This document shows, in pieces, positions 1-52,837 of a DNA stretch of 52,837 nucleotides. The notes under the pieces were generated by a model. It saw only the letters and a program-made list of their open reading frames with translations, did not search any database and was not told the origin of the DNA. Location of the stretch: the IMG/VR virus record IMGVR_UViG_3300044213_000047, positions 1-52,837 of that record; one strand, 5' to 3'. How positions within the stretch are numbered: position 1 is the stretch's first letter; every line of letters starts with the position of its first letter. A program made the translations under genes and the position numbers. Source of the DNA: a virus. Taxonomy: Duplodnaviria > Caudoviricetes.

Positions 1-19
1 CAAGTCTTTTTTCTTGCAA

Positions 20-355
20 TCAGTCGGTGAACCAGAGGTCTTTGCCATCTGAAAATGCTCCATCAGGGGTTTCATCAGTGATAGGTGGCAGGTATAGGTT
101 CTCAGGGTTGAATTCGAACTCATCAGGATTGGCTTTTTGATGTATGGACTTCTGTTTTAGCTTACCACGCTCAATGAATGTCCAATTAGATGCTCGACCA
201 GCTTCAGTTTGAGCACGACGAGTGTTTGCTGCTGAGATTTTACGACGTGTACTTGGCTTGACCACTCGTGCTTTATTAGAGCAGACTTTTGAGCAGAACG
301 GACCACGTTTTTTATGAGTGGTGTCGCAAACAGGACAGGTTTTTTGCTTATACAT
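20..355 (-). CDS. hypothetical protein with N-terminal Cys-rich zinc-finger-like motif
   Basis: CPVC...FCSKVC; late-promoter-like CTAAATA upstream (391-397). Confidence 0.6.
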   Translation of the reverse strand: MYKQKTCPVCDTTHKKRGPFCSKVCSNKARVVKPSTRRKISAANTRRAQTEAGRASNWTFIERGKLKQKSIHQKANPDEFEFNPENLYLPPITDETPDGAFSDGKDLWFTD

Positions 356-439
356 TATTGGTTTTCTGAAACGGTAGAACAGACTTCACATATTTAGAGT
401 CCGTCCGTTTTCCTTCCACACACCCCACCTAAATATACA

Positions 440-589
440 TCACCAGTGCCGTATGACTCCAGCGATAATAAATCCGTTAGTTATCATATACACTAATACA
501 ATGGCAGTTCTTACTAAGGCAATTCGATCTGATTCACCATCACTTTTACCTGATTTCTCACCTAACGCTTTAGCCCACAGACGCCACAT
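440..589 (-). CDS. small membrane protein (MWRLWAKALGEK...), absent from ORF track
   Basis: Hand-translated 49-aa ORF with one hydrophobic helix; resembles small conserved proteins of aquatic T4-like phages. Confidence 0.6.
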   Translation of the reverse strand: MWRLWAKALGEKSGKSDGESDRIALVRTAIVLVYMITNGFIIAGVIRHW

Positions 590-685
590 TTCTAATCTTC
601 CTCATATACCCTCGAAAGATAGTCTTTGGATCAGGGACAATGATCCACTCGTATCCCTCAGGAATATGCTTTGGTGCTTTGTAAT

Positions 686-892
686 TCATAGTTCGATTCC
701 TTTGATTGAAACCTTTCCTAAGGCATTGATCAGATGATGGACTGCTCGTTTATCTATGGACAGGTAGATGGGTGAGTCGAAGTTGTTATCGTAGGTGTGT
801 AGGTGTAGCTTTATGATCGCTTCCTCTTCGATAATGGAAATATAAGGTTTTCCGTTTGGTTGATTGATTGTGTGTACTTTATCCATGAACAA
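686..892 (-). CDS. hypothetical protein
   Basis: ORF within co-directional packed run. Confidence 0.5.
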   Translation of the reverse strand: MFMDKVHTINQPNGKPYISIIEEEAIIKLHLHTYDNNFDSPIYLSIDKRAVHHLINALGKVSIKGIEL

Positions 893-988
893 ATAGGTAA
901 ATTATGATGCCCAGAATGCAAAAGATTGGAATGTAATCTTTGGCTGTGGGCTTATCGTTGGTTGTTTTGGGTGGGGTGGGTTTAAGCA

Positions 989-1270
989 TTATTCTTCGTT
1001 TGCAGTCCAGTGCTTACCGCAGTCTGGACAATTGTGATCAAACCACTCAATGTATTCCATAGCTCCCTCTCCTGCGTAGGATGGAGTAGTAACAACATTG
1101 GTGTGTGGACACTTGTCTTGTTTCTCCCAGCGTTGCAAGCAGTGGCTACATGTCCACATGCCTGCTTCCTCTGGAATTGGATAGCGTTCCTCTGTGTATG
1201 GTTGTTCACAGAAGTCACAGTGGTCTGGAATGCCACCACGCAGTTCAGCAATCATTTCTAATGTGTTCAT
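989..1270 (-). CDS. hypothetical Cys-rich protein
   Basis: CxxC pairs; overlaps neighbour by 4 nt. Confidence 0.55.
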   Translation of the reverse strand: MNTLEMIAELRGGIPDHCDFCEQPYTEERYPIPEEAGMWTCSHCLQRWEKQDKCPHTNVVTTPSYAGEGAMEYIEWFDHNCPDCGKHWTANEE

Positions 1271-1596
1271 TTTATTGGATAGTTCCTCTTCTTCACAAAT
1301 TCATCATGTTCTTCTTGTGTGGCAATCTGGTAGTTTTTGTCTTCATCCATCCAGCGACCCACCTCAGCCAGTGCTTTGTGTTGCAGTGGATTGCCCCATT
1401 GGTCGGTTTCGGTTGCCCAGTGAGTCACACACCAGTCAGAAATACAGGTGTCGGGATTCAGGTCGGGAGCAGCAACATTCTGAATCATCTTACCGCACCA
1501 GTATGGATAGTAGGATTTCAGAATTTGATCAGTAGACCATGTCTCTTGCACGTGTTGTCCATGCTCTCCAGGAAAAGAAATTGTGTAATACTTCAT
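1267..1596 (-). CDS. hypothetical protein
   Basis: ATGA overlap coupling to upstream gene. Confidence 0.6.
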   Translation of the reverse strand: MKYYTISFPGEHGQHVQETWSTDQILKSYYPYWCGKMIQNVAAPDLNPDTCISDWCVTHWATETDQWGNPLQHKALAEVGRWMDEDKNYQIATQEEHDEFVKKRNYPIK

Positions 1597-1859
1597 ACAG
1601 TTACTTTCAGTTGATTCAGTGCTGCGTCAATGCGCTCATGACATTGCTTCACAGCTTCATTTGGATTTAGATGACCGAACTCACTGGACACATCAAACTG
1701 TGTTCCAGTGGTGTTGGTGTTCATTTCCACTTTGCAATACCAACCCTTGTCCAGATAGGACAGACGTGGACGACCATATCGAATCAGAAAGGTCAGGTGC
1801 TCATCCAGTGGCAGGTCATACACTCTGGTGGCTTCTGGTTGTTTGAACAGTGTAAGCAT
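1593..1859 (-). CDS. hypothetical protein
   Basis: Coupled ORF. Confidence 0.6.
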   Translation of the reverse strand: MLTLFKQPEATRVYDLPLDEHLTFLIRYGRPRLSYLDKGWYCKVEMNTNTTGTQFDVSSEFGHLNPNEAVKQCHERIDAALNQLKVTV

Positions 1860-2356
1860 TATTTGTTTGCTGGTGTAAATTGTGGATCCAGTGGTACCAC
1901 CTTCACAGGTCCAAATTTCAGTGGGAATTTTGGAATTGGCAGGGTTTCTGGGTCGACCATCTGAGTCATGTCATAGGCAATAGTCAGGTGTGGTTTATAC
2001 ACAGGATAATCTGATGTGGCTCCCTCCTCGGTCAGCTTAGCATTCAGAAATTCTGCCCAGATAAACTTCAGTCGCATCACCAGACAGTGTCCATCGTTCT
2101 TGGTGGGGAAAACCTCATAGCCAGTGACGAATGCTTCTGTCTCTGTGGTCAAACCCTCAGCCGACTCTGCTGATGGAACAGGTGTGCGAGAGTAGATAAT
2201 TGTAATGTGATAGGTGCTTGGATCAACACGCTCGGTCAATCCCAGATTCATCTGAACAAAGTTATCTAACAGAGCACGTGACTCTGGTCGCAGATCCATG
2301 GACACATAGGTTCCATCCTTGTGCTTTGCGTATTGTTTTAATGTTGCAATCACCAC
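1859..2356 (-). CDS. acb1: 2H phosphoesterase, T4 gp57B/anti-CBASS Acb1-like
   Basis: Two HxT motifs (YHITIIYSR, YKPHLTIAYD) and GTYV...GATSDY pattern as in T4 57B. Confidence 0.8.
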   Translation of the reverse strand: MVIATLKQYAKHKDGTYVSMDLRPESRALLDNFVQMNLGLTERVDPSTYHITIIYSRTPVPSAESAEGLTTETEAFVTGYEVFPTKNDGHCLVMRLKFIWAEFLNAKLTEEGATSDYPVYKPHLTIAYDMTQMVDPETLPIPKFPLKFGPVKVVPLDPQFTPANK

Positions 2357-2553
2357 AGCTCCAAATCGGTAATGTCGATTTGTGTGTCTGGCTCATCTGA
2401 GTCCACATCGAACAGGTTTATATAAACTCTCATTGTTGGACCGATGCCTGATTCATGGGTCTCGCGAATTGAGTAGAAACTAATGTTGGGAAACGCTTTG
2501 TGAATTTCAACCAGCTTAGTCATTTGTTTGTTTGACAGAATAACTTCATTCAT
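2350..2553 (-). CDS. hypothetical protein
   Basis: SGIGP...IDITD pattern; coupled ORF. Confidence 0.55.
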   Translation of the reverse strand: MNEVILSNKQMTKLVEIHKAFPNISFYSIRETHESGIGPTMRVYINLFDVDSDEPDTQIDITDLELW

Positions 2554-2832
2554 GGTGTACTTCCATTTCTTGTATAATCAGGTGTGCGAATTTCTGGCAG
2601 AATAGATGAAACCACAGGTCATCAATCAGTTCTTCTGGTGCTCCAGCTGCCAATACCAACTCACGTAGTGCTTCGTTCATTACTGCTCCAAATAATTGCA
2701 TCATTTTCATTACTGAACGCAGGAGATACCTGCTTGTCTTTCGAGTCTACCCAAAAGTAGATATAGTCAGGCGACTCAGGATCACGATATTTGATCAGAG
2801 TAATTGCCTTTGGTTTGATACCCAACAGGGTT

Positions 2833-3054
2833 TTAATTTTGTCTAGCATTCTTTTCTATCCTATCAACACGTGCCCGTAGCACATTTACGCTTTCTGTTA
2901 ATTCTTGTATAGACTTGACAATGGCCACACGCATCTGATGCTCAAACAAGTCCTTATCGACTGCGAACATTTCTTCCTCGTCGTCAAGTTCTTGCATTGC
3001 CACCTCTTTCATCGCAATCATTGAAGTAATTTGTTTCTTGCGCCAGCCTGTCAT
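2833..3054 (-). CDS. hypothetical protein
   Basis: Coupled ORF. Confidence 0.55.
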   Translation of the reverse strand: MTGWRKKQITSMIAMKEVAMQELDDEEEMFAVDKDLFEHQMRVAIVKSIQELTESVNVLRARVDRIEKNARQN

Positions 3055-3470
3055 TCCAACTCCTTCACTTCAAAAATATAGTGACCACCACGACGAGATT
3101 GAACCCAAGTTAAATGCCACAACATATCAGCCTGTTGCATTGCACGAATAACTGCTTCATTGCCACTCCAACCAGCAGTGGACATATGAATACGATAGAC
3201 TTGCTCGCCTTGCTTATACTCATGTGCTTCTAAACCCTCAGACCAACCCCAAGAATGCAGATACCAGATAGAGTTGATAAACTTAAACCAACCCTGAATG
3301 TCATCCCAGTGCCACTTCTCAATAATCTCAAGGGCACCATCAGTGGGATAACCATCCTCATCGAGCAGTTCATCCTCCGCTAGGATTTCCTGAATCCGTG
3401 CCTTGTTGCGTGCTATCTTCTGGTCGTACTCCACTCTCCACTGTTCCTGTTGTTCCTTCGTTATTGCCAT
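3051..3470 (-). CDS. conserved phage hypothetical protein
   Basis: STAGWSGNE...SRRGGHY motif. Confidence 0.65.
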   Translation of the reverse strand: MAITKEQQEQWRVEYDQKIARNKARIQEILAEDELLDEDGYPTDGALEIIEKWHWDDIQGWFKFINSIWYLHSWGWSEGLEAHEYKQGEQVYRIHMSTAGWSGNEAVIRAMQQADMLWHLTWVQSRRGGHYIFEVKELE

Positions 3471-3688
3471 TATCAGTTCCTAATTCTTCAGCTTGAGCAG
3501 TGGTCATACCACGACCAATGTTTTGATATAAAAATGCCAGTGGATCACTCACTTAAAGAAACCCTTGATCCACTGCCACAGATTGTAGTAGCGACGCTGA
3601 TACTGCTCATGATAGTATGTATCATTGGGACAGTAACGACCTTGTTTACACATGTTATCACAACAGTATCGTTTTCTCATATAACTCC

Positions 3689-4159
3689 TCACCAGCTAGA
3701 CTGGTAGTAAAAATCAGATTTAACAAACGCAGGGTCAGCAAGAATCTTATCAATGCGAGTCACAGTGTACTCAAGATCCTGCTTATACCCGTCATCGTAG
3801 TCAGTGCCACCGAAGAAAAATCCATTCTGTGTAGGTAGCAACTCACTTGCTTTACTTAGGTCAGAGAGAACTGTTTTACACGTTTCTCGCAACTGTTCAA
3901 GCTGATCGCGACCAACATAATACTCACGACAATTGTCCTCACCATCCTGACAGTTCTCAACGAACCACTGGTGAATCGCATTGGCTTTACGCCAGTAGGC
4001 AACTCGAAAGGTTACTTCCTGCGCACCATAGTCGCCATCCTCATCACCCTCAACACCAAAGATTTCGTTGATGTTTTGAATACGACCAGAGTCTTTCTCA
4101 TCGAAATACTTGCTCATATAACGCTTGCTAGACAGATACATATCGAGACCCATAATCAC
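3689..4159 (-). CDS. conserved phage hypothetical protein
   Basis: MGLDMYL...YWRKANAIHQWF...YYQSSW family pattern. Confidence 0.75.
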   Translation of the reverse strand: MIMGLDMYLSSKRYMSKYFDEKDSGRIQNINEIFGVEGDEDGDYGAQEVTFRVAYWRKANAIHQWFVENCQDGEDNCREYYVGRDQLEQLRETCKTVLSDLSKASELLPTQNGFFFGGTDYDDGYKQDLEYTVTRIDKILADPAFVKSDFYYQSSW

Positions 4160-4162
4160 TCC

Positions 4163-4372
4163 TTAAACTTCTTCAACAGTCACACGGTAATGTTTACCGT
4201 TCTTATCAACAACAGTCATGGTCTTCTTGGTAGAGAGAAACTCACCATTGGTACCAAGATCCCACATAGTTTTACCAACGCTGTCCACATAGGTGCGCAT
4301 TTTCGTAGCATCCTGTTTCAGACTATCGCTGATAACCTTCGCAATGTAATCACAGTATGCTAACATAATCAA
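4163..4372 (-). CDS. hypothetical protein
   Basis: Coupled ORF. Confidence 0.55.
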   Translation of the reverse strand: MIMLAYCDYIAKVISDSLKQDATKMRTYVDSVGKTMWDLGTNGEFLSTKKTMTVVDKNGKHYRVTVEEV

Positions 4373-4602
4373 TACTCCTTCTTACCACCAAATTGTTCAT
4401 TAAACTCATAACCAGCATTGTATGCTGTAATGTCAGCAGGGTTTGTAGCAACGATACGAGGACCAGAGTCACCACCAACACCACCACGATGGGGGTTTGG
4501 TTCACGACCGTAGTAGCTATCAGCTGAACCACGATCAAAGTAAGATCCGTGACTCATATCGTATTTGCTCTCAACCAGAGCACGTGCTTCAGTGTAATTC
4601 AT
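4369..4602 (-). CDS. conserved phage hypothetical protein
   Basis: HGSYFDRGSADSYYGR motif; start trimmed to MNYTE. Confidence 0.65.
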   Translation of the reverse strand: MNYTEARALVESKYDMSHGSYFDRGSADSYYGREPNPHRGGVGGDSGPRIVATNPADITAYNAGYEFNEQFGGKKEY

Positions 4603-4761
4603 AACCAATCCTTTCATTCCAACGCTGTTCAACGATCTCGTGAACAAAATCAACATCACAACCGAGCTCATCGGCAATTTCTTGACAGGACATGTAGTTC
4701 ATACCGATACAAATATCCAGCATGTAGTTAATGTCCTCCCAGAGTTCTTTGACCGCACCCA

Positions 4762-4947
4762 TCAGAAATTCTCCCGAAGAAGAGCAATGAGTTCATCAGC
4801 ATCCATACTCAATTCTCTGGCAAGGTAATCTACGTCAGAGAGGGAAAGGTCAGCATAGTTCTCTTGACCCATCTCATCTTGAAACCGATCTACGTACTCG
4901 AGAACATCAACAATAAATTCAGCTTCAGCTGTCGCATTGTAACTCAT
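4762..4947 (-). CDS. hypothetical acidic protein
   Basis: Coupled ORF. Confidence 0.5.
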   Translation of the reverse strand: MSYNATAEAEFIVDVLEYVDRFQDEMGQENYADLSLSDVDYLARELSMDADELIALLRENF

Positions 4948-5110
4948 TATTTTGAACCTTTCATAGCAGTTACGCCAGAGTACACAATAAACAAACCAAC
5001 AGCAGCAATAACCAAAACGGTAGGAAGCTGAGCATCAGTTGCAGTATCAAGACCGCCAGCAGCACCAAAAACAACAAGTAGACCCAAGATAGCACGAATA
5101 GAACCTTTCA
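4947..5110 (-). CDS. small membrane protein
   Basis: Two hydrophobic segments; AAGGA SD downstream of promoter; start approximate. Confidence 0.55.
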
Positions 5111-5141
5111 TAATCATTTCCTTTTCAATCATCATAAGACT

Positions 5142-5170
5142 ATTATACGCCAATTTTGAATTATTGTAAA
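5142..5170 (-). promoter_or_regulatory. sigma70-type early promoter
   Basis: TTTACA-17-TATAAT. Confidence 0.75.
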
Positions 5171-5202
5171 GCACTTTCTTAAAGACCCTACGGTCAGTAG
5201 GG

Positions 5203-5466
5203 TTATCTTGAGAGATTCAACACACGACCAGCGTATTCCATGAAAGAAACCTCATGAGGAACGAAAACGATTTTACCAACACGACCACCTTCGTCACCAC
5301 CGAAGTAGTCTTTGGTCACTGTGATTTTGTAAGCAGAGTAACCCATTTCGTTGTTGTTTGCTTGTTCAACAACACCCTCAACGAAGCAGTCTTCACGACC
5401 AATCATAGGTTTGAAGTCATAGGCACGAATCACATCACCAACAGAAGCAAGACCAGCGTTTCTCAT
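5203..5466 (-). CDS. hypothetical protein
   Basis: VGDVIRAYDF motif; SD AAGGA; start trimmed to MRNAG. Confidence 0.6.
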   Translation of the reverse strand: MRNAGLASVGDVIRAYDFKPMIGREDCFVEGVVEQANNNEMGYSAYKITVTKDYFGGDEGGRVGKIVFVPHEVSFMEYAGRVLNLSR

Positions 5467-5497
5467 AATAATTTCCTTTTCGATCATCATAATAGTT

Positions 5498-5526
5498 ATT
5501 ATGCCTGAATTCAGGATTATTGTCAA
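5498..5526 (-). promoter_or_regulatory. sigma70-type early promoter
   Basis: TTGACA-17-CATAAT; leader nearly identical to that at 5110-5140. Confidence 0.75.
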
Positions 5527-5584
5527 GGACTTTTTCACTTATTTTTCGTCTAAAAACCCATTAAAAATCAACGACTTACAAACG

Positions 5585-5609
5585 AAAAACCCTCCATTTT
5601 GGAGGGTTA
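5585..5609 (-). terminator. intrinsic terminator
   Basis: AACCCTCC-loop-GGAGGGTT followed by T-run on minus strand. Confidence 0.6.
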
Positions 5610-5648
5610 TTAGGGGTTACCCCTTAAAAACGCACTGCATGTGTTATT

Positions 5649-5879
5649 TTATGGCTCAGAAACCTCTTTGCCTGCATCGATGACGTTCCATGCACGCTCA
5701 TGCACGTAGTACAGAACAGAGTTTACGACAAGAGCGAAAGACACAACTCCAAGTCCAACTGTCCATGAACCTGATGCCAACCATCCACCAATAAAGTTTG
5801 TAATTGTTACTAGGATGCGCCAAGTGACAACTTTACCAAGTGAACGCATTGCTTTCTCATAAAATTTTGTGTGAATCAT
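5649..5879 (-). CDS. DUF2061-like small membrane protein
   Basis: RSLGKVVTWR...YYVHERAWN motif. Confidence 0.7.
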   Translation of the reverse strand: MIHTKFYEKAMRSLGKVVTWRILVTITNFIGGWLASGSWTVGLGVVSFALVVNSVLYYVHERAWNVIDAGKEVSEP

Positions 5880-5898
5880 TATGTTTCCTATTTTCGTG

Positions 5899-6306
5899 TT
5901 AATCATTCTTCTTCGTCTCTCTAGCAATTTCAGCATATCCACGATATGTTGGATGAATGCCATCAGGAGACATTTCCTTTGGTCGTTCAATGATAAAATC
6001 ACTGAACTCATTTGCGACATCTAAAACAGCCTGTCGTTCCTTTGGCTTACGAGTTGCTGATGGTAGAATCCAATAGACACGTCCATCAATTTCCTTACGC
6101 ATCTTACGCAAGTTGTCGTAAGTCTTACCATCCCAATCATTCGAACCGAGAGAGATGATAGTTGTGTTTGCTGGTTTGATTTGATTGATGTGTTTCTTGT
6201 TCCAATCAGTGGAGTTGATACCACTCTTAGCAATGGCAACACACTCAGTTCGTATCTGTGATACCCCAACTGCTATGCTATCACCAAGTATTAAACATTC
6301 AAGCAT
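5899..6306 (-). CDS. SGNH/GDSL hydrolase-like protein
   Basis: GDSI, LGSND, DGIHP blocks. Confidence 0.75.
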   Translation of the reverse strand: MLECLILGDSIAVGVSQIRTECVAIAKSGINSTDWNKKHINQIKPANTTIISLGSNDWDGKTYDNLRKMRKEIDGRVYWILPSATRKPKERQAVLDVANEFSDFIIERPKEMSPDGIHPTYRGYAEIARETKKND

Positions 6307-6589
6307 CTATCGTCCTCAATAATTTAACCATATCATCAGGTGCCACATAAGCACGTGCCACAATTGTTGTTGAAAAATCTATTGGATTTTTATATTGAGT
6401 GATCTCACACAACCTATTCTCCAACATTGCTTCAGCTAACCTTGCCACCATGGTAGATCGCATAGCTTGTCTTCCATCTTCATTAGAGAATCTGGAAACC
6501 ATTACCTGTTCATCAACTACAACCTTGGCAGTGATCATCTTACCACCAATCGCATAGTCCTTAAATTTTATATCAATCTGATCTATCAT
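6299..6589 (-). CDS. hypothetical protein
   Basis: Coupled ORF. Confidence 0.55.
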   Translation of the reverse strand: MIDQIDIKFKDYAIGGKMITAKVVVDEQVMVSRFSNEDGRQAMRSTMVARLAEAMLENRLCEITQYKNPIDFSTTIVARAYVAPDDMVKLLRTIDA

Positions 6590-6890
6590 TTAGTAGTCCG
6601 TTTCCGTGTCTTGCTCGAGACAGTTCCATTTCCTGATGTGCTCGCTTTTCTTGTATCGTCAGTTCGTGCCACATCTTTCTTGGGTTTCCGCACATTACGC
6701 ACTTCGGATTTCCGCACGCCACTGGACTTTTTTTGTGTAGCTCGTGGGGGTTGTCCACTGGAATTCCGTACTGTTTTGCTATCTTCACTTCCTTTCGCAC
6801 GTGGTTTTCTTTTTGTTGGATTCTTTTGCTGTGTTTTAGCTTTGCTCGCTCGTCCATTTGTTGTCTCCTCAAATTCAGAACCATCACCAA
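6573..6890 (-). CDS. hypothetical protein (CGNPKCVMCGNPR)
   Basis: Cys motif typical of small T4-like proteins; overlaps tail of 6586-7113 ORF in another frame. Confidence 0.55.
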   Translation of the reverse strand: MVMVLNLRRQQMDERAKLKHSKRIQQKENHVRKEVKIAKQYGIPVDNPHELHKKSPVACGNPKCVMCGNPRKMWHELTIQEKRAHQEMELSRARHGNGLLNDRSD

Positions 6891-7054
6891 AAAATCTTAA
6901 TTCATATTCTTCTTTGGTGCACTCGTAATAATCATAGGAATCCACATACTCAAGAGATTCAGTAAATCTGATTTGCGATCCCAGATTATAACCACGACAA
7001 GGAACAACGTGTTTAAATCCACCTTGCCACTTCACTTCCATCAGGAAGTATGAA

Positions 7055-7294
7055 TCATAGGGGACTTTCGTCGTCTCTTTCAATACCATCATATTCAATG
7101 CCGTACTCCTCACAGAATTTCTTCATCTTCATAATGTAAATATCAGCAGCAGCAATTTCATTGTCCCACTGTTCAATGGTATAGCTGTCACCACCACAAC
7201 CACAGTCGCAACCAAAGTGAACACCCATTCTATCAGGTGCCCACTTAGCTTGGTCATAGTCCATGAATAGGATTTCTAAATCAGATAGTTTCAT
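7055..7294 (-). CDS. hypothetical protein (GCDCGCGGD motif)
   Basis: Start trimmed to MKLSD. Confidence 0.5.
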   Translation of the reverse strand: MKLSDLEILFMDYDQAKWAPDRMGVHFGCDCGCGGDSYTIEQWDNEIAAADIYIMKMKKFCEEYGIEYDGIERDDESPL

Positions 7295-7409
7295 AGTCGT
7301 CTTTTCCGACACCACATTCAGGGCAAACAAATTCAGCAGGAAGATCTTCCCACTTACCTTCTAATTCTTCATCGTGGACATGTCCACATACTACGCATAC
7401 GTGTTCCAT
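7281..7409 (-). CDS. rubredoxin (42 aa), absent from ORF track
   Basis: MEHVCVVCGHVHD...WEDLPAEFVCPECGVGKDDY: two CxxC knuckles. Confidence 0.85.
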   Translation of the reverse strand: MEHVCVVCGHVHDEELEGKWEDLPAEFVCPECGVGKDDYETI

Positions 7410-7858
7410 TATAGTGTATCCTTTACCTGTTGATATGCTTCAGCATGACGTTGCTCAACTTTCTTCAATGCATTGAAACGCTTTTCTGCTTTAGCTAAAA
7501 TAGTTTTGAATTGTTCAGCATGTAGTTTAGATTCAGCTGTTTGTTCTTGCGCTTCTTGAGCAGCTTCTAACAAACCCTCACCTCTAGCTTCTGCTTCCAT
7601 CTGTGGATACATGTGAGTAAACTCGTGCGTTTCACCTTCAATCGCAAGCTCTAAACACTTACGTGTATCTGGTTTACCGATGAGTAATTCAAGATGCCCC
7701 CAAGCATGCAGGATTTCTTGATCAGCTGTATGTTCGAAGTGTTGAGCAACTTCTTCGAAACCTTCAGCACGTGCTAACTTAGCGAAATAACGATACTTGA
7801 TATGAGCCATTGATTCGCCAGCCAATGCGCTCTCAAGATTTTTAATTGTTAATGACAT
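7409..7858 (-). CDS. rubrerythrin (erythrin domain)
   Basis: NLESALAGESMAHIKYRYFA, ExxH diiron motifs. Confidence 0.9.
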   Translation of the reverse strand: MSLTIKNLESALAGESMAHIKYRYFAKLARAEGFEEVAQHFEHTADQEILHAWGHLELLIGKPDTRKCLELAIEGETHEFTHMYPQMEAEARGEGLLEAAQEAQEQTAESKLHAEQFKTILAKAEKRFNALKKVEQRHAEAYQQVKDTL

Positions 7859-7969
7859 ATTTCCCTTTAATCTTCATCTGAACATTCAGTATTTTTACAA
7901 TGTCTAACTGTCAGTCCGACAATTAGAATCATACCCAGAAACACAAAACCCAATAGGCAACTAATCATA

Positions 7970-8203
7970 TTAACCACCTCTACCTGCTGCACGCTTCATT
8001 GGTTTATTTGAAGAAATACTTCTAACCGCTTTCTTCACCAATGACGATGCTTCGCCACGACTAAACCCCTTACGCTCAAGTTCCTTACGAGACTTTTTCT
8101 TTGCTTTCTTTAACAATTTCTCAGCATGCCATTTTTGAGCAAAGGTAAGTTTCTCTGCGCCAGAGATTTCAACTTCAGGTTGCTCAATTGTTTCAGTGTT
8201 CAT
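7970..8203 (-). CDS. basic hypothetical protein
   Basis: ORF in run. Confidence 0.55.
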   Translation of the reverse strand: MNTETIEQPEVEISGAEKLTFAQKWHAEKLLKKAKKKSRKELERKGFSRGEASSLVKKAVRSISSNKPMKRAAGRGG

Positions 8204-8206
8204 AGT

Positions 8207-8551
8207 TTATCCTCTCAGAATATCAAATATCCAAATGTAAATAATAGCATGTGCCAACTGGTCTAGACCAAGATGGTTCCAGAATTGTGGTGTTGTGATA
8301 TCACGATTACCATAATTCATTTTGATCCAGTCGATGTGATAGTGTGTGATTCCATCAAGAATAGCAAGGAATAATGCCATCCAAGTGTTTGTGACCAGAA
8401 GTAAAATTGCTAGAGTGAATGCTGCGTGTTGTAGTGAATGGTAGATCCCATAAGGGTCACCATAAAGACCTTTGGACTTGACCATTTCGTCTGTTTGCAT
8501 GACGAAGTCAACATACCAATGCTTAACGAATAATAAAACAAGTAGAATCAT
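8207..8551 (-). CDS. DUF3307-like membrane protein
   Basis: KHWYVDF..QT, HYHIDW, GLDQLAH motifs. Confidence 0.75.
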   Translation of the reverse strand: MILLVLLFVKHWYVDFVMQTDEMVKSKGLYGDPYGIYHSLQHAAFTLAILLLVTNTWMALFLAILDGITHYHIDWIKMNYGNRDITTPQFWNHLGLDQLAHAIIYIWIFDILRG

Positions 8552-8575
8552 AATAAAAGTATACCTCTTACAATG

Positions 8576-9046
8576 TTATTTGTCAAATTTAATATTAAAC
8601 GCAATAGAGATACGATCTTGCAATGACATGTTTTCGTTAACCCAATGTGGGATACTTGCATCCCAATACAATAGATCGAAAGGTTTCGGCATAAATTCCT
8701 CGCCAGTTTCGAACTGTATGGTACCTGAGTTTTCAGGAACAACAAGATAAAAACAACCACCAATATCAGCACCAATATGACTGTGTTTAGAATTTATACA
8801 TCCAGGTGGAGAGTAGTTTACCCATATGTCTGGGATTGTGAATTTATCTGCTCGCTTTCTGGCAATTTCGCATATCTTTGATGTGAGTGGAAGGAAATCT
8901 CTGAAGTGTGGTTTGATTGTCCACTGAGCACCACGAGGATTACCTGTACCTCTACCCTCTGGTCTAACTTTCTTCATTGAATTGATCCAACTCAGCATAG
9001 GATCGAGAGGAATGTTAAGTGTTTCTTTCGTTATCAAAATGAACAT
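8576..9046 (-). CDS. putative 2OG-Fe(II) oxygenase (TIGR02466-like)
   Basis: WVN...HSH...GCFY...PHWV...RISIAFN. Confidence 0.75.
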   Translation of the reverse strand: MFILITKETLNIPLDPMLSWINSMKKVRPEGRGTGNPRGAQWTIKPHFRDFLPLTSKICEIARKRADKFTIPDIWVNYSPPGCINSKHSHIGADIGGCFYLVVPENSGTIQFETGEEFMPKPFDLLYWDASIPHWVNENMSLQDRISIAFNIKFDK

Positions 9047-9290
9047 CTTTCAAAATTGGATCATCAGGATGTTGTTCCTTCATATCCTTTAAGAATGAAA
9101 CTAGTTTATCAAGAACTGTGAACCCAACAACTTGTGGGATTATAGCATGGATCAGCATGGCGATTGACCATACGAACAATGATACAGAAAATTTAATTGC
9201 CCAGAACATGTGTTTAAAGTAGAACCATCTGCTACTTGACAGTCTAGAATACTTCTGGGCTTTTTCTAAATGGTCTTTATATAATTTCAT
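9015..9290 (-). CDS. small membrane-associated hypothetical protein
   Basis: YFKHM...LIHAIIP pattern. Confidence 0.55.
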   Translation of the reverse strand: MKLYKDHLEKAQKYSRLSSSRWFYFKHMFWAIKFSVSLFVWSIAMLIHAIIPQVVGFTVLDKLVSFLKDMKEQHPDDPILKDVHFDNERNT

Positions 9291-10729
9291 TTTTCAGAGT
9301 AGAATGTAACAAACCCATAACGAGAGTTAATTATTTGGATGTTGGTAAATCCGACTTCCTTTAATGTATCTAGGTACCAATCAATTGGTAGCAGATTCAT
9401 ATAACCCTTTAACTTTTCTTCCTTCTCATATATGTATTCATCACTTATACCATTGGCTCTTTTAAAATCATAGTATAATTTTTTAACCGCATCACTCTGT
9501 GGAGTTTTATCAGTCAGAATGAAAGTTCCATTCAATGATAACGAAGTATATACATCTTGAATGTATTGTTTGCGTTCATTGACAAAGTGTAGCGTCCAGT
9601 TAGCCATCACAAAATTGGTGTTCCAATCAACAGGGAATGTTTCTGATAATGTGACGCAACTCGAGAACGCAGAATTCTCAATCATTGCTTTGCTTGATTC
9701 AATACCAGAAACATTTATGAACCCAGCATCAGTAAATTTCTCAATTGTATGACCAAGTGCTGATCCAACATCAACGATATGACAATGTGGGTCGCATCGT
9801 TCTTTTGCTATGTCAATACACAGATCAATAACACGTTCATAGTCAGGAATATTGGTAGCTGCTTCTTGTTGGAAACGCTTCGCTACTTCAGCATCAAACT
9901 TCCACCTAACTGCTTTTTGTATATTAACATTTGAATCATATTTGATATTTGGACGCTTTCCTTCTTGTAAATTATTTCGAATCTTATACTGCAGACTGTT
10001 CTTTTTAGTATTACGTTTTTTATATCTGGCCATGTATCTCTGTGGCAATCCAAAGATGGATGTGAGAGATGACGACATATTATCATTAAAGGAATCATGT
10101 CCACCAATGATTTCTTTCGGATATAATCTATCTCCATACAACTCGAAATTAAATTCGTGCATAACTGCTCTAAGAGCATCATATCCAATAAGACTCGTCC
10201 AACCTTCATATGGAAGTCCATCTCTATTACTAACCATATTGACCAATTTGAATTTGATTGCTGGGCATTCTTCTTCATCAACTTTCTGAGATTCAATAAC
10301 GATATATTCTGACGAAACGTCAGACATTAATTGAACAAGACCGATAGGATTCATATATCCGTGAATAACACCAGCAGCAACAATTATGTCATATTTCATA
10401 GTTGTTGTTTTTAAGAAATTTTCAACATCTGATTGTACGATTGTGAATTTGCTGTTATCCCAATATTTTCCAAGAAGAGTTTTTGATTTCTCGCAGAATT
10501 GCGTTTGAATATCAACACCAGTGTAGTGAGATGCTCCATTCGATAATGCCCAATGACCGAACGCACCCATGCAATGACCAAGATCTAATATGGTTTTACC
10601 TTCAATAAACCATTTCGGTAAAAGAACTTCGCATCGTTTAGATAACGATTCAGAAGAAATAGTGGTTGTTGGTCTATTCTTTCGAACATCGCTTTCAATA
10701 AACTCAGGATATGAATCGAAAAACATCAT
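9287..10729 (-). CDS. tandem class I SAM-dependent transferase: N-terminal CmoB-like plus C-terminal CmoA-like domain
   Basis: Two SAM-binding motifs (ILDLGHCMG, IVDVGSALG); C-half WKFD..VA..F, NWTLHF, DFKRANG matches CmoA. Confidence 0.7.
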   Translation of the reverse strand: MMFFDSYPEFIESDVRKNRPTTTISSESLSKRCEVLLPKWFIEGKTILDLGHCMGAFGHWALSNGASHYTGVDIQTQFCEKSKTLLGKYWDNSKFTIVQSDVENFLKTTTMKYDIIVAAGVIHGYMNPIGLVQLMSDVSSEYIVIESQKVDEEECPAIKFKLVNMVSNRDGLPYEGWTSLIGYDALRAVMHEFNFELYGDRLYPKEIIGGHDSFNDNMSSSLTSIFGLPQRYMARYKKRNTKKNSLQYKIRNNLQEGKRPNIKYDSNVNIQKAVRWKFDAEVAKRFQQEAATNIPDYERVIDLCIDIAKERCDPHCHIVDVGSALGHTIEKFTDAGFINVSGIESSKAMIENSAFSSCVTLSETFPVDWNTNFVMANWTLHFVNERKQYIQDVYTSLSLNGTFILTDKTPQSDAVKKLYYDFKRANGISDEYIYEKEEKLKGYMNLLPIDWYLDTLKEVGFTNIQIINSRYGFVTFYSEK

Positions 10730-11412
10730 ACTTCTATACTTCCCATTTTATACACAGATTCTTCGTTTTTTTCTAATTCTTTTATAAAATCACTAAACTT
10801 AAAATGTATATTTGAAATTACCGCTAAACGATAGTCGTATCTCGCATTATCATAATCAGTTGGTTCAACGAAGTGAATTAAATATCCTGGATGTATAACC
10901 ATTAATCCACGTTCAACAGCGACACGTTTGAATGGAGTAAACTGATTGTGCCACAAACATCCACCACGTGGGTCAATCAACATAAGATTGCCAGCATTTC
11001 TTTTTGGAACGTTTATATAAAGAATACCAACTCCAAGTGTTTGAGCATGTTTGTGTGGAGATATTCTATAAACACTGTCTTGTTTGATCTCACGAAAATA
11101 TCCCTTGGAACCAAACAATGGTGGAAGTGGCATCTCAGAAAGTGGTCTATAATACTTGTCTGTTAACTCTACCATTTTCTTTTCTACTTGACGCATTGTA
11201 TCTGGTAAATCTGGAAGATCCCAAAGATTAGTTTTATTTAATGTTCCAGGTGCTCCTGGTTTTAACAAATATTGTACGTCTGCTTCTAATTTATCAAGGA
11301 ATGCGTCATCAAATGGTTTTGCAGTAATTACTGGAGTCGACCACAATTCATGACATTGCTCATTATTAGAAGTTTCGAGATACGTAATAGTTTTCTTTTC
11401 CATCATTTCCAT
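10726..11412 (-). CDS. putative 2OG-Fe(II) oxygenase
   Basis: PHKH, GNLMLIDPRGG, HPGYLIHFV, RLAVISN. Confidence 0.7.
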   Translation of the reverse strand: MEMMEKKTITYLETSNNEQCHELWSTPVITAKPFDDAFLDKLEADVQYLLKPGAPGTLNKTNLWDLPDLPDTMRQVEKKMVELTDKYYRPLSEMPLPPLFGSKGYFREIKQDSVYRISPHKHAQTLGVGILYINVPKRNAGNLMLIDPRGGCLWHNQFTPFKRVAVERGLMVIHPGYLIHFVEPTDYDNARYDYRLAVISNIHFKFSDFIKELEKNEESVYKMGSIEV

Positions 11413-11473
11413 AATTAATCCTTTAATCTGATTCTAAAAACCAATGAATGTCTATATTTGAATTGTTTATCCA

Positions 11474-12094
11474 TTACATCAACTCCTTAAAATTATCAAT
11501 ACAGTTTTCATAAGAACCGTAGGCTCTAGTCATATCTATAAGCATACCAATTCTGGTTTTATTTACATTATTAACACTATGTATATGGTTGTGATTAAAC
11601 GCATGCCAGTCACCACGCGACATAGTAAATGTGTATTTCTTTGATACATCAGATGGAGACCATACAGTTCCATAGATTGGATCTGCGTCAGAAGTATAAA
11701 AACTTGTAGCTGCTGTATCATCACTCAACATATAATAGAAAGAACACATGCGTGTACCGTCATTATGAATGAATGTGTGCTTGGTGTTTATAACCTGCAC
11801 AACGAAGTCGGTTTCTTCTGGGAATTTTACTGGGAGTTCTGATCTGATTCGATCACTGATGTTTCTGGGTAAACGCATACCACGATGTTGTGGCAGATAA
11901 TGAAACCCATAAAGGTTTTTGAGTGCGTTTAACTCATTAAGAACTTTAGTGTCATTATTCGCAATCGCATTCTGTTCAATCTCACCGATTGTGTTTTTAC
12001 TTACGTGTTCTGATACAGTTGATGAAATTTTTAATATCTCATTCTCAAGATCACCAGATAATCTGGGCAAATTCAATTTTATCAGAGGATTCAT
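11474..12094 (-). CDS. cupin/2OG-Fe(II) oxygenase-like protein
   Basis: IHND...HIHSV...R facial-triad pattern. Confidence 0.55.
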   Translation of the reverse strand: MNPLIKLNLPRLSGDLENEILKISSTVSEHVSKNTIGEIEQNAIANNDTKVLNELNALKNLYGFHYLPQHRGMRLPRNISDRIRSELPVKFPEETDFVVQVINTKHTFIHNDGTRMCSFYYMLSDDTAATSFYTSDADPIYGTVWSPSDVSKKYTFTMSRGDWHAFNHNHIHSVNNVNKTRIGMLIDMTRAYGSYENCIDNFKELM

Positions 12095-12110
12095 TGTAAA
12101 AAATTTATTA

Positions 12111-12608
12111 TCAATAATTTTCTATATTCAGTGTTTGTAAAAAATTACACACATCATCAAATGGCGCATTAATACTTAGGCTAAAGATAATACGTTCTTC
12201 GTCAGTATTATTAATGACGCAGTGTTCTTTAGTTACGTCCAGAAGTGTTGGTTTATATAATGTATATTCAACAGCTTCGATTTTATATTGAAGGGATTTC
12301 TGCCCATCTTCTCCAGGAATGTGCTCTCAATATAATGTTATGCCATCTGTGTTTTTCAACAACCAATTCAAAGAGCATTGACGATTGATATAAATGTGCC
12401 AGTCATATATCGTCATTTGTGTGTTTTTCATGTACAATCCACCACAATTTCCAAAGGTGGTTTTCAATAATTTGACGAAACTGGTGTTGTTAAATGAAGA
12501 TACAGCTTTTAACTGGTTTGGTTTATAACCAATCTCATATTTGGCATTTATCGCTTCTTCAATACAATTTTTTGGAAATTGTGGTAAATTATATAAAGGT
12601 TTATACAT
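12111..12608 (-). pseudogene. 2OG-oxygenase-like gene interrupted by in-frame TGA at 12327-12329
   Basis: Frame continues 71 codons after the TGA (PTLLDVTKEHCV...RIIFSLS) to TGA at 12111. Confidence 0.65.
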
Positions 12609-12625
12609 TACAAAAACATAACATA

Positions 12626-12895
12626 TTAAATAGTAATTGGCGCAGCTTCTGGTGAACCTTGAGCTAATGGTTTAGCATCTACTGCTGCAGCAGGTACTGT
12701 TGGAGCAGTACCCTTAGTGAAAACTTGGGTGCCAGTTGGATCTTTAATCTCAACGAAAGGTGCAGATGATTTGTTAGCAATAACTTCTGCTGCAGCTAAA
12801 GTTGAAGCGAAAGAACTTACCAATGATATATTAGAAGTACCATCTACTGGAATGATTTTATGTTCAATAATAGTGAATTTATCTGTGGTTGCCAT
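12626..12895 (-). CDS. small Ala/Thr/Pro-rich protein, probably late
   Basis: AGGAG SD; CTAAATA at 12940-12946. Confidence 0.65.
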   Translation of the reverse strand: MATTDKFTIIEHKIIPVDGTSNISLVSSFASTLAAAEVIANKSSAPFVEIKDPTGTQVFTKGTAPTVPAAAVDAKPLAQGSPEAAPITI

Positions 12896-12993
12896 TTATA
12901 TTCTCCTAAAAAGGCTAGTTGTTTTAATGTCTAGACGAATATTTAGTCAAGGAAAAAAGACCCACCGAAATTCTGGGGAAATTTTTAATTTTT

Positions 12994-13473
12994 TTATGCA
13001 GCTAAATGCATGTAAGATTTGTATCTGTCAGCAGCATATGAAGCAGCGAATGCTTTTGGTTTAACCATAGGCACCACGTTACACATACCACGAATGTAGC
13101 CAGTAGCTTCGTTGATTACACAGCTTGATCCGTGCATTTCATTTGGGTTAATGTCCAAGTGAACTTCAACATCTCTATCTTCTAACACATCGTGTAGCTT
13201 CAAGTACAATTCAGCAATCTTATAAACTTCATTCATAAGACGCATACGTGGCTTGTCTTTCTTCTGATCCCAGTCACGTTCTCTCTGCACTTCACCGAAA
13301 ATTTTACAACCATTGTTGCCGTTGATATGAACAACAACAACTAAAATGTAATCTGCGTACCATTGACCATTCATTAGGAATCGTTCAGAGTCACCACCGA
13401 TATAAATCTTAGAATCAGGACTCTGTGCCATGATGAATTCTTTTACTTCATCAATATTGATTTGCTTCCGCAT
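12994..13473 (-). CDS. RNase H-like YkuK (DUF458) protein
   Basis: IYIGGDS, RLMNEV, EVHLDIN, AASYAAD. Confidence 0.8.
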   Translation of the reverse strand: MRKQINIDEVKEFIMAQSPDSKIYIGGDSERFLMNGQWYADYILVVVVHINGNNGCKIFGEVQRERDWDQKKDKPRMRLMNEVYKIAELYLKLHDVLEDRDVEVHLDINPNEMHGSSCVINEATGYIRGMCNVVPMVKPKAFAASYAADRYKSYMHLAA

Positions 13474-13495
13474 TTTACACTCCTTAATTAAAAAT

Positions 13496-14980
13496 TTACA
13501 GTCCTTTCAAATCACTAACGTATTTTTCAATGAACTGCTTTCGTTTTGATGTTAAATTATCAACAGCAGCTGAGACCACCAAGAATTTATTTTTTTCTTC
13601 GTGTAAGTCAAACCCATAATTACCTTTTTCTATCAATTCCCAACAACTTGGTTTTTGATATTTACTGGCAGAAGAAGTTAAATACTTTCCAAGATCTTCC
13701 GCAATATGTTCATCCATATATTCTGTTTTCCAAATAGATTTTCCATACTTCAAAATCCATGTAAAACCATACTTTTCGTGTTCGCGATCAAATTCGCTAA
13801 CCCATGGTCCCTTTATATCTCGTTGCAGCGATAAAGCATGCCATTTCCAGTTATGCATTTGATTATCAATAAACCATCTGTTACTACCAATAACATCTTG
13901 TTTAGTTTCAGGTGGTAGTCCAATAATCATACTGGATCTAAATGTTACATCGTCTTTCCAGATTTCATTTCTTAATCTCAAAAGATAAGTTTTTCCATGC
14001 TTGCCGCTCCATCCTTTACTAATCACCTTTGATCCTTCTTCAGAAAAAGATTCTATTCCAAGATAACCAGCAATCAATCCCATTTCCTTCAACTTCTCAG
14101 CCTGCCCATCATACGTATATAATAGGTCTGGTCTTAAATATGCTCCGAAATTAATCTTAAATGGTAGTTTAGTTAATCTCTTATGTAACTCGTTAATCTT
14201 TTCATTATTATCGTTAAATGTATCCTCTAACATATAATAATTTGTTGTTCCATACATATCATAATTATAAACAATCTCATCGATGATTGAATCATAATCT
14301 TTTGAAAAATCGTTTTTAGTTTTACCAATATATGGAAACCTACAGAATTTACATTTAAAAATGCATCCTCTACTAATTTCCAATGGAAGTGATTCTTTGG
14401 TTTGAATGCAATCATTCTTATGCCACCTAAAAGAACACTTTGAAATTTGAAACTTTCCACTATCGCCAAGAATAGAATCAGCGAAAGTTTCACGAACAAT
14501 TCTATTACCATTAAATATTTCAAATGGTAACATTTTACCACCACGATAAATGTGATTACAATATGCTAAAATTGTGTCTTCAGCATGGCCATAAAAATAG
14601 TAATCAAATGCTGTTCTATTTTTATAACGATGACTAAACTCGTGTACTGAAGGACCACCCATAATTACATTTAAATTTGGGTATTTCTGTTTTATCTTTG
14701 GAAGGATTTCTTCACAAAACTTAACGGTCCACCAACCAGATGTTCCATAATTGATCATCTGACCCCAAGCAAGAATTTTAGTTTCTTGCGTTATAAATTT
14801 GTCGAGAAGATCGAACAATGTTTGTGAATCTAATTCGTGCACCCAATCAATTACTTGCACAGAATATTCGTGTTGTCTGAGATACCAAGCCAGTTGATAT
14901 GGTCCAAAAATTCTATACAGTTGTTTATTATCAGATACAACACCTGTTAATACAACAATATCCATTATTCGTGTCTCCAA
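13496..14980 (-). CDS. B12-binding radical SAM protein
   Basis: SRGCIFKCKFC (CxxxCxxC), MGGP in N-terminal cobalamin domain, GIES. Confidence 0.85.
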   Translation of the reverse strand: METRIMDIVVLTGVVSDNKQLYRIFGPYQLAWYLRQHEYSVQVIDWVHELDSQTLFDLLDKFITQETKILAWGQMINYGTSGWWTVKFCEEILPKIKQKYPNLNVIMGGPSVHEFSHRYKNRTAFDYYFYGHAEDTILAYCNHIYRGGKMLPFEIFNGNRIVRETFADSILGDSGKFQISKCSFRWHKNDCIQTKESLPLEISRGCIFKCKFCRFPYIGKTKNDFSKDYDSIIDEIVYNYDMYGTTNYYMLEDTFNDNNEKINELHKRLTKLPFKINFGAYLRPDLLYTYDGQAEKLKEMGLIAGYLGIESFSEEGSKVISKGWSGKHGKTYLLRLRNEIWKDDVTFRSSMIIGLPPETKQDVIGSNRWFIDNQMHNWKWHALSLQRDIKGPWVSEFDREHEKYGFTWILKYGKSIWKTEYMDEHIAEDLGKYLTSSASKYQKPSCWELIEKGNYGFDLHEEKNKFLVVSAAVDNLTSKRKQFIEKYVSDLKGL

Positions 14981-15759
14981 TAATCTTTCTGCGTAGTAAT
15001 ATCCTCTAAGACAGCATCCCAGAACTCAATTCTAGCGTCAATCGCCTCAAGTGCTGCCTGTTCTGCTTCGTGGATTTTTACTGGATCATGTTCACATAAA
15101 GTCTCAACCAAATAGATTGAAGCTGGTCCATGTTCGTCACCATCTAATTCAATGTGTCTTTGTAGATAGTAATGAAATTTTGGACAATCATGGTTAACCA
15201 AGTTTAACGTATTAGCTATATTTGTGAACATAGTTGGAATAGATGTCTCTCGTCCAAAACAAAACGCTGCAGCAACCACATGTGGTTTACCTGTTTCGAT
15301 AAACTTAAATGTTTTTTCCATAAACCTTCTACTTGGATATGGAACACTGGCATTTTCAAGAGCATAACGAAACCCATTATTCGTTACAGTTTGAATGAAA
15401 CTCTCAAATTCTCTGCCATCCGCCCCAATTTCCAACATTGCTTGAGCGTATAGATCATGGTGTGAAATTGTACCAATACCATCAATATCAATATCACTTT
15501 CTTCTCCAGTCACAATATCATTAATCGTCCTTGCTAATCCCGAACGAATCCATTTATTTGGAACCCAACAAGTTGTACTTGGGCAGATTTCATGCTGAAG
15601 GGTTTTTAACAGCGACATGAAATCCCAGACAGCATAAACATGTCTTTCCATAAACATCTGAAGTGAAGTTATGTCACAGAGAATCTTATCATTGTTTAAA
15701 AGTGGATGATTATACAAAACCCTTCTTCTTTCTTCAATTTTCCTTAATGGTAATTTCAT
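14965..15759 (-). CDS. DUF3050 heme-oxygenase-like diiron protein
   Basis: HVYAVWDFMSLLK, EESD, FGRE, YYLQRHIELDGDEHGP. Confidence 0.85.
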   Translation of the reverse strand: MKLPLRKIEERRRVLYNHPLLNNDKILCDITSLQMFMERHVYAVWDFMSLLKTLQHEICPSTTCWVPNKWIRSGLARTINDIVTGEESDIDIDGIGTISHHDLYAQAMLEIGADGREFESFIQTVTNNGFRYALENASVPYPSRRFMEKTFKFIETGKPHVVAAAFCFGRETSIPTMFTNIANTLNLVNHDCPKFHYYLQRHIELDGDEHGPASIYLVETLCEHDPVKIHEAEQAALEAIDARIEFWDAVLEDITTQKDYWRHE

Positions 15760-15772
15760 ATAATCCTTATTT

Positions 15773-15846
15773 TGGAGCGGATAGGGGAAATCGAATCCCA
15801 CTCTGCGCAGCTTGGAAGGCTGGCGACGCACCTCACGCTTACCCGC
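15773..15846 (-). tRNA. tRNA-Gly(TCC)
   Basis: Loop CTTCCAA, CCA end. Confidence 0.85.
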
Positions 15847-15859
15847 ATATTTGAACGAA

Positions 15860-15935
15860 TGGCTACCGTGGAGAGATTCGAACTCCCAGCCTTGTGTTTT
15901 GGAGACACCTGCGCTGCCAATTGCGCCACACGGTA
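15860..15935 (-). tRNA. tRNA-Trp(CCA)
   Basis: Loop CTCCAAA, full cloverleaf. Confidence 0.9.
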
Positions 15936-15966
15936 ATAATTTTATTATTTTTCACTGAGATATATT

Positions 15967-16040
15967 TGGTGCCCATTTACGGATTTGAACTCCCACCAAG
16001 GGTTTTGGAGACCCGTATGCTGCCATTACACTATCGAGAT
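15967..16040 (-). pseudogene. chimeric tRNA-Trp(CCA) pseudogene
   Basis: D and anticodon arms intact; T stem and acceptor stem do not pair. Confidence 0.65.
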
Positions 16041-16096
16041 ATTATTTCATTCAATACCCAACGCTTCAGCCAGTTGCAAACTTCTACAAAGGCAAA

Positions 16097-16306
16097 TTAT
16101 GCATAAGAGTCTTGAGGTACTGGACCAATGCTATCTGCTAATTGACCTTCAGCGTCATAAACCTTAATATGCTTACCCTGTTGGTTATGTAGGTTACGAC
16201 CGAATTCTAGTGCTTTTTCGAGCGAAGAAAGGAAGAAGTGAGTAACTTTCAACTCACCATTTTCCCAGAAGTGCATTGTTACTTTATGAGATTTAGGTAA
16301 TGACAT
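16097..16306 (-). CDS. hypothetical protein
   Basis: AGGAG SD, coupled to upstream gene. Confidence 0.6.
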   Translation of the reverse strand: MSLPKSHKVTMHFWENGELKVTHFFLSSLEKALEFGRNLHNQQGKHIKVYDAEGQLADSIGPVPQDSYA

Positions 16307-17359
16307 TTAATTCTCCTTGAATTGTTTAAACCAAATTCGTTTGGTCTTGTTTGTATAGTTCTTTAACGACAACTGATTTGTCTTCACATTCAGCTGAGGG
16401 AATCTATATGCAAACCTCAATCCCTCGATAATATCTTGTCCGTTGGTTGGGTCTCTAAGACCTAGTGTTTGCCATGGTATCTCTTTGCTACCAATGAGCG
16501 GAACACCCTGACTGATTACATCAGCACCAACGATGTTAAATGTTTCTGAGAAGTTACACTGTAACGCCAGATCCATTTGCCCACATAACTCCAAGAATTG
16601 TTCTCTTGGTGTCCATGTATGATTGATAAGAGTATGACCCTTATCGTGAAAATGCTGGAACAAACCTTTCAAGTTGCTAACGGCAGGTTGTCCCTGCATT
16701 TCAATTCGACCAGCATTAACGTGGAATCTGAGTTTCTTACCGATGTTGTCGGCAAACTCTACAGCTGCCAATGCTTGTACTAGGTGATTCTTCAGAGGTC
16801 TAACAGCACCGAAACACCCAATATCTATATTGTCCTTGTCTTTTTCGAGTTTCTTGCTCTTATACTCTTGCGGGTAATAGTTGGGTAAGTAGATAACCTT
16901 TTCGTTGGCTGTCTTGTCATCCCAATCGTTAAGATGTTGAAGAAAGAACTTCATTTCCCTTAACATGCGAGGAGCATTAACGCCAATGATTATATTCTTA
17001 AACTTTGAATACTCGCCGATCCAATCCATAGCCATACCTTCACCAGCCATAAATGGCATCTCTGAATGAAGACGAATAATCCACTTCACATTCGGGTGAA
17101 GTTTCTGTAGGATTAAAAACTTTTGAGGAACAACCCATAATGCTTCAACAATGACATGGGTTGGTTTGAAATTAGTAACTTCTCTGTCAATAGCATTGTT
17201 ATCTGGAACGACAACTAACTTTGATTCGATACCCATATCGTTGAGCATAACATACATGAAGTTTGCTGAGTTATACAGACCTGTGCTTAGACCGATGTGG
17301 TTATCACGATCAATGTTATAATCTTCTTTTCGTTTTAATATAAACAGTACACGAGACAT
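16307..17359 (-). CDS. GT-B fold glycosyltransferase
   Basis: GAVRPLKN and SETFNIVGADVISQGVP (E-x7-E/D-like). Confidence 0.7.
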   Translation of the reverse strand: MSRVLFILKRKEDYNIDRDNHIGLSTGLYNSANFMYVMLNDMGIESKLVVVPDNNAIDREVTNFKPTHVIVEALWVVPQKFLILQKLHPNVKWIIRLHSEMPFMAGEGMAMDWIGEYSKFKNIIIGVNAPRMLREMKFFLQHLNDWDDKTANEKVIYLPNYYPQEYKSKKLEKDKDNIDIGCFGAVRPLKNHLVQALAAVEFADNIGKKLRFHVNAGRIEMQGQPAVSNLKGLFQHFHDKGHTLINHTWTPREQFLELCGQMDLALQCNFSETFNIVGADVISQGVPLIGSKEIPWQTLGLRDPTNGQDIIEGLRFAYRFPQLNVKTNQLSLKNYTNKTKRIWFKQFKEN

Positions 17360-17395
17360 GTCGAATCAAAAAATGGTAAAGGAATTGTTATCTTG

Positions 17396-17403
17396 TATTT
17401 ATA
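17396..17403 (-). promoter_or_regulatory. T4-type late promoter
   Basis: TATAAATA upstream of glycosyltransferase. Confidence 0.65.
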
Positions 17404-17428
17404 ACACCCCTGTATTTCCATTTTATTT

Positions 17429-17504
17429 TGGTGCCCACAACATGATTCGAACACGTGACCTACTGATTACTAATCAGTTGCTCTACCAACTGAGCTATGT
17501 GGGC
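17429..17504 (-). tRNA. tRNA-Thr(AGT)
   Basis: ACTGA-TTAGTAA-TCAGT anticodon arm. Confidence 0.85.
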
Positions 17505-17510
17505 GATAAC

Positions 17511-17774
17511 TTAATTTTCTAAAACTGCGACGATATCTTCTTGTTTAATAATAACACGTTGAGCATCACCAACTTTAACAACTTGTGCTTTATTCCACAT
17601 CAAATATACTACGTCGCCTACTTTAACATCAGTAACTTCTGGTCCGATTGCTAATACTGTTCCAGATTTTGATTCACCAGTTCCCTGAGAATCAAGAATA
17701 ATACCAGAAGATGTTGTTTCTTCACGTTTATTTTCAGCAATCAAAACTTTGTCATGCAAGGGTTGAATGTTCAT
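17511..17774 (-). CDS. groES: co-chaperonin GroES
   Basis: IQPLHDKVLI, TSSGIIL, GTVLAIGP, VKVGD. Confidence 0.9.
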   Translation of the reverse strand: MNIQPLHDKVLIAENKREETTSSGIILDSQGTGESKSGTVLAIGPEVTDVKVGDVVYLMWNKAQVVKVGDAQRVIIKQEDIVAVLEN

Positions 17775-17799
17775 ATTATCTTTCACTGTGTTAAAAAAT

Positions 17800-17874
17800 T
17801 GGTGGTGAAGGTTGGATTCGAGCCAACGACCTTTTCCGTATGAAGGAACTGCACTACCGCTGTGCTACATCACC
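17800..17874 (-). tRNA. tRNA(CAT), elongator Met or Ile2
   Basis: Loop TTCATAC. Confidence 0.8.
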
Positions 17875-18076
17875 ATTGTTGAAAGTACTGTCATCTGTTT
17901 AAGGAAATATAGTCTTGAATATAGCGTTCAAGCATTCATTCCCCTCTACCTTGGCAGATCTGCTCTTCGGTCCTCGTACCACCACAGTACATCGAGGGAC
18001 TCGGTAAAGGTCGGTATCACCCTGACAGTCAGGCTGCTGGTTAGGCAACTTCGCTCTCAGACTTTCAACAATGGTG
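17871..18076 (-). ncRNA. unidentified ~200-nt structured RNA
   Basis: 16-bp perfect terminal inverted repeat CACCATTGTTGAAAGT; internal hairpins; no credible ORF. Confidence 0.55.
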
Positions 18077-18157
18077 CGTCTGGTCAGACTCGAACTGACA
18101 CGCTTTTAGGGCACGAGCTTCTAAGACTCGCATGGCTACCAATTACATCACAGACGC
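18072..18157 (-). tRNA. tRNA-Leu(TAG)
   Basis: Loop CTTAGAA, long variable arm. Confidence 0.9.
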
Positions 18158-18300
18158 ATGGTGTATAATTTTACAACTCTCACATCGTAAAACCTAACGA
18201 CTCCACCTGCCGAATTACCGTAACGTGGCATTAACACGAACTTCATTGACGGAAGTTAATCGGATAGATGCTTTTTGCTCATGCCTATCATACGAGGAGA

Positions 18301-18375
18301 TGGTAGCGGGAGGTGGTAACGCTCCACCCTCGACATGGCTTATGAGACCATTCGGGTCGACTTGACCTTCCCGCA
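18301..18375 (-). tRNA. tRNA-Met(CAT), initiator-like
   Basis: Loop CTCATAA, 1:72 mismatch, atypical T loop. Confidence 0.7.
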
Positions 18376-18380
18376 ACAGC

Positions 18381-18746
18381 TTATTGTTTAGACCACTCAG
18401 CAATCACCTTGCGATCTACACTTCTTTGTTCTCTTGTACCATATTTTGCTACCATGGCAACAATTCTTGGCACAATATACAACTGAAACATTCCATCATT
18501 GTTACGTTTCTTCTCAACATAACTGTATGGTTTACCAGCTAGATATGCTCTTGCTAATTCAGTGGCACGAGCTTCATTTCTAACATTCCACTTTCGATGA
18601 TTAGTCAAACTGTTTAATTTCCAGATAAGACTAGAATCAGTTCCTTTTGTATATTTTATCTGACCCTTGAGTTTGTTTTCTTCACGTTTGATGATAGATG
18701 GCTCAAGTGCCAAATGCTTTGCTTTAATTTTTAATTCGATACACAT
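18381..18746 (-). CDS. hypothetical protein
   Basis: LKIKAKHLA...VRNEARATELA...YSYVE; SD AAGGA. Confidence 0.65.
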   Translation of the reverse strand: MCIELKIKAKHLALEPSIIKREENKLKGQIKYTKGTDSSLIWKLNSLTNHRKWNVRNEARATELARAYLAGKPYSYVEKKRNNDGMFQLYIVPRIVAMVAKYGTREQRSVDRKVIAEWSKQ

Positions 18747-18857
18747 TTTAATTTCCTTTGTTGTTAATTTTAGAAACATAATAAAAAACAAAAGAAACCT
18801 TACGGTGGACGAATCTAGGCTGACAATTTCTCCATGTCGCTTCTCCTTATAAAAAGT

Positions 18858-18934
18858 TGGTGCGTTAGACAGGAATCGAACCTGCTTCAGTCTGGTTTAG
18901 AATCAGCTACCCTTACCAAGTGGGCTACTAACGC
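18858..18934 (-). tRNA. tRNA with CTA anticodon (amber-suppressor-like)
   Basis: Loop TTCTAAA; perfect acceptor and T stems; anticodon stem has two mismatches. Confidence 0.6.
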
Positions 18935-18948
18935 ATTTTATATATATC

Positions 18949-19023
18949 TGGCTCCAGAGGGTGGGATCGAACCACCGACCAATTGATTAACAGTCAACTG
19001 CACTACCGCTGTGCTACTCTGGA
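18949..19023 (-). tRNA. tRNA-Asn(GTT)
   Basis: Loop CTGTTAA. Confidence 0.9.
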
Positions 19024-19030
19024 ATAAAAC

Positions 19031-19105
19031 TGGCGACTCGTAGGAGAATCGAACTCCTGTGTCCTGCTAGACAGGCAGGCATAATAACCATTATATTAAC
19101 GAGCC
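19031..19105 (-). tRNA. tRNA-Asp(GTC)
   Basis: Loop CTGTCTA. Confidence 0.9.
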
Positions 19106-19111
19106 AAATTT

Positions 19112-19202
19112 TGGTGGACAACAATGGGAATCTAACCCACTTCTTCCTCGTATGCTATTACGAAGTTTCAGACCAGCATCAGGTCATCACAACAGTAAGT
19201 CC
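19112..19202 (-). ncRNA. aberrant tRNA-like RNA
   Basis: GGAC/GTCC-ACCA end and T-like arm, but no canonical 7-nt anticodon loop. Confidence 0.5.
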
Positions 19203-19212
19203 AAAATGTTTA

Positions 19213-19431
19213 TCAGTCAACCAAAAAACTAGAGTATTTTGGTTTGGTTATTTCTACCCATGCTTCAACACCTGGGTCGACCTCTTCAAACTGGTTTCCA
19301 TATGTAAACTCAAAACAACAATTTGCTGCTTGCCTGAAATTCTCGAAAACATACTTTTCGCCAGTTTTAGAATCCAACACCAATACATCATCAACACGGA
19401 GTTTGAATCTCTCAAAATGTTCATCAATCAT
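19213..19431 (-). CDS. hypothetical protein within tRNA array
   Basis: AGGAG SD before MIDEHF. Confidence 0.6.
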   Translation of the reverse strand: MIDEHFERFKLRVDDVLVLDSKTGEKYVFENFRQAANCCFEFTYGNQFEEVDPGVEAWVEITKPKYSSFLVD

Positions 19432-19476
19432 GATTGATCTCCTTGTTGCTATGTGTCTGATTATAAGTCCAAAATA

Positions 19477-19569
19477 TGGTGGAGCAACTTGGAGTCGAAC
19501 CAAGAATGTTTACCACGAGGGGACGGATTTACAGTCCGCCGATGCACACGCCATAGCATCAATTGCTCC
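19477..19569 (-). tRNA. tRNA-Tyr(GTA)
   Basis: Loop CTGTAAA, long variable arm. Confidence 0.85.
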
Positions 19570-19577
19570 GAAACTTT

Positions 19578-19776
19578 CCATTTGTTAGTGTTACTACGTT
19601 ATAGACAGCCTTCACCGTACTGCCGTTTGTTTTTAACGACCAAACTTATTTCCCAAGCGTCCAAGGGATCTTTGTTTGATAACAACTGTATACGTAGTCT
19701 ACTCGAGTTAACCACACATTGACAGATTCACTATCCTGCGATCACAGGAATTTTCCATAATAACACTAACAAATGG
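19578..19776 (-). ncRNA. unidentified ~200-nt structured RNA
   Basis: 16-bp perfect terminal inverted repeat CCATTTGTTAGTGTTA; several internal hairpins. Confidence 0.55.
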
Positions 19777-19848
19777 TACTGCGTACGAGAGTCGAACTCG
19801 TCTTCTCAGGTTGAAAACCTGATGTCCTAACCGATAGACGAACGCAGT
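19774..19848 (-). tRNA. tRNA-Glu(TTC)
   Basis: Loop TTTTCAA. Confidence 0.9.
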
Positions 19849-19866
19849 ATTAACTAACTAAACTCA

Positions 19867-19895
19867 ATTATACTTGATATTTAAATAAATGTCAA
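19867..19895 (-). promoter_or_regulatory. internal sigma70 promoter in tRNA array
   Basis: TTGACA-17-TATAAT. Confidence 0.85.
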
Positions 19896-19907
19896 GCATT
19901 ATTTTTT

Positions 19908-19981
19908 TGGAGTAGGTGACAAGAATCGAACTTGCTTCCATGGGTTTGCAATCCAGTGCCCATCCAACTGGCTCCACCTAC
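19908..19981 (-). tRNA. tRNA-Cys(GCA)
   Basis: Loop TTGCAAA, U73. Confidence 0.9.
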
Positions 19982-19987
19982 ATAACT

Positions 19988-20065
19988 TGGTACCTCTGCT
20001 GAGATTCGAACTCAGAGAACTTCTCCTTTTGAGAGAGACGACTTTACCAATTTGTCCACAGAGGC
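19988..20065 (-). tRNA. tRNA-Leu(CAA), short variable arm
   Basis: Loop CTCAAAA. Confidence 0.85.
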
Positions 20066-20070
20066 ATACT

Positions 20071-20146
20071 TGGCCTCGCCTGAAGGAATCGAACCCTCAT
20101 TCGTAGGGTAGAAACCTACTGTATTATCCATTATACTAAAGCGAGA
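20071..20146 (-). tRNA. tRNA-Arg(TCT)
   Basis: Loop TTTCTAC. Confidence 0.85.
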
Positions 20147-20150
20147 TAAT

Positions 20151-20227
20151 TGGTGCGGAAGGCGAGACTCGAACTCGCAGAACTCAGATTTTAAGTCTGA
20201 TATGTATACCAATTCCATCACATCCGC
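20151..20227 (-). tRNA. tRNA-Leu(TAA), short variable arm
   Basis: Loop CTTAAAA. Confidence 0.85.
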
Positions 20228-20233
20228 AAAATT

Positions 20234-20328
20234 TGGTACTCCCGACAGGATTCGAACCTGTATCATCCCCTAATCTGGAGGCATTGCCGAGGTATAAGCT
20301 CGGAGTTTTACCATTAAACTACAGGAGT
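20234..20328 (-). tRNA. tRNA with TAT anticodon (Ile) and long variable arm
   Basis: CCGAG-CTTATAC-CTCGG plus ~24-nt extra arm. Confidence 0.75.
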
Positions 20329-20398
20329 ATGGCTCCGTCATATTTTTTATTTTAACAGGGCGAGAACGGAAGCACCCCTGATTAGCTGCAGCGCAACT

Positions 20399-20488
20399 TG
20401 GTGGAGAGTGTGGGAGTCGAACCCACTGACCGTATTCCTACGATCTACAGTTTAGCAAACTGCTGCATTACCATCCTGCCCACTCTCC
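20399..20488 (-). tRNA. tRNA-Ser(GCT)
   Basis: Loop TTGCTAA, long arm. Confidence 0.9.
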
Positions 20489-21055
20489 TTAATAGTTACC
20501 ATTCTTGAAACCCACAGTACCACCCTGCTCCTGAATCCTTTTTAGAACTTCTTCAAAAAGGATGGGTCTGAACTCAGTTTGCTCTACGCACACAGAGAAG
20601 TACCGTGGATCAATTATCTCACCCATTTTCTTATCATCATACATAACTCTGTTGCTATGTAAGTGACCATGAATGTTGCAACCGAATCGTCTTAGTTGAT
20701 CAGGATGAACAGGGATGTGAGAAAGAATTAAACCATTCATAACATGGTAAGCACGAATGTCTCTAAAGTATTTGGTATAATCCTCTAACTTAAAGATATC
20801 GTGGTTACCTTTGATTAAAACCTTATCACCATTCAGACGATGCATAATGTGTAACGATTTTCTGTTAATCACAACATCACCTAAGTGGTAAACCTTATCG
20901 TTGGGTTTAACTGTTTCGTTCCACAGTTTAACCATTGCTTCATCCATTTCTTCAACAGAATCCCAAGGACGAAGTTTCGTACCATCCGCACGCAAGAACT
21001 TAGTCACACCAGCGTGACCAAAGTGCGTATCGCTTACTAAGAATACACTCGGCAT
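20489..21055 (-). CDS. calcineurin-like metallophosphoesterase
   Basis: SDTHFGH, HLGD, GNHD, HGHLH. Confidence 0.9.
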   Translation of the reverse strand: MPSVFLVSDTHFGHAGVTKFLRADGTKLRPWDSVEEMDEAMVKLWNETVKPNDKVYHLGDVVINRKSLHIMHRLNGDKVLIKGNHDIFKLEDYTKYFRDIRAYHVMNGLILSHIPVHPDQLRRFGCNIHGHLHSNRVMYDDKKMGEIIDPRYFSVCVEQTEFRPILFEEVLKRIQEQGGTVGFKNGNY

Positions 21056-21077
21056 AACTTTTCCTTTCATAAAAAAA

Positions 21078-21169
21078 TGGAGGAGACGGTGGGATTCGAA
21101 CCCACGGAGCTATCTCTAACCCGACAGTTTTCAAGACTGTTGCCATAAACCAGACTCGACCACGTCTCC
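21078..21169 (-). tRNA. tRNA-Ser(TGA)
   Basis: Loop CTTGAAA, long arm. Confidence 0.9.
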
Positions 21170-21175
21170 ATAACT

Positions 21176-21250
21176 TGGCACCCAATGAGAGAATCAAACT
21201 CCCAACCCAGCGTTCGTAGCACTGTGTGATATTCATTTCACCAATCGGGT
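21176..21250 (-). tRNA. tRNA-Arg(ACG)
   Basis: Loop CTACGAA. Confidence 0.85.
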
Positions 21251-21256
21251 ATAACT

Positions 21257-21331
21257 TGGTACCTTGTGACAGATTCGAACTGCCGACATCCCACTTGTAA
21301 GGAGGGAGCTCTACCACTGAGCTAACAAGGC
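21257..21331 (-). tRNA. tRNA-Val(TAC)
   Basis: Loop CTTACAA. Confidence 0.9.
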
Positions 21332-21333
21332 AT

Positions 21334-21409
21334 TGGAGCGGGAGACGAGGTTCGAACTCGCGACATCTTGCTTGGCAAGCAAGCTCTCTACCAACTGAGA
21401 TACTCCCGC
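21334..21409 (-). tRNA. tRNA-Gly(GCC)
   Basis: Loop TTGCCAA. Confidence 0.9.
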
Positions 21410-21418
21410 ATAAAAATT

Positions 21419-21493
21419 TGGTGGACCGTAAGAGAATCGAACTCTTACCTCTGACGTGCAAAGCCAGCGTGCTCCCATTATCACTAACAGCCC
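21419..21493 (-). tRNA. tRNA-Ala(TGC)
   Basis: Loop TTTGCAC, G3:U70. Confidence 0.9.
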
Positions 21494-21498
21494 AAAAC

Positions 21499-21572
21499 TG
21501 GTCTCGGTGGAAAGAATCGAACTTTCGACACATGGTCCCAAACCACGAATTTTACCACTAAACTACACCGAG
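21499..21572 (-). tRNA. tRNA-Pro(TGG)
   Basis: Loop TTTGGGA. Confidence 0.9.
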
Positions 21573-21578
21573 AAAAAC

Positions 21579-21652
21579 TGGTGCCCCACGACAGAATCGA
21601 ACTGCCGTATTCGGATTACAAAACCGACGTAATACCATTATACGAGTAGGGC
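21579..21652 (-). tRNA. tRNA-Thr(TGT)
   Basis: Loop TTTGTAA. Confidence 0.9.
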
Positions 21653-21659
21653 GAAAACT

Positions 21660-21734
21660 TGGTCCCTTAGGTAAGAATTGAACTTACTACCAATGCCTTA
21701 TCAAGACACTGCTCTACCAATGAGCTACTAAGGG
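21660..21734 (-). tRNA. tRNA-Ile(GAT)
   Basis: Loop TTGATAA. Confidence 0.9.
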
Positions 21735-21742
21735 ATAATATT

Positions 21743-21818
21743 TGGTGCAACCTGCAGGAATCGAACCTGCTTCATCGGATTTTCAATCCGCTGCTATGAC
21801 CACATCAGCTAAGGTTAC
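21743..21818 (-). tRNA. tRNA-Phe(GAA)
   Basis: Loop TTGAAAA. Confidence 0.9.
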
Positions 21819-21820
21819 AT

Positions 21821-21896
21821 TGGGGTGAACTATGAGGATCGAACTCATACTATCTCGGTCACAGCGAGATGTGCAGACCACTACACTAAGAACACC
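21821..21896 (-). tRNA. tRNA-His(GTG)
   Basis: Loop CTGTGAC, G-1:C73. Confidence 0.9.
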
Positions 21897-21904
21897 ATCG
21901 AAAC

Positions 21905-21980
21905 TGGTACGGGTAGAGAGACTCGAACTCTCAACTTCCTGGTTAAAAGCCAGATACTCTACCAATTGAGTTATACCCGC
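21905..21980 (-). tRNA. tRNA-Lys(TTT)
   Basis: Loop CTTTTAA. Confidence 0.9.
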
Positions 21981-21984
21981 ATTA

Positions 21985-22207
21985 CCAAACAAAATCACAC
22001 TGGGATGATCAGCAGTAACCATCACCCGATGGCTAACCACGTATTCGTCATACGACTGACCGCATCTCACATTACGATCTAGATTACTCCAGCGTCCTCC
22101 TGATATTATCTCAAGGTTTCTTGATATCATGGCGCACCCATCTCCGTCGAGACAGCTAATGCCCATGTACCCTACTGGATCTAGCAACCCAATGCAATTT
22201 TGTTTGG
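21985..22207 (-). ncRNA. unidentified ~220-nt structured RNA
   Basis: 11-bp terminal inverted repeat CCAAACAAAAT plus further imperfect pairing; GC-rich hairpins. Confidence 0.55.
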
Positions 22208-22281
22208 CACCCCCTGATGGATTCGAACCACCGCATGACGGAATCAAAATCCGTTGCCTTACCAGCTTGGCGAAGAGGGTA
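22205..22281 (-). tRNA. tRNA-Gln(TTG)
   Basis: Loop TTTTGAT. Confidence 0.9.
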
Positions 22282-22337
22282 CAGAGTCCTAATTGTTAAA
22301 GATCGTTTGGTTGACAATTCAATCAACCAGAACTTGA

Positions 22338-22366
22338 AGTATACGCTTAATTAGCATTTACGTCAA
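22338..22366 (-). promoter_or_regulatory. sigma70 promoter directly ahead of first tRNA
   Basis: TTGACG-17-TATACT. Confidence 0.7.
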
Positions 22367-22402
22367 GCTCTTTTTTAATAACCATACAAACTGTAAGGTC
22401 AT

Positions 22403-22437
22403 AAAACAAAAAACCCCAAGACTTTCATCTTGGGGTT
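22403..22437 (-). terminator. intrinsic terminator (candidate attenuator)
   Basis: AACCCCAAGA-TGAAAG-TCTTGGGGTT-TTTTGTTTT. Confidence 0.85.
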
Positions 22438-22481
22438 CTGTAAAATATACTTGTTGTTTTCAGTCTACTTTACAGAACCCC
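22432..22481 (-). promoter_or_regulatory. antiterminator hairpin overlapping the terminator 5' arm
   Basis: GGGGTTCTGTAAA (22481-22469) pairs perfectly with TTTACAGAACCCC (22444-22432). Confidence 0.75.
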
Positions 22482-22578
22482 CAGTGTAATCAATCGCTGT
22501 AAACTCTGGGCGTGAGCATGTCCAGCCACTATTAAGTGGTAAATGCTTCTGCATTCTGGATATGTTCGTCAAGTTCAT
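22465..22578 (-). CDS. 37-aa leader peptide containing all 20 amino acids
   Basis: MNLTNISRMQKHLPLNSGWTCSRPEFTAIDYTGGSVK-TAG; ATG 7 nt after -10 box. Confidence 0.7.
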   Translation of the reverse strand: MNLTNISRMQKHLPLNSGWTCSRPEFTAIDYTGGSVK

Positions 22579-22585
22579 AGTAGAA

Positions 22586-22614
22586 ATTATACTTCCGTTT
22601 TGATTAAATGTCAA
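22586..22614 (-). promoter_or_regulatory. sigma70 promoter of leader peptide
   Basis: TTGACA-17-TATAAT. Confidence 0.85.
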
Positions 22615-22674
22615 GTAGTTTATTAAATAACCCTACAATTTGTAAGGTTACTCCCTATCAATGTATTTAGTCAT

Positions 22675-22703
22675 ATTATACACGCAAAATGACTAAATGT
22701 CAA
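22675..22703 (-). promoter_or_regulatory. tandem upstream sigma70 promoter, followed by CTAAATA late-like box
   Basis: TTGACA-17-TATAAT; late box at 22664-22670. Confidence 0.8.
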
Positions 22704-22720
22704 ATTATTTTCAATTATTT

Positions 22721-23023
22721 TTATGCTGCGAAGGAAGATCCGCAACCACAAGTTGCAGTTGCGTTTGGATTGGAAACTTTGAAAGAAGCACCCATCAACT
22801 CTTCAACGTAGTCAACAGTGGCACCTTGTAGATATTGCATACTCATAGCATCAACAAGAACAGAACCGAGTTCAAAATCATCTTCTTCTTTGTCACCAAA
22901 GTTAAATGCATAAGAAAACCCTGAACAACCACCACCCTGAACCGAGATTCTCAAGTGCGTTTCTTGGTTTTCCAATAACAAATCGGAAATTTTATTTTGT
23001 GCGCTTTCTGTTACTGTTATCAT
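22721..23023 (-). CDS. A-type Fe-S carrier (IscA/ErpA, HesB family)
   Basis: GGGCSGFSY, CGCGSSF. Confidence 0.92.
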   Translation of the reverse strand: MITVTESAQNKISDLLLENQETHLRISVQGGGCSGFSYAFNFGDKEEDDFELGSVLVDAMSMQYLQGATVDYVEELMGASFKVSNPNATATCGCGSSFAA

Positions 23024-23571
23024 TTTTCTTTTCTTTGCGATGATACGTTTGTAGATGAAACATTAGTTGCAACACAAATCCTAGTTTCGGTAGATCTGTT
23101 AATTTCAACCATATGTAAAAGATATGCTGGGAATAGAACAATTTTACCTGATACTGGTTTTATCCGTTTGTGTTTAACACCAATGACATTATTTTCAACT
23201 GCAATATCCCAATTATGACTACCTCTTGGATCTACCAACAGTAAATCTCCACAATTATCTGGAGCATTAACATAATAAACGCAAGCTAAAACAGTAACAC
23301 CATGATCATGTATTGGTAACGACTCCATGGGTTTTTGCCTATTTATCCACCCACGCATAATAACTGGTTCAATACCAACACATTCTTTAACTGTAGAAAA
23401 AATAAGATCTTTTAGAGAAGAAATTCTTGGAGAAGAATAATTCCAAAGATTAAACGAAGAACCATCAGAACTTTTACAATTATTAAGTTCTGAGAGTAAT
23501 GCACTGTTGTTAAAATCTGTTTGTATCTCCCAAACTGGAGTAACCCAGAATTCGTGTTTAACTGCGTTCAT
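23020..23571 (-). CDS. putative 2OG-Fe(II) oxygenase (TIGR02466-like)
   Basis: WIN, HDH, DPRG, FPAYLLHMV, RICVATN. Confidence 0.8.
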   Translation of the reverse strand: MNAVKHEFWVTPVWEIQTDFNNSALLSELNNCKSSDGSSFNLWNYSSPRISSLKDLIFSTVKECVGIEPVIMRGWINRQKPMESLPIHDHGVTVLACVYYVNAPDNCGDLLLVDPRGSHNWDIAVENNVIGVKHKRIKPVSGKIVLFPAYLLHMVEINRSTETRICVATNVSSTNVSSQRKEK

Positions 23572-24001
23572 TCGTTTTCTCTACTTCAATACCACATTTC
23601 TCAAGAAACTCAATTCCGCTGGTGTCGCGATATGAATTTCTGTAATACACTTTATGTATTCCTGATCCGTAAATCATCTTGGCGCATTGAACACAAGGAG
23701 CATGAGTGCAGAATAAACTAGCGTGTAAACCAGACTCACCATCACGAGCGAGTTTACCAATGGCATTCGCTTCTGCATGAATAACCTCATCCTTCGTTTT
23801 CGTGACTGTACCACCGTCCTCATGCACTTCAATAATTTCTTCACAGCAATTATCCCAACCAGCTGGAGTTCCATTGTATCCAATAGAGATAATTCGATTG
23901 TCTTTTACAACAACTGAACCAACCTTTAAACGAACAGCAGAAGACAGCTGAGCAAATCTCTCAGCTGTATCCATAAACGCATCAATCCACTTCTGTTTCA
24001 T
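23558..24001 (-). CDS. cd: dCMP deaminase
   Basis: GYNG, HAEANAI, PCVQC. Confidence 0.92.
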   Translation of the reverse strand: MKQKWIDAFMDTAERFAQLSSAVRLKVGSVVVKDNRIISIGYNGTPAGWDNCCEEIIEVHEDGGTVTKTKDEVIHAEANAIGKLARDGESGLHASLFCTHAPCVQCAKMIYGSGIHKVYYRNSYRDTSGIEFLEKCGIEVEKTNERS

Positions 24002-24479
24002 CAAACTCGCCATCCTCTTTCAACATATTATGATAATCAATCAAACCAGCGAATTCTTCAATGTCACTTGGGATTGCTTCGAGTTCTTCCAAATTTGAAA
24101 TGTCGTATTCATAAAACTCTTCGGTACCTTCGATCCAGCTACCACAAAACCCAACTCCTGGTTCGTGGTAATATGCTTCTACATTCCAACCTTCTTCATA
24201 AAGAAATTCATAAAGATTAACTGGTGGCGACCAAGCAGTTTCAAAACTAATCCAAATTGTATGGTCATCTTCTCGATTGAAGTCGACCAAAGTCATGTCC
24301 CATTTAGTTCCCCAATTTTCAACAGACCAGTTGTAATCCCACTCACCTGATGGGTTTGGACGTAATAGTTGGAAAACCCCATCACCCTCTTTGTTTGAGA
24401 GTTCTTTCTCTAGAGCATCAATCGCTTCTTTGTCTTGGAATGTAAGACGAACACTGTTATCGCACCAATTAGGCATCAC
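23982..24479 (-). CDS. YubB/DUF1281 ferredoxin-like domain protein
   Basis: MPNWCDN, WGTKWD, FETAWSPP. Confidence 0.75.
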   Translation of the reverse strand: MMPNWCDNSVRLTFQDKEAIDALEKELSNKEGDGVFQLLRPNPSGEWDYNWSVENWGTKWDMTLVDFNREDDHTIWISFETAWSPPVNLYEFLYEEGWNVEAYYHEPGVGFCGSWIEGTEEFYEYDISNLEELEAIPSDIEEFAGLIDYHNMLKEDGEFDETEVD

Positions 24480-24504
24480 ACTTCTCCATTATATAAAATA
24501 AAAA

Positions 24505-24810
24505 TCAATGTTGGTAACAGAAAGTTCCGCTACGCCAAATTCCTTGGGAATCTTGAAACGAACGTTGTTCGCATGTTTGATTTTGTTGAACGACAACAGG
24601 TGGTTGCTGAACGATCACTGGTTGTTGTTGGACATACACAGTTGGTGGAACAGTATAACCATATGGTCCATAGTAATATCTCGGTTGAGCTAATGAATAT
24701 CCAACAATACCACCAATCAACGCTGGTCCAACCCAATGTTGGGCACGTGCTTCAGCTGAAGCAGTCAACAGAGAACCAACAGCAAGTATACTTACAAGAA
24801 TCTTTTTCAT
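24505..24810 (-). CDS. secreted/membrane Gln-Pro-rich protein
   Basis: Signal peptide, glycine-zipper-like helix. Confidence 0.6.
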   Translation of the reverse strand: MKKILVSILAVGSLLTASAEARAQHWVGPALIGGIVGYSLAQPRYYYGPYGYTVPPTVYVQQQPVIVQQPPVVVQQNQTCEQRSFQDSQGIWRSGTFCYQH

Positions 24811-24836
24811 AGTGACCTTCCTATCTTTATAAGACT

Positions 24837-24865
24837 ATTATACCCTATTTATGTTTAAATGTCAA
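24837..24865 (-). promoter_or_regulatory. sigma70 promoter
   Basis: TTGACA-17-TATAAT. Confidence 0.85.
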
Positions 24866-24906
24866 TACCCTAAAGATCCTCTTCCAGTAAGGCTCCGATA
24901 CTTTCT

Positions 24907-25374
24907 TTAGGTATCGCTCTTCCCAGTTTTCGGAGCCACTTGTTTTTTTGCAGGTGGCTTCTTTGCTGCTGGTGGTTCAACAGTAATAAACCCATTGTCA
25001 TATGCAAGTTTGTGTGTAATTTTTGGATACAACTTGGATAGAGTTTGATCTTTAACAGCGAGAATCATCTTGGCTTCAAGTGGATGAATACCCTCAAGGA
25101 ATCCGATGAATAGACCCTCACGTTTTAATGGTGTCAAATCTGTACGACAGAAAACATAGAGACGACGCAACTCTTGATAGAGATTTGCTGGTGTCATTCC
25201 CAGTGGTTCTGGTGTTGGAGTGAAAGGAGGATCTCCTTCAGGAAGAACGAACTTCTTCGCAGGATCAAACGCATATTCGAAAATAATCTTAAGTGCGTTG
25301 TTACCTTTATACTTTTCAATCGCCTTTGGATCGGCATTGATCTCATCAAAAATTTCAGTGATTGGCTTAGCCAT
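24907..25374 (-). CDS. conserved T4-like hypothetical protein
   Basis: LPEGDPPF, KRE.LFI..LEGIHP.EA. Confidence 0.7.
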   Translation of the reverse strand: MAKPITEIFDEINADPKAIEKYKGNNALKIIFEYAFDPAKKFVLPEGDPPFTPTPEPLGMTPANLYQELRRLYVFCRTDLTPLKREGLFIGFLEGIHPLEAKMILAVKDQTLSKLYPKITHKLAYDNGFITVEPPAAKKPPAKKQVAPKTGKSDT

Positions 25375-26267
25375 TAAAAATCCTCCAATTCGTCAAGCAA
25401 CAAGCGACATTTGTTTTCTATCAAATAACTCATAATAGACATTTTATCACCAGTTGTTTTATAATTAACATACGTATCTACGATTTCTTTTGATACATCC
25501 TCAGGTATATATTCAAAATCAATTAAGAGTGTATTGCGTTGCCAGTTACGACGCTCATCATCATTCTTACAAGCAATAAAACCATTCTCAATAAACTCTT
25601 GAAGACGTTTAGCTGATACAGGTTTTTGTCTCTCCCCAACAACAAACACATCATCTTTACTAAGAATGTTTGGAATTCCATCGTCACCTGCTTTCACGAT
25701 ATGAGTAATTTTCTTCTCGTGAAGTTCTTTAGCTGTGACTTTAATTTGTTTCTTCTGCATAGGTGACCATTGAGAAACATTGCTATATTTTTGTAGCTGA
25801 ATGAAGTCACCATCAGATGAAAGAATCAAAACTTTTTGTGGTTCCTCAACTAAACCTTGCTGAACTAGCCCATTTGTCTGAGTCCACTTAGCCATAACTG
25901 CAATAACATCATCAGCTTCAGCACGATCAAGGTGAATAACCTTATATGAGAAATACTTGGCAATGTCTTCACGCATTTCTGACAGGGTATCAAAGATCAA
26001 AGTCCAATCCAAATCAGAGTTCTCACGTGCTTTCTTTCGACCTGCCTTGTAGTGCGGGAACACTTCACGACGCCAATACTTGCGTCCATCACAACAAATA
26101 ACAAGTTCCCCATACTCTTTACCATACTTCTTCTTGTATGATTTAAGAGTGGACAGAGTTACATGTCGAATCAGATTCTTAATTTCTGACTCACTACCTT
26201 TCAACTCTCGCTGAAACGATAGAATGTTGCTTAGGGCAACTTGGGAATAATCAACTAAAATCATCAA
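25374..26267 (-). CDS. rnh: T4-like RNase H (5'-3' exonuclease)
   Basis: ILVDYSQ, YWRR..FPHYKAGR, EADD, SSDGDFIQL. Confidence 0.92.
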   Translation of the reverse strand: MMILVDYSQVALSNILSFQRELKGSESEIKNLIRHVTLSTLKSYKKKYGKEYGELVICCDGRKYWRREVFPHYKAGRKKARENSDLDWTLIFDTLSEMREDIAKYFSYKVIHLDRAEADDVIAVMAKWTQTNGLVQQGLVEEPQKVLILSSDGDFIQLQKYSNVSQWSPMQKKQIKVTAKELHEKKITHIVKAGDDGIPNILSKDDVFVVGERQKPVSAKRLQEFIENGFIACKNDDERRNWQRNTLLIDFEYIPEDVSKEIVDTYVNYKTTGDKMSIMSYLIENKCRLLLDELEDF

Positions 26268-27379
26268 AATGCTCCAAGCAAAATTGTTTCTTCATTGAAT
26301 CGACCATTCGGTACTGCTGGTTTTGTTTTCAGTGTTTTCAATGAAGCATTAAGTGCACGTTTACCGAAAGAAAGGTTCTTAAAGAATTCCTCAGGTTTAC
26401 GTAGCGTAAATTGTTTAGACTCGGCAGTGTCGAAGCCAACAATGGTTGTTCCCTTCACAGCCAGAGTGTTACCGTTAGTTCCCTTGTATACACCAACACG
26501 GCGATACTTCGTATTATAGAACCAAACCTCAGTTGAACCAATAATGTCAGTCAGTGCTGCGGATTTCAGTTTTAGTTCTGGGAATTCCTTCATGACTTTC
26601 ATTTTAGCAACCTGAACACCAGCTGGTTTCTCTTTACGCTTGCGTGGCATACGAGTTGCTTTAGCAGTTTGAACTGCTTGATTACAGTCAGCAATAATGG
26701 TATCGATGAACTCAGCGAACTTCTTCAGCTCTCGCTTTGTGAAGTTGGAGTAACCTTCCACAAGTTGCTCGTCGTCTCCAGCAATTGCTTCGTGTAGTTC
26801 TTTTGATTGTTTAACGTAGAACTCACCAATTCGTTTTGCAATTGGTGCTGCGACTTGGTTAGCGAGCAGGTAATTTTTTGCCGAGAAATCGGATTTTTTA
26901 TTTGTAACAAAGTCATCGATTGCTCCATCAATCTCACCTGCGAGTTCGTGGGCACGATCTTCCATACGTTGCTGAATTGACACAACAGGTGTAGTTGGTT
27001 GTGTATCTACAACAACCTTTTTCTTTTTGGGGATTTTTACTTTTAGTTCTTCGATTCGGTTCAGAATCCACTGTTCTTCTCGTTCCTCAAGAACTTGACC
27101 ACGGGATTTCAAACGACAAAGAACTGCCAGCTGTCGGACATCAAAGTCAGACAGATCATTGAATGTTGATACCAATCCCTTCAGATTGTTTTGAGTCAAG
27201 AAAGTGGATAACCACTTACGCTTGACCTTATCATCTTCATTGTTGTTATACCAACAGAGTGCTCTTGTTAAAGATACACGATAATCGTCACCTTCCAACA
27301 AGACTGGTTCATCACCACCCTTCATTGACGCCATGAGTTGACGTGTTTTTTCGTTACGTTTTTCAACAGATACAGCCAT
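26264..27379 (-). CDS. conserved T4-like hypothetical protein
   Basis: QLVEGYS, TLRKP, NGRFN; own promoter. Confidence 0.75.
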   Translation of the reverse strand: MAVSVEKRNEKTRQLMASMKGGDEPVLLEGDDYRVSLTRALCWYNNNEDDKVKRKWLSTFLTQNNLKGLVSTFNDLSDFDVRQLAVLCRLKSRGQVLEEREEQWILNRIEELKVKIPKKKKVVVDTQPTTPVVSIQQRMEDRAHELAGEIDGAIDDFVTNKKSDFSAKNYLLANQVAAPIAKRIGEFYVKQSKELHEAIAGDDEQLVEGYSNFTKRELKKFAEFIDTIIADCNQAVQTAKATRMPRKRKEKPAGVQVAKMKVMKEFPELKLKSAALTDIIGSTEVWFYNTKYRRVGVYKGTNGNTLAVKGTTIVGFDTAESKQFTLRKPEEFFKNLSFGKRALNASLKTLKTKPAVPNGRFNEETILLGAF

Positions 27380-27407
27380 AGGTTCTCACCTCCAAGTTTA
27401 TAATATA

Positions 27408-27436
27408 ATTATACCCTATTTCTGAATATTTGTCAA
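27408..27436 (-). promoter_or_regulatory. sigma70 promoter
   Basis: TTGACA-17-TATAAT. Confidence 0.85.
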
Positions 27437-28228
27437 GCAAAATTTAAGCATTGCTGCACGGGTCTTAGCGGACTCTTTTTCCCACATGGAGAAGTGAGTG
27501 CTGTTTAGAATCACAATTTCTTGTGTTTTTGGAAACATTTGCATGAACAAGTCAAAACCACCAGTCTTACACTCATAGTCATACTGACCACGAATCGCAA
27601 GAATTTCAGCAGTTATGTTTTCTGGATTGAACCCATTGTTACCATGATCAACCCAATAATTATTAATATCATATACAGGTTTTGCTGGAACTTTCCAAGA
27701 AGTTTTTCCAATGACATTAACGATGCGAGTTTCCCAATCAACAATTCTGTTAGGATTTGGAATCAAACGATCGCTTATTTTCTCAAGTCTGTTTGTTTTT
27801 AGTTTTTCAATACTTGTTGAAAATTCATCACCATGTTTAACATAGTAACTTTTATCATTACGAATAGAAGGGCTATGAATTATTACTTTATCGAATAACT
27901 GTCGCTCGGCTGAAATTAAAGCAACTGCTGTTGTTGTGGAGAATGCGAAAATTGTTTTACTCTCATACTCTCTACTAACGAAATTCTTTAAAAAATATTC
28001 AATCTGGTCAGCATATCCAATTCTGTCATATTGATAAAATTCTGGACTGTTACCATAACCAGCTGGATCGAACATAATAACATCAAGTCCAGATTCAAAC
28101 AACAACTGTGCGTGTGTTTTACCTTCTGGTAGTTCAAAATCCCAAAATGCTCTTGGTGATAATGACTGCCCAGGAAGTAAGAATAGTAAATGTTTATTGC
28201 TTGGATTTAGATATTCGCTTGTAACCAT
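27416..28228 (-). CDS. alpha/beta hydrolase
   Basis: LLPG, FDPAGYGNS, AFSTT nucleophile elbow, GQYD, STH. Confidence 0.75.
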   Translation of the reverse strand: MVTSEYLNPSNKHLLFLLPGQSLSPRAFWDFELPEGKTHAQLLFESGLDVIMFDPAGYGNSPEFYQYDRIGYADQIEYFLKNFVSREYESKTIFAFSTTTAVALISAERQLFDKVIIHSPSIRNDKSYYVKHGDEFSTSIEKLKTNRLEKISDRLIPNPNRIVDWETRIVNVIGKTSWKVPAKPVYDINNYWVDHGNNGFNPENITAEILAIRGQYDYECKTGGFDLFMQMFPKTQEIVILNSTHFSMWEKESAKTRAAMLKFCLTNIQK

Positions 28229-29046
28229 GATAAGGTTTCGTTATCTTCAAACATGATGTCTTCAAATTGCGTCACTCTAATTACGTCACCAGCTGTTGAT
28301 GTTAAAAACATAGCATCAACTTCTTGATGGATATCGATTGGAGAAATATCTGCCCAAATAAAGTTTACACCATTTTCAGTACAAACCTGTTCGACTTGTT
28401 TCATAACAGTACCATTAAGTCTGTTATGTTTTGGTGCATAGACAAATCCATCTTTACTAATAAACCCAACGTTGAAACCAACACCTTCAGTAATGAAACC
28501 ATCAGTTGAACATAGGATTGCGGAATCATAACCACGATCAATAGCTTCCCATTGAGCCATTGTTAAATCATTCCAAGCAAAATTCTTGTTCGCTTGTTTG
28601 ATTGAACACTCAGGAATGCGTTTGACGTTTCTTGCCAAACATACCGTTGCTTCATTTTTTGGATTGAAACCAAAATATGGTTTAATGTATGCGTAGAAAT
28701 TTGGTTTGCATGATTTAAGATCTCGAGGATTACCACTGGTTGGAACACCCCTAGTAACAGCGATCCAAACCAAACAATCTTTATACTCTGAAGAAACCTT
28801 TGCGTGAAGAACACGAAGAATTGCTTCTAGATCTTCTTTGGTATATTCTATCGGAATTCTCCAACCAACACAACTCTTCAAGAATCTATCTAAATGCGCA
28901 TCTATGTTAACAAATTCGTTATCACGAATTGCGAGAACATCATATGTGGCATCGCAGTGAATCAACCCCAAGTCTAAAATTGAAACAGACAAGTCTTTAA
29001 CACTGCAAAAGTTACCATTCGTAAATGCTGGAAAATCTTCAAACAT
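28207..29046 (-). CDS. fold-type IV PLP aminotransferase (IlvE/D-AAT/amine transaminase-like)
   Basis: DLGLIHCDATYD, HLDRF, KNFAWND, ITEGVGFN, LTSTAG. Confidence 0.85.
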   Translation of the reverse strand: MFEDFPAFTNGNFCSVKDLSVSILDLGLIHCDATYDVLAIRDNEFVNIDAHLDRFLKSCVGWRIPIEYTKEDLEAILRVLHAKVSSEYKDCLVWIAVTRGVPTSGNPRDLKSCKPNFYAYIKPYFGFNPKNEATVCLARNVKRIPECSIKQANKNFAWNDLTMAQWEAIDRGYDSAILCSTDGFITEGVGFNVGFISKDGFVYAPKHNRLNGTVMKQVEQVCTENGVNFIWADISPIDIHQEVDAMFLTSTAGDVIRVTQFEDIMFEDNETLSWLQANI

Positions 29047-29656
29047 TCATAATCTCCATAATTTTGTTAGCCAGTTCATATCTGGCAGGTTCAATTAAAA
29101 CGTAGTGAGATCCCTGAAGATCAACAACAGTTTTGTTTTTAATAAACTTTACCTGAAGACTATTTTGTTTGTCCATTTCTGAAGAATCACTAGTGTTGAA
29201 TATTGTAACAGGACATTTTATTTTATCTAATGCTATTTGTGGCAATTTTTCATCAAGATTTAAATTTCTATTTTTGATATCATCATTCATAAGAGTAGCA
29301 AACTCAGGAATGAATTCTGTTTGTTTAGATTTATCTGGACATGGATCGAGCATGAACATATGTTTAGTTTTGTTATTTCCAATCGCACTAGCAACAGCGC
29401 AACCATAACAATATCCCATAATGTAATCAGGATTTTGTATGTTTACTAAATCTCGACACTTCTTAAAAATTGTTTGATGTGTGTCGCCTGTTTGCCAATC
29501 AACGGAAATTACGTCAATTCCAGCATTATACAAAATGTCAGCAAAACTGTCCTCTTCCATATCAAGGTCAAACATGGTTTTATATTTCCATGTTTTACCC
29601 ATTAGATATAGAAGTTTTGCTTTAGGATTGGTTGGAGTTCTGCGGCGAATTAGCAC
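29039..29656 (-). CDS. alpha/beta hydrolase-fold protein
   Basis: GYCYG elbow, MLDP, GSH. Confidence 0.6.
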   Translation of the reverse strand: MLIRRRTPTNPKAKLLYLMGKTWKYKTMFDLDMEEDSFADILYNAGIDVISVDWQTGDTHQTIFKKCRDLVNIQNPDYIMGYCYGCAVASAIGNNKTKHMFMLDPCPDKSKQTEFIPEFATLMNDDIKNRNLNLDEKLPQIALDKIKCPVTIFNTSDSSEMDKQNSLQVKFIKNKTVVDLQGSHYVLIEPARYELANKIMEIMNV

Positions 29657-29900
29657 TTGTAATTTCTTCGTATGTTTCTACAAATTCATCATGCTCAGCA
29701 ACTGTTTGCGATAGACTTTGTTTATGATAAACACGAGCCATCTTATTAACAACCTTACGGGATAGTTGATAATTATCAGCTACATCCTTAACGATGTCTT
29801 TAATCAAATCTTTCTCAGCTTCAATACGAACCATTGAATTGCTGATCTCACGGATTGCCGCAAAAATTTTCTTGCGGTCTTCAATTGAACTGATACTCAT
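29622..29900 (-). CDS. dsbA: T4 DsbA-like dsDNA-binding protein
   Basis: EISNSMVRIEAEKDLIKDI...KMARVYHKQ; near rnh as in T4. Confidence 0.75.
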   Translation of the reverse strand: MSISSIEDRKKIFAAIREISNSMVRIEAEKDLIKDIVKDVADNYQLSRKVVNKMARVYHKQSLSQTVAEHDEFVETYEEITSANSPQNSNQS

Positions 29901-30106
29901 TTAGATGACGCTCCACGGAAAAACATACCCAACAGAATTGTTGCTGACCAAGTTTCCAATGTATATGGAATATTAAACATTGGGAATAGGGTGTTGAATG
30001 ACCAGATAGAAAGGAACGGCAAAATAATTATCATACCGATAATAAATGCAGCACCAATACCAACACCAAAAGTTCTCAAAATCGCATTAAACATAATTAA
30101 CTCCAT
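29897..30106 (-). CDS. small membrane protein
   Basis: IWSFNTLFP...IPYTLETW. Confidence 0.6.
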   Translation of the reverse strand: MELIMFNAILRTFGVGIGAAFIIGMIIILPFLSIWSFNTLFPMFNIPYTLETWSATILLGMFFRGASSK

Positions 30107-30383
30107 TAAAAGATTTTACTGATTCGAAACGGAAGGATCTCCATTCACCCTTGTCAACATCGAATGCCCGAACTGCGGATCCAGCAGTGCTGCTACTTTG
30201 CGTTTCCGATTTTGGTTGCTTGTCGGTTGGGATTTTTGATTCAACAAGCGTGCAATGCATCGTTCGTTCTGTTCCGTCTGCTTTAGTGAAGACGACGGTA
30301 GAGACGTCAGCACGCAATGCGTCAAGGATGATTGTTTTAAAGTCATCACTGTCCTTCTTTAGTGAACTTTGGGTCATTTTCAA
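30087..30383 (-). CDS. WYL-like SH3/Sm-fold protein
   Basis: FTKADGTERTMHCTL, FDVDKGEWRSFR. Confidence 0.75.
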   Translation of the reverse strand: MKMTQSSLKKDSDDFKTIILDALRADVSTVVFTKADGTERTMHCTLVESKIPTDKQPKSETQSSSTAGSAVRAFDVDKGEWRSFRFESVKSFNGVNYV

Positions 30384-30603
30384 ATCTCTCTTTCAATTCA
30401 TTAACTAATGGGGTGAAGAAGTTCTTAAATTCTTCAGGTTCAAAAAACATTGTATATGCATTATCAACAATAACCTTACCTTCTTCAGTCGTCATCTTTC
30501 GTTTGAAAGAAAACTCAATCATATTGTATGGAATTGCCTTAACTTTTACAACAGTGTGTAAGCCAGCACGGAAGTGTTCGGCTTCAAAATCAAGATCGCT
30601 CAT
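30346..30603 (-). CDS. hypothetical protein
   Basis: Coupled ORF. Confidence 0.55.
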   Translation of the reverse strand: MSDLDFEAEHFRAGLHTVVKVKAIPYNMIEFSFKRKMTTEEGKVIVDNAYTMFFEPEEFKNFFTPLVNELKERFENDPKFTKEGQ

Positions 30604-30748
30604 ATAATGTATCCTTGTGTTTAACTTTACGTGTGAACGCAACCTTTGACTCCACTACACGCATACGGTATTTTGGAGTGCGAAGATCTCTTGCTATTGG
30701 ATCTCTAGGTTTGGAATAAGTATACTTCGCTTTCATGATTTTGTCAAA

Positions 30749-30910
30749 TTATTCTTTATCTTTAAGTTTTGCTAACTTAGCACGTGCCTCAGAGTATTCA
30801 GCTTCGACCATCATACGCTTGAACGCATTTCGTTCTTGAGCTGTACCCTTCATCAAAGCCAACATACGCTTAGTGGTCTTGCTTAGTCTAAAATTCTTGT
30901 CAGTTTTCAT
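30749..30910 (-). CDS. small basic hypothetical protein
   Basis: SD AAGGA; promoter upstream. Confidence 0.6.
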   Translation of the reverse strand: MKTDKNFRLSKTTKRMLALMKGTAQERNAFKRMMVEAEYSEARAKLAKLKDKE

Positions 30911-30947
30911 AGTATCCTTTGTTAATAACATCAAACCCTACACCGTA

Positions 30948-30976
30948 AGTTTACCTCGGTGTCAAATAAATGTCAA
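30948..30976 (-). promoter_or_regulatory. sigma70 promoter
   Basis: TTGACA-17-TAAACT. Confidence 0.65.
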
Positions 30977-31032
30977 GTTAAATGTGAAAACCCTACTTGC
31001 AAGTAGGGTTCTTTATTTAGCGTAGTTGCAAC

Positions 31033-33036
31033 TTACTTCGATGTGGCTCTATATGTTCCATCCCAGTCAGCTGGTTTGCCTTCTTGCATACGTTCAACCA
31101 TGTTATCATAGTATTGCGATAGTTCTGGAGATTCAGCTTTCAGAGAATCAACCATTGCAATAGCAGCATCCCAATTTCCAGAGTAATAGTTTTCTAACCA
31201 AATAGGATGTAACGAATAAACTATTGCAGGTGTAAAAATTTTCACTCCAATCTTTTTACCTTTTACCGCAATACAATCAAGTTCTGCTACAGGATACTGA
31301 TCTTGAACATATCGTGCAGTTTGTTGTCCAAGAATGATTCGGACGCCATACGATTTACTCTGTCCTTCAAGTCTGGATGCAAGATTGACAGAATCCCCAA
31401 GACAAGTATAATCGAAACGCTGGTCGCTACCCATATTCCCAACAACAACGGTACCAGTATTAATCCCAAGACCCATGCCGAAAGGTGGCACACCCTCTTT
31501 AGTAATTTCTGAATTAAATTCATCCAAACTCTCCATCATTTGTAAAGCTGTTTTCAAAGCCATCTTAGCGTGTTCAGGTTCATCGAGTGGAGCATTCCAA
31601 AATGCCATCTGAGCATCACCGATATACTTATCTAACGTGCCATTGTTTTCTATAATTTTTGATGTCATCGCTGTCATGTAGCGATTCATAATTTGAGTTA
31701 AACCTTGAACATCTTCCCCATAGTGTTCTGATATTGAAGTAAACCCTCTAACATCTGTGAACATAATGGAAAGTTCTCTTGACTCACCACCGAGTTTAAG
31801 TAATTCAGGTTGTCGCTGTAACTTTTCGACCAGAGCGGGAGACAAGTAAGTACCGAACTGTTTTTTGATTTGAAGTTTTTGGCGCAGTTCAACAAGGAAT
31901 TTGACAATGTATCCATGGAAGCTGCAGATTCCAATGGTAAGTATCGGGAACACAGCATCAAGTAGATACTGGTGTCGTACAAACAATTCCATACCACCAT
32001 AATAGGCAACGAATCCCAATAAGATCGCGAAGATGTATCCATGAGTAAACCTCGTTAGGTAAAGTGAAAGTAACACTGCTACAATCATAAATCCTAACTC
32101 AGCGATTAAAGACCAATCTGGTCTACTGATGTTAGTGCCACTAATTACTGTGTCTAGAACCTCAGCTTGTATATAATGAGGAAATTGGGCACCTCCTGCT
32201 GTGGCGACAGGATTGTTAAGACCTTTTGCGGTAAGACCGACGATGACGATTTTTCCACCGAAGTCTTTTGGTAAATTGATGGCAGAATATTCTGCTGGTC
32301 TGCTAGTAGGGTCAACCCAAATTCTCCCGAGTTCATCGGTTTCGATTTTTCCAAGTTGAGCAATTCTGACTGCTTGGATTGCGTTGTCGTTGACTTTAAC
32401 TTGGAAACTTGGTTGTCCTGCGGCAACTCTGAGAGTTTCAAGGCTGATGCTGGGGTATAAGTTTCCATTTGCGTTGACGACCATTGGTATTCTTCTGGTG
32501 ACGCCATCGACTTCTGGCAGAGTGTTAACAACACCAATACCAGCAGCACTATTATTGAATATGGTTGGATATATCGTATCATACTTCACACCTGTATCTT
32601 TCGCATTTCCTCCGATTACTGAAACACCTGGACGGAATGGAATTACATCGGTAGTAACTTTACCTACTTCTGCTAGTTGCGGTAAAATTACTGGATTATT
32701 TTTTAATGTAGCAGCCAGCTGGCTGTCTTGATGAAACCTATCGGAATCAGGCATATAAACATTAAACACAACAAGACCAGCGTTACGTTTAAGAATATCT
32801 TCAATAATCTTTGAGTAGTCTCCTCTAGGGAACGGAAACTGTCCTTTTTGCTTAATAGTGGCATCGTCTATATTTACAACTGCCACATGTTCTGAGACAG
32901 TTGCTTCCTTTGATGTTATTAGTTGATCGAAATAACGAAGTCTGACAGACTCAACGAATGTCGGGTCTGCCAGTCGAATTACAATCATAAGCACCAATGT
33001 AACCAGTGCCATCCATGGCGATAAAAGTTTTTTCAT
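31033..33036 (-). CDS. CHASE2-domain class III adenylate cyclase
   Basis: FTDVRGFT, DKYIGDA, DYTCLGDSVNLASRLE; N-terminal CHASE2 (DGVTRRIP) plus TM helices. Confidence 0.92.
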   Translation of the reverse strand: MKKLLSPWMALVTLVLMIVIRLADPTFVESVRLRYFDQLITSKEATVSEHVAVVNIDDATIKQKGQFPFPRGDYSKIIEDILKRNAGLVVFNVYMPDSDRFHQDSQLAATLKNNPVILPQLAEVGKVTTDVIPFRPGVSVIGGNAKDTGVKYDTIYPTIFNNSAAGIGVVNTLPEVDGVTRRIPMVVNANGNLYPSISLETLRVAAGQPSFQVKVNDNAIQAVRIAQLGKIETDELGRIWVDPTSRPAEYSAINLPKDFGGKIVIVGLTAKGLNNPVATAGGAQFPHYIQAEVLDTVISGTNISRPDWSLIAELGFMIVAVLLSLYLTRFTHGYIFAILLGFVAYYGGMELFVRHQYLLDAVFPILTIGICSFHGYIVKFLVELRQKLQIKKQFGTYLSPALVEKLQRQPELLKLGGESRELSIMFTDVRGFTSISEHYGEDVQGLTQIMNRYMTAMTSKIIENNGTLDKYIGDAQMAFWNAPLDEPEHAKMALKTALQMMESLDEFNSEITKEGVPPFGMGLGINTGTVVVGNMGSDQRFDYTCLGDSVNLASRLEGQSKSYGVRIILGQQTARYVQDQYPVAELDCIAVKGKKIGVKIFTPAIVYSLHPIWLENYYSGNWDAAIAMVDSLKAESPELSQYYDNMVERMQEGKPADWDGTYRATSK

Positions 33037-33118
33037 TTACTAAACCAAATATCATATATCTGATAACAGATCGTTGGAATGAATACTATTAAAATTCCAG
33101 CAATCTGTATAGTTAATG

Positions 33119-33349
33119 TCATAGCGCCAACGATAGTGCTTCTGCCGCAGCAACAATAAATCTGAACGCTTGTTCATCGTTCGATAAATCTTGAGCAGCC
33201 TTTACTTGAGCAACCTGTTGAATGAGATATTGATAATCATCAGAACTTAATTCTTGGTTTTCATATTGTTGACGAATAACCAACAACTGGTTTGCTAAAT
33301 TAGCAGTAGGTCCACCCATCCCAGCAGCTTCTCTTAATTGTTCAAACAT
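33119..33349 (-). CDS. hypothetical protein
   Basis: Coupled ORF. Confidence 0.55.
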   Translation of the reverse strand: MFEQLREAAGMGGPTANLANQLLVIRQQYENQELSSDDYQYLIQQVAQVKAAQDLSNDEQAFRFIVAAAEALSLAL

Positions 33350-33699
33350 TATCGACTCCTCCAAGCATCTTCGATTACACTAACACGTGTTTTATTAATT
33401 GACAATACATCATTACACAGTATATCACTTTTAGAATTATATGCCTTTAGCAATGCTTCTTCCAACTGACTTACGTTGGTAGCTTGAGGGTCTTTTCTTA
33501 ATTCAGTATAAACCTTTAAGTGATGGACACGATCTAATAAATCACCCCAGTCTTTATTTGAACAATTAACTTGATTCAATTTAATATCGATTGAGACGAT
33601 CTGATTAAACATAACTGGATCATGATCTTTTGGCAATAAACTAGTAACAGTGGAACAACCTGTTAGGGCTAAAACTGCTGTTAATATTATTGCTCTCAT
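33349..33699 (-). CDS. lipoprotein
   Basis: Lipobox LTGC. Confidence 0.7.
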   Translation of the reverse strand: MRAIILTAVLALTGCSTVTSLLPKDHDPVMFNQIVSIDIKLNQVNCSNKDWGDLLDRVHHLKVYTELRKDPQATNVSQLEEALLKAYNSKSDILCNDVLSINKTRVSVIEDAWRSR

Positions 33700-33701
33700 G
33701 A

Positions 33702-34541
33702 TCAGTCATCCGATGCGTTAGCACCACACTTAGCACGCTTAGCTTTTGTTAAAGCACCGAAGTCGACTGGCCATTCTTGACCTGGAGCCAACTCTTTAGC
33801 GTTCGGTGGGAAAGCATATTTAACGCCAACCTTCTGTTCAAGCTGACCAATTTCAACACGGAACTTAGTCAAATCGTTACCCAAGTTTGGATATGGAGCA
33901 ACGTGAGGGAAATACCAAGCAGCTACTTCAGAAGTTTGATTGTTGATAACAATTTTATAGAAGCCATGAGGAACAACTACACCCTTACCAATTGTTTTGT
34001 CGCCTTGACCGTAGTCACCACCAACATAAACAGTGTAGCTCTGGTTTCGTTGAACAGTCCATCCACGAACTGAGGTCTCTAATAGTTTCCAGATTCCACG
34101 ATTCAAAGATCCAGCTTGGGGGGACATGTTTGTCATCAAAAAACTTTCAAATTCCACCTGAGGGTCCCACGATAAGTCTCCATCTGGAGCCATATGCCCT
34201 TTGTCGTATCCTGTTCCAGCGTAATCTGCGGGAACGGCTCCATTTGGTACAAATTGATTAGCAGCAAAAGCATTAGTACGAGCGACGCAGCCCAAAGCAT
34301 TTTGAGGAAGTAATTCATATGTGACAAACTTCGGTAATTTTGCTTGAGCATCATAACCAACTAGGTATGCTTGCTGGCAAAGTGGTTGAACATTATTTGT
34401 TTGAGGGAACCCATAAGGTGCATGGGCTTGGCAGTTTTGTACTGGGAATGGTTGACGCTGAGTCCAAGCATTAGCTGTGTTAAACTCTACACCAACGATT
34501 GTCCAGATAACAATGTTTAATGCAATTAAAAACTTTTTCAT
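33702..34541 (-). CDS. secreted DNA/RNA non-specific endonuclease (NucA/Serratia type)
   Basis: YDKGHMAP, NMSPQ...LNRGIWKLLE; signal peptide. Confidence 0.9.
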   Translation of the reverse strand: MKKFLIALNIVIWTIVGVEFNTANAWTQRQPFPVQNCQAHAPYGFPQTNNVQPLCQQAYLVGYDAQAKLPKFVTYELLPQNALGCVARTNAFAANQFVPNGAVPADYAGTGYDKGHMAPDGDLSWDPQVEFESFLMTNMSPQAGSLNRGIWKLLETSVRGWTVQRNQSYTVYVGGDYGQGDKTIGKGVVVPHGFYKIVINNQTSEVAAWYFPHVAPYPNLGNDLTKFRVEIGQLEQKVGVKYAFPPNAKELAPGQEWPVDFGALTKAKRAKCGANASDD

Positions 34542-34572
34542 AACTATTCCTTTATAAGAATGACAAGTGTAT

Positions 34573-36096
34573 TTAGTTACCTTGTCTAACTGTAATTGTT
34601 CCGCACCCAGCAGAACTCGTACAAGTTTGGTTTATACTATAAACCTGACCACCAGTCTGAGTTAGGTTTAGAGATGTTGGACCGCCAGAGTTATTTAGCA
34701 CAATTGTAGCTGCATTCGATCCAGTTGCCCCAGTATTACTTTGGGATATTGTAGCGGAGTTACTATTTCCAGTCAATGTTACATCACTGAAGTGGGTAGA
34801 TGTTCCCTGTTGGGTTACGCTAAGTGTATTGCTACTACCATTTACGACGTTGAAACTTTGTTGAGGAGCTGAACCAGTCTGATAAACGCCAACGTTATTC
34901 GCATTACCAGAAATAGCAATCTGAGTGTAATTTCCAACTGTTAGGTTAGTTGTTTGTTGTTGAGTAGTTACACTGTTGGAACTACCATTAATTTGTAGAC
35001 CAAGATAGTGATGACCAGCATCAGTTCCAGTACCATTACCGTTAGTATCAGTTCCTTGATTCAAATTTAATGTATTTCCACCACCACCGAGAACATCAAC
35101 TTGCATTAAATTGTGGGTACTTGCAGTATTGTTCGGGTCGCCTTGACGCATAGTTATGTTGTTGTTACCACCACGAATAAGAACTGCGTTTTGTGTGTAG
35201 CCAGTTATTGCGTTATACTTTGTATTCTGGTTGATAGTAACTCTATCATTATTTCCGACCTGATCAATATAAATTGAATTTGATGTTATAGCATTAACAT
35301 ATGATTGATCAAGTGCCATCAACGCACTTTCAGAAGTCGTAATGCTACTTGAATATGTTGGAGCAGTGCTACCACCACCTGTATCTGGAGGTGGAGTTGG
35401 TGCACCACCTGTTCCTTGAGTAGCTTGAGGTGTGGCAGCAGCAGTGAACCCTGATGTTGTTACTGGTGTGCAGTTGAAAATGTTTGAACCAGCAGCACAT
35501 GCGCCAGCATAAACACCAATCATAATTGATGGGTTTGAATAGGAATTTGTTCCATCTGAATAGAAACTAAAATTATATGTAGTTCCAGCAGTAGCGTTAA
35601 ATCCTTGATAGATACCATCATAACTACCAACAGCACCATCAATCCAAGAACCAGAAGTTCCAGTATTAACTCCAAGTCCCGCAGTAGTTGACCCCATCCA
35701 TCCACTTCCTGGACCGTACCACATACCAGCAGCTGGTGGTGCGCCAGCTGAACTTTGATACCAAACACCCCAATCAGCTGGTGCCTGTAAACCGTATTGG
35801 CTTACATTACCGCCATATTGTAAATTTGGGTTATTTAGTAAGTTAGTCGTGCTTCCCTGCGCAGTTAGTTTGAAACTACCCACGCTCCAATATCCAGGAT
35901 CTTGACGAAACGCTAGACCGATATAATCAACACCAGTCGTTGGTGCAGTATATGAATAAGAGAATTGTTGATATATTCCAGTGGCAGTTTGATTAACTGT
36001 TCCGATATAACCAGAGGGTAGATTCTGTGCTTGTGCTCTTGGAGTGCAGAATCCAACTAACCCAGCAACGAGAAACGATAGTAATACCTTAACCAT
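34573..36096 (-). CDS. secreted protein with C-terminal curlin-like repeats
   Basis: IYIDQVGNN and repeated N-x5-Q-x-G. Confidence 0.7.
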   Translation of the reverse strand: MVKVLLSFLVAGLVGFCTPRAQAQNLPSGYIGTVNQTATGIYQQFSYSYTAPTTGVDYIGLAFRQDPGYWSVGSFKLTAQGSTTNLLNNPNLQYGGNVSQYGLQAPADWGVWYQSSAGAPPAAGMWYGPGSGWMGSTTAGLGVNTGTSGSWIDGAVGSYDGIYQGFNATAGTTYNFSFYSDGTNSYSNPSIMIGVYAGACAAGSNIFNCTPVTTSGFTAAATPQATQGTGGAPTPPPDTGGGSTAPTYSSSITTSESALMALDQSYVNAITSNSIYIDQVGNNDRVTINQNTKYNAITGYTQNAVLIRGGNNNITMRQGDPNNTASTHNLMQVDVLGGGGNTLNLNQGTDTNGNGTGTDAGHHYLGLQINGSSNSVTTQQQTTNLTVGNYTQIAISGNANNVGVYQTGSAPQQSFNVVNGSSNTLSVTQQGTSTHFSDVTLTGNSNSATISQSNTGATGSNAATIVLNNSGGPTSLNLTQTGGQVYSINQTCTSSAGCGTITVRQGN

Positions 36097-37214
36097 TAAT
36101 TCTGTCTCAATGTTATTATTGTGTTACCACCTTGATTAACACGATTGTGAATTGTCACTGAACCTTGTGTCTGATAGATCGAAGAGTTTTGATCTTTAGG
36201 GACAGTTACGCACTGTATATTCGAACCATCACTTCTACACAATCCAACTGTACTTGAACCAATAGTTGCAACTACACCTGTTTCCTTTTTATAATCAGGA
36301 AGAATGTTATTCTGTGGAGTCAATACGTTTTGAAGTAAAGCAGCCTGTTCATCTTGTAACTGTTGAGCCAAGATGTCAAAGATATCTGCTAAGAAGTATT
36401 GTTGTAGTAATGGTTGCGTTAAAGGATTATCACCGAATGGAGTTTGTCCACTTAATTCATCCTTTAAGAAATCTTGTTTCAAAAAATTAACTGTTAACAT
36501 ATTTCCTGAAGTATTTAACACAGTGGTCTTATTAACTTCAGACTCTTTAGTAAATTCTTTTGGTGGTGATACAATTAACAGATTATTAATAACATCAGCA
36601 GTTAAATGTAGAATAGTCGGTTTCAATGGTGGCATATTTCTTGCTGTTACTTTAGTTCCCTCGAATGGTTTATTTAGAGTCACCATCCCAGCATCTGTTA
36701 TAACATCAATGATTCCAGTTTTACAATCACGATCGATATCTACCCAAGTTTTTGGGCACGATGGTAGTAGAATGATTGTTGATGTACCAACTTCGTCAAC
36801 TGTTGCTGTGAAGTCAGTACCACGAACTGCGATAGTGGCAGTTGGTGTATTGATTGCTACTTTAGATGGGTCATTATGAGCGATAGCACCAGAAGCGTAT
36901 TTAACTGTGCCTTGCGCAAACTTCATTGCGAGTTTGCCACTCTTTGAAGATTTGGGATCATAAACGAAATCGTCAATTACCAATTTCGAATTTTCGTTCA
37001 CTTCAACTTTAGTATCATCAGCGAACGTAATACCAACCTTACCTTTGGCGGTATTAATAGTGTCGTTCATTTCGATACCAGCACCTTTCAATGCTGATGA
37101 AGATTTACCAGAACGAACAATGGATCCAGGGACGGCTACCTGTTCGGTAACTGTCCCTATCCCCGCATAACAATTAAATGATATCAAAAATAAACATAAC
37201 CATATACGTTTCAT
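36096..37214 (-). CDS. FecR-domain secreted protein
   Basis: ENSKLVIDDFVYDP, TPTATIAVRGTDF. Confidence 0.85.
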   Translation of the reverse strand: MKRIWLCLFLISFNCYAGIGTVTEQVAVPGSIVRSGKSSSALKGAGIEMNDTINTAKGKVGITFADDTKVEVNENSKLVIDDFVYDPKSSKSGKLAMKFAQGTVKYASGAIAHNDPSKVAINTPTATIAVRGTDFTATVDEVGTSTIILLPSCPKTWVDIDRDCKTGIIDVITDAGMVTLNKPFEGTKVTARNMPPLKPTILHLTADVINNLLIVSPPKEFTKESEVNKTTVLNTSGNMLTVNFLKQDFLKDELSGQTPFGDNPLTQPLLQQYFLADIFDILAQQLQDEQAALLQNVLTPQNNILPDYKKETGVVATIGSSTVGLCRSDGSNIQCVTVPKDQNSSIYQTQGSVTIHNRVNQGGNTIITLRQN

Positions 37215-38098
37215 TAGTGTGCTTTAGTTGTAATTAAAAATGTATTGTTGCTTCCAACTGATTGCACATTTACTGTTGTGTTAGCAGTGTTTGCTTGTTG
37301 AACGATATTAGCAGTGTTACCAGAACCATTCAATGCTAGCACTGTTGTGTTAGTATAAGCACTTGTACCAGTTTGTTGAATGTCAACAGTATTGCTTGCG
37401 CCTTGAACAGTAACAGTAGCAGTACCGTTATAGTTTTGTGTTGAAGCTCCGATAGTTCCAAGGTTGATAGCTGAGTTGTTAACAGCACTACCACCAACAC
37501 CTTGATTGATCTCAACTGTATTAGTACCACCACCTGTTACGCTAACAGATTGAGTATTACCATTACCGTTTACAGTTGATAGGAAAGCATTCCCAGAACC
37601 ACCAGCAGTGGTAGCAGTTACATTATTGTTTGTTCCTAAAATGTTTACATTAGAAACAGAACTGTTACCAGACTGGTTGATTGTTAAGTTGTTACTTGCG
37701 CTGGTATTTTGACCATCGTTATTACTGTCGATAGTTGCTGTACTGTTGTTGCCAGTAACAGTATAGCTATAGTTATTACCAGTCATACCGTTAGCAACTG
37801 TTGTATTGATGCCCATATTCAAGATGTTACCAGTACCAACCTGATCAACTACAACTGATTGGTTGTTACCAGTTAAACGAACAGGAGTTGTATTACCAGT
37901 ACCAGTACCTGTTCCTTGAATACCACGAACAACGTTACCAGCACCGTCTTGAGTAACAGTCACAGTAGAGTTACTACCAGACTGATCAATGTAGATGCTG
38001 TTATCTGCAGCGTATACCATTAATGGAATTCCAGCCATTAACAGACTTGCAATTAGTTTTCTCGGCAAATTGCCAGTGCCTGTCATTCTTTTAAACAT
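37214..38098 (-). CDS. curlin-repeat protein (CsgA/B-like)
   Basis: NSIYIDQSGSNSTVTVTQDG repeats. Confidence 0.75.
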   Translation of the reverse strand: MFKRMTGTGNLPRKLIASLLMAGIPLMVYAADNSIYIDQSGSNSTVTVTQDGAGNVVRGIQGTGTGTGNTTPVRLTGNNQSVVVDQVGTGNILNMGINTTVANGMTGNNYSYTVTGNNSTATIDSNNDGQNTSASNNLTINQSGNSSVSNVNILGTNNNVTATTAGGSGNAFLSTVNGNGNTQSVSVTGGGTNTVEINQGVGGSAVNNSAINLGTIGASTQNYNGTATVTVQGASNTVDIQQTGTSAYTNTTVLALNGSGNTANIVQQANTANTTVNVQSVGSNNTFLITTKAH

Positions 38099-38100
38099 TT

Positions 38101-38901
38101 TTATTTTTCCTCTTTAGGTTTTCTGTATTCCCAGATTCCTTTGCGTTCTCCTTCTCTAATCAACTCAACGACTGCTGCTTCAACAGATGTTTTAATGGCA
38201 AGTGTTCCTGGCTCATTAATAGTTAAACCTGTTTCTGCTTCGAATAATTGTGTACCATCCTGGAATGCTTTCAACATAGCGAACGAATCTGCTGTTGAAT
38301 AGACTGTTTTAGTTACAGTTACTGTCGCTAAAACTTTACCAGTGCTTACGCTAACTGCTCGTAAACTTATAGTTACGATATCTTTACTGTATTGTGTCTG
38401 TGGTCCAATACCTAACCATCTATATGCAGCACCACCCGATTCTGTTGATGAATCATAACCGATGATGCCACCTTCCATAATAATACCTGCGAACTGTAAT
38501 GGTGCTAGAGGTCTAGCATCTTTACCTTCATATTGTGTTCTCATTTGTTGAATAATAGTTCTTTCTTTAACTAGATTATCAACGCTAACACGTTCAACTA
38601 CATCAAACCATTGACCATAGCCAACGTCTTGAAGAGCTTTAATTAAAAATGGTTCAGCACCTTGAGTTACTGCTGTGCTGAAACTGGCGTAATTGCTAAC
38701 TGCCTTACGCTGCCCTGTCATATCTTTAAATGAATATACAGCAACAGTTATTTTAGAACTGTTTGGTGGTTGAATACTATCAAATTCTTTTTGTAGTTTT
38801 GTTTGCGCAACTTCAGGTTTATATTCAACACCCATTTTTTGAGTAATTGCGCAACCACTCATTAAAGAAATCATGGCGAGGGCGAGAAGTGTTTTCTTCA
38901 T
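38101..38901 (-). CDS. csgG: curli secretion pore CsgG
   Basis: Lipobox; VAVYSFKDMTGQRK, FSTAVTQGA, WFDVVER, EGGIIGYDS. Confidence 0.92.
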   Translation of the reverse strand: MKKTLLALAMISLMSGCAITQKMGVEYKPEVAQTKLQKEFDSIQPPNSSKITVAVYSFKDMTGQRKAVSNYASFSTAVTQGAEPFLIKALQDVGYGQWFDVVERVSVDNLVKERTIIQQMRTQYEGKDARPLAPLQFAGIIMEGGIIGYDSSTESGGAAYRWLGIGPQTQYSKDIVTISLRAVSVSTGKVLATVTVTKTVYSTADSFAMLKAFQDGTQLFEAETGLTINEPGTLAIKTSVEAAVVELIREGERKGIWEYRKPKEEK

Positions 38902-38902
38902 C

Positions 38903-39376
38903 TTAGTGTCCTGTCATGTTAAATTGTGCTGTCGGAATAGTAATGTTACTAGTTCCACTTGGTTGTGTTACTTGCATTACGATGTTTGTGCCAGACCACC
39001 ACCAGCTAATGCTAGTTGTTGGGTCAAACTGAAACGTACATGCAGAAGAAGATACACAGGTGCTAGAACTACCACTAAACATAGCAGTAGCAGTGTTCTG
39101 AGAAATCTGTGCGTATATTCTTGACTCAAGGTTTGTCAAGAATTGATTGATTGGTGTATTAGCAGCATCAGTTTTAGCTTGTTGGGCTGCAGCTTGAACA
39201 GCCTGATTGATTGCTTGCTGACGTGTGAATTGTTCGTTCTCAATAGTAAGAACGTATGTGCCATATCCGTTGCCAGTAAAAGCTGGAGATTTAAATGTGA
39301 AATCGTTTAGGGGTGCTGCTAGAGCGAGGTTACTGATTAACCCCAGTGCTATTGTTATCTTTTTTAGATGTGTCAT
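38903..39376 (-). CDS. csgF: curli assembly factor CsgF-like
   Basis: Signal peptide then FTFKSPAFTGNG; FLTNLESRIYAQ; adjacent to csgG. Confidence 0.75.
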   Translation of the reverse strand: MTHLKKITIALGLISNLALAAPLNDFTFKSPAFTGNGYGTYVLTIENEQFTRQQAINQAVQAAAQQAKTDAANTPINQFLTNLESRIYAQISQNTATAMFSGSSSTCVSSSACTFQFDPTTSISWWWSGTNIVMQVTQPSGTSNITIPTAQFNMTGH

Positions 39377-39617
39377 TTTTTATGTTTCCGTTTTCGCGCA
39401 ACGATAAAATGACATTCACCTTTTGATTCAGTCTAATTAGGTCATTATCCAACATACGGATACGATCAATAAGAGCTATTAAAACATTATTTGCTTCAGT
39501 CGTTACTGGTTTAATATCTTTGGTTGCCCATTCCCATACATAAAATATGAGGTAACCCATTCCACCTGCAGCGACAATAGGGAAACCATATTTGTTAATT
39601 AATGATACAAAATCCAT
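39330..39617 (-). CDS. small membrane/coiled-coil protein
   Basis: GFPIVAA...LDNDLIRL. Confidence 0.65.
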   Translation of the reverse strand: MDFVSLINKYGFPIVAAGGMGYLIFYVWEWATKDIKPVTTEANNVLIALIDRIRMLDNDLIRLNQKVNVILSLRENGNIKNDTSKKDNNSTGVNQ

Positions 39618-39892
39618 TAATCTCTCCTTGCATCTGATTGCTCTGCTCGAGCAATGCGATCTAGATCAGGAGGTATACCCAAAGCATGACTAACCTTCGT
39701 GTCAATTCGAATCACATCGTGGTTCATAGCTGCCACACGTTTATCTAAAGCTGTAATAATACCAGCCATACTCTTAACAGCTGATGTAACACCAGCCAAA
39801 ATAAACTTTAATGTTAAGAATACGAAGTACCCAGCAGCCATTGCAGCTGCAATTGGGAACCCTACTTCCGCTATGATTTTTATAAAATCCAT
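39617..39892 (-). CDS. small membrane/coiled-coil protein (paralogue of neighbour)
   Basis: GFPIAAA...MNHDVIRI. Confidence 0.65.
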   Translation of the reverse strand: MDFIKIIAEVGFPIAAAMAAGYFVFLTLKFILAGVTSAVKSMAGIITALDKRVAAMNHDVIRIDTKVSHALGIPPDLDRIARAEQSDARRD

Positions 39893-39927
39893 TTCTACCC
39901 GATTAATAGTCCAAACTACATTAGAAC

Positions 39928-39934
39928 TATTTAG
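39928..39934 (-). promoter_or_regulatory. late-promoter-like box ahead of curli operon
   Basis: CTAAATA, recurring at several intergenic sites. Confidence 0.5.
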
Positions 39935-39947
39935 GCATATTTCCCGT

Positions 39948-40502
39948 TTACAAGAAATTGTAATTGAGGACTATACGAACTTTATTTTGAATTGGGGGTT
40001 GCCCACAGTGTAAGGTCTTTCCATCGAACAAGACGAATCGACCACGCATAGCTGTAATTATGTCTACAACTTCACGATTTTCGTCAAATGTAATGGTCGC
40101 TCCATCAGAGTCATTTACGTAATATATCAGAACTTTATGGTTCTCATAAGAATCGTAATGTGGAGTCATGTACTGCGTTGTTGTGGCATTTGATTGCAGG
40201 CTGAGGTTAGCCTTACATCTGAATAATGACTTTATTTTAATCCCTGTTTTACTACAGAATTTATCTAAAATGGCAGCTGCATGAACCCAGTGCTGGGAAT
40301 TCTGCCTACCATTATTAAACAGGAAATTTGTCATTTGTGGTGGTTCGATGGTGTTCTTGTCAGAGAACTGTTCCACCACATTTTTAGTAACTGACGCATA
40401 GTTGTCAGCTGTCGATAAGAACCATGGTATTTGAATAAACCTTGATTCTAACTCTTTACTCTCTTCATCAGTTAGAATATCATCATAAACTTGGACCGAC
40501 AT
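39948..40502 (-). CDS. 2OG-Fe(II) oxygenase
   Basis: PHYD, YYVNDSDG, FDG..LH, RIVLNYN. Confidence 0.8.
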   Translation of the reverse strand: MSVQVYDDILTDEESKELESRFIQIPWFLSTADNYASVTKNVVEQFSDKNTIEPPQMTNFLFNNGRQNSQHWVHAAAILDKFCSKTGIKIKSLFRCKANLSLQSNATTTQYMTPHYDSYENHKVLIYYVNDSDGATITFDENREVVDIITAMRGRFVLFDGKTLHCGQPPIQNKVRIVLNYNFL

Positions 40503-41529
40503 AAACCCTCTTCGCTATTGGATGATCAGCATACTGTATATCAATTTTAACTATGTCCGATGTTTGGACTTCGTCACTAATACTCAAATCTAAAGTTTCA
40601 TCATTAGTTACTGGTTCAGTTTGTTCGGGAAGATCTTTTTTTTTAAAGAATTCTTTTATGATGTTTTTAGATTCCTCGGGTAGAGGTTCTGGTTCTGGCT
40701 CTGGAGTTGGATCTGGAAAAGTAACATCAGCAACCCAAGCATCTGGTTTATACGATTGATATTCGTTTTCTATAACTTCAGGTTCTTTTTGTTTTTGATT
40801 CCAGTTAGCAGCAACTAACAGTAAAACTGCCAACGGATCAAAAACAATAACAATCATTATAATAACAACCCTAACTGCTTTTTCTAAAATATCAGCATCT
40901 GGGTTATCGCCATAGATTATTGCTGCGATGTACTTGATTGGTCCGACTTCTGCTTCGACTTTACGGTTTTCGGCTGCGATTGGCGCACGCTCTTCGTTGT
41001 ACTTGGCGATCTTGGTTTGCGTGTCACCGATTTCTTTGAGGATTCTGGCTCTGTCTTTTTGCTGTCCTCTACGGATGGCGATGGCTCGCTCGGCACCTTT
41101 GTCGTCGGTTGTTCTACTGATGGTTTGATCAACTTGTTGATCCAGTTGAGTAAGTTCTTTACGGCTCGCATCTAGGTTCTCCTTCTCTGTTTTAATTTTT
41201 TCATCAATTAACGCCAACTTAGCAGCAACATCACCAGTTGGAACTGCTTGATCTAAATGTGCCTTCGATAGATATCCAAAGATTCCCATCGAAGTAAGCA
41301 TCATTAATACAACAAGAGCAACTGTAAAATAGCTCTTCATTAAAATAGGGATTTTCTTCCACGAGCGATATAACCATGAAGCAACTACAAGTTTAGACGC
41401 TTCTAATAATGACCCCATAATAAAAATCGGAATGGGTGCTGCCGCAAAGATTGCTAGCAATCCCATAACCGAGTAGTAAGCAGCACAGGCAGATAAACCT
41501 AATGCTGATGCAAATAATAGATACGTCAT
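40483..41529 (-). CDS. membrane protein with coiled coil, conserved in large phages
   Basis: TSMGIFGYLSKAH, EVGPIKY, VFDPLAV. Confidence 0.7.
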   Translation of the reverse strand: MTYLLFASALGLSACAAYYSVMGLLAIFAAAPIPIFIMGSLLEASKLVVASWLYRSWKKIPILMKSYFTVALVVLMMLTSMGIFGYLSKAHLDQAVPTGDVAAKLALIDEKIKTEKENLDASRKELTQLDQQVDQTISRTTDDKGAERAIAIRRGQQKDRARILKEIGDTQTKIAKYNEERAPIAAENRKVEAEVGPIKYIAAIIYGDNPDADILEKAVRVVIIMIVIVFDPLAVLLLVAANWNQKQKEPEVIENEYQSYKPDAWVADVTFPDPTPEPEPEPLPEESKNIIKEFFKKKDLPEQTEPVTNDETLDLSISDEVQTSDIVKIDIQYADHPIAKRVYVGPSL

Positions 41530-41951
41530 AGTTTATTTAATATATGCCCTTTATGCACTCTAACTGAAATCTGACCATTATAGTATTCTTCAGTTTCCAT
41601 TACCCTTCTAGAAAACTGTTCTCTTGCTTCTATATAACTACACTCTGCTTTAGATTTGCAGAAAAATAAAATTTCTCGGGTGAAGTTATCCTTCCCGAGA
41701 TTCTCTACATCTTTATTTAACTCTATACTGGAACCATAATACTCCATCCAATCAGAGTCAATTTTACTCTTGACTTTCTTTTTCTTCTTGGTTCCGTTTT
41801 TTAATTTTACAGTTTTATAGGTTGTCCTAGAAAACTTTGCTAACTTTTTACCAATATATTTACGACTATTCGTCAGGTTCGTTATTTGATAAACGAACCC
41901 AACGCAGTCTTCAGGTAATGTTTCGATGATTTGATTTTGATAAGTCCACAT
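41526..41951 (-). CDS. GIY-YIG nuclease
   Basis: GFVYQITN...KYIGKK, YYGSS, YYN; TATAAATA at 41959-41966. Confidence 0.85.
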   Translation of the reverse strand: MWTYQNQIIETLPEDCVGFVYQITNLTNSRKYIGKKLAKFSRTTYKTVKLKNGTKKKKKVKSKIDSDWMEYYGSSIELNKDVENLGKDNFTREILFFCKSKAECSYIEAREQFSRRVMETEEYYNGQISVRVHKGHILNKL

Positions 41952-41982
41952 AGTAGACTATTTATATCAACCATCCCAGCCC

Positions 41983-42132
41983 TCATTCTTCCTCATCATA
42001 CTCTTCTTCCTCGTAGATGTCAGCAGAGCAAACTGGACAATAGACAATGTCTTCTAATTTATGATCATCTCCCTTTATCATAATTTTACCATTCGCTCCA
42101 CACTCTTCACATTCAAAGTGTTTTGTTGTCAT
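41983..42132 (-). CDS. small zinc-ribbon protein, absent from ORF track
   Basis: CEEC...CPVC with acidic tail, 49 aa. Confidence 0.7.
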   Translation of the reverse strand: MTTKHFECEECGANGKIMIKGDDHKLEDIVYCPVCSADIYEEEEYDEEE

Positions 42133-43121
42133 TATGCTGCCTTTCCCCATACGTCTGACCAAGAACCTGACAAGGCACCCTTGGCGTAATCTGTTACTCT
42201 ATTCTCAAAGAAGTTACCATGCACTGGAGCATTAATCATTTCTTCAACCCAAGGCAATGGATTTTTCTTAACTTTGAAAATACCCTTCATACCCAATGAG
42301 ATCAAACGACGATCTGCGATATAACGAATATATTGCTTAACGTCTGCTGCAGATAATTCTCTCATATCTCCAGTCGCATAGCAAAGGTCAATGAACTTAT
42401 CTTCAAGTTCTACCATCTTTTCAGCGATAGTGTATATTTTACCCTTTAATTCGTCATTCCAGATTTCTGGATTTTCTTTGATATATTCTTTAAAGAGTTT
42501 AATCATTGACTCGGCATGCATTGTTTCATCAACAATAGACCAAGTAACGATCTGTCCCATTCCCTTCATCAAGCCATGACGAGGAAAATTAAGAAGCATA
42601 ATGAAACTACTAAACAACTGCATACCTTCGGTAAAAGCAGAGAAGATAGCGATGTGTTGCGCAGTCGATTCGATAGTGCCATTCTTCGAACTTTGTTCGA
42701 CAACATATTCGTGTTTATCCTTCATTTCTTGGTATTCTAAGAACTCGTTATAAGTTGACTCAGGCATACCAAGTGTTTCGATTAAGTGACTGTATGCTGC
42801 GATATGTAGTGCTTCTCGAGCAGCAAACCCTGATAGCATCATACGAATTTCAGGCTGTGGGAAATATGGAAGATAATTCTTTACATATCCACCAGCAACA
42901 TCAATATCACCTTGCGTGAAGAAACGAAAAATGTTCGTCAAAAATTGTTTTTCTTCAGCAGTTAATTTCTTTTTCCAATCTTTAACATCCTCAGCCATCG
43001 GTACTTCAGAGTGTAGCCAATGCGCTTGCTCATGTTTGAGCCACGCTTCATATGCCCATGGATAATTGAATGGCTTAAAGTAAGTTCGTTCATCGGTCAT
43101 TCTTGTTTTATTTTTTACCAT
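42132..43121 (-). CDS. nrdB: class Ia ribonucleotide reductase beta subunit
   Basis: FFTQGD, EALHIAAY, EGMQLFSSF, DETMH, NFFE. Confidence 0.95.
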   Translation of the reverse strand: MVKNKTRMTDERTYFKPFNYPWAYEAWLKHEQAHWLHSEVPMAEDVKDWKKKLTAEEKQFLTNIFRFFTQGDIDVAGGYVKNYLPYFPQPEIRMMLSGFAAREALHIAAYSHLIETLGMPESTYNEFLEYQEMKDKHEYVVEQSSKNGTIESTAQHIAIFSAFTEGMQLFSSFIMLLNFPRHGLMKGMGQIVTWSIVDETMHAESMIKLFKEYIKENPEIWNDELKGKIYTIAEKMVELEDKFIDLCYATGDMRELSAADVKQYIRYIADRRLISLGMKGIFKVKKNPLPWVEEMINAPVHGNFFENRVTDYAKGALSGSWSDVWGKAA

Positions 43122-43122
43122 T

Positions 43123-43716
43123 TTATTTCCTATTGAAAAATATGTTGAACGAAAAACTAATTCGTTCTTGTTCTGTCTCGTTTAAAGTTATACCATGACT
43201 CAACCATCCAGGAAATAAAACTAATTTCCCAACACTTGGTGGATGAACAAACATGGTATTATGATATGAATGATATGTTGAAGTATCACCAGCAAGGTTA
43301 GGTGATTGGAAATATAAATTTCCGTCGCGACCATTTGTTTTATAGTAATAACAACCAGAAATGTCAGCATCACCATGGTGGTGACACATACCAAAATCAC
43401 CTTTATCAAATCGGGTAAACCAAGAAGTTATTCTGTAATCACTAAACGGCATTCTCAATTCATCTAGATATTTCTTTAAATGAATTTCCATATTTCGTTT
43501 AAAGTTTAGTAGATTATATTTCTCTACTTCATCACTATCAAAATGTGCAGTTGATATCTTGTGAGTTCTTCCCCAATCAATTCCACCAACTTTATTCCAA
43601 CTAGTCTGATCAACAGCAAGTTTCATCTCTTGCTGTATGGTCGGATCCTGTAATAAACAAGTATATATTACTGTTGGAAATATGTGTTGTACTTTAAATG
43701 GATCTTCCATTATCAA
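43123..43716 (-). CDS. putative 2OG-Fe(II) oxygenase (TIGR02466-like)
   Basis: HHH, SGCYY, FPGWLSH, RISFSFN. Confidence 0.8.
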   Translation of the reverse strand: MIMEDPFKVQHIFPTVIYTCLLQDPTIQQEMKLAVDQTSWNKVGGIDWGRTHKISTAHFDSDEVEKYNLLNFKRNMEIHLKKYLDELRMPFSDYRITSWFTRFDKGDFGMCHHHGDADISGCYYYKTNGRDGNLYFQSPNLAGDTSTYHSYHNTMFVHPPSVGKLVLFPGWLSHGITLNETEQERISFSFNIFFNRK

Positions 43717-44345
43717 CCTTCACATGCCAAACAAACAGATTCATCACCAGTCATAGCATGCAAGTCGATCTCTTTAATAACTTCACGTTCGATCTTCTTA
43801 GCAACTTTATCTGCTTTAGCGATCTTGTCTGAACGACAATAGTACATAGTCTTTAGCTTCAATTTCCATGCCATAAAGTGAACAGCATGAATGTATTTAA
43901 TATTAGAATCAGGACGGAAGAATACATTTAAGGATTGCGCCTGATCAATGTATTCTTGTCGATCGGCAGCATGCTGGATAACCCAACGCTGGTCAATTTC
44001 CATAGAAGTCTTGAATACATCTTTAGTCCAGTCGTCCATCCATGTCAGATGTTGTACGCTACCATCGTTGGCAATAATGCTACGCCAAATGTCTTCATAA
44101 TCCTCAGTGCTAATAGCACCTGTTCCATCATCTAGATGATCTTGAATAACCTTATCAAGATAACGATTCTTGTTTAAGTGCGAACCTGAAAGAGTATCTT
44201 GACGATACGCATTGGCACGATAAGGTTCAATACTAGGACTAGTATTCCCCATGAGAATGGAACTTGATGCGTTTGGTGCCACCGCCATTAAATGGGAAAA
44301 TCTATTCCCAACCCAATCAGGTTTTGTTATTTTTTTTACTTTCAT
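43713..44345 (-). CDS. nrdA: ribonucleotide reductase alpha, C-terminal fragment
   Basis: APNASSS, SIEP, DQAQSLN, KTMYY, C-terminal CLACEG. Confidence 0.9.
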   Translation of the reverse strand: MKVKKITKPDWVGNRFSHLMAVAPNASSSILMGNTSPSIEPYRANAYRQDTLSGSHLNKNRYLDKVIQDHLDDGTGAISTEDYEDIWRSIIANDGSVQHLTWMDDWTKDVFKTSMEIDQRWVIQHAADRQEYIDQAQSLNVFFRPDSNIKYIHAVHFMAWKLKLKTMYYCRSDKIAKADKVAKKIEREVIKEIDLHAMTGDESVCLACEG

Positions 44346-44608
44346 TTTTGTATTCCTAACAATTCTTTGATCAAAGTTTTCTTATCTTCAACACTCATAC
44401 CCAAGCCAAAGTGGGCATCAATCCTGTTGGCAATAATCATACCAGGACCAGACATTTTTGGTGCGTCATACTCATAGGCAATATCCATACATTCCCGAAC
44501 AATCAACAGGGCAAAAAGCGAATGGTCAAAGTCTGAGTAATCAGCATAGCCCCCAGGACCCCACTCCAATCCAGCCTGTTCAGCAAGTTCTTTAATTCGT
44601 TCGTTCAT
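44342..44608 (-). CDS. hypothetical protein (MNERIKELAEQAG type) inside nrdA
   Basis: Coupled ORF with ATGA overlaps. Confidence 0.7.
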   Translation of the reverse strand: MNERIKELAEQAGLEWGPGGYADYSDFDHSLFALLIVRECMDIAYEYDAPKMSGPGMIIANRIDAHFGLGMSVEDKKTLIKELLGIQK

Positions 44609-44913
44609 ACATTCCCCAATCCTATTCTACTATAACCCAACTTGGATTTAATCTCTTTACGGTCTTTGTTCTTCTCTGGTTTCCACGCTCTTGGGTCAAC
44701 AGTTTCGCCAGTAAGCACATAACGAAAGTCTGGATCATAAACCATGTGTCCTGATAAGTTCCATAATGGTTCACTGTTATATGGAAAAATACAACCACGG
44801 CACATACACCAACTCCAGCCCGTGTCAGTCATTACATTGCCGTTGACTGTGCCAACATACTTGACCACATTACCTTTGTGCATTTCTCTAACAGCTTCGT
44901 GATAGTCAATCAT
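44605..44913 (-). CDS. hypothetical protein inside nrdA
   Basis: Coupled ORF with ATGA overlaps. Confidence 0.65.
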   Translation of the reverse strand: MIDYHEAVREMHKGNVVKYVGTVNGNVMTDTGWSWCMCRGCIFPYNSEPLWNLSGHMVYDPDFRYVLTGETVDPRAWKPEKNKDRKEIKSKLGYSRIGLGNV

Positions 44914-45497
44914 ATCTTCTTTCTCAAATTAGCATTCTTAGATGCAGTTTCTTTATTCTTCATAGGATTGTTTTCGCTAAACCCAAAACGACCACGAACC
45001 CAACCTTCTGGAATTTCAGTGTTTGGTGGTAACTTCTTATTGGTAGTACCATCATTGATCCACTTCCACCCATCCATCTTTGGTGGGGTCAAACCACCAT
45101 TCTTATACTTCGCTTTGAACTCATCACCAGTAATACCTTTATTCCAAGCAGTTCTTCCGATGTTCCATTTACCCATATAAGGTGCCAGAGTTTTCTTGAC
45201 AACTTCGAAGTGTTTAGAAGTGAGAACATCGAATCGTTTAGAGTTCTTTCTAGAAACACGAACCATCGAAGAAAATGCGAAGATTAACTTTTGGTTATCT
45301 GGGTGTATCTTACATAGTAACTGGTGACAAAGAAAGTGTTCTCTGAAGGTTAGTCTAACAAGATTCTCTGGTTCATCATTTCCACCCAAACATTTAGGTA
45401 AAATATGATGTTTTTCAGAGTATTCTGTTAGCACTCGGTTCTTTGCTCGTTCAATAATTGATTCGTAAATCTTGCTATAAAGCATTAGGGACTCCAT
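44910..45497 (-). mobile_element. free-standing HNH homing endonuclease (MobE-like)
   Basis: HHILPKCLGGND..NLVRLT.REHFLCH; WNKG and WINDG DNA-binding motifs. Confidence 0.88.
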
Positions 45498-45531
45498 TAA
45501 ATTATATGCTCCTAATGCTTATTTAGCGTTT

Positions 45532-46875
45532 TCAGATTTTCAAATCATCTCCTTCAATGACGGCACAAGCACGAATAAGCATCGTTTCACCATCTCGGAC
45601 AACAGTAACAGTATCAGAAGAATTAAACTCAACGGTATTGCCAGAATCATCTTCGAAAAGAATTTTACCCTGCACATCAGGAGCTTCCCCTCGTTCAGTA
45701 CCCAGTTCTTTATTCGCAACATCTAATTTTTCCCTAATACCTTTAAAGATTTGTTTATTTCTACCAACAGCGAGTGATGATTCCCAAGGAATATTATTCT
45801 TCTGTAGATACGCATGCCAACCTAAAGCACCGATACCAATAGAACGTTCGTTCTTAGCTGAATAAATCGCTCGTTTAATTTCTTTTGGTGCATTCTTAAT
45901 GAAATACTCCAAAACATTATCAAGCATTTCCGCAACGTCTTTAAGAAATAACTTTTCGTTTTTCCAATCATCATAATATTCAAGATTTAATGATGACAAG
46001 CAACAAACAGCAGTACGTTTCTCGTTGGTTGGAAGAATAATCTCAGAACACAAATTTGATTGACGAATAGTCAATCCCTTATCTTTTAACCATTGTGGCA
46101 TCTGACGATTAGATTCATCAATATAGTGAATATATGGTTCGCCAGTTTGCATGCGCATTTCAAGAACACGTTGCCACAACTCACGAGCAGAAACAACTTC
46201 GCGAACTTCATTAGAAGCAGGGTCGATTAATTCCCACGAATCATCTGCATGATCATCAATCATTGACTTCTCAATAATTTCCATAAACGCATCAGGAATG
46301 TTAATTCCATGGTGCATGTTCAATGTGCGCATATTTTGATCGCCTGTTGGCTTGCGCATTTCTAAAAAGTTAATAATGTCAGGGTGACTAATATCAAGAT
46401 AAGCAGCATAACTACCACGTCTCGTGCGTCCTTGGCGATACGCAAGCGAGCTCGCATCGTAGATTTTAAGGTGCGGCATAACTCCAGTAGACTTATCGTC
46501 AGCTGAGCGGATGCCAAAACCAATACCCACGCCACCCCCAAGCATAGATAACCAATTAGTTTCTGAAAGATTATCAACTAATCCCTCCGCAGTATCTTCA
46601 ATATAGTTAAGGAAACAAGATATAGGAAGACCACGCTTACTGCGACCAAAAGAAAGAACGGGAGTAGAGTAAGAGAGCCAATGCTTACTTGAATATTCAT
46701 ATAATCGTTGCGCATGTTCGGGATTGCTTCCAAATTGTTTAGAGACAAAAGCGAATCTTTCTTGAGGACTTGTCTCATCGTCCTTCATATAACTTTCTTT
46801 TAAACGTAGTTTACCTAATTCATCAAATAAATTATCACGTGAATAGTCAACCTTAATGCCGTGAACGAAGTCCAT
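45532..46875 (-). CDS. nrdA: ribonucleotide reductase alpha, N-terminal fragment (no ATP cone)
   Basis: STP, PISCF, GGGVG, SNLCSEI, CCLSSLN, RSIGIG. Confidence 0.92.
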   Translation of the reverse strand: MDFVHGIKVDYSRDNLFDELGKLRLKESYMKDDETSPQERFAFVSKQFGSNPEHAQRLYEYSSKHWLSYSTPVLSFGRSKRGLPISCFLNYIEDTAEGLVDNLSETNWLSMLGGGVGIGFGIRSADDKSTGVMPHLKIYDASSLAYRQGRTRRGSYAAYLDISHPDIINFLEMRKPTGDQNMRTLNMHHGINIPDAFMEIIEKSMIDDHADDSWELIDPASNEVREVVSARELWQRVLEMRMQTGEPYIHYIDESNRQMPQWLKDKGLTIRQSNLCSEIILPTNEKRTAVCCLSSLNLEYYDDWKNEKLFLKDVAEMLDNVLEYFIKNAPKEIKRAIYSAKNERSIGIGALGWHAYLQKNNIPWESSLAVGRNKQIFKGIREKLDVANKELGTERGEAPDVQGKILFEDDSGNTVEFNSSDTVTVVRDGETMLIRACAVIEGDDLKI

Positions 46876-46890
46876 AAAATGCCCTTATTG

Positions 46891-47559
46891 TTATAATTGT
46901 ATTAATTCGTTTGCTAAAGGAAATACCTCAGCAATAACTTTAGCACATTGAAGTGCTACTTCTTGATGTTCTTTCTGGGTGCCATTTGCCATTCTCAATT
47001 CACAGTAATGTACCCAACTTCTGAGAGTACCATTCATGTATAAACGAGAAACTGTAAGTCCCTCTGGCAACACTGCTCTGGCTTGCTCTTTCGCAATGCC
47101 ATTATCGATCGCCCATTGATAAGCTAGACGGGATTCGGTAATGACATTATTCTGCCTTAGTTCCCATTGCCTTTGCAAGTCTTCGTCGTTTGTTTCGATA
47201 CTATTTTGACGATTCTTCGTATCTTGAAGTCGGGCTTCTCTAAGAACGAAAGATAAGTCTTTAGTTGGATCAGCATATCGCTGTGAGAATTCTTGAAATG
47301 AGAAAGAGCGGTGACGCAAGATCTGCCTTGCTATATCACGAGTAGTTTCAATTTCTAAACAAGCACTGACCATCTCAAGTGGAGACCAGTGTTTGTTCTT
47401 AATCAAATACTTAATTAACTTCTCTGATGTATCTGTGTTGAATTGATTGCTTGGATTACTGACACGTGCGCAGAAAGCAATCAATTCCTGCACATCCAAC
47501 AAACCTTCATCATACATCTCACGAGAGGGTTTACTATAACTAATTAACTTTACTCGCAT
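46891..47559 (-). CDS. thyX: flavin-dependent thymidylate synthase
   Basis: RHRSFSFQEFSQRY. Confidence 0.95.
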   Translation of the reverse strand: MRVKLISYSKPSREMYDEGLLDVQELIAFCARVSNPSNQFNTDTSEKLIKYLIKNKHWSPLEMVSACLEIETTRDIARQILRHRSFSFQEFSQRYADPTKDLSFVLREARLQDTKNRQNSIETNDEDLQRQWELRQNNVITESRLAYQWAIDNGIAKEQARAVLPEGLTVSRLYMNGTLRSWVHYCELRMANGTQKEHQEVALQCAKVIAEVFPLANELIQL

Positions 47560-48176
47560 TAAATACTCACTTGTGTTGATGAATTTGTAGTTGCCTTTAA
47601 TTTATCTTCGCTGGTAAAGTTGATAGACGCACCAGTGGTAGCATAAGCAGTAGTGTATGAAGAAAGTGTATTCATCGCTGCGGCAATATTACCACGAGTG
47701 ATGTTCATAGTCTTACTACCAACAACACCAACTGAACCAGAAACAGTTTCAACTGCATCAAAGTTTGCGCCAAGAAATAGAACTTCCCATTTCTTATCCT
47801 CAAACTGTTTCACACGTGCTTTAATAGCAGCTTGCGTATATTCATGCGATGCGTTTTCATATCCGTCTGTCATAACAACGAGAACAGTTTTCTTCGCATC
47901 ATCTTCTTCGGCTTGAGTCATGATTTTGCCACAAGAATCGTAGAGAGGTGTACCACCACGTGGTTGAACTTCTTCGGCAGTAACATCGTCCCAATCTTTG
48001 GCTTTACAATCTCGAATTACATCATGGGAAACAGAATCGAAAACAGCTAAGTGAACATTATCAGTTTTCTTTAATTTCTCAATGTATCCATTGATAGAAC
48101 CAATCGCCTCATTCCACAAAGTGGCCATTGAGCCACTACGATCTAACAAAATATAAACATTCATATCTTTCTCCAT
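47559..48176 (-). CDS. von Willebrand factor A domain protein
   Basis: DRSGSM MIDAS, TPLYD, TDGYEN. Confidence 0.88.
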   Translation of the reverse strand: MEKDMNVYILLDRSGSMATLWNEAIGSINGYIEKLKKTDNVHLAVFDSVSHDVIRDCKAKDWDDVTAEEVQPRGGTPLYDSCGKIMTQAEEDDAKKTVLVVMTDGYENASHEYTQAAIKARVKQFEDKKWEVLFLGANFDAVETVSGSVGVVGSKTMNITRGNIAAAMNTLSSYTTAYATTGASINFTSEDKLKATTNSSTQVSI

Positions 48177-49186
48177 GTAGTAAATCTTAATTTCGCTTCA
48201 ACACCAGAGTAGGTGTTTGTATTTATCATCTCAACAATTTCCTCAGAGGTTTTACCTGATAAAATCATCTCGTTGATGTCTTTCTCTTTCACAGTATCAG
48301 GGTACATGCATACATTATACCCTAAATCAATATACTTAGCAAGTTGTCTTACGATATCTTTATTGCGAGGTTCGTTATCCATTACGATTGTTGCATTAGT
48401 AAGCAACTGGCGAACAGTAGGGGTATCGAAACTGCTTCCAGAAACGGCAATTGCATTAGGTAGGAATAAGGAATCAATTGGTCCTTCAACGACGTAGATT
48501 CTTTTACCATAGTCAATTCGATCGAGTCCATAAATCTTCTCCTCTGTTTCATCTACCTTGATGGTATAATACTTAGGTTCTTCTGCACCATACGCACGAC
48601 CTTGGTATGCGAAACACTTGCCGCTTGGTTTGAAGTATGGAATGATCATTCTTGGGTGCTCGTCATTCTCGTTTGTAAATTTGAATGACACACTGTTTGT
48701 GTACTTCTTAAACTTTGGACAGAAATACAGTAAACTCCATTTATCTTTTGGAATTTTTCTCTTGATCACATAAGCAACTGCTGGGTGTGTAACTGGAAGT
48801 GTGTCCAACCTTTTGAGTGATGAAAGAATATCATCCTCAAGTAGTTCTACTGGTTTGGTTTCTAGAACGACAGATGTTTCTTTAACATCCTTGTGATCAT
48901 TATTCTTTACTGCGCCACTTTTATAGCGTTCAAGAACATATTCATCATAAAGTTTTTGATCTACATGTTTGATAAGGTTACCAATGTTTGTTCCCTTACC
49001 GCAATTATGACATTTATAAAACAGATCTGCCTTAGTTCGATAAATGTAACCACGTGCTTTTAGTTTGTTTGACGCACTATCGCCACAAAATGGACACGAG
49101 AAGTTCCAGTTGTAATCATTTTTCTTTTTGAAGTTTCTTAGACGTGTGCCTAAGATGTTTGCAAACTTAACGTCAATGTATAGCAT
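48161..49186 (-). CDS. T4-like DNA primase gp61
   Basis: CPFCGDS...CHNC zinc finger, EGPIDSLF, DNEPRN, KDINEM. Confidence 0.95.
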   Translation of the reverse strand: MLYIDVKFANILGTRLRNFKKKNDYNWNFSCPFCGDSASNKLKARGYIYRTKADLFYKCHNCGKGTNIGNLIKHVDQKLYDEYVLERYKSGAVKNNDHKDVKETSVVLETKPVELLEDDILSSLKRLDTLPVTHPAVAYVIKRKIPKDKWSLLYFCPKFKKYTNSVSFKFTNENDEHPRMIIPYFKPSGKCFAYQGRAYGAEEPKYYTIKVDETEEKIYGLDRIDYGKRIYVVEGPIDSLFLPNAIAVSGSSFDTPTVRQLLTNATIVMDNEPRNKDIVRQLAKYIDLGYNVCMYPDTVKEKDINEMILSGKTSEEIVEMINTNTYSGVEAKLRFTTWRKI

Positions 49187-49245
49187 AATGTGAAAATCCC
49201 AAGTAGAGTAGTAATTTTACTCCACTTGAGATTAAAAAGCAAATT

Positions 49246-49569
49246 TTATTTTAAGAACTTTGCAAAAAAGTCTAAATGACCCATTAAATAACCAATTACA
49301 ACTGCACCACCAACAATCATCCAACGCCACTTCTCAAGAATGTCAACACGATCCTTTACATTATCCATAGTTTTCTTTAAAGATTCATGTTGTTCTCTGT
49401 CAGACTTCGCTAGAGCATCGATCTTCTCGTCTAGTTTGTCCATGATTTCTCTGTTACCTGTAGTTATACGTGAATGTAACTCTTTGATGTCCACCTTGAC
49501 ATCAGCCATATCTTCTTTTATTGATTCGACTTGGGCTTCCAATTTTGCGATTCTTTCAGGCGATTCCAT
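49246..49569 (-). CDS. coiled-coil protein with C-terminal TM (XhlA/holin-like)
   Basis: LEKWRW followed by hydrophobic helix; next to spanin-like pair. Confidence 0.55.
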   Translation of the reverse strand: MESPERIAKLEAQVESIKEDMADVKVDIKELHSRITTGNREIMDKLDEKIDALAKSDREQHESLKKTMDNVKDRVDILEKWRWMIVGGAVVIGYLMGHLDFFAKFLK

Positions 49570-49836
49570 TTAATTTACCGATTCGAATATTTGTTTTTGA
49601 GTTTTGTACCATTCAATCCACGCATCAACTTTAAGTTGACACTCTTGATATTGCCCATAGTTTTTAGTAACAACAGAAACAACATCACTAAACTTAGTGG
49701 TTGGTTCAACTGTGTTCAAATCGGGGCATGCAACTTTCAAATCTTCTGGAACATTAGGAAAGTTTCGCTGAATGGGAACTGTTCCTAAACAACCAGTCAA
49801 TAATAATACAGGAAGTATCAATAGAAGTTTTTTCAT
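49570..49836 (-). CDS. o-spanin-like lipoprotein
   Basis: Lipobox LTGC, Pro-rich, NY..Y.EC. Confidence 0.7.
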   Translation of the reverse strand: MKKLLLILPVLLLTGCLGTVPIQRNFPNVPEDLKVACPDLNTVEPTTKFSDVVSVVTKNYGQYQECQLKVDAWIEWYKTQKQIFESVN

Positions 49837-50276
49837 TTTGTAGGTTTCTTCGCAGCATCGTTTAGGATTTTAATCACTTCAGGATCAACTGCGCACTGCG
49901 AGTCGATTCTTTTTTCTACTTCTTTAATACGTTCTTGTATTACTACTTGTGTTTTCGTAATTATTTGTTTCTTATCTTTTAACGCATCATCTAATTTTTT
50001 ATTGGCATCTTTTGATTGCTGTTCGCTAATTTGAACTTTAGCTTGTAACTCAGCAACCTTGTTGCGCCAACTCATTTCATTTTCATAACCACCATAAAAA
50101 TACACACCAAGAATAGTTAATACTGTGGCAGCAATTCTAACTGGCTCGCGATATGGTAATGATGGTGGCCAAAAATTCAGCAACAATCCAATAACATATA
50201 AAGCAACACCAGAAAACAGTGTAGCTAAAACTGCCGTATGTAATAAACTATCAGGTACGAATGATAAAAGCCACAT
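49833..50276 (-). CDS. i-spanin-like protein
   Basis: N-terminal TM, coiled coil, C-terminal Cys. Confidence 0.65.
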   Translation of the reverse strand: MWLLSFVPDSLLHTAVLATLFSGVALYVIGLLLNFWPPSLPYREPVRIAATVLTILGVYFYGGYENEMSWRNKVAELQAKVQISEQQSKDANKKLDDALKDKKQIITKTQVVIQERIKEVEKRIDSQCAVDPEVIKILNDAAKKPTK

Positions 50277-50278
50277 TA

Positions 50279-50860
50279 TTAGTTTCTCAGTTCAACAGGA
50301 GCAGATCTTCTGTTAATTTCCTTATATTTTTTAATCTTAGTATTTAGTAATTTTGGAGTATTAGTGGAAACTCTATCACCAGTAACGTTAGCTGGTACAG
50401 CAGAAGCAACTCCACCACCTGCTCCAGCACCGCCTGCGCCACCAGCACCACCGCCATCTTCAGACAGTTGCATATACTTCGATACTAGAATTTCTTCTTC
50501 AACTAAAACAATACCATTGTTCATATGCTCAAGAATTTTACGTAGTCTTGCTTCCATCAAAGAAGTAGTTCTAATTTTATTTTCTTGGTATTCTTTAACG
50601 AGAAATAACGCAGCAGTCATATTTTGTAAATGCGAACTGCCAGCTGGAAGTTTAGCTATAATCTTTTTCAAATTAAAAACTAAACGATCTAGATAAGTGT
50701 AAGCATCTTTCTCAGCAGCAGTTGTAAGTGTGTTGGATTTTCTCAACACATTACCGTGAGCATCTATAATTCCATACTTATACGCATCAGTGTCAATGAA
50801 TGGTGTTACTAATTTATGTAACACTTTAAATGCGATTAAGTTGTCTACTATTGCTGTCAT
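50279..50860 (-). CDS. conserved T4-like protein
   Basis: LVTPF..TDAYKYGIIDAHG...LVFNLKK. Confidence 0.7.
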   Translation of the reverse strand: MTAIVDNLIAFKVLHKLVTPFIDTDAYKYGIIDAHGNVLRKSNTLTTAAEKDAYTYLDRLVFNLKKIIAKLPAGSSHLQNMTAALFLVKEYQENKIRTTSLMEARLRKILEHMNNGIVLVEEEILVSKYMQLSEDGGGAGGAGGAGAGGGVASAVPANVTGDRVSTNTPKLLNTKIKKYKEINRRSAPVELRN

Positions 50861-51234
50861 ATTTTCCTTAGCGTCGCAATGATAGTTTCATCTAACTTAT
50901 AATCAGATAGCACAATTCCATATTCAGGAATCGTTTCTGGCATTCTGTTAAGATAAACTAAGAAAGTTATTAGCTCTGGCCATAACGCTTGTTCTATTTT
51001 ATAAAACAACATCTTCGTTGTATTTTCTCCGAAGATATTATATAAAACAATAATATGGTTTAGTATTAATCGCTCTCTTAATTCACCATTATTCTTATAA
51101 CGTGATAATAACTTCTTGAGATAAAGAAACTTTTTAAGGTCATCTTCAAATTCGTTCAGACTATGACATTGGGGATTGTCATAATGATGCATTGCGAATA
51201 CCAAGAAGTTAGCATCATTTAATTTTTCTACCAT
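50857..51234 (-). CDS. conserved T4-like hypothetical protein
   Basis: YDNPQC, LILNHII.LYNIFG. Confidence 0.75.
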   Translation of the reverse strand: MVEKLNDANFLVFAMHHYDNPQCHSLNEFEDDLKKFLYLKKLLSRYKNNGELRERLILNHIIVLYNIFGENTTKMLFYKIEQALWPELITFLVYLNRMPETIPEYGIVLSDYKLDETIIATLRKI

Positions 51235-51287
51235 AATAATCCATTTTAAAATGGAGGGGAACGATTCCCCTCGTCACTTTATTTAGA

Positions 51288-51872
51288 TTAACTGTTAGCA
51301 AGAACTGCGTTGTCGTTAGCGTTAGTACCAGCTTGAGCTGGAGTAGCTTTAACAGCAACTAGAGTCTCAGACTTGTGGCGAACGTTACCGTTAGCATCAG
51401 TATAAGAGATGTAAGTATTCCAACCTGGAGTCTTCAGACCACGAGCACGGTTAGCAGCAACAGTAGCTTCATTAGTGTCTTCCAAGTATAAACCACGACC
51501 ATTGTAGTTGTGATCAAACCCTTGATTAGCAGCACCAGTAGATTGAAGAATCTGTGCGCCAATGCCAGCAGAAGTTAAATTAATCTTACCAGTTGCGCCA
51601 CCAGCGATTGCGTCAGCTTGAGTGTCATATAAAGCAATATGACCGCTGTCGTTACGGTGAACGTAATAAGTAGTACCATCTGTCAAACCACCAATAGCTG
51701 TTCCGCCATTTACAGAGTAAACAACTTCAGTACCAGTTGGGAAGTCAGTGCTTGCGCCAAGCAAGCTGATTGTTTCTGCAGTAGTGTCAACTTGAGTGCT
51801 GTCAAAAACTGCTTTTCTTGCGACGAACTTTGGCTTACCAGCTAAGTTGTCTGTTTTATTCCATAGTGCCAT
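51288..51872 (-). CDS. virion structural/decoration-like protein
   Basis: MALWNKTD, GLTDGTTYYV, PGW...GNVRHKSETLVA. Confidence 0.65.
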   Translation of the reverse strand: MALWNKTDNLAGKPKFVARKAVFDSTQVDTTAETISLLGASTDFPTGTEVVYSVNGGTAIGGLTDGTTYYVHRNDSGHIALYDTQADAIAGGATGKINLTSAGIGAQILQSTGAANQGFDHNYNGRGLYLEDTNEATVAANRARGLKTPGWNTYISYTDANGNVRHKSETLVAVKATPAQAGTNANDNAVLANS

Positions 51873-51887
51873 TTTAATCTCCTTTGA

Positions 51888-52837
51888 TTACTTGTTTGTG
51901 TTTGGCAAATGTAGTTTATAACCAGAATAGTCTGCATACGTTTTCTTTTTCGCAGCAGTTGATCCCTTCTGTCTAGCTCCCGAACCAGCACCCTTTGGTC
52001 TACCACGACCACGCTTCTCAGTAGAAGCTGGTTTAGTAGCTGGCTTATCATCATCTTCGTCATCATCATCACCTTGGTATGAACTACCATATGTTCCAAT
52101 GTGGCGTCTAACTCCTGGAGAAACTTGGATTGTCTTGCCTTCTCGTAGAGTATTTATAAAATCTAAAAATGAAACTGATTCCTTCTTAAGTTTCTTAGCT
52201 TTTTCCCACTTCTCATCATGTGGTTTATCACCAGCAGCATTTACTTTGTTAGTATCAACTGGACCAGTTTGTTTCAATTCTTCTTTAACAGTAGACTGAG
52301 TAGTTTTAATTACACCACCTTTAGCCTTGGCAGCAACAGATGCCTTTAGTTTATCGTAGTTGACAAGAGCTGCTTTTAATTTCTCAGCAGCAGTTGTTTC
52401 TTCTAAAGAAGTATGTACCTTGAATTTGTGAACAGTACTGTCTGATGGGTTGTATGGGTTGTGAGTAACTTTAACGTGGACTTCTTTACCATCGTTCTTT
52501 AAAACTTTACCATGGTGCTTGTCGCCAGAACCTTGACCATAGAAGTCCATCTCATTACCAACATGCATATGTTTAGCCATGTCTGGGTGCATTCTACCAT
52601 GCATTGCCATTTCGCGATGATTAGCTTCGTCTAAGTGTTCAACTTCTTCATTCATAGTGTGATGAGGAACTTTAGTTTTCATTGCACCATGGTGATCAGC
52701 TGATTGAAAGTGAACATCATCACCTCTGCGATAAGCACCCCAGTGGTGTCCAGTTTCATCTTTAAAGTGGTGTTCCTGACCATCTTTCAATTTAGCAATT
52801 GCTTGGTGGTGTTCTGGGTGTAGAGGAATAGAAAAGT
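51888..52837 (-). CDS. His-rich, charged protein (possible internal head protein), 5' partial
   Basis: Frame open to window edge; RGRGRPKG AT-hook-like motif. Confidence 0.55.
   Translation of the reverse strand, partial: FSIPLHPEHHQAIAKLKDGQEHHFKDETGHHWGAYRRGDDVHFQSADHHGAMKTKVPHHTMNEEVEHLDEANHREMAMHGRMHPDMAKHMHVGNEMDFYGQGSGDKHHGKVLKNDGKEVHVKVTHNPYNPSDSTVHKFKVHTSLEETTAAEKLKAALVNYDKLKASVAAKAKGGVIKTTQSTVKEELKQTGPVDTNKVNAAGDKPHDEKWEKAKKLKKESVSFLDFINTLREGKTIQVSPGVRRHIGTYGSSYQGDDDDEDDDKPATKPASTEKRGRGRPKGAGSGARQKGSTAAKKKTYADYSGYKLHLPNTNK

What the first reader, a model, noticed from the sequence alone, without database searches (positions are those of the whole stretch)
22403..22614. All-20-amino-acid leader peptide coupled to a terminator/antiterminator at the head of a complete tRNA array: candidate universal tRNA-depletion sensor
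Seen: a perfect TTGACA-17-TATAAT promoter is followed 7 nt later by ATG with no SD, so the transcript is likely leaderless. The ORF is MNLTNISRMQKHLPLNSGWTCSRPEFTAIDYTGGSVK*. All 20 amino acids occur, even within the 28 residues M9-V36, and 32 of 37 codons are distinct. Split codon boxes are sampled separately: Leu TTG/TTA/CTT, Arg AGA/CGC, Ser TCN/AGT, Ile ATA/ATT, Thr ACG/ACA/ACT, Gly GGC/GGG/GGT. This mirrors the isoacceptors downstream. The last codons (GGGGTTCTGTAAA) pair 13/13 with a segment that includes the 5' arm of a strong intrinsic terminator. Established: in trp/his attenuation a stalled ribosome frees the antiterminator, while a ribosome reaching the stop allows termination. Inference: shortage of any charged tRNA (starvation, or host anticodon nucleases such as PrrC, VapC or PARIS AriB) stalls the ribosome early and switches on the phage's full tRNA set. 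Classical attenuators sense one or a few amino acids; I know of no described pan-codon attenuator on a phage tRNA operon. Caveat: promoters at 22338 and 19867 lie downstream and could give basal expression.
Basis: partly seen in the sequence, partly recalled or inferred. Interest (0 to 1): 0.95.

Follow-up and report, generated by a model that had tools for sequence, protein, structure and literature searches.

The report
All-amino-acid leader peptide before phage tRNAs
A group of freshwater phages places a tiny gene that uses every one of the 20 amino acids, joined to an RNA on/off switch, in front of their block of tRNA genes, which looks like a gauge of the cell's overall protein-making capacity that sets how many phage tRNAs are made.

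Summary
On the minus strand a 12/12 promoter (22614-22586) lies 7 nt before a 37-codon ORF (22578-22465). The ORF's last codons pair with the 5' arm of a terminator (22439-22410) at the head of a 27-tRNA array.

One 20-of-20 peptide alone is not remarkable (p about 0.003). The comparative data are.

- **Linkage.** Found from the leader side, the neighbour-gene side or the tRNA side, every related array examined carries such an ORF at its head.
- **Translation.** Its frame is conserved: indels are in threes and the other frames are closed. The peptide sequence is loosely constrained (dN/dS about 0.65).
- **Completeness.** 62 of 81 distinct peptides keep all 20 amino acids and the rest keep 19. 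Single-copy Cys, His, Gln and Tyr relocate rather than disappear. One locus has an unrelated 41-aa peptide that is also 20/20.
- **Switch.** Antiterminator and terminator are nearly iso-energetic. In 14 of 39 spacer types no promoter separates the terminator from the first tRNA.

Best reading (about 0.6): a leaderless, ribosome-mediated attenuator. Finished translation terminates; slowed translation reads through.

Caveats: Asp sits where a stall cannot act, the isoacceptor "mirror" is only weakly supported, the window has a downstream promoter, and there are no expression data.

The parts
22675..22703 (-). Upstream promoter P1 (TTGACA-17-TATAAT, 12/12). Its transcripts would carry the leader ORF behind an untranslated stretch without a Shine-Dalgarno sequence.
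   Evidence: conserved in relatives in the alignment
22627..22651 (-). Hairpin 1 (ACCTTACA-N3-TGTAGGGT motif), about 12 nt upstream of the -35 of P2
   Evidence: motif found twice on this strand; 0 of 100 shuffles with as many matches
22586..22614 (-). Promoter P2 of the leader (12/12). The -10 ends 7 nt before the ATG, so the mRNA is predicted to be leaderless.
   Evidence: 34 of 42 family members score 10/12 or better; 31 of 42 have the -10 ending 6-7 nt before the ATG
22465..22578 (-). Leader ORF, 37 codons plus TAG, containing all 20 amino acids
22526..22539 (-). Hairpin H2 inside the ORF (CCACU/AGUGG). Kept by compensatory changes in relatives. Role unknown; possibly a pause or synchronisation hairpin.
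   Evidence: pair types AU28/GC7/GU6 and CG29/UA6/UG5
22432..22481 (-). Antiterminator hairpin A. Its 5' arm is the last six codons plus the stop codon. Its 3' arm overlaps the terminator's 5' arm by 8 nt (22439-22432).
22401..22439 (-). Intrinsic terminator T (stem 22439-22410, then the U-run)
   Evidence: 20 distinct stem variants in relatives, all fully paired
22378..22402 (-). Hairpin 2, a second copy of the motif, directly after the terminator and upstream of P3
   Evidence: hairpins in the same place in relatives, often with a CAUCGU loop
22338..22366 (-). Secondary promoter P3 (TTGACG-17-TATACT, 10/12) between the terminator and tRNA-Gln. It could give attenuator-independent tRNA expression.
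15860..22280 (-). tRNA array. ARAGORN finds 26 tRNAs and Rfam adds tRNA-Cys(GCA) at 19911-19981. All 20 specificities are present, plus a CTA-anticodon tRNA. tRNA-Gln(UUG) comes first.

Best explanation
This is a ribosome-mediated transcription attenuator at the head of the phage tRNA array, built around a leaderless ORF that holds every amino acid.

Proposed sequence of events:

1. RNA polymerase starts at P2 and the transcript begins at or next to the AUG.
2. A 70S ribosome translates the 37-46-codon ORF.
3. The last six codons and the stop codon form the 5' arm of a long hairpin (A). Its 3' arm contains the first 7-9 nt of the terminator stem.
4. If the ribosome reaches the stop codon in time, it covers that 5' arm. 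The terminator then forms and transcription ends before the tRNAs.
5. If the ribosome is slowed or blocked anywhere in roughly the first 30 codons, or never starts, hairpin A forms first. It holds the terminator's 5' arm and polymerase reads through into the tRNA genes.

Because the ORF holds about one codon for each amino acid, its transit time depends on nearly every aminoacyl-tRNA family. The element would therefore act as a gauge of overall decoding capacity. That would give demand-driven, negative-feedback expression of the phage's full tRNA set.

Shown: the anatomy, its conservation, the frame conservation, the maintained amino-acid completeness, and the competing iso-energetic helices.

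Inferred: leaderless translation, ribosome masking, the direction of control and the physiological trigger.
For: **Linkage to tRNA arrays**
- Of 80 loci found through the neighbouring IscA-like gene, the 9 that carry tRNAs are the 9 that carry the element.
- Of 61 loci found with a DNA pattern, 57 have the ORF. Every one of those with enough downstream DNA has a same-strand array starting 107-596 nt after the stop, with no tRNA upstream.
- Of 39 arrays found from the tRNA side with a pre-tRNA-Gln motif, all 39 have a leader. Nine of them had not matched the leader pattern, and one is cut by its contig end.

**Translated frame**
- 17 of 19 distinct gap runs inside the ORF are multiples of 3. 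The other two are one 21-nt gap split in two.
- After the stop only 5 of 24 gap runs are multiples of 3.
- Frames +1 and +2 are closed in 44 and 45 of 45 sequences.

**The peptide sequence itself is not the selected trait**
- Codon-position differences are 0.30, 0.26 and 0.33. Median dN/dS is 0.65.
- L193 has a peptide with no detectable similarity to the family (hhalign probability 1.5%) in the same slot. It is also leaderless, 41 aa, 20/20, and has its own A/T pair of different sequence.

**Completeness is maintained**
- 31 of 41 DNA-derived peptides are 20/20 and 10 have 19 types.
- Of 40 further distinct peptides from an independent protein search, 31 are 20/20 and 9 have 19.
- A divergent subfamily is 20/20 in 8 of 8 loci.
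- A column shuffle gives a mean of 4.1 complete peptides of 41, maximum 12, with 0 of 5000 shuffles reaching 31. A tree simulation with a complete root gives a mean of 6.6, maximum 25, with 0 of 1000 reaching 31.
- Where the main column lacks a residue, it reappears elsewhere: Cys 30 of 39, His 29 of 29, Gln 50 of 50, Tyr 45 of 45. Where the main column has it, a second copy is rare: 1 of 42, 3 of 52, 5 of 31, 0 of 36.

**Switch**
- Hairpin A is 98% paired with covariation, and 0 of 500 shuffles match it.
- A arms of different sequence still pair in L187, L193 and the GGUAAG/UUUACC subfamily.
- There are 20 distinct terminator stems, all fully paired. The minimum-energy state is A in 23 sequences and T in 22 of 45.
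- In all cases examined the stop codon lies in A's 5' arm.

**Dependence of the tRNAs on read-through**
- 14 of 39 distinct terminator-to-tRNA spacers are 60 nt or less (13 of them 49-53 nt). None has a promoter of 10/12 or better.

**Leaderless design**
- The -10 ends 6-7 nt before the ATG in 31 of 42 members and 10 nt before it in 8.
Against: - **Asp placement.** Asp occurs only 2-3 codons before or at the G-run of A's 5' arm in 41 of 41 peptides (76 of 80 in the union set), and Tyr in 15 of 41. A ribosome stalled there already covers the part of A that competes with the terminator, so such a stall should not cause read-through. The upstream zone holds only 17-19 residue types.
- **Downstream promoters.** In the window and in 23 of 25 long spacers, a promoter of 9/12 or better lies between the terminator and tRNA-Gln. 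The attenuator is therefore not the sole control there.
- **Upstream promoter.** P1 is also 12/12. Its transcripts would carry the ORF without a ribosome-binding site and would be expected to read through regardless.
- **No anti-antiterminator.** The candidate 1:2 helix has no covariation support.
- **Partial overlap.** The terminator's apical half is not sequestered by A. It could nucleate and displace A by branch migration, and T is the minimum-energy state in 22 of 45 sequences.
- **Timing.** No RNA polymerase pause site that would let the ribosome catch up has been shown.
- **Isoacceptor matching is weak**.
- **Ascertainment.** Many A-helix columns were fixed by my own search pattern and cannot count as evidence.
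- **Nothing measured.** There is no transcript, 3'-end or ribosome-occupancy data, and the host is unknown.
Confidence: 0.6

Rival explanations
1. This is a self-contained small gene. The promoter, ORF and terminator make a stable mRNA for a 37-46-aa protein that acts in trans, for example on translation or tRNA metabolism. Hairpin A is then just part of a compound 3' end.
For: - The unit has its own consensus promoter and a strong terminator.
- In 23 of 25 long spacers another promoter follows, so the tRNAs need not depend on it.
- P14, W19 and R23 are invariant in the 20-sequence alignment.
- Gene callers predict it as a protein, and 53 database entries are all labelled 'hypothetical'.
Against: - There is no excess variation at third codon positions and dN/dS is about 0.65.
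- Residues relocate instead of being conserved in place.
- L193 carries an unrelated peptide in the same slot.
- The conserved C-terminus GGFGK is explained by the RNA, because it copies the terminator's 3' arm.
- No known reason would make a micro-protein need exactly one of each residue.
- The element always sits at the array head, and in 14 spacer types with no intervening promoter.
Confidence: 0.1
2. This is an attenuator of the same anatomy whose signal is not aminoacyl-tRNA supply. It could instead be translation initiation on leaderless mRNA, or general ribosome availability or inhibition, for example host shut-off or ribosome-targeting toxins. The all-20 composition would be secondary.
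For: - With no supported 1:2 helix, any failure to initiate gives hairpin A and read-through.
- The leaderless start is conserved.
- A and T are iso-energetic.
- Asp cannot be sensed by stalling.
Against: - It does not explain why completeness is kept through relocation.
- It does not explain why an unrelated peptide in L193 is also 20/20.
- It does not explain why both codon boxes of Leu and Ser (45 of 45 each), Arg (40 of 45) and ATA plus ATY for Ile (43 of 45) are kept.
Confidence: 0.15
3. This is a non-coding structured RNA, either a small RNA or a processing or stability element for the tRNA precursor. The ORF would be incidental.
For: - The fold is very stable (z -5.9).
- Hairpins H2 and A are kept by covariation.
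- Conservation is at the nucleotide level and equal across codon positions.
- Conserved hairpins and an A/U-rich motif follow the terminator, before the tRNA.
Against: - The ORF is open in all 45 distinct sequences, while the other frames are closed in 44 and 45 of 45.
- Indels inside it are multiples of three, and those outside it are not.
- The ATG is kept at 6-7 nt from the -10.
- The stop codon always lies in A's 5' arm.
- No Rfam family matches the region at E up to 1.
Confidence: 0.05

Closest known systems
Leader-peptide attenuators of amino-acid operons in enterobacteria (trpL, hisL, thrL, ilvL, leuL, pheL). Recalled knowledge; pheL and his papers seen only in the search listings.
   Same: A short ORF lies ahead of the regulated genes. 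An intrinsic terminator competes with an antiterminator whose 5' strand lies at the end of the ORF. A ribosome at the stop codon favours termination, and a ribosome stalled upstream favours read-through.
   Different: The known examples carry runs of codons for one to three amino acids. This one carries about one codon for each of the 20. The known examples have a Shine-Dalgarno leader and a 1:2 helix that terminates untranslated transcripts. Here the mRNA is predicted to be leaderless and the 1:2 helix is not supported. Their targets are biosynthetic enzymes; the target here is a phage tRNA array.
Ribosome-stalling attenuators that respond to translation inhibitors (leaders of erm, vmlR, bmrCD, and msr/mef). 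Recalled knowledge; mef/mel, msrD and tylosin papers seen only in the listings.
   Same: Two-hairpin logic in which a ribosome held up on a short ORF lets an antiterminator form. They sense a general disturbance of translation rather than one metabolite.
   Different: Those depend on drug-dependent arrest peptides with specific sequences. Here the peptide sequence is loosely constrained and its composition is what is kept. The target here is tRNA supply rather than resistance.
T-box riboswitches (recalled knowledge)
   Same: They couple the aminoacylation state of tRNA to terminator/antiterminator choice.
   Different: A T-box binds one uncharged tRNA directly and needs no ribosome or ORF, and each senses one amino acid. 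No T-box or other Rfam family matches here.
pyrBI attenuator (recalled knowledge)
   Same: It uses the distance between the transcribing polymerase and the following ribosome on a leader ORF to decide termination.
   Different: There a closely following ribosome prevents the terminator from forming, which is the opposite logic. The signal there is UTP-dependent polymerase pausing.

Membership tests
Ribosome-mediated (leader-peptide) transcription attenuator | A short translated ORF in the transcript ahead of the regulated genes | tested here: met
   A 37-46-codon ORF is open in 45 of 45 distinct sequences. In-frame indels account for 17 of 19 gap runs inside it, against 5 of 24 after the stop. 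The other frames are closed. Translation itself was not measured.
Ribosome-mediated (leader-peptide) transcription attenuator | An intrinsic terminator between the ORF and the regulated genes | tested here: met
   Stem of 13 pairs plus U-run at 22439-22401. There are 20 distinct fully paired variants in relatives.
Ribosome-mediated (leader-peptide) transcription attenuator | A mutually exclusive antiterminator whose 5' strand a terminating ribosome would cover | tested here: met
   Hairpin A is 98% paired, and 0 of 500 shuffles match it. It overlaps the terminator by 7-9 nt. The minimum-energy state is A in 23 and T in 22 of 45. A arms of other sequence still pair. Columns fixed by my own search pattern are not counted as evidence.
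Ribosome-mediated (leader-peptide) transcription attenuator | Regulatory codons: a run or enrichment of codons for the sensed amino acid(s) | tested here: not met
   There is no run. About 8 residue types occur exactly once per peptide, and 62 of 81 peptides hold all 20. This is the feature that makes it a variant.
Ribosome-mediated (leader-peptide) transcription attenuator | An anti-antiterminator (1:2) helix that gives termination without translation (trp type) | tested here: not met
   The candidate CCCAG/CUGGG helix is 82% paired with no covariation. 432-478 of 500 shuffles are as good.
Ribosome-mediated (leader-peptide) transcription attenuator | Regulated genes depend on read-through (no promoter after the terminator) | tested here: inconclusive
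   Met in 14 of 39 distinct spacers (60 nt or less, no promoter of 10/12 or better). Not met in the window (10/12 promoter at 22366-22338) or in 23 of 25 long spacers.
Ribosome-mediated (leader-peptide) transcription attenuator | Read-through changes with ribosome stalling or amino-acid supply | not testable with these tools
   This needs reporter, in-vitro or Term-seq/Ribo-seq data. The RNA runs found cover only tRNA-Gln.
T-box or any described cis-regulatory RNA family (Rfam 15) | A match to the family covariance model | tested here: not met
   A search of 15000-24000 at E up to 1 found only tRNAs and weak chance hits elsewhere. Nothing matched in 22380-22620.

The most novel reading that the evidence does not exclude
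A phage lineage has evolved a 'one of each' leader peptide. It is a leaderless 37-46-codon ORF kept under selection to contain the whole amino-acid alphabet. The time a ribosome takes to cross it reports the cell's overall decoding capacity to a terminator/antiterminator switch. The phage's complete tRNA set would then be made on demand, as host tRNAs become limiting or are destroyed, and shut off again by its own products. This would be the first attenuator that senses aminoacyl-tRNA supply globally rather than for one amino acid, and the first described regulator of a viral tRNA array.
Probability: 0.5. Interest if true: 0.95.

Novelty: new variant of a known kind. Interest (0 to 1): 0.88.

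Why it matters
Why phages carry near-complete tRNA sets, and how they control them, is an open question. Current ideas include codon compensation, replacement of degraded host tRNAs, and escape from tRNA-cleaving defences (abstracts listed). A cis-element that ties tRNA transcription to the speed of translating a peptide with every amino acid would give that question a direct, testable handle. It would show that the phage monitors decoding capacity, and it would predict when the array is switched on.

It would also extend classical attenuation from sensing one amino acid to sensing the whole alphabet. The selected trait would be the peptide's composition, not its sequence.

The element is compact (about 230 bp) and uses a consensus sigma-70-type promoter. 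It can therefore be tested in standard laboratory systems, and could serve as a general reporter of translational stress.

Six full-text searches found no description of such an element.

Tried and rejected
- **GenBank phage search.** A DNA search with the 951-nt region found only tRNA-Gln matches (118 records, none covering the leader).
- **Neighbouring oxygenase gene.** The 2OG-oxygenase neighbour gave no related loci.
- **A trp-like 1:2 helix.** Tested and not supported.
- **Isoacceptor 'mirror'.** Wobble coverage of phage tRNAs was above the synonymous null in all 15 arrays tested, but individually weak (P 0.03-0.43). Watson-Crick cognate coverage was not enriched.
- **Stop codon against suppressor tRNA.** No link was found. 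A TAG stop plus a CTA-tRNA co-occur only in the window among those 15 arrays.
- **Missing residues.** The amino acid missing from a 19-type leader does not match the amino acid missing from its array (19 arrays).
- **RNA evidence.** Two metatranscriptome runs held only small shares of the query words. When laid on the window, their contigs covered only tRNA-Gln (22190-22305) and, in one run, the IscA-like end. This says nothing about expression of the leader.
- **Cellular genomes.** The leader pattern gave 33 hits, 32 of them chance. One real copy lies on a 3.4-kb MAG contig (L175; 19 types, His missing).
- **Relatives of the unrelated L193 leader.** None were found. The other 8 of the 9 pattern hits were chance.
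- **hhalign of L193 against the family.** No similarity.
- **Melnitz phage paper (PMC9004378).** Passages read. That phage has four tRNAs, and the passages read say nothing about a leader.
- **Non-family pattern hits.** Four of the 61 pattern loci (L100, L103, L107, L142) have only a short frame. They were dropped as non-family before all counts.
- **Other rows dropped before counts.** L129 was dropped from the RNA set because its locus ends before the terminator. Ten of the 53 database proteins were dropped, nine as N-terminally truncated gene calls and one for lacking the anchor motif. L184 was not evaluated because the script stopped with an error.
- **Supplements.** No supplementary files were consulted.
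Full report
**What is in the window**

All features lie on the minus strand.

- A 12/12 sigma-70-type promoter lies at 22614-22586. Seven nucleotides later comes ATG (22578), with no Shine-Dalgarno sequence.
- The ORF reads MNLTNISRMQKHLPLNSGWTCSRPEFTAIDYTGGSVK and stops at TAG (22467-22465).
- It contains all 20 amino acids and 32 distinct codons of 37.
- Its last codons (GGGGUUCUGUAAA) pair perfectly with UUUACAGAACCCC. That stretch overlaps by 8 nt the 5' arm of a 13-pair terminator at 22439-22410, which is followed by a U-run.
- The 185-nt transcript is unusually stable (z -5.9; 0 of 200 shuffles as good).
- Downstream on the same strand lie 26 tRNAs and a tRNA-Cys(GCA) that only Rfam found. 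The array therefore covers all 20 specificities.
- No Rfam family matches the leader.
- The record is a fragment of an uncultured virus, estimated 29% complete.
- Its nearest cultured relatives by one large protein are Pelagibacter phage HTVC008M and the Methylophilales Melnitz phages, at 36-38% identity.

**Is one 20-of-20 ORF remarkable?**

Not by itself. The chance is about 0.004 with the phage's amino-acid frequencies and 0.0025 with random codons. Of 2577 pooled ATG-ORFs of 30-50 aa, 22 were complete, and 10 of those were this family.

**Relatives**

Members were collected by four independent routes.

- **Neighbouring gene.** The IscA-like gene gave 80 loci. Only nine carry tRNAs, and those nine carry the element. 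One of them (L006) is decayed: it has a GTG start, 19 residue types and no terminator.
- **Leader DNA pattern.** A pattern from the ORF end gave 61 loci, 57 with the ORF.
- **Protein database.** A profile search of 5.8 billion proteins gave 53 unnamed 'hypothetical' proteins. One of these led to a divergent subfamily in nine more loci.
- **tRNA side.** A motif just before tRNA-Gln, which is independent of the leader, gave 39 arrays. Thirty were already known. The nine new ones all have a leader, though one is cut by its contig end.

In every locus with the ORF and enough downstream sequence, a same-strand array starts 107-596 nt after the stop, and no tRNA lies upstream.

In cellular genomes the leader pattern gave 32 chance hits and one real copy on a 3.4-kb MAG contig.

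**The ORF is kept as a reading frame, but not as a protein sequence**

- Inside the ORF, 17 of 19 distinct gap runs are multiples of three. The other two are one 21-nt gap split by the aligner.
- After the stop codon only 5 of 24 gap runs are multiples of three.
- Frames +1 and +2 are closed in 44 and 45 of 45 distinct sequences.
- The three codon positions differ about equally (0.30, 0.26, 0.33), and median dN/dS is 0.65.
- The conserved C-terminus GGFGK is explained at the RNA level. GGGGGUUUUGG copies the terminator's 3' arm GAGGGUUUUUU.
- L193 carries a 41-aa peptide with no detectable similarity to the family. It sits in the same place, 7 nt after a TATAAT, and has its own antiterminator/terminator pair of different sequence. 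Its terminator lies 4 nt from the pre-tRNA motif, and a tRNA follows. That peptide also has all 20 residues.

**Completeness is the maintained trait**

- Of 41 distinct DNA-derived peptides, 31 are 20/20 and 10 have 19 types.
- Of 40 further distinct peptides from the protein search, 31 are 20/20 and 9 have 19. Ten gene calls were set aside first, nine as N-terminally truncated and one for lacking the anchor motif.
- The divergent subfamily is 20/20 in 8 of 8 loci.
- Shuffling alignment columns gives a mean of 4.1 complete peptides of 41, with a maximum of 12 and 0 of 5000 shuffles reaching 31.
- Site-independent evolution on the tree from a complete root gives a mean of 6.6, with a maximum of 25 and 0 of 1000 runs reaching 31.
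- The reason is relocation. When a residue is absent from its usual column it reappears elsewhere; when it is present there, a second copy is rare:

| Residue | Present elsewhere when main column lacks it | Second copy when main column has it |
|---|---|---|
| Cys | 30 of 39 | 1 of 42 |
| His | 29 of 29 | 3 of 52 |
| Gln | 50 of 50 | 5 of 31 |
| Tyr | 45 of 45 | 0 of 36 |

These counts are not phylogenetically independent, but the sign and size of the effect are consistent across subfamilies.

At the codon level the signal is modest.
- Distinct codons average 32.3 against 29.9 expected, and 42 of 44 sequences lie above the null mean.
- Both codon boxes are used for Leu (45 of 45), Ser (45 of 45) and Arg (40 of 45). 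ATA plus ATY is used for Ile in 43 of 45.
- Coverage of the phage's own anticodons is only weakly above a synonymous null, and Watson-Crick cognates are not enriched.

**The switch**

- RNAalifold recovers hairpin A: the last six codons plus the stop codon pair with the stretch that ends in the terminator's 5' arm. It also recovers a small hairpin inside the ORF, H2.
- Together these are 98% paired, with 21 double-change cells, and 0 of 500 shuffles match.
- Many A columns were fixed by my own search pattern. The better evidence comes from members found by other routes: the window's C-G pair, the GGUAAG/UUUACC subfamily, and L187 and L193 with different arm sequences that still pair.
- The terminator has 20 distinct stem variants, all fully paired.
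- With the whole 3' region present, A is the minimum-energy state in 23 sequences and the terminator in 22 of 45. The two states are close in energy, as expected for a switch.
- A trp-like 1:2 helix is not supported.

**Dependence of the tRNAs on read-through**

Of 39 distinct terminator-to-tRNA spacers, 14 are 60 nt or less, 13 of them 49-53 nt. None of the 14 contains a promoter of 10/12 or better. Of the 25 longer spacers, 23 contain a promoter of 9/12 or better. This group includes the window's 10/12 site at 22366-22338.

**Mechanism proposed**

The anatomy is shown; the function is inferred.

1. A leaderless mRNA is translated as it is made.
2. A ribosome at the stop codon would cover about 15 nt upstream, which is the whole 5' arm of A. 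(Ribosome footprint sizes are recalled knowledge.)
3. The terminator then forms and transcription ends.
4. A ribosome delayed in the first 30 or so codons, or absent altogether, lets A form, and polymerase continues into the tRNAs.
5. With about one codon per amino acid, any limiting aminoacyl-tRNA delays the ribosome. The result would be demand-driven tRNA synthesis with negative feedback.

**Weak points**

- Asp lies only next to or inside the 5' arm in 41 of 41 peptides, and Tyr in 15 of 41. The upstream zone therefore holds 17-19 residue types, not 20.
- Secondary promoters and the upstream 12/12 promoter P1 can bypass the switch.
- The terminator's apical half is free to nucleate.
- No polymerase pause site has been shown.
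- The host is unknown.
- There are no expression data.

**Literature**

Six full-text searches (titles and the starts of abstracts seen) returned no leader peptide or attenuator ahead of a phage tRNA array, and no all-amino-acid leader. Passages of PMC9004378 were read and say nothing on this point. The comparisons with trp/his-type attenuators, drug-sensing leaders, T-boxes and pyrBI rest on recalled knowledge.

**Verdict**

The element is best filed as a new variant of ribosome-mediated attenuation, with high interest.

Noticed in passing
window 18858-18934 (-) and 22465-22467: The array holds a tRNA with a CTA anticodon, which looks like an amber suppressor (ARAGORN labels it 'Pyl'), and the window's leader ends in TAG. 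Reading through that stop would carry the ribosome 21 more codons to a TGA, across hairpin A's 3' arm and the whole terminator. Across the family 7 of 45 stops are TAG. Among the 15 large arrays tested, TAG plus a CTA-tRNA co-occur only in the window.
   Followed up: partly
window 19911-19981 (-): A tRNA-Cys (anticodon GCA, read by eye from the fold) was missed by ARAGORN but found by Rfam at 39.7 bits. With it the array covers all 20 amino acids.
   Followed up: yes
window 22627-22651 and 22378-22402 (-): Two copies of a hairpin motif (CCTTACA-N2-TTGTA-N-GGTTAT) each sit about 12-15 nt upstream of a -35 box. Relatives have a hairpin in the same place after the terminator, often with the loop CAUCGU, followed by a conserved A/U-rich motif just before tRNA-Gln. 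This may be a processing site or a protein-binding site.
   Followed up: partly
window 22675-22703 (-): A second perfect 12/12 promoter lies 89 nt upstream of the leader's promoter and is conserved in relatives. Its transcripts would contain the leader ORF behind a 5' stretch with no ribosome-binding site.
   Followed up: no
L006:4293-4560 (+): This is a decayed copy of the leader. It has a GTG instead of an ATG, 19 residue types (Arg lost) and no terminator. A Shine-Dalgarno-led ORF follows, and the array begins with tRNA-Leu instead of tRNA-Gln.
   Followed up: partly
window 20234-20328 and 19477-19569 (-): ARAGORN calls a 95-nt tRNA-Ile(TAT) and a 93-nt tRNA-Tyr, both unusually long. A weak permuted-tmRNA hit (19.7 bits, E 0.94) overlaps 20252-20426.
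   Followed up: no
window 31033-33036 (-) and 9287-10729 (-): The first is a 667-aa protein similar to the adenylate/guanylate-cyclase-domain proteins annotated in Pelagibacter phage HTVC008M and the Melnitz phages (36-38% identity). The second is a 480-aa protein with a tRNA-methyltransferase domain at its C-terminus.
   Followed up: partly
window 22498: One contig of a DNA run (X3) carries a 3-nt deletion inside the leader ORF. This is a natural in-frame variant.
   Followed up: no
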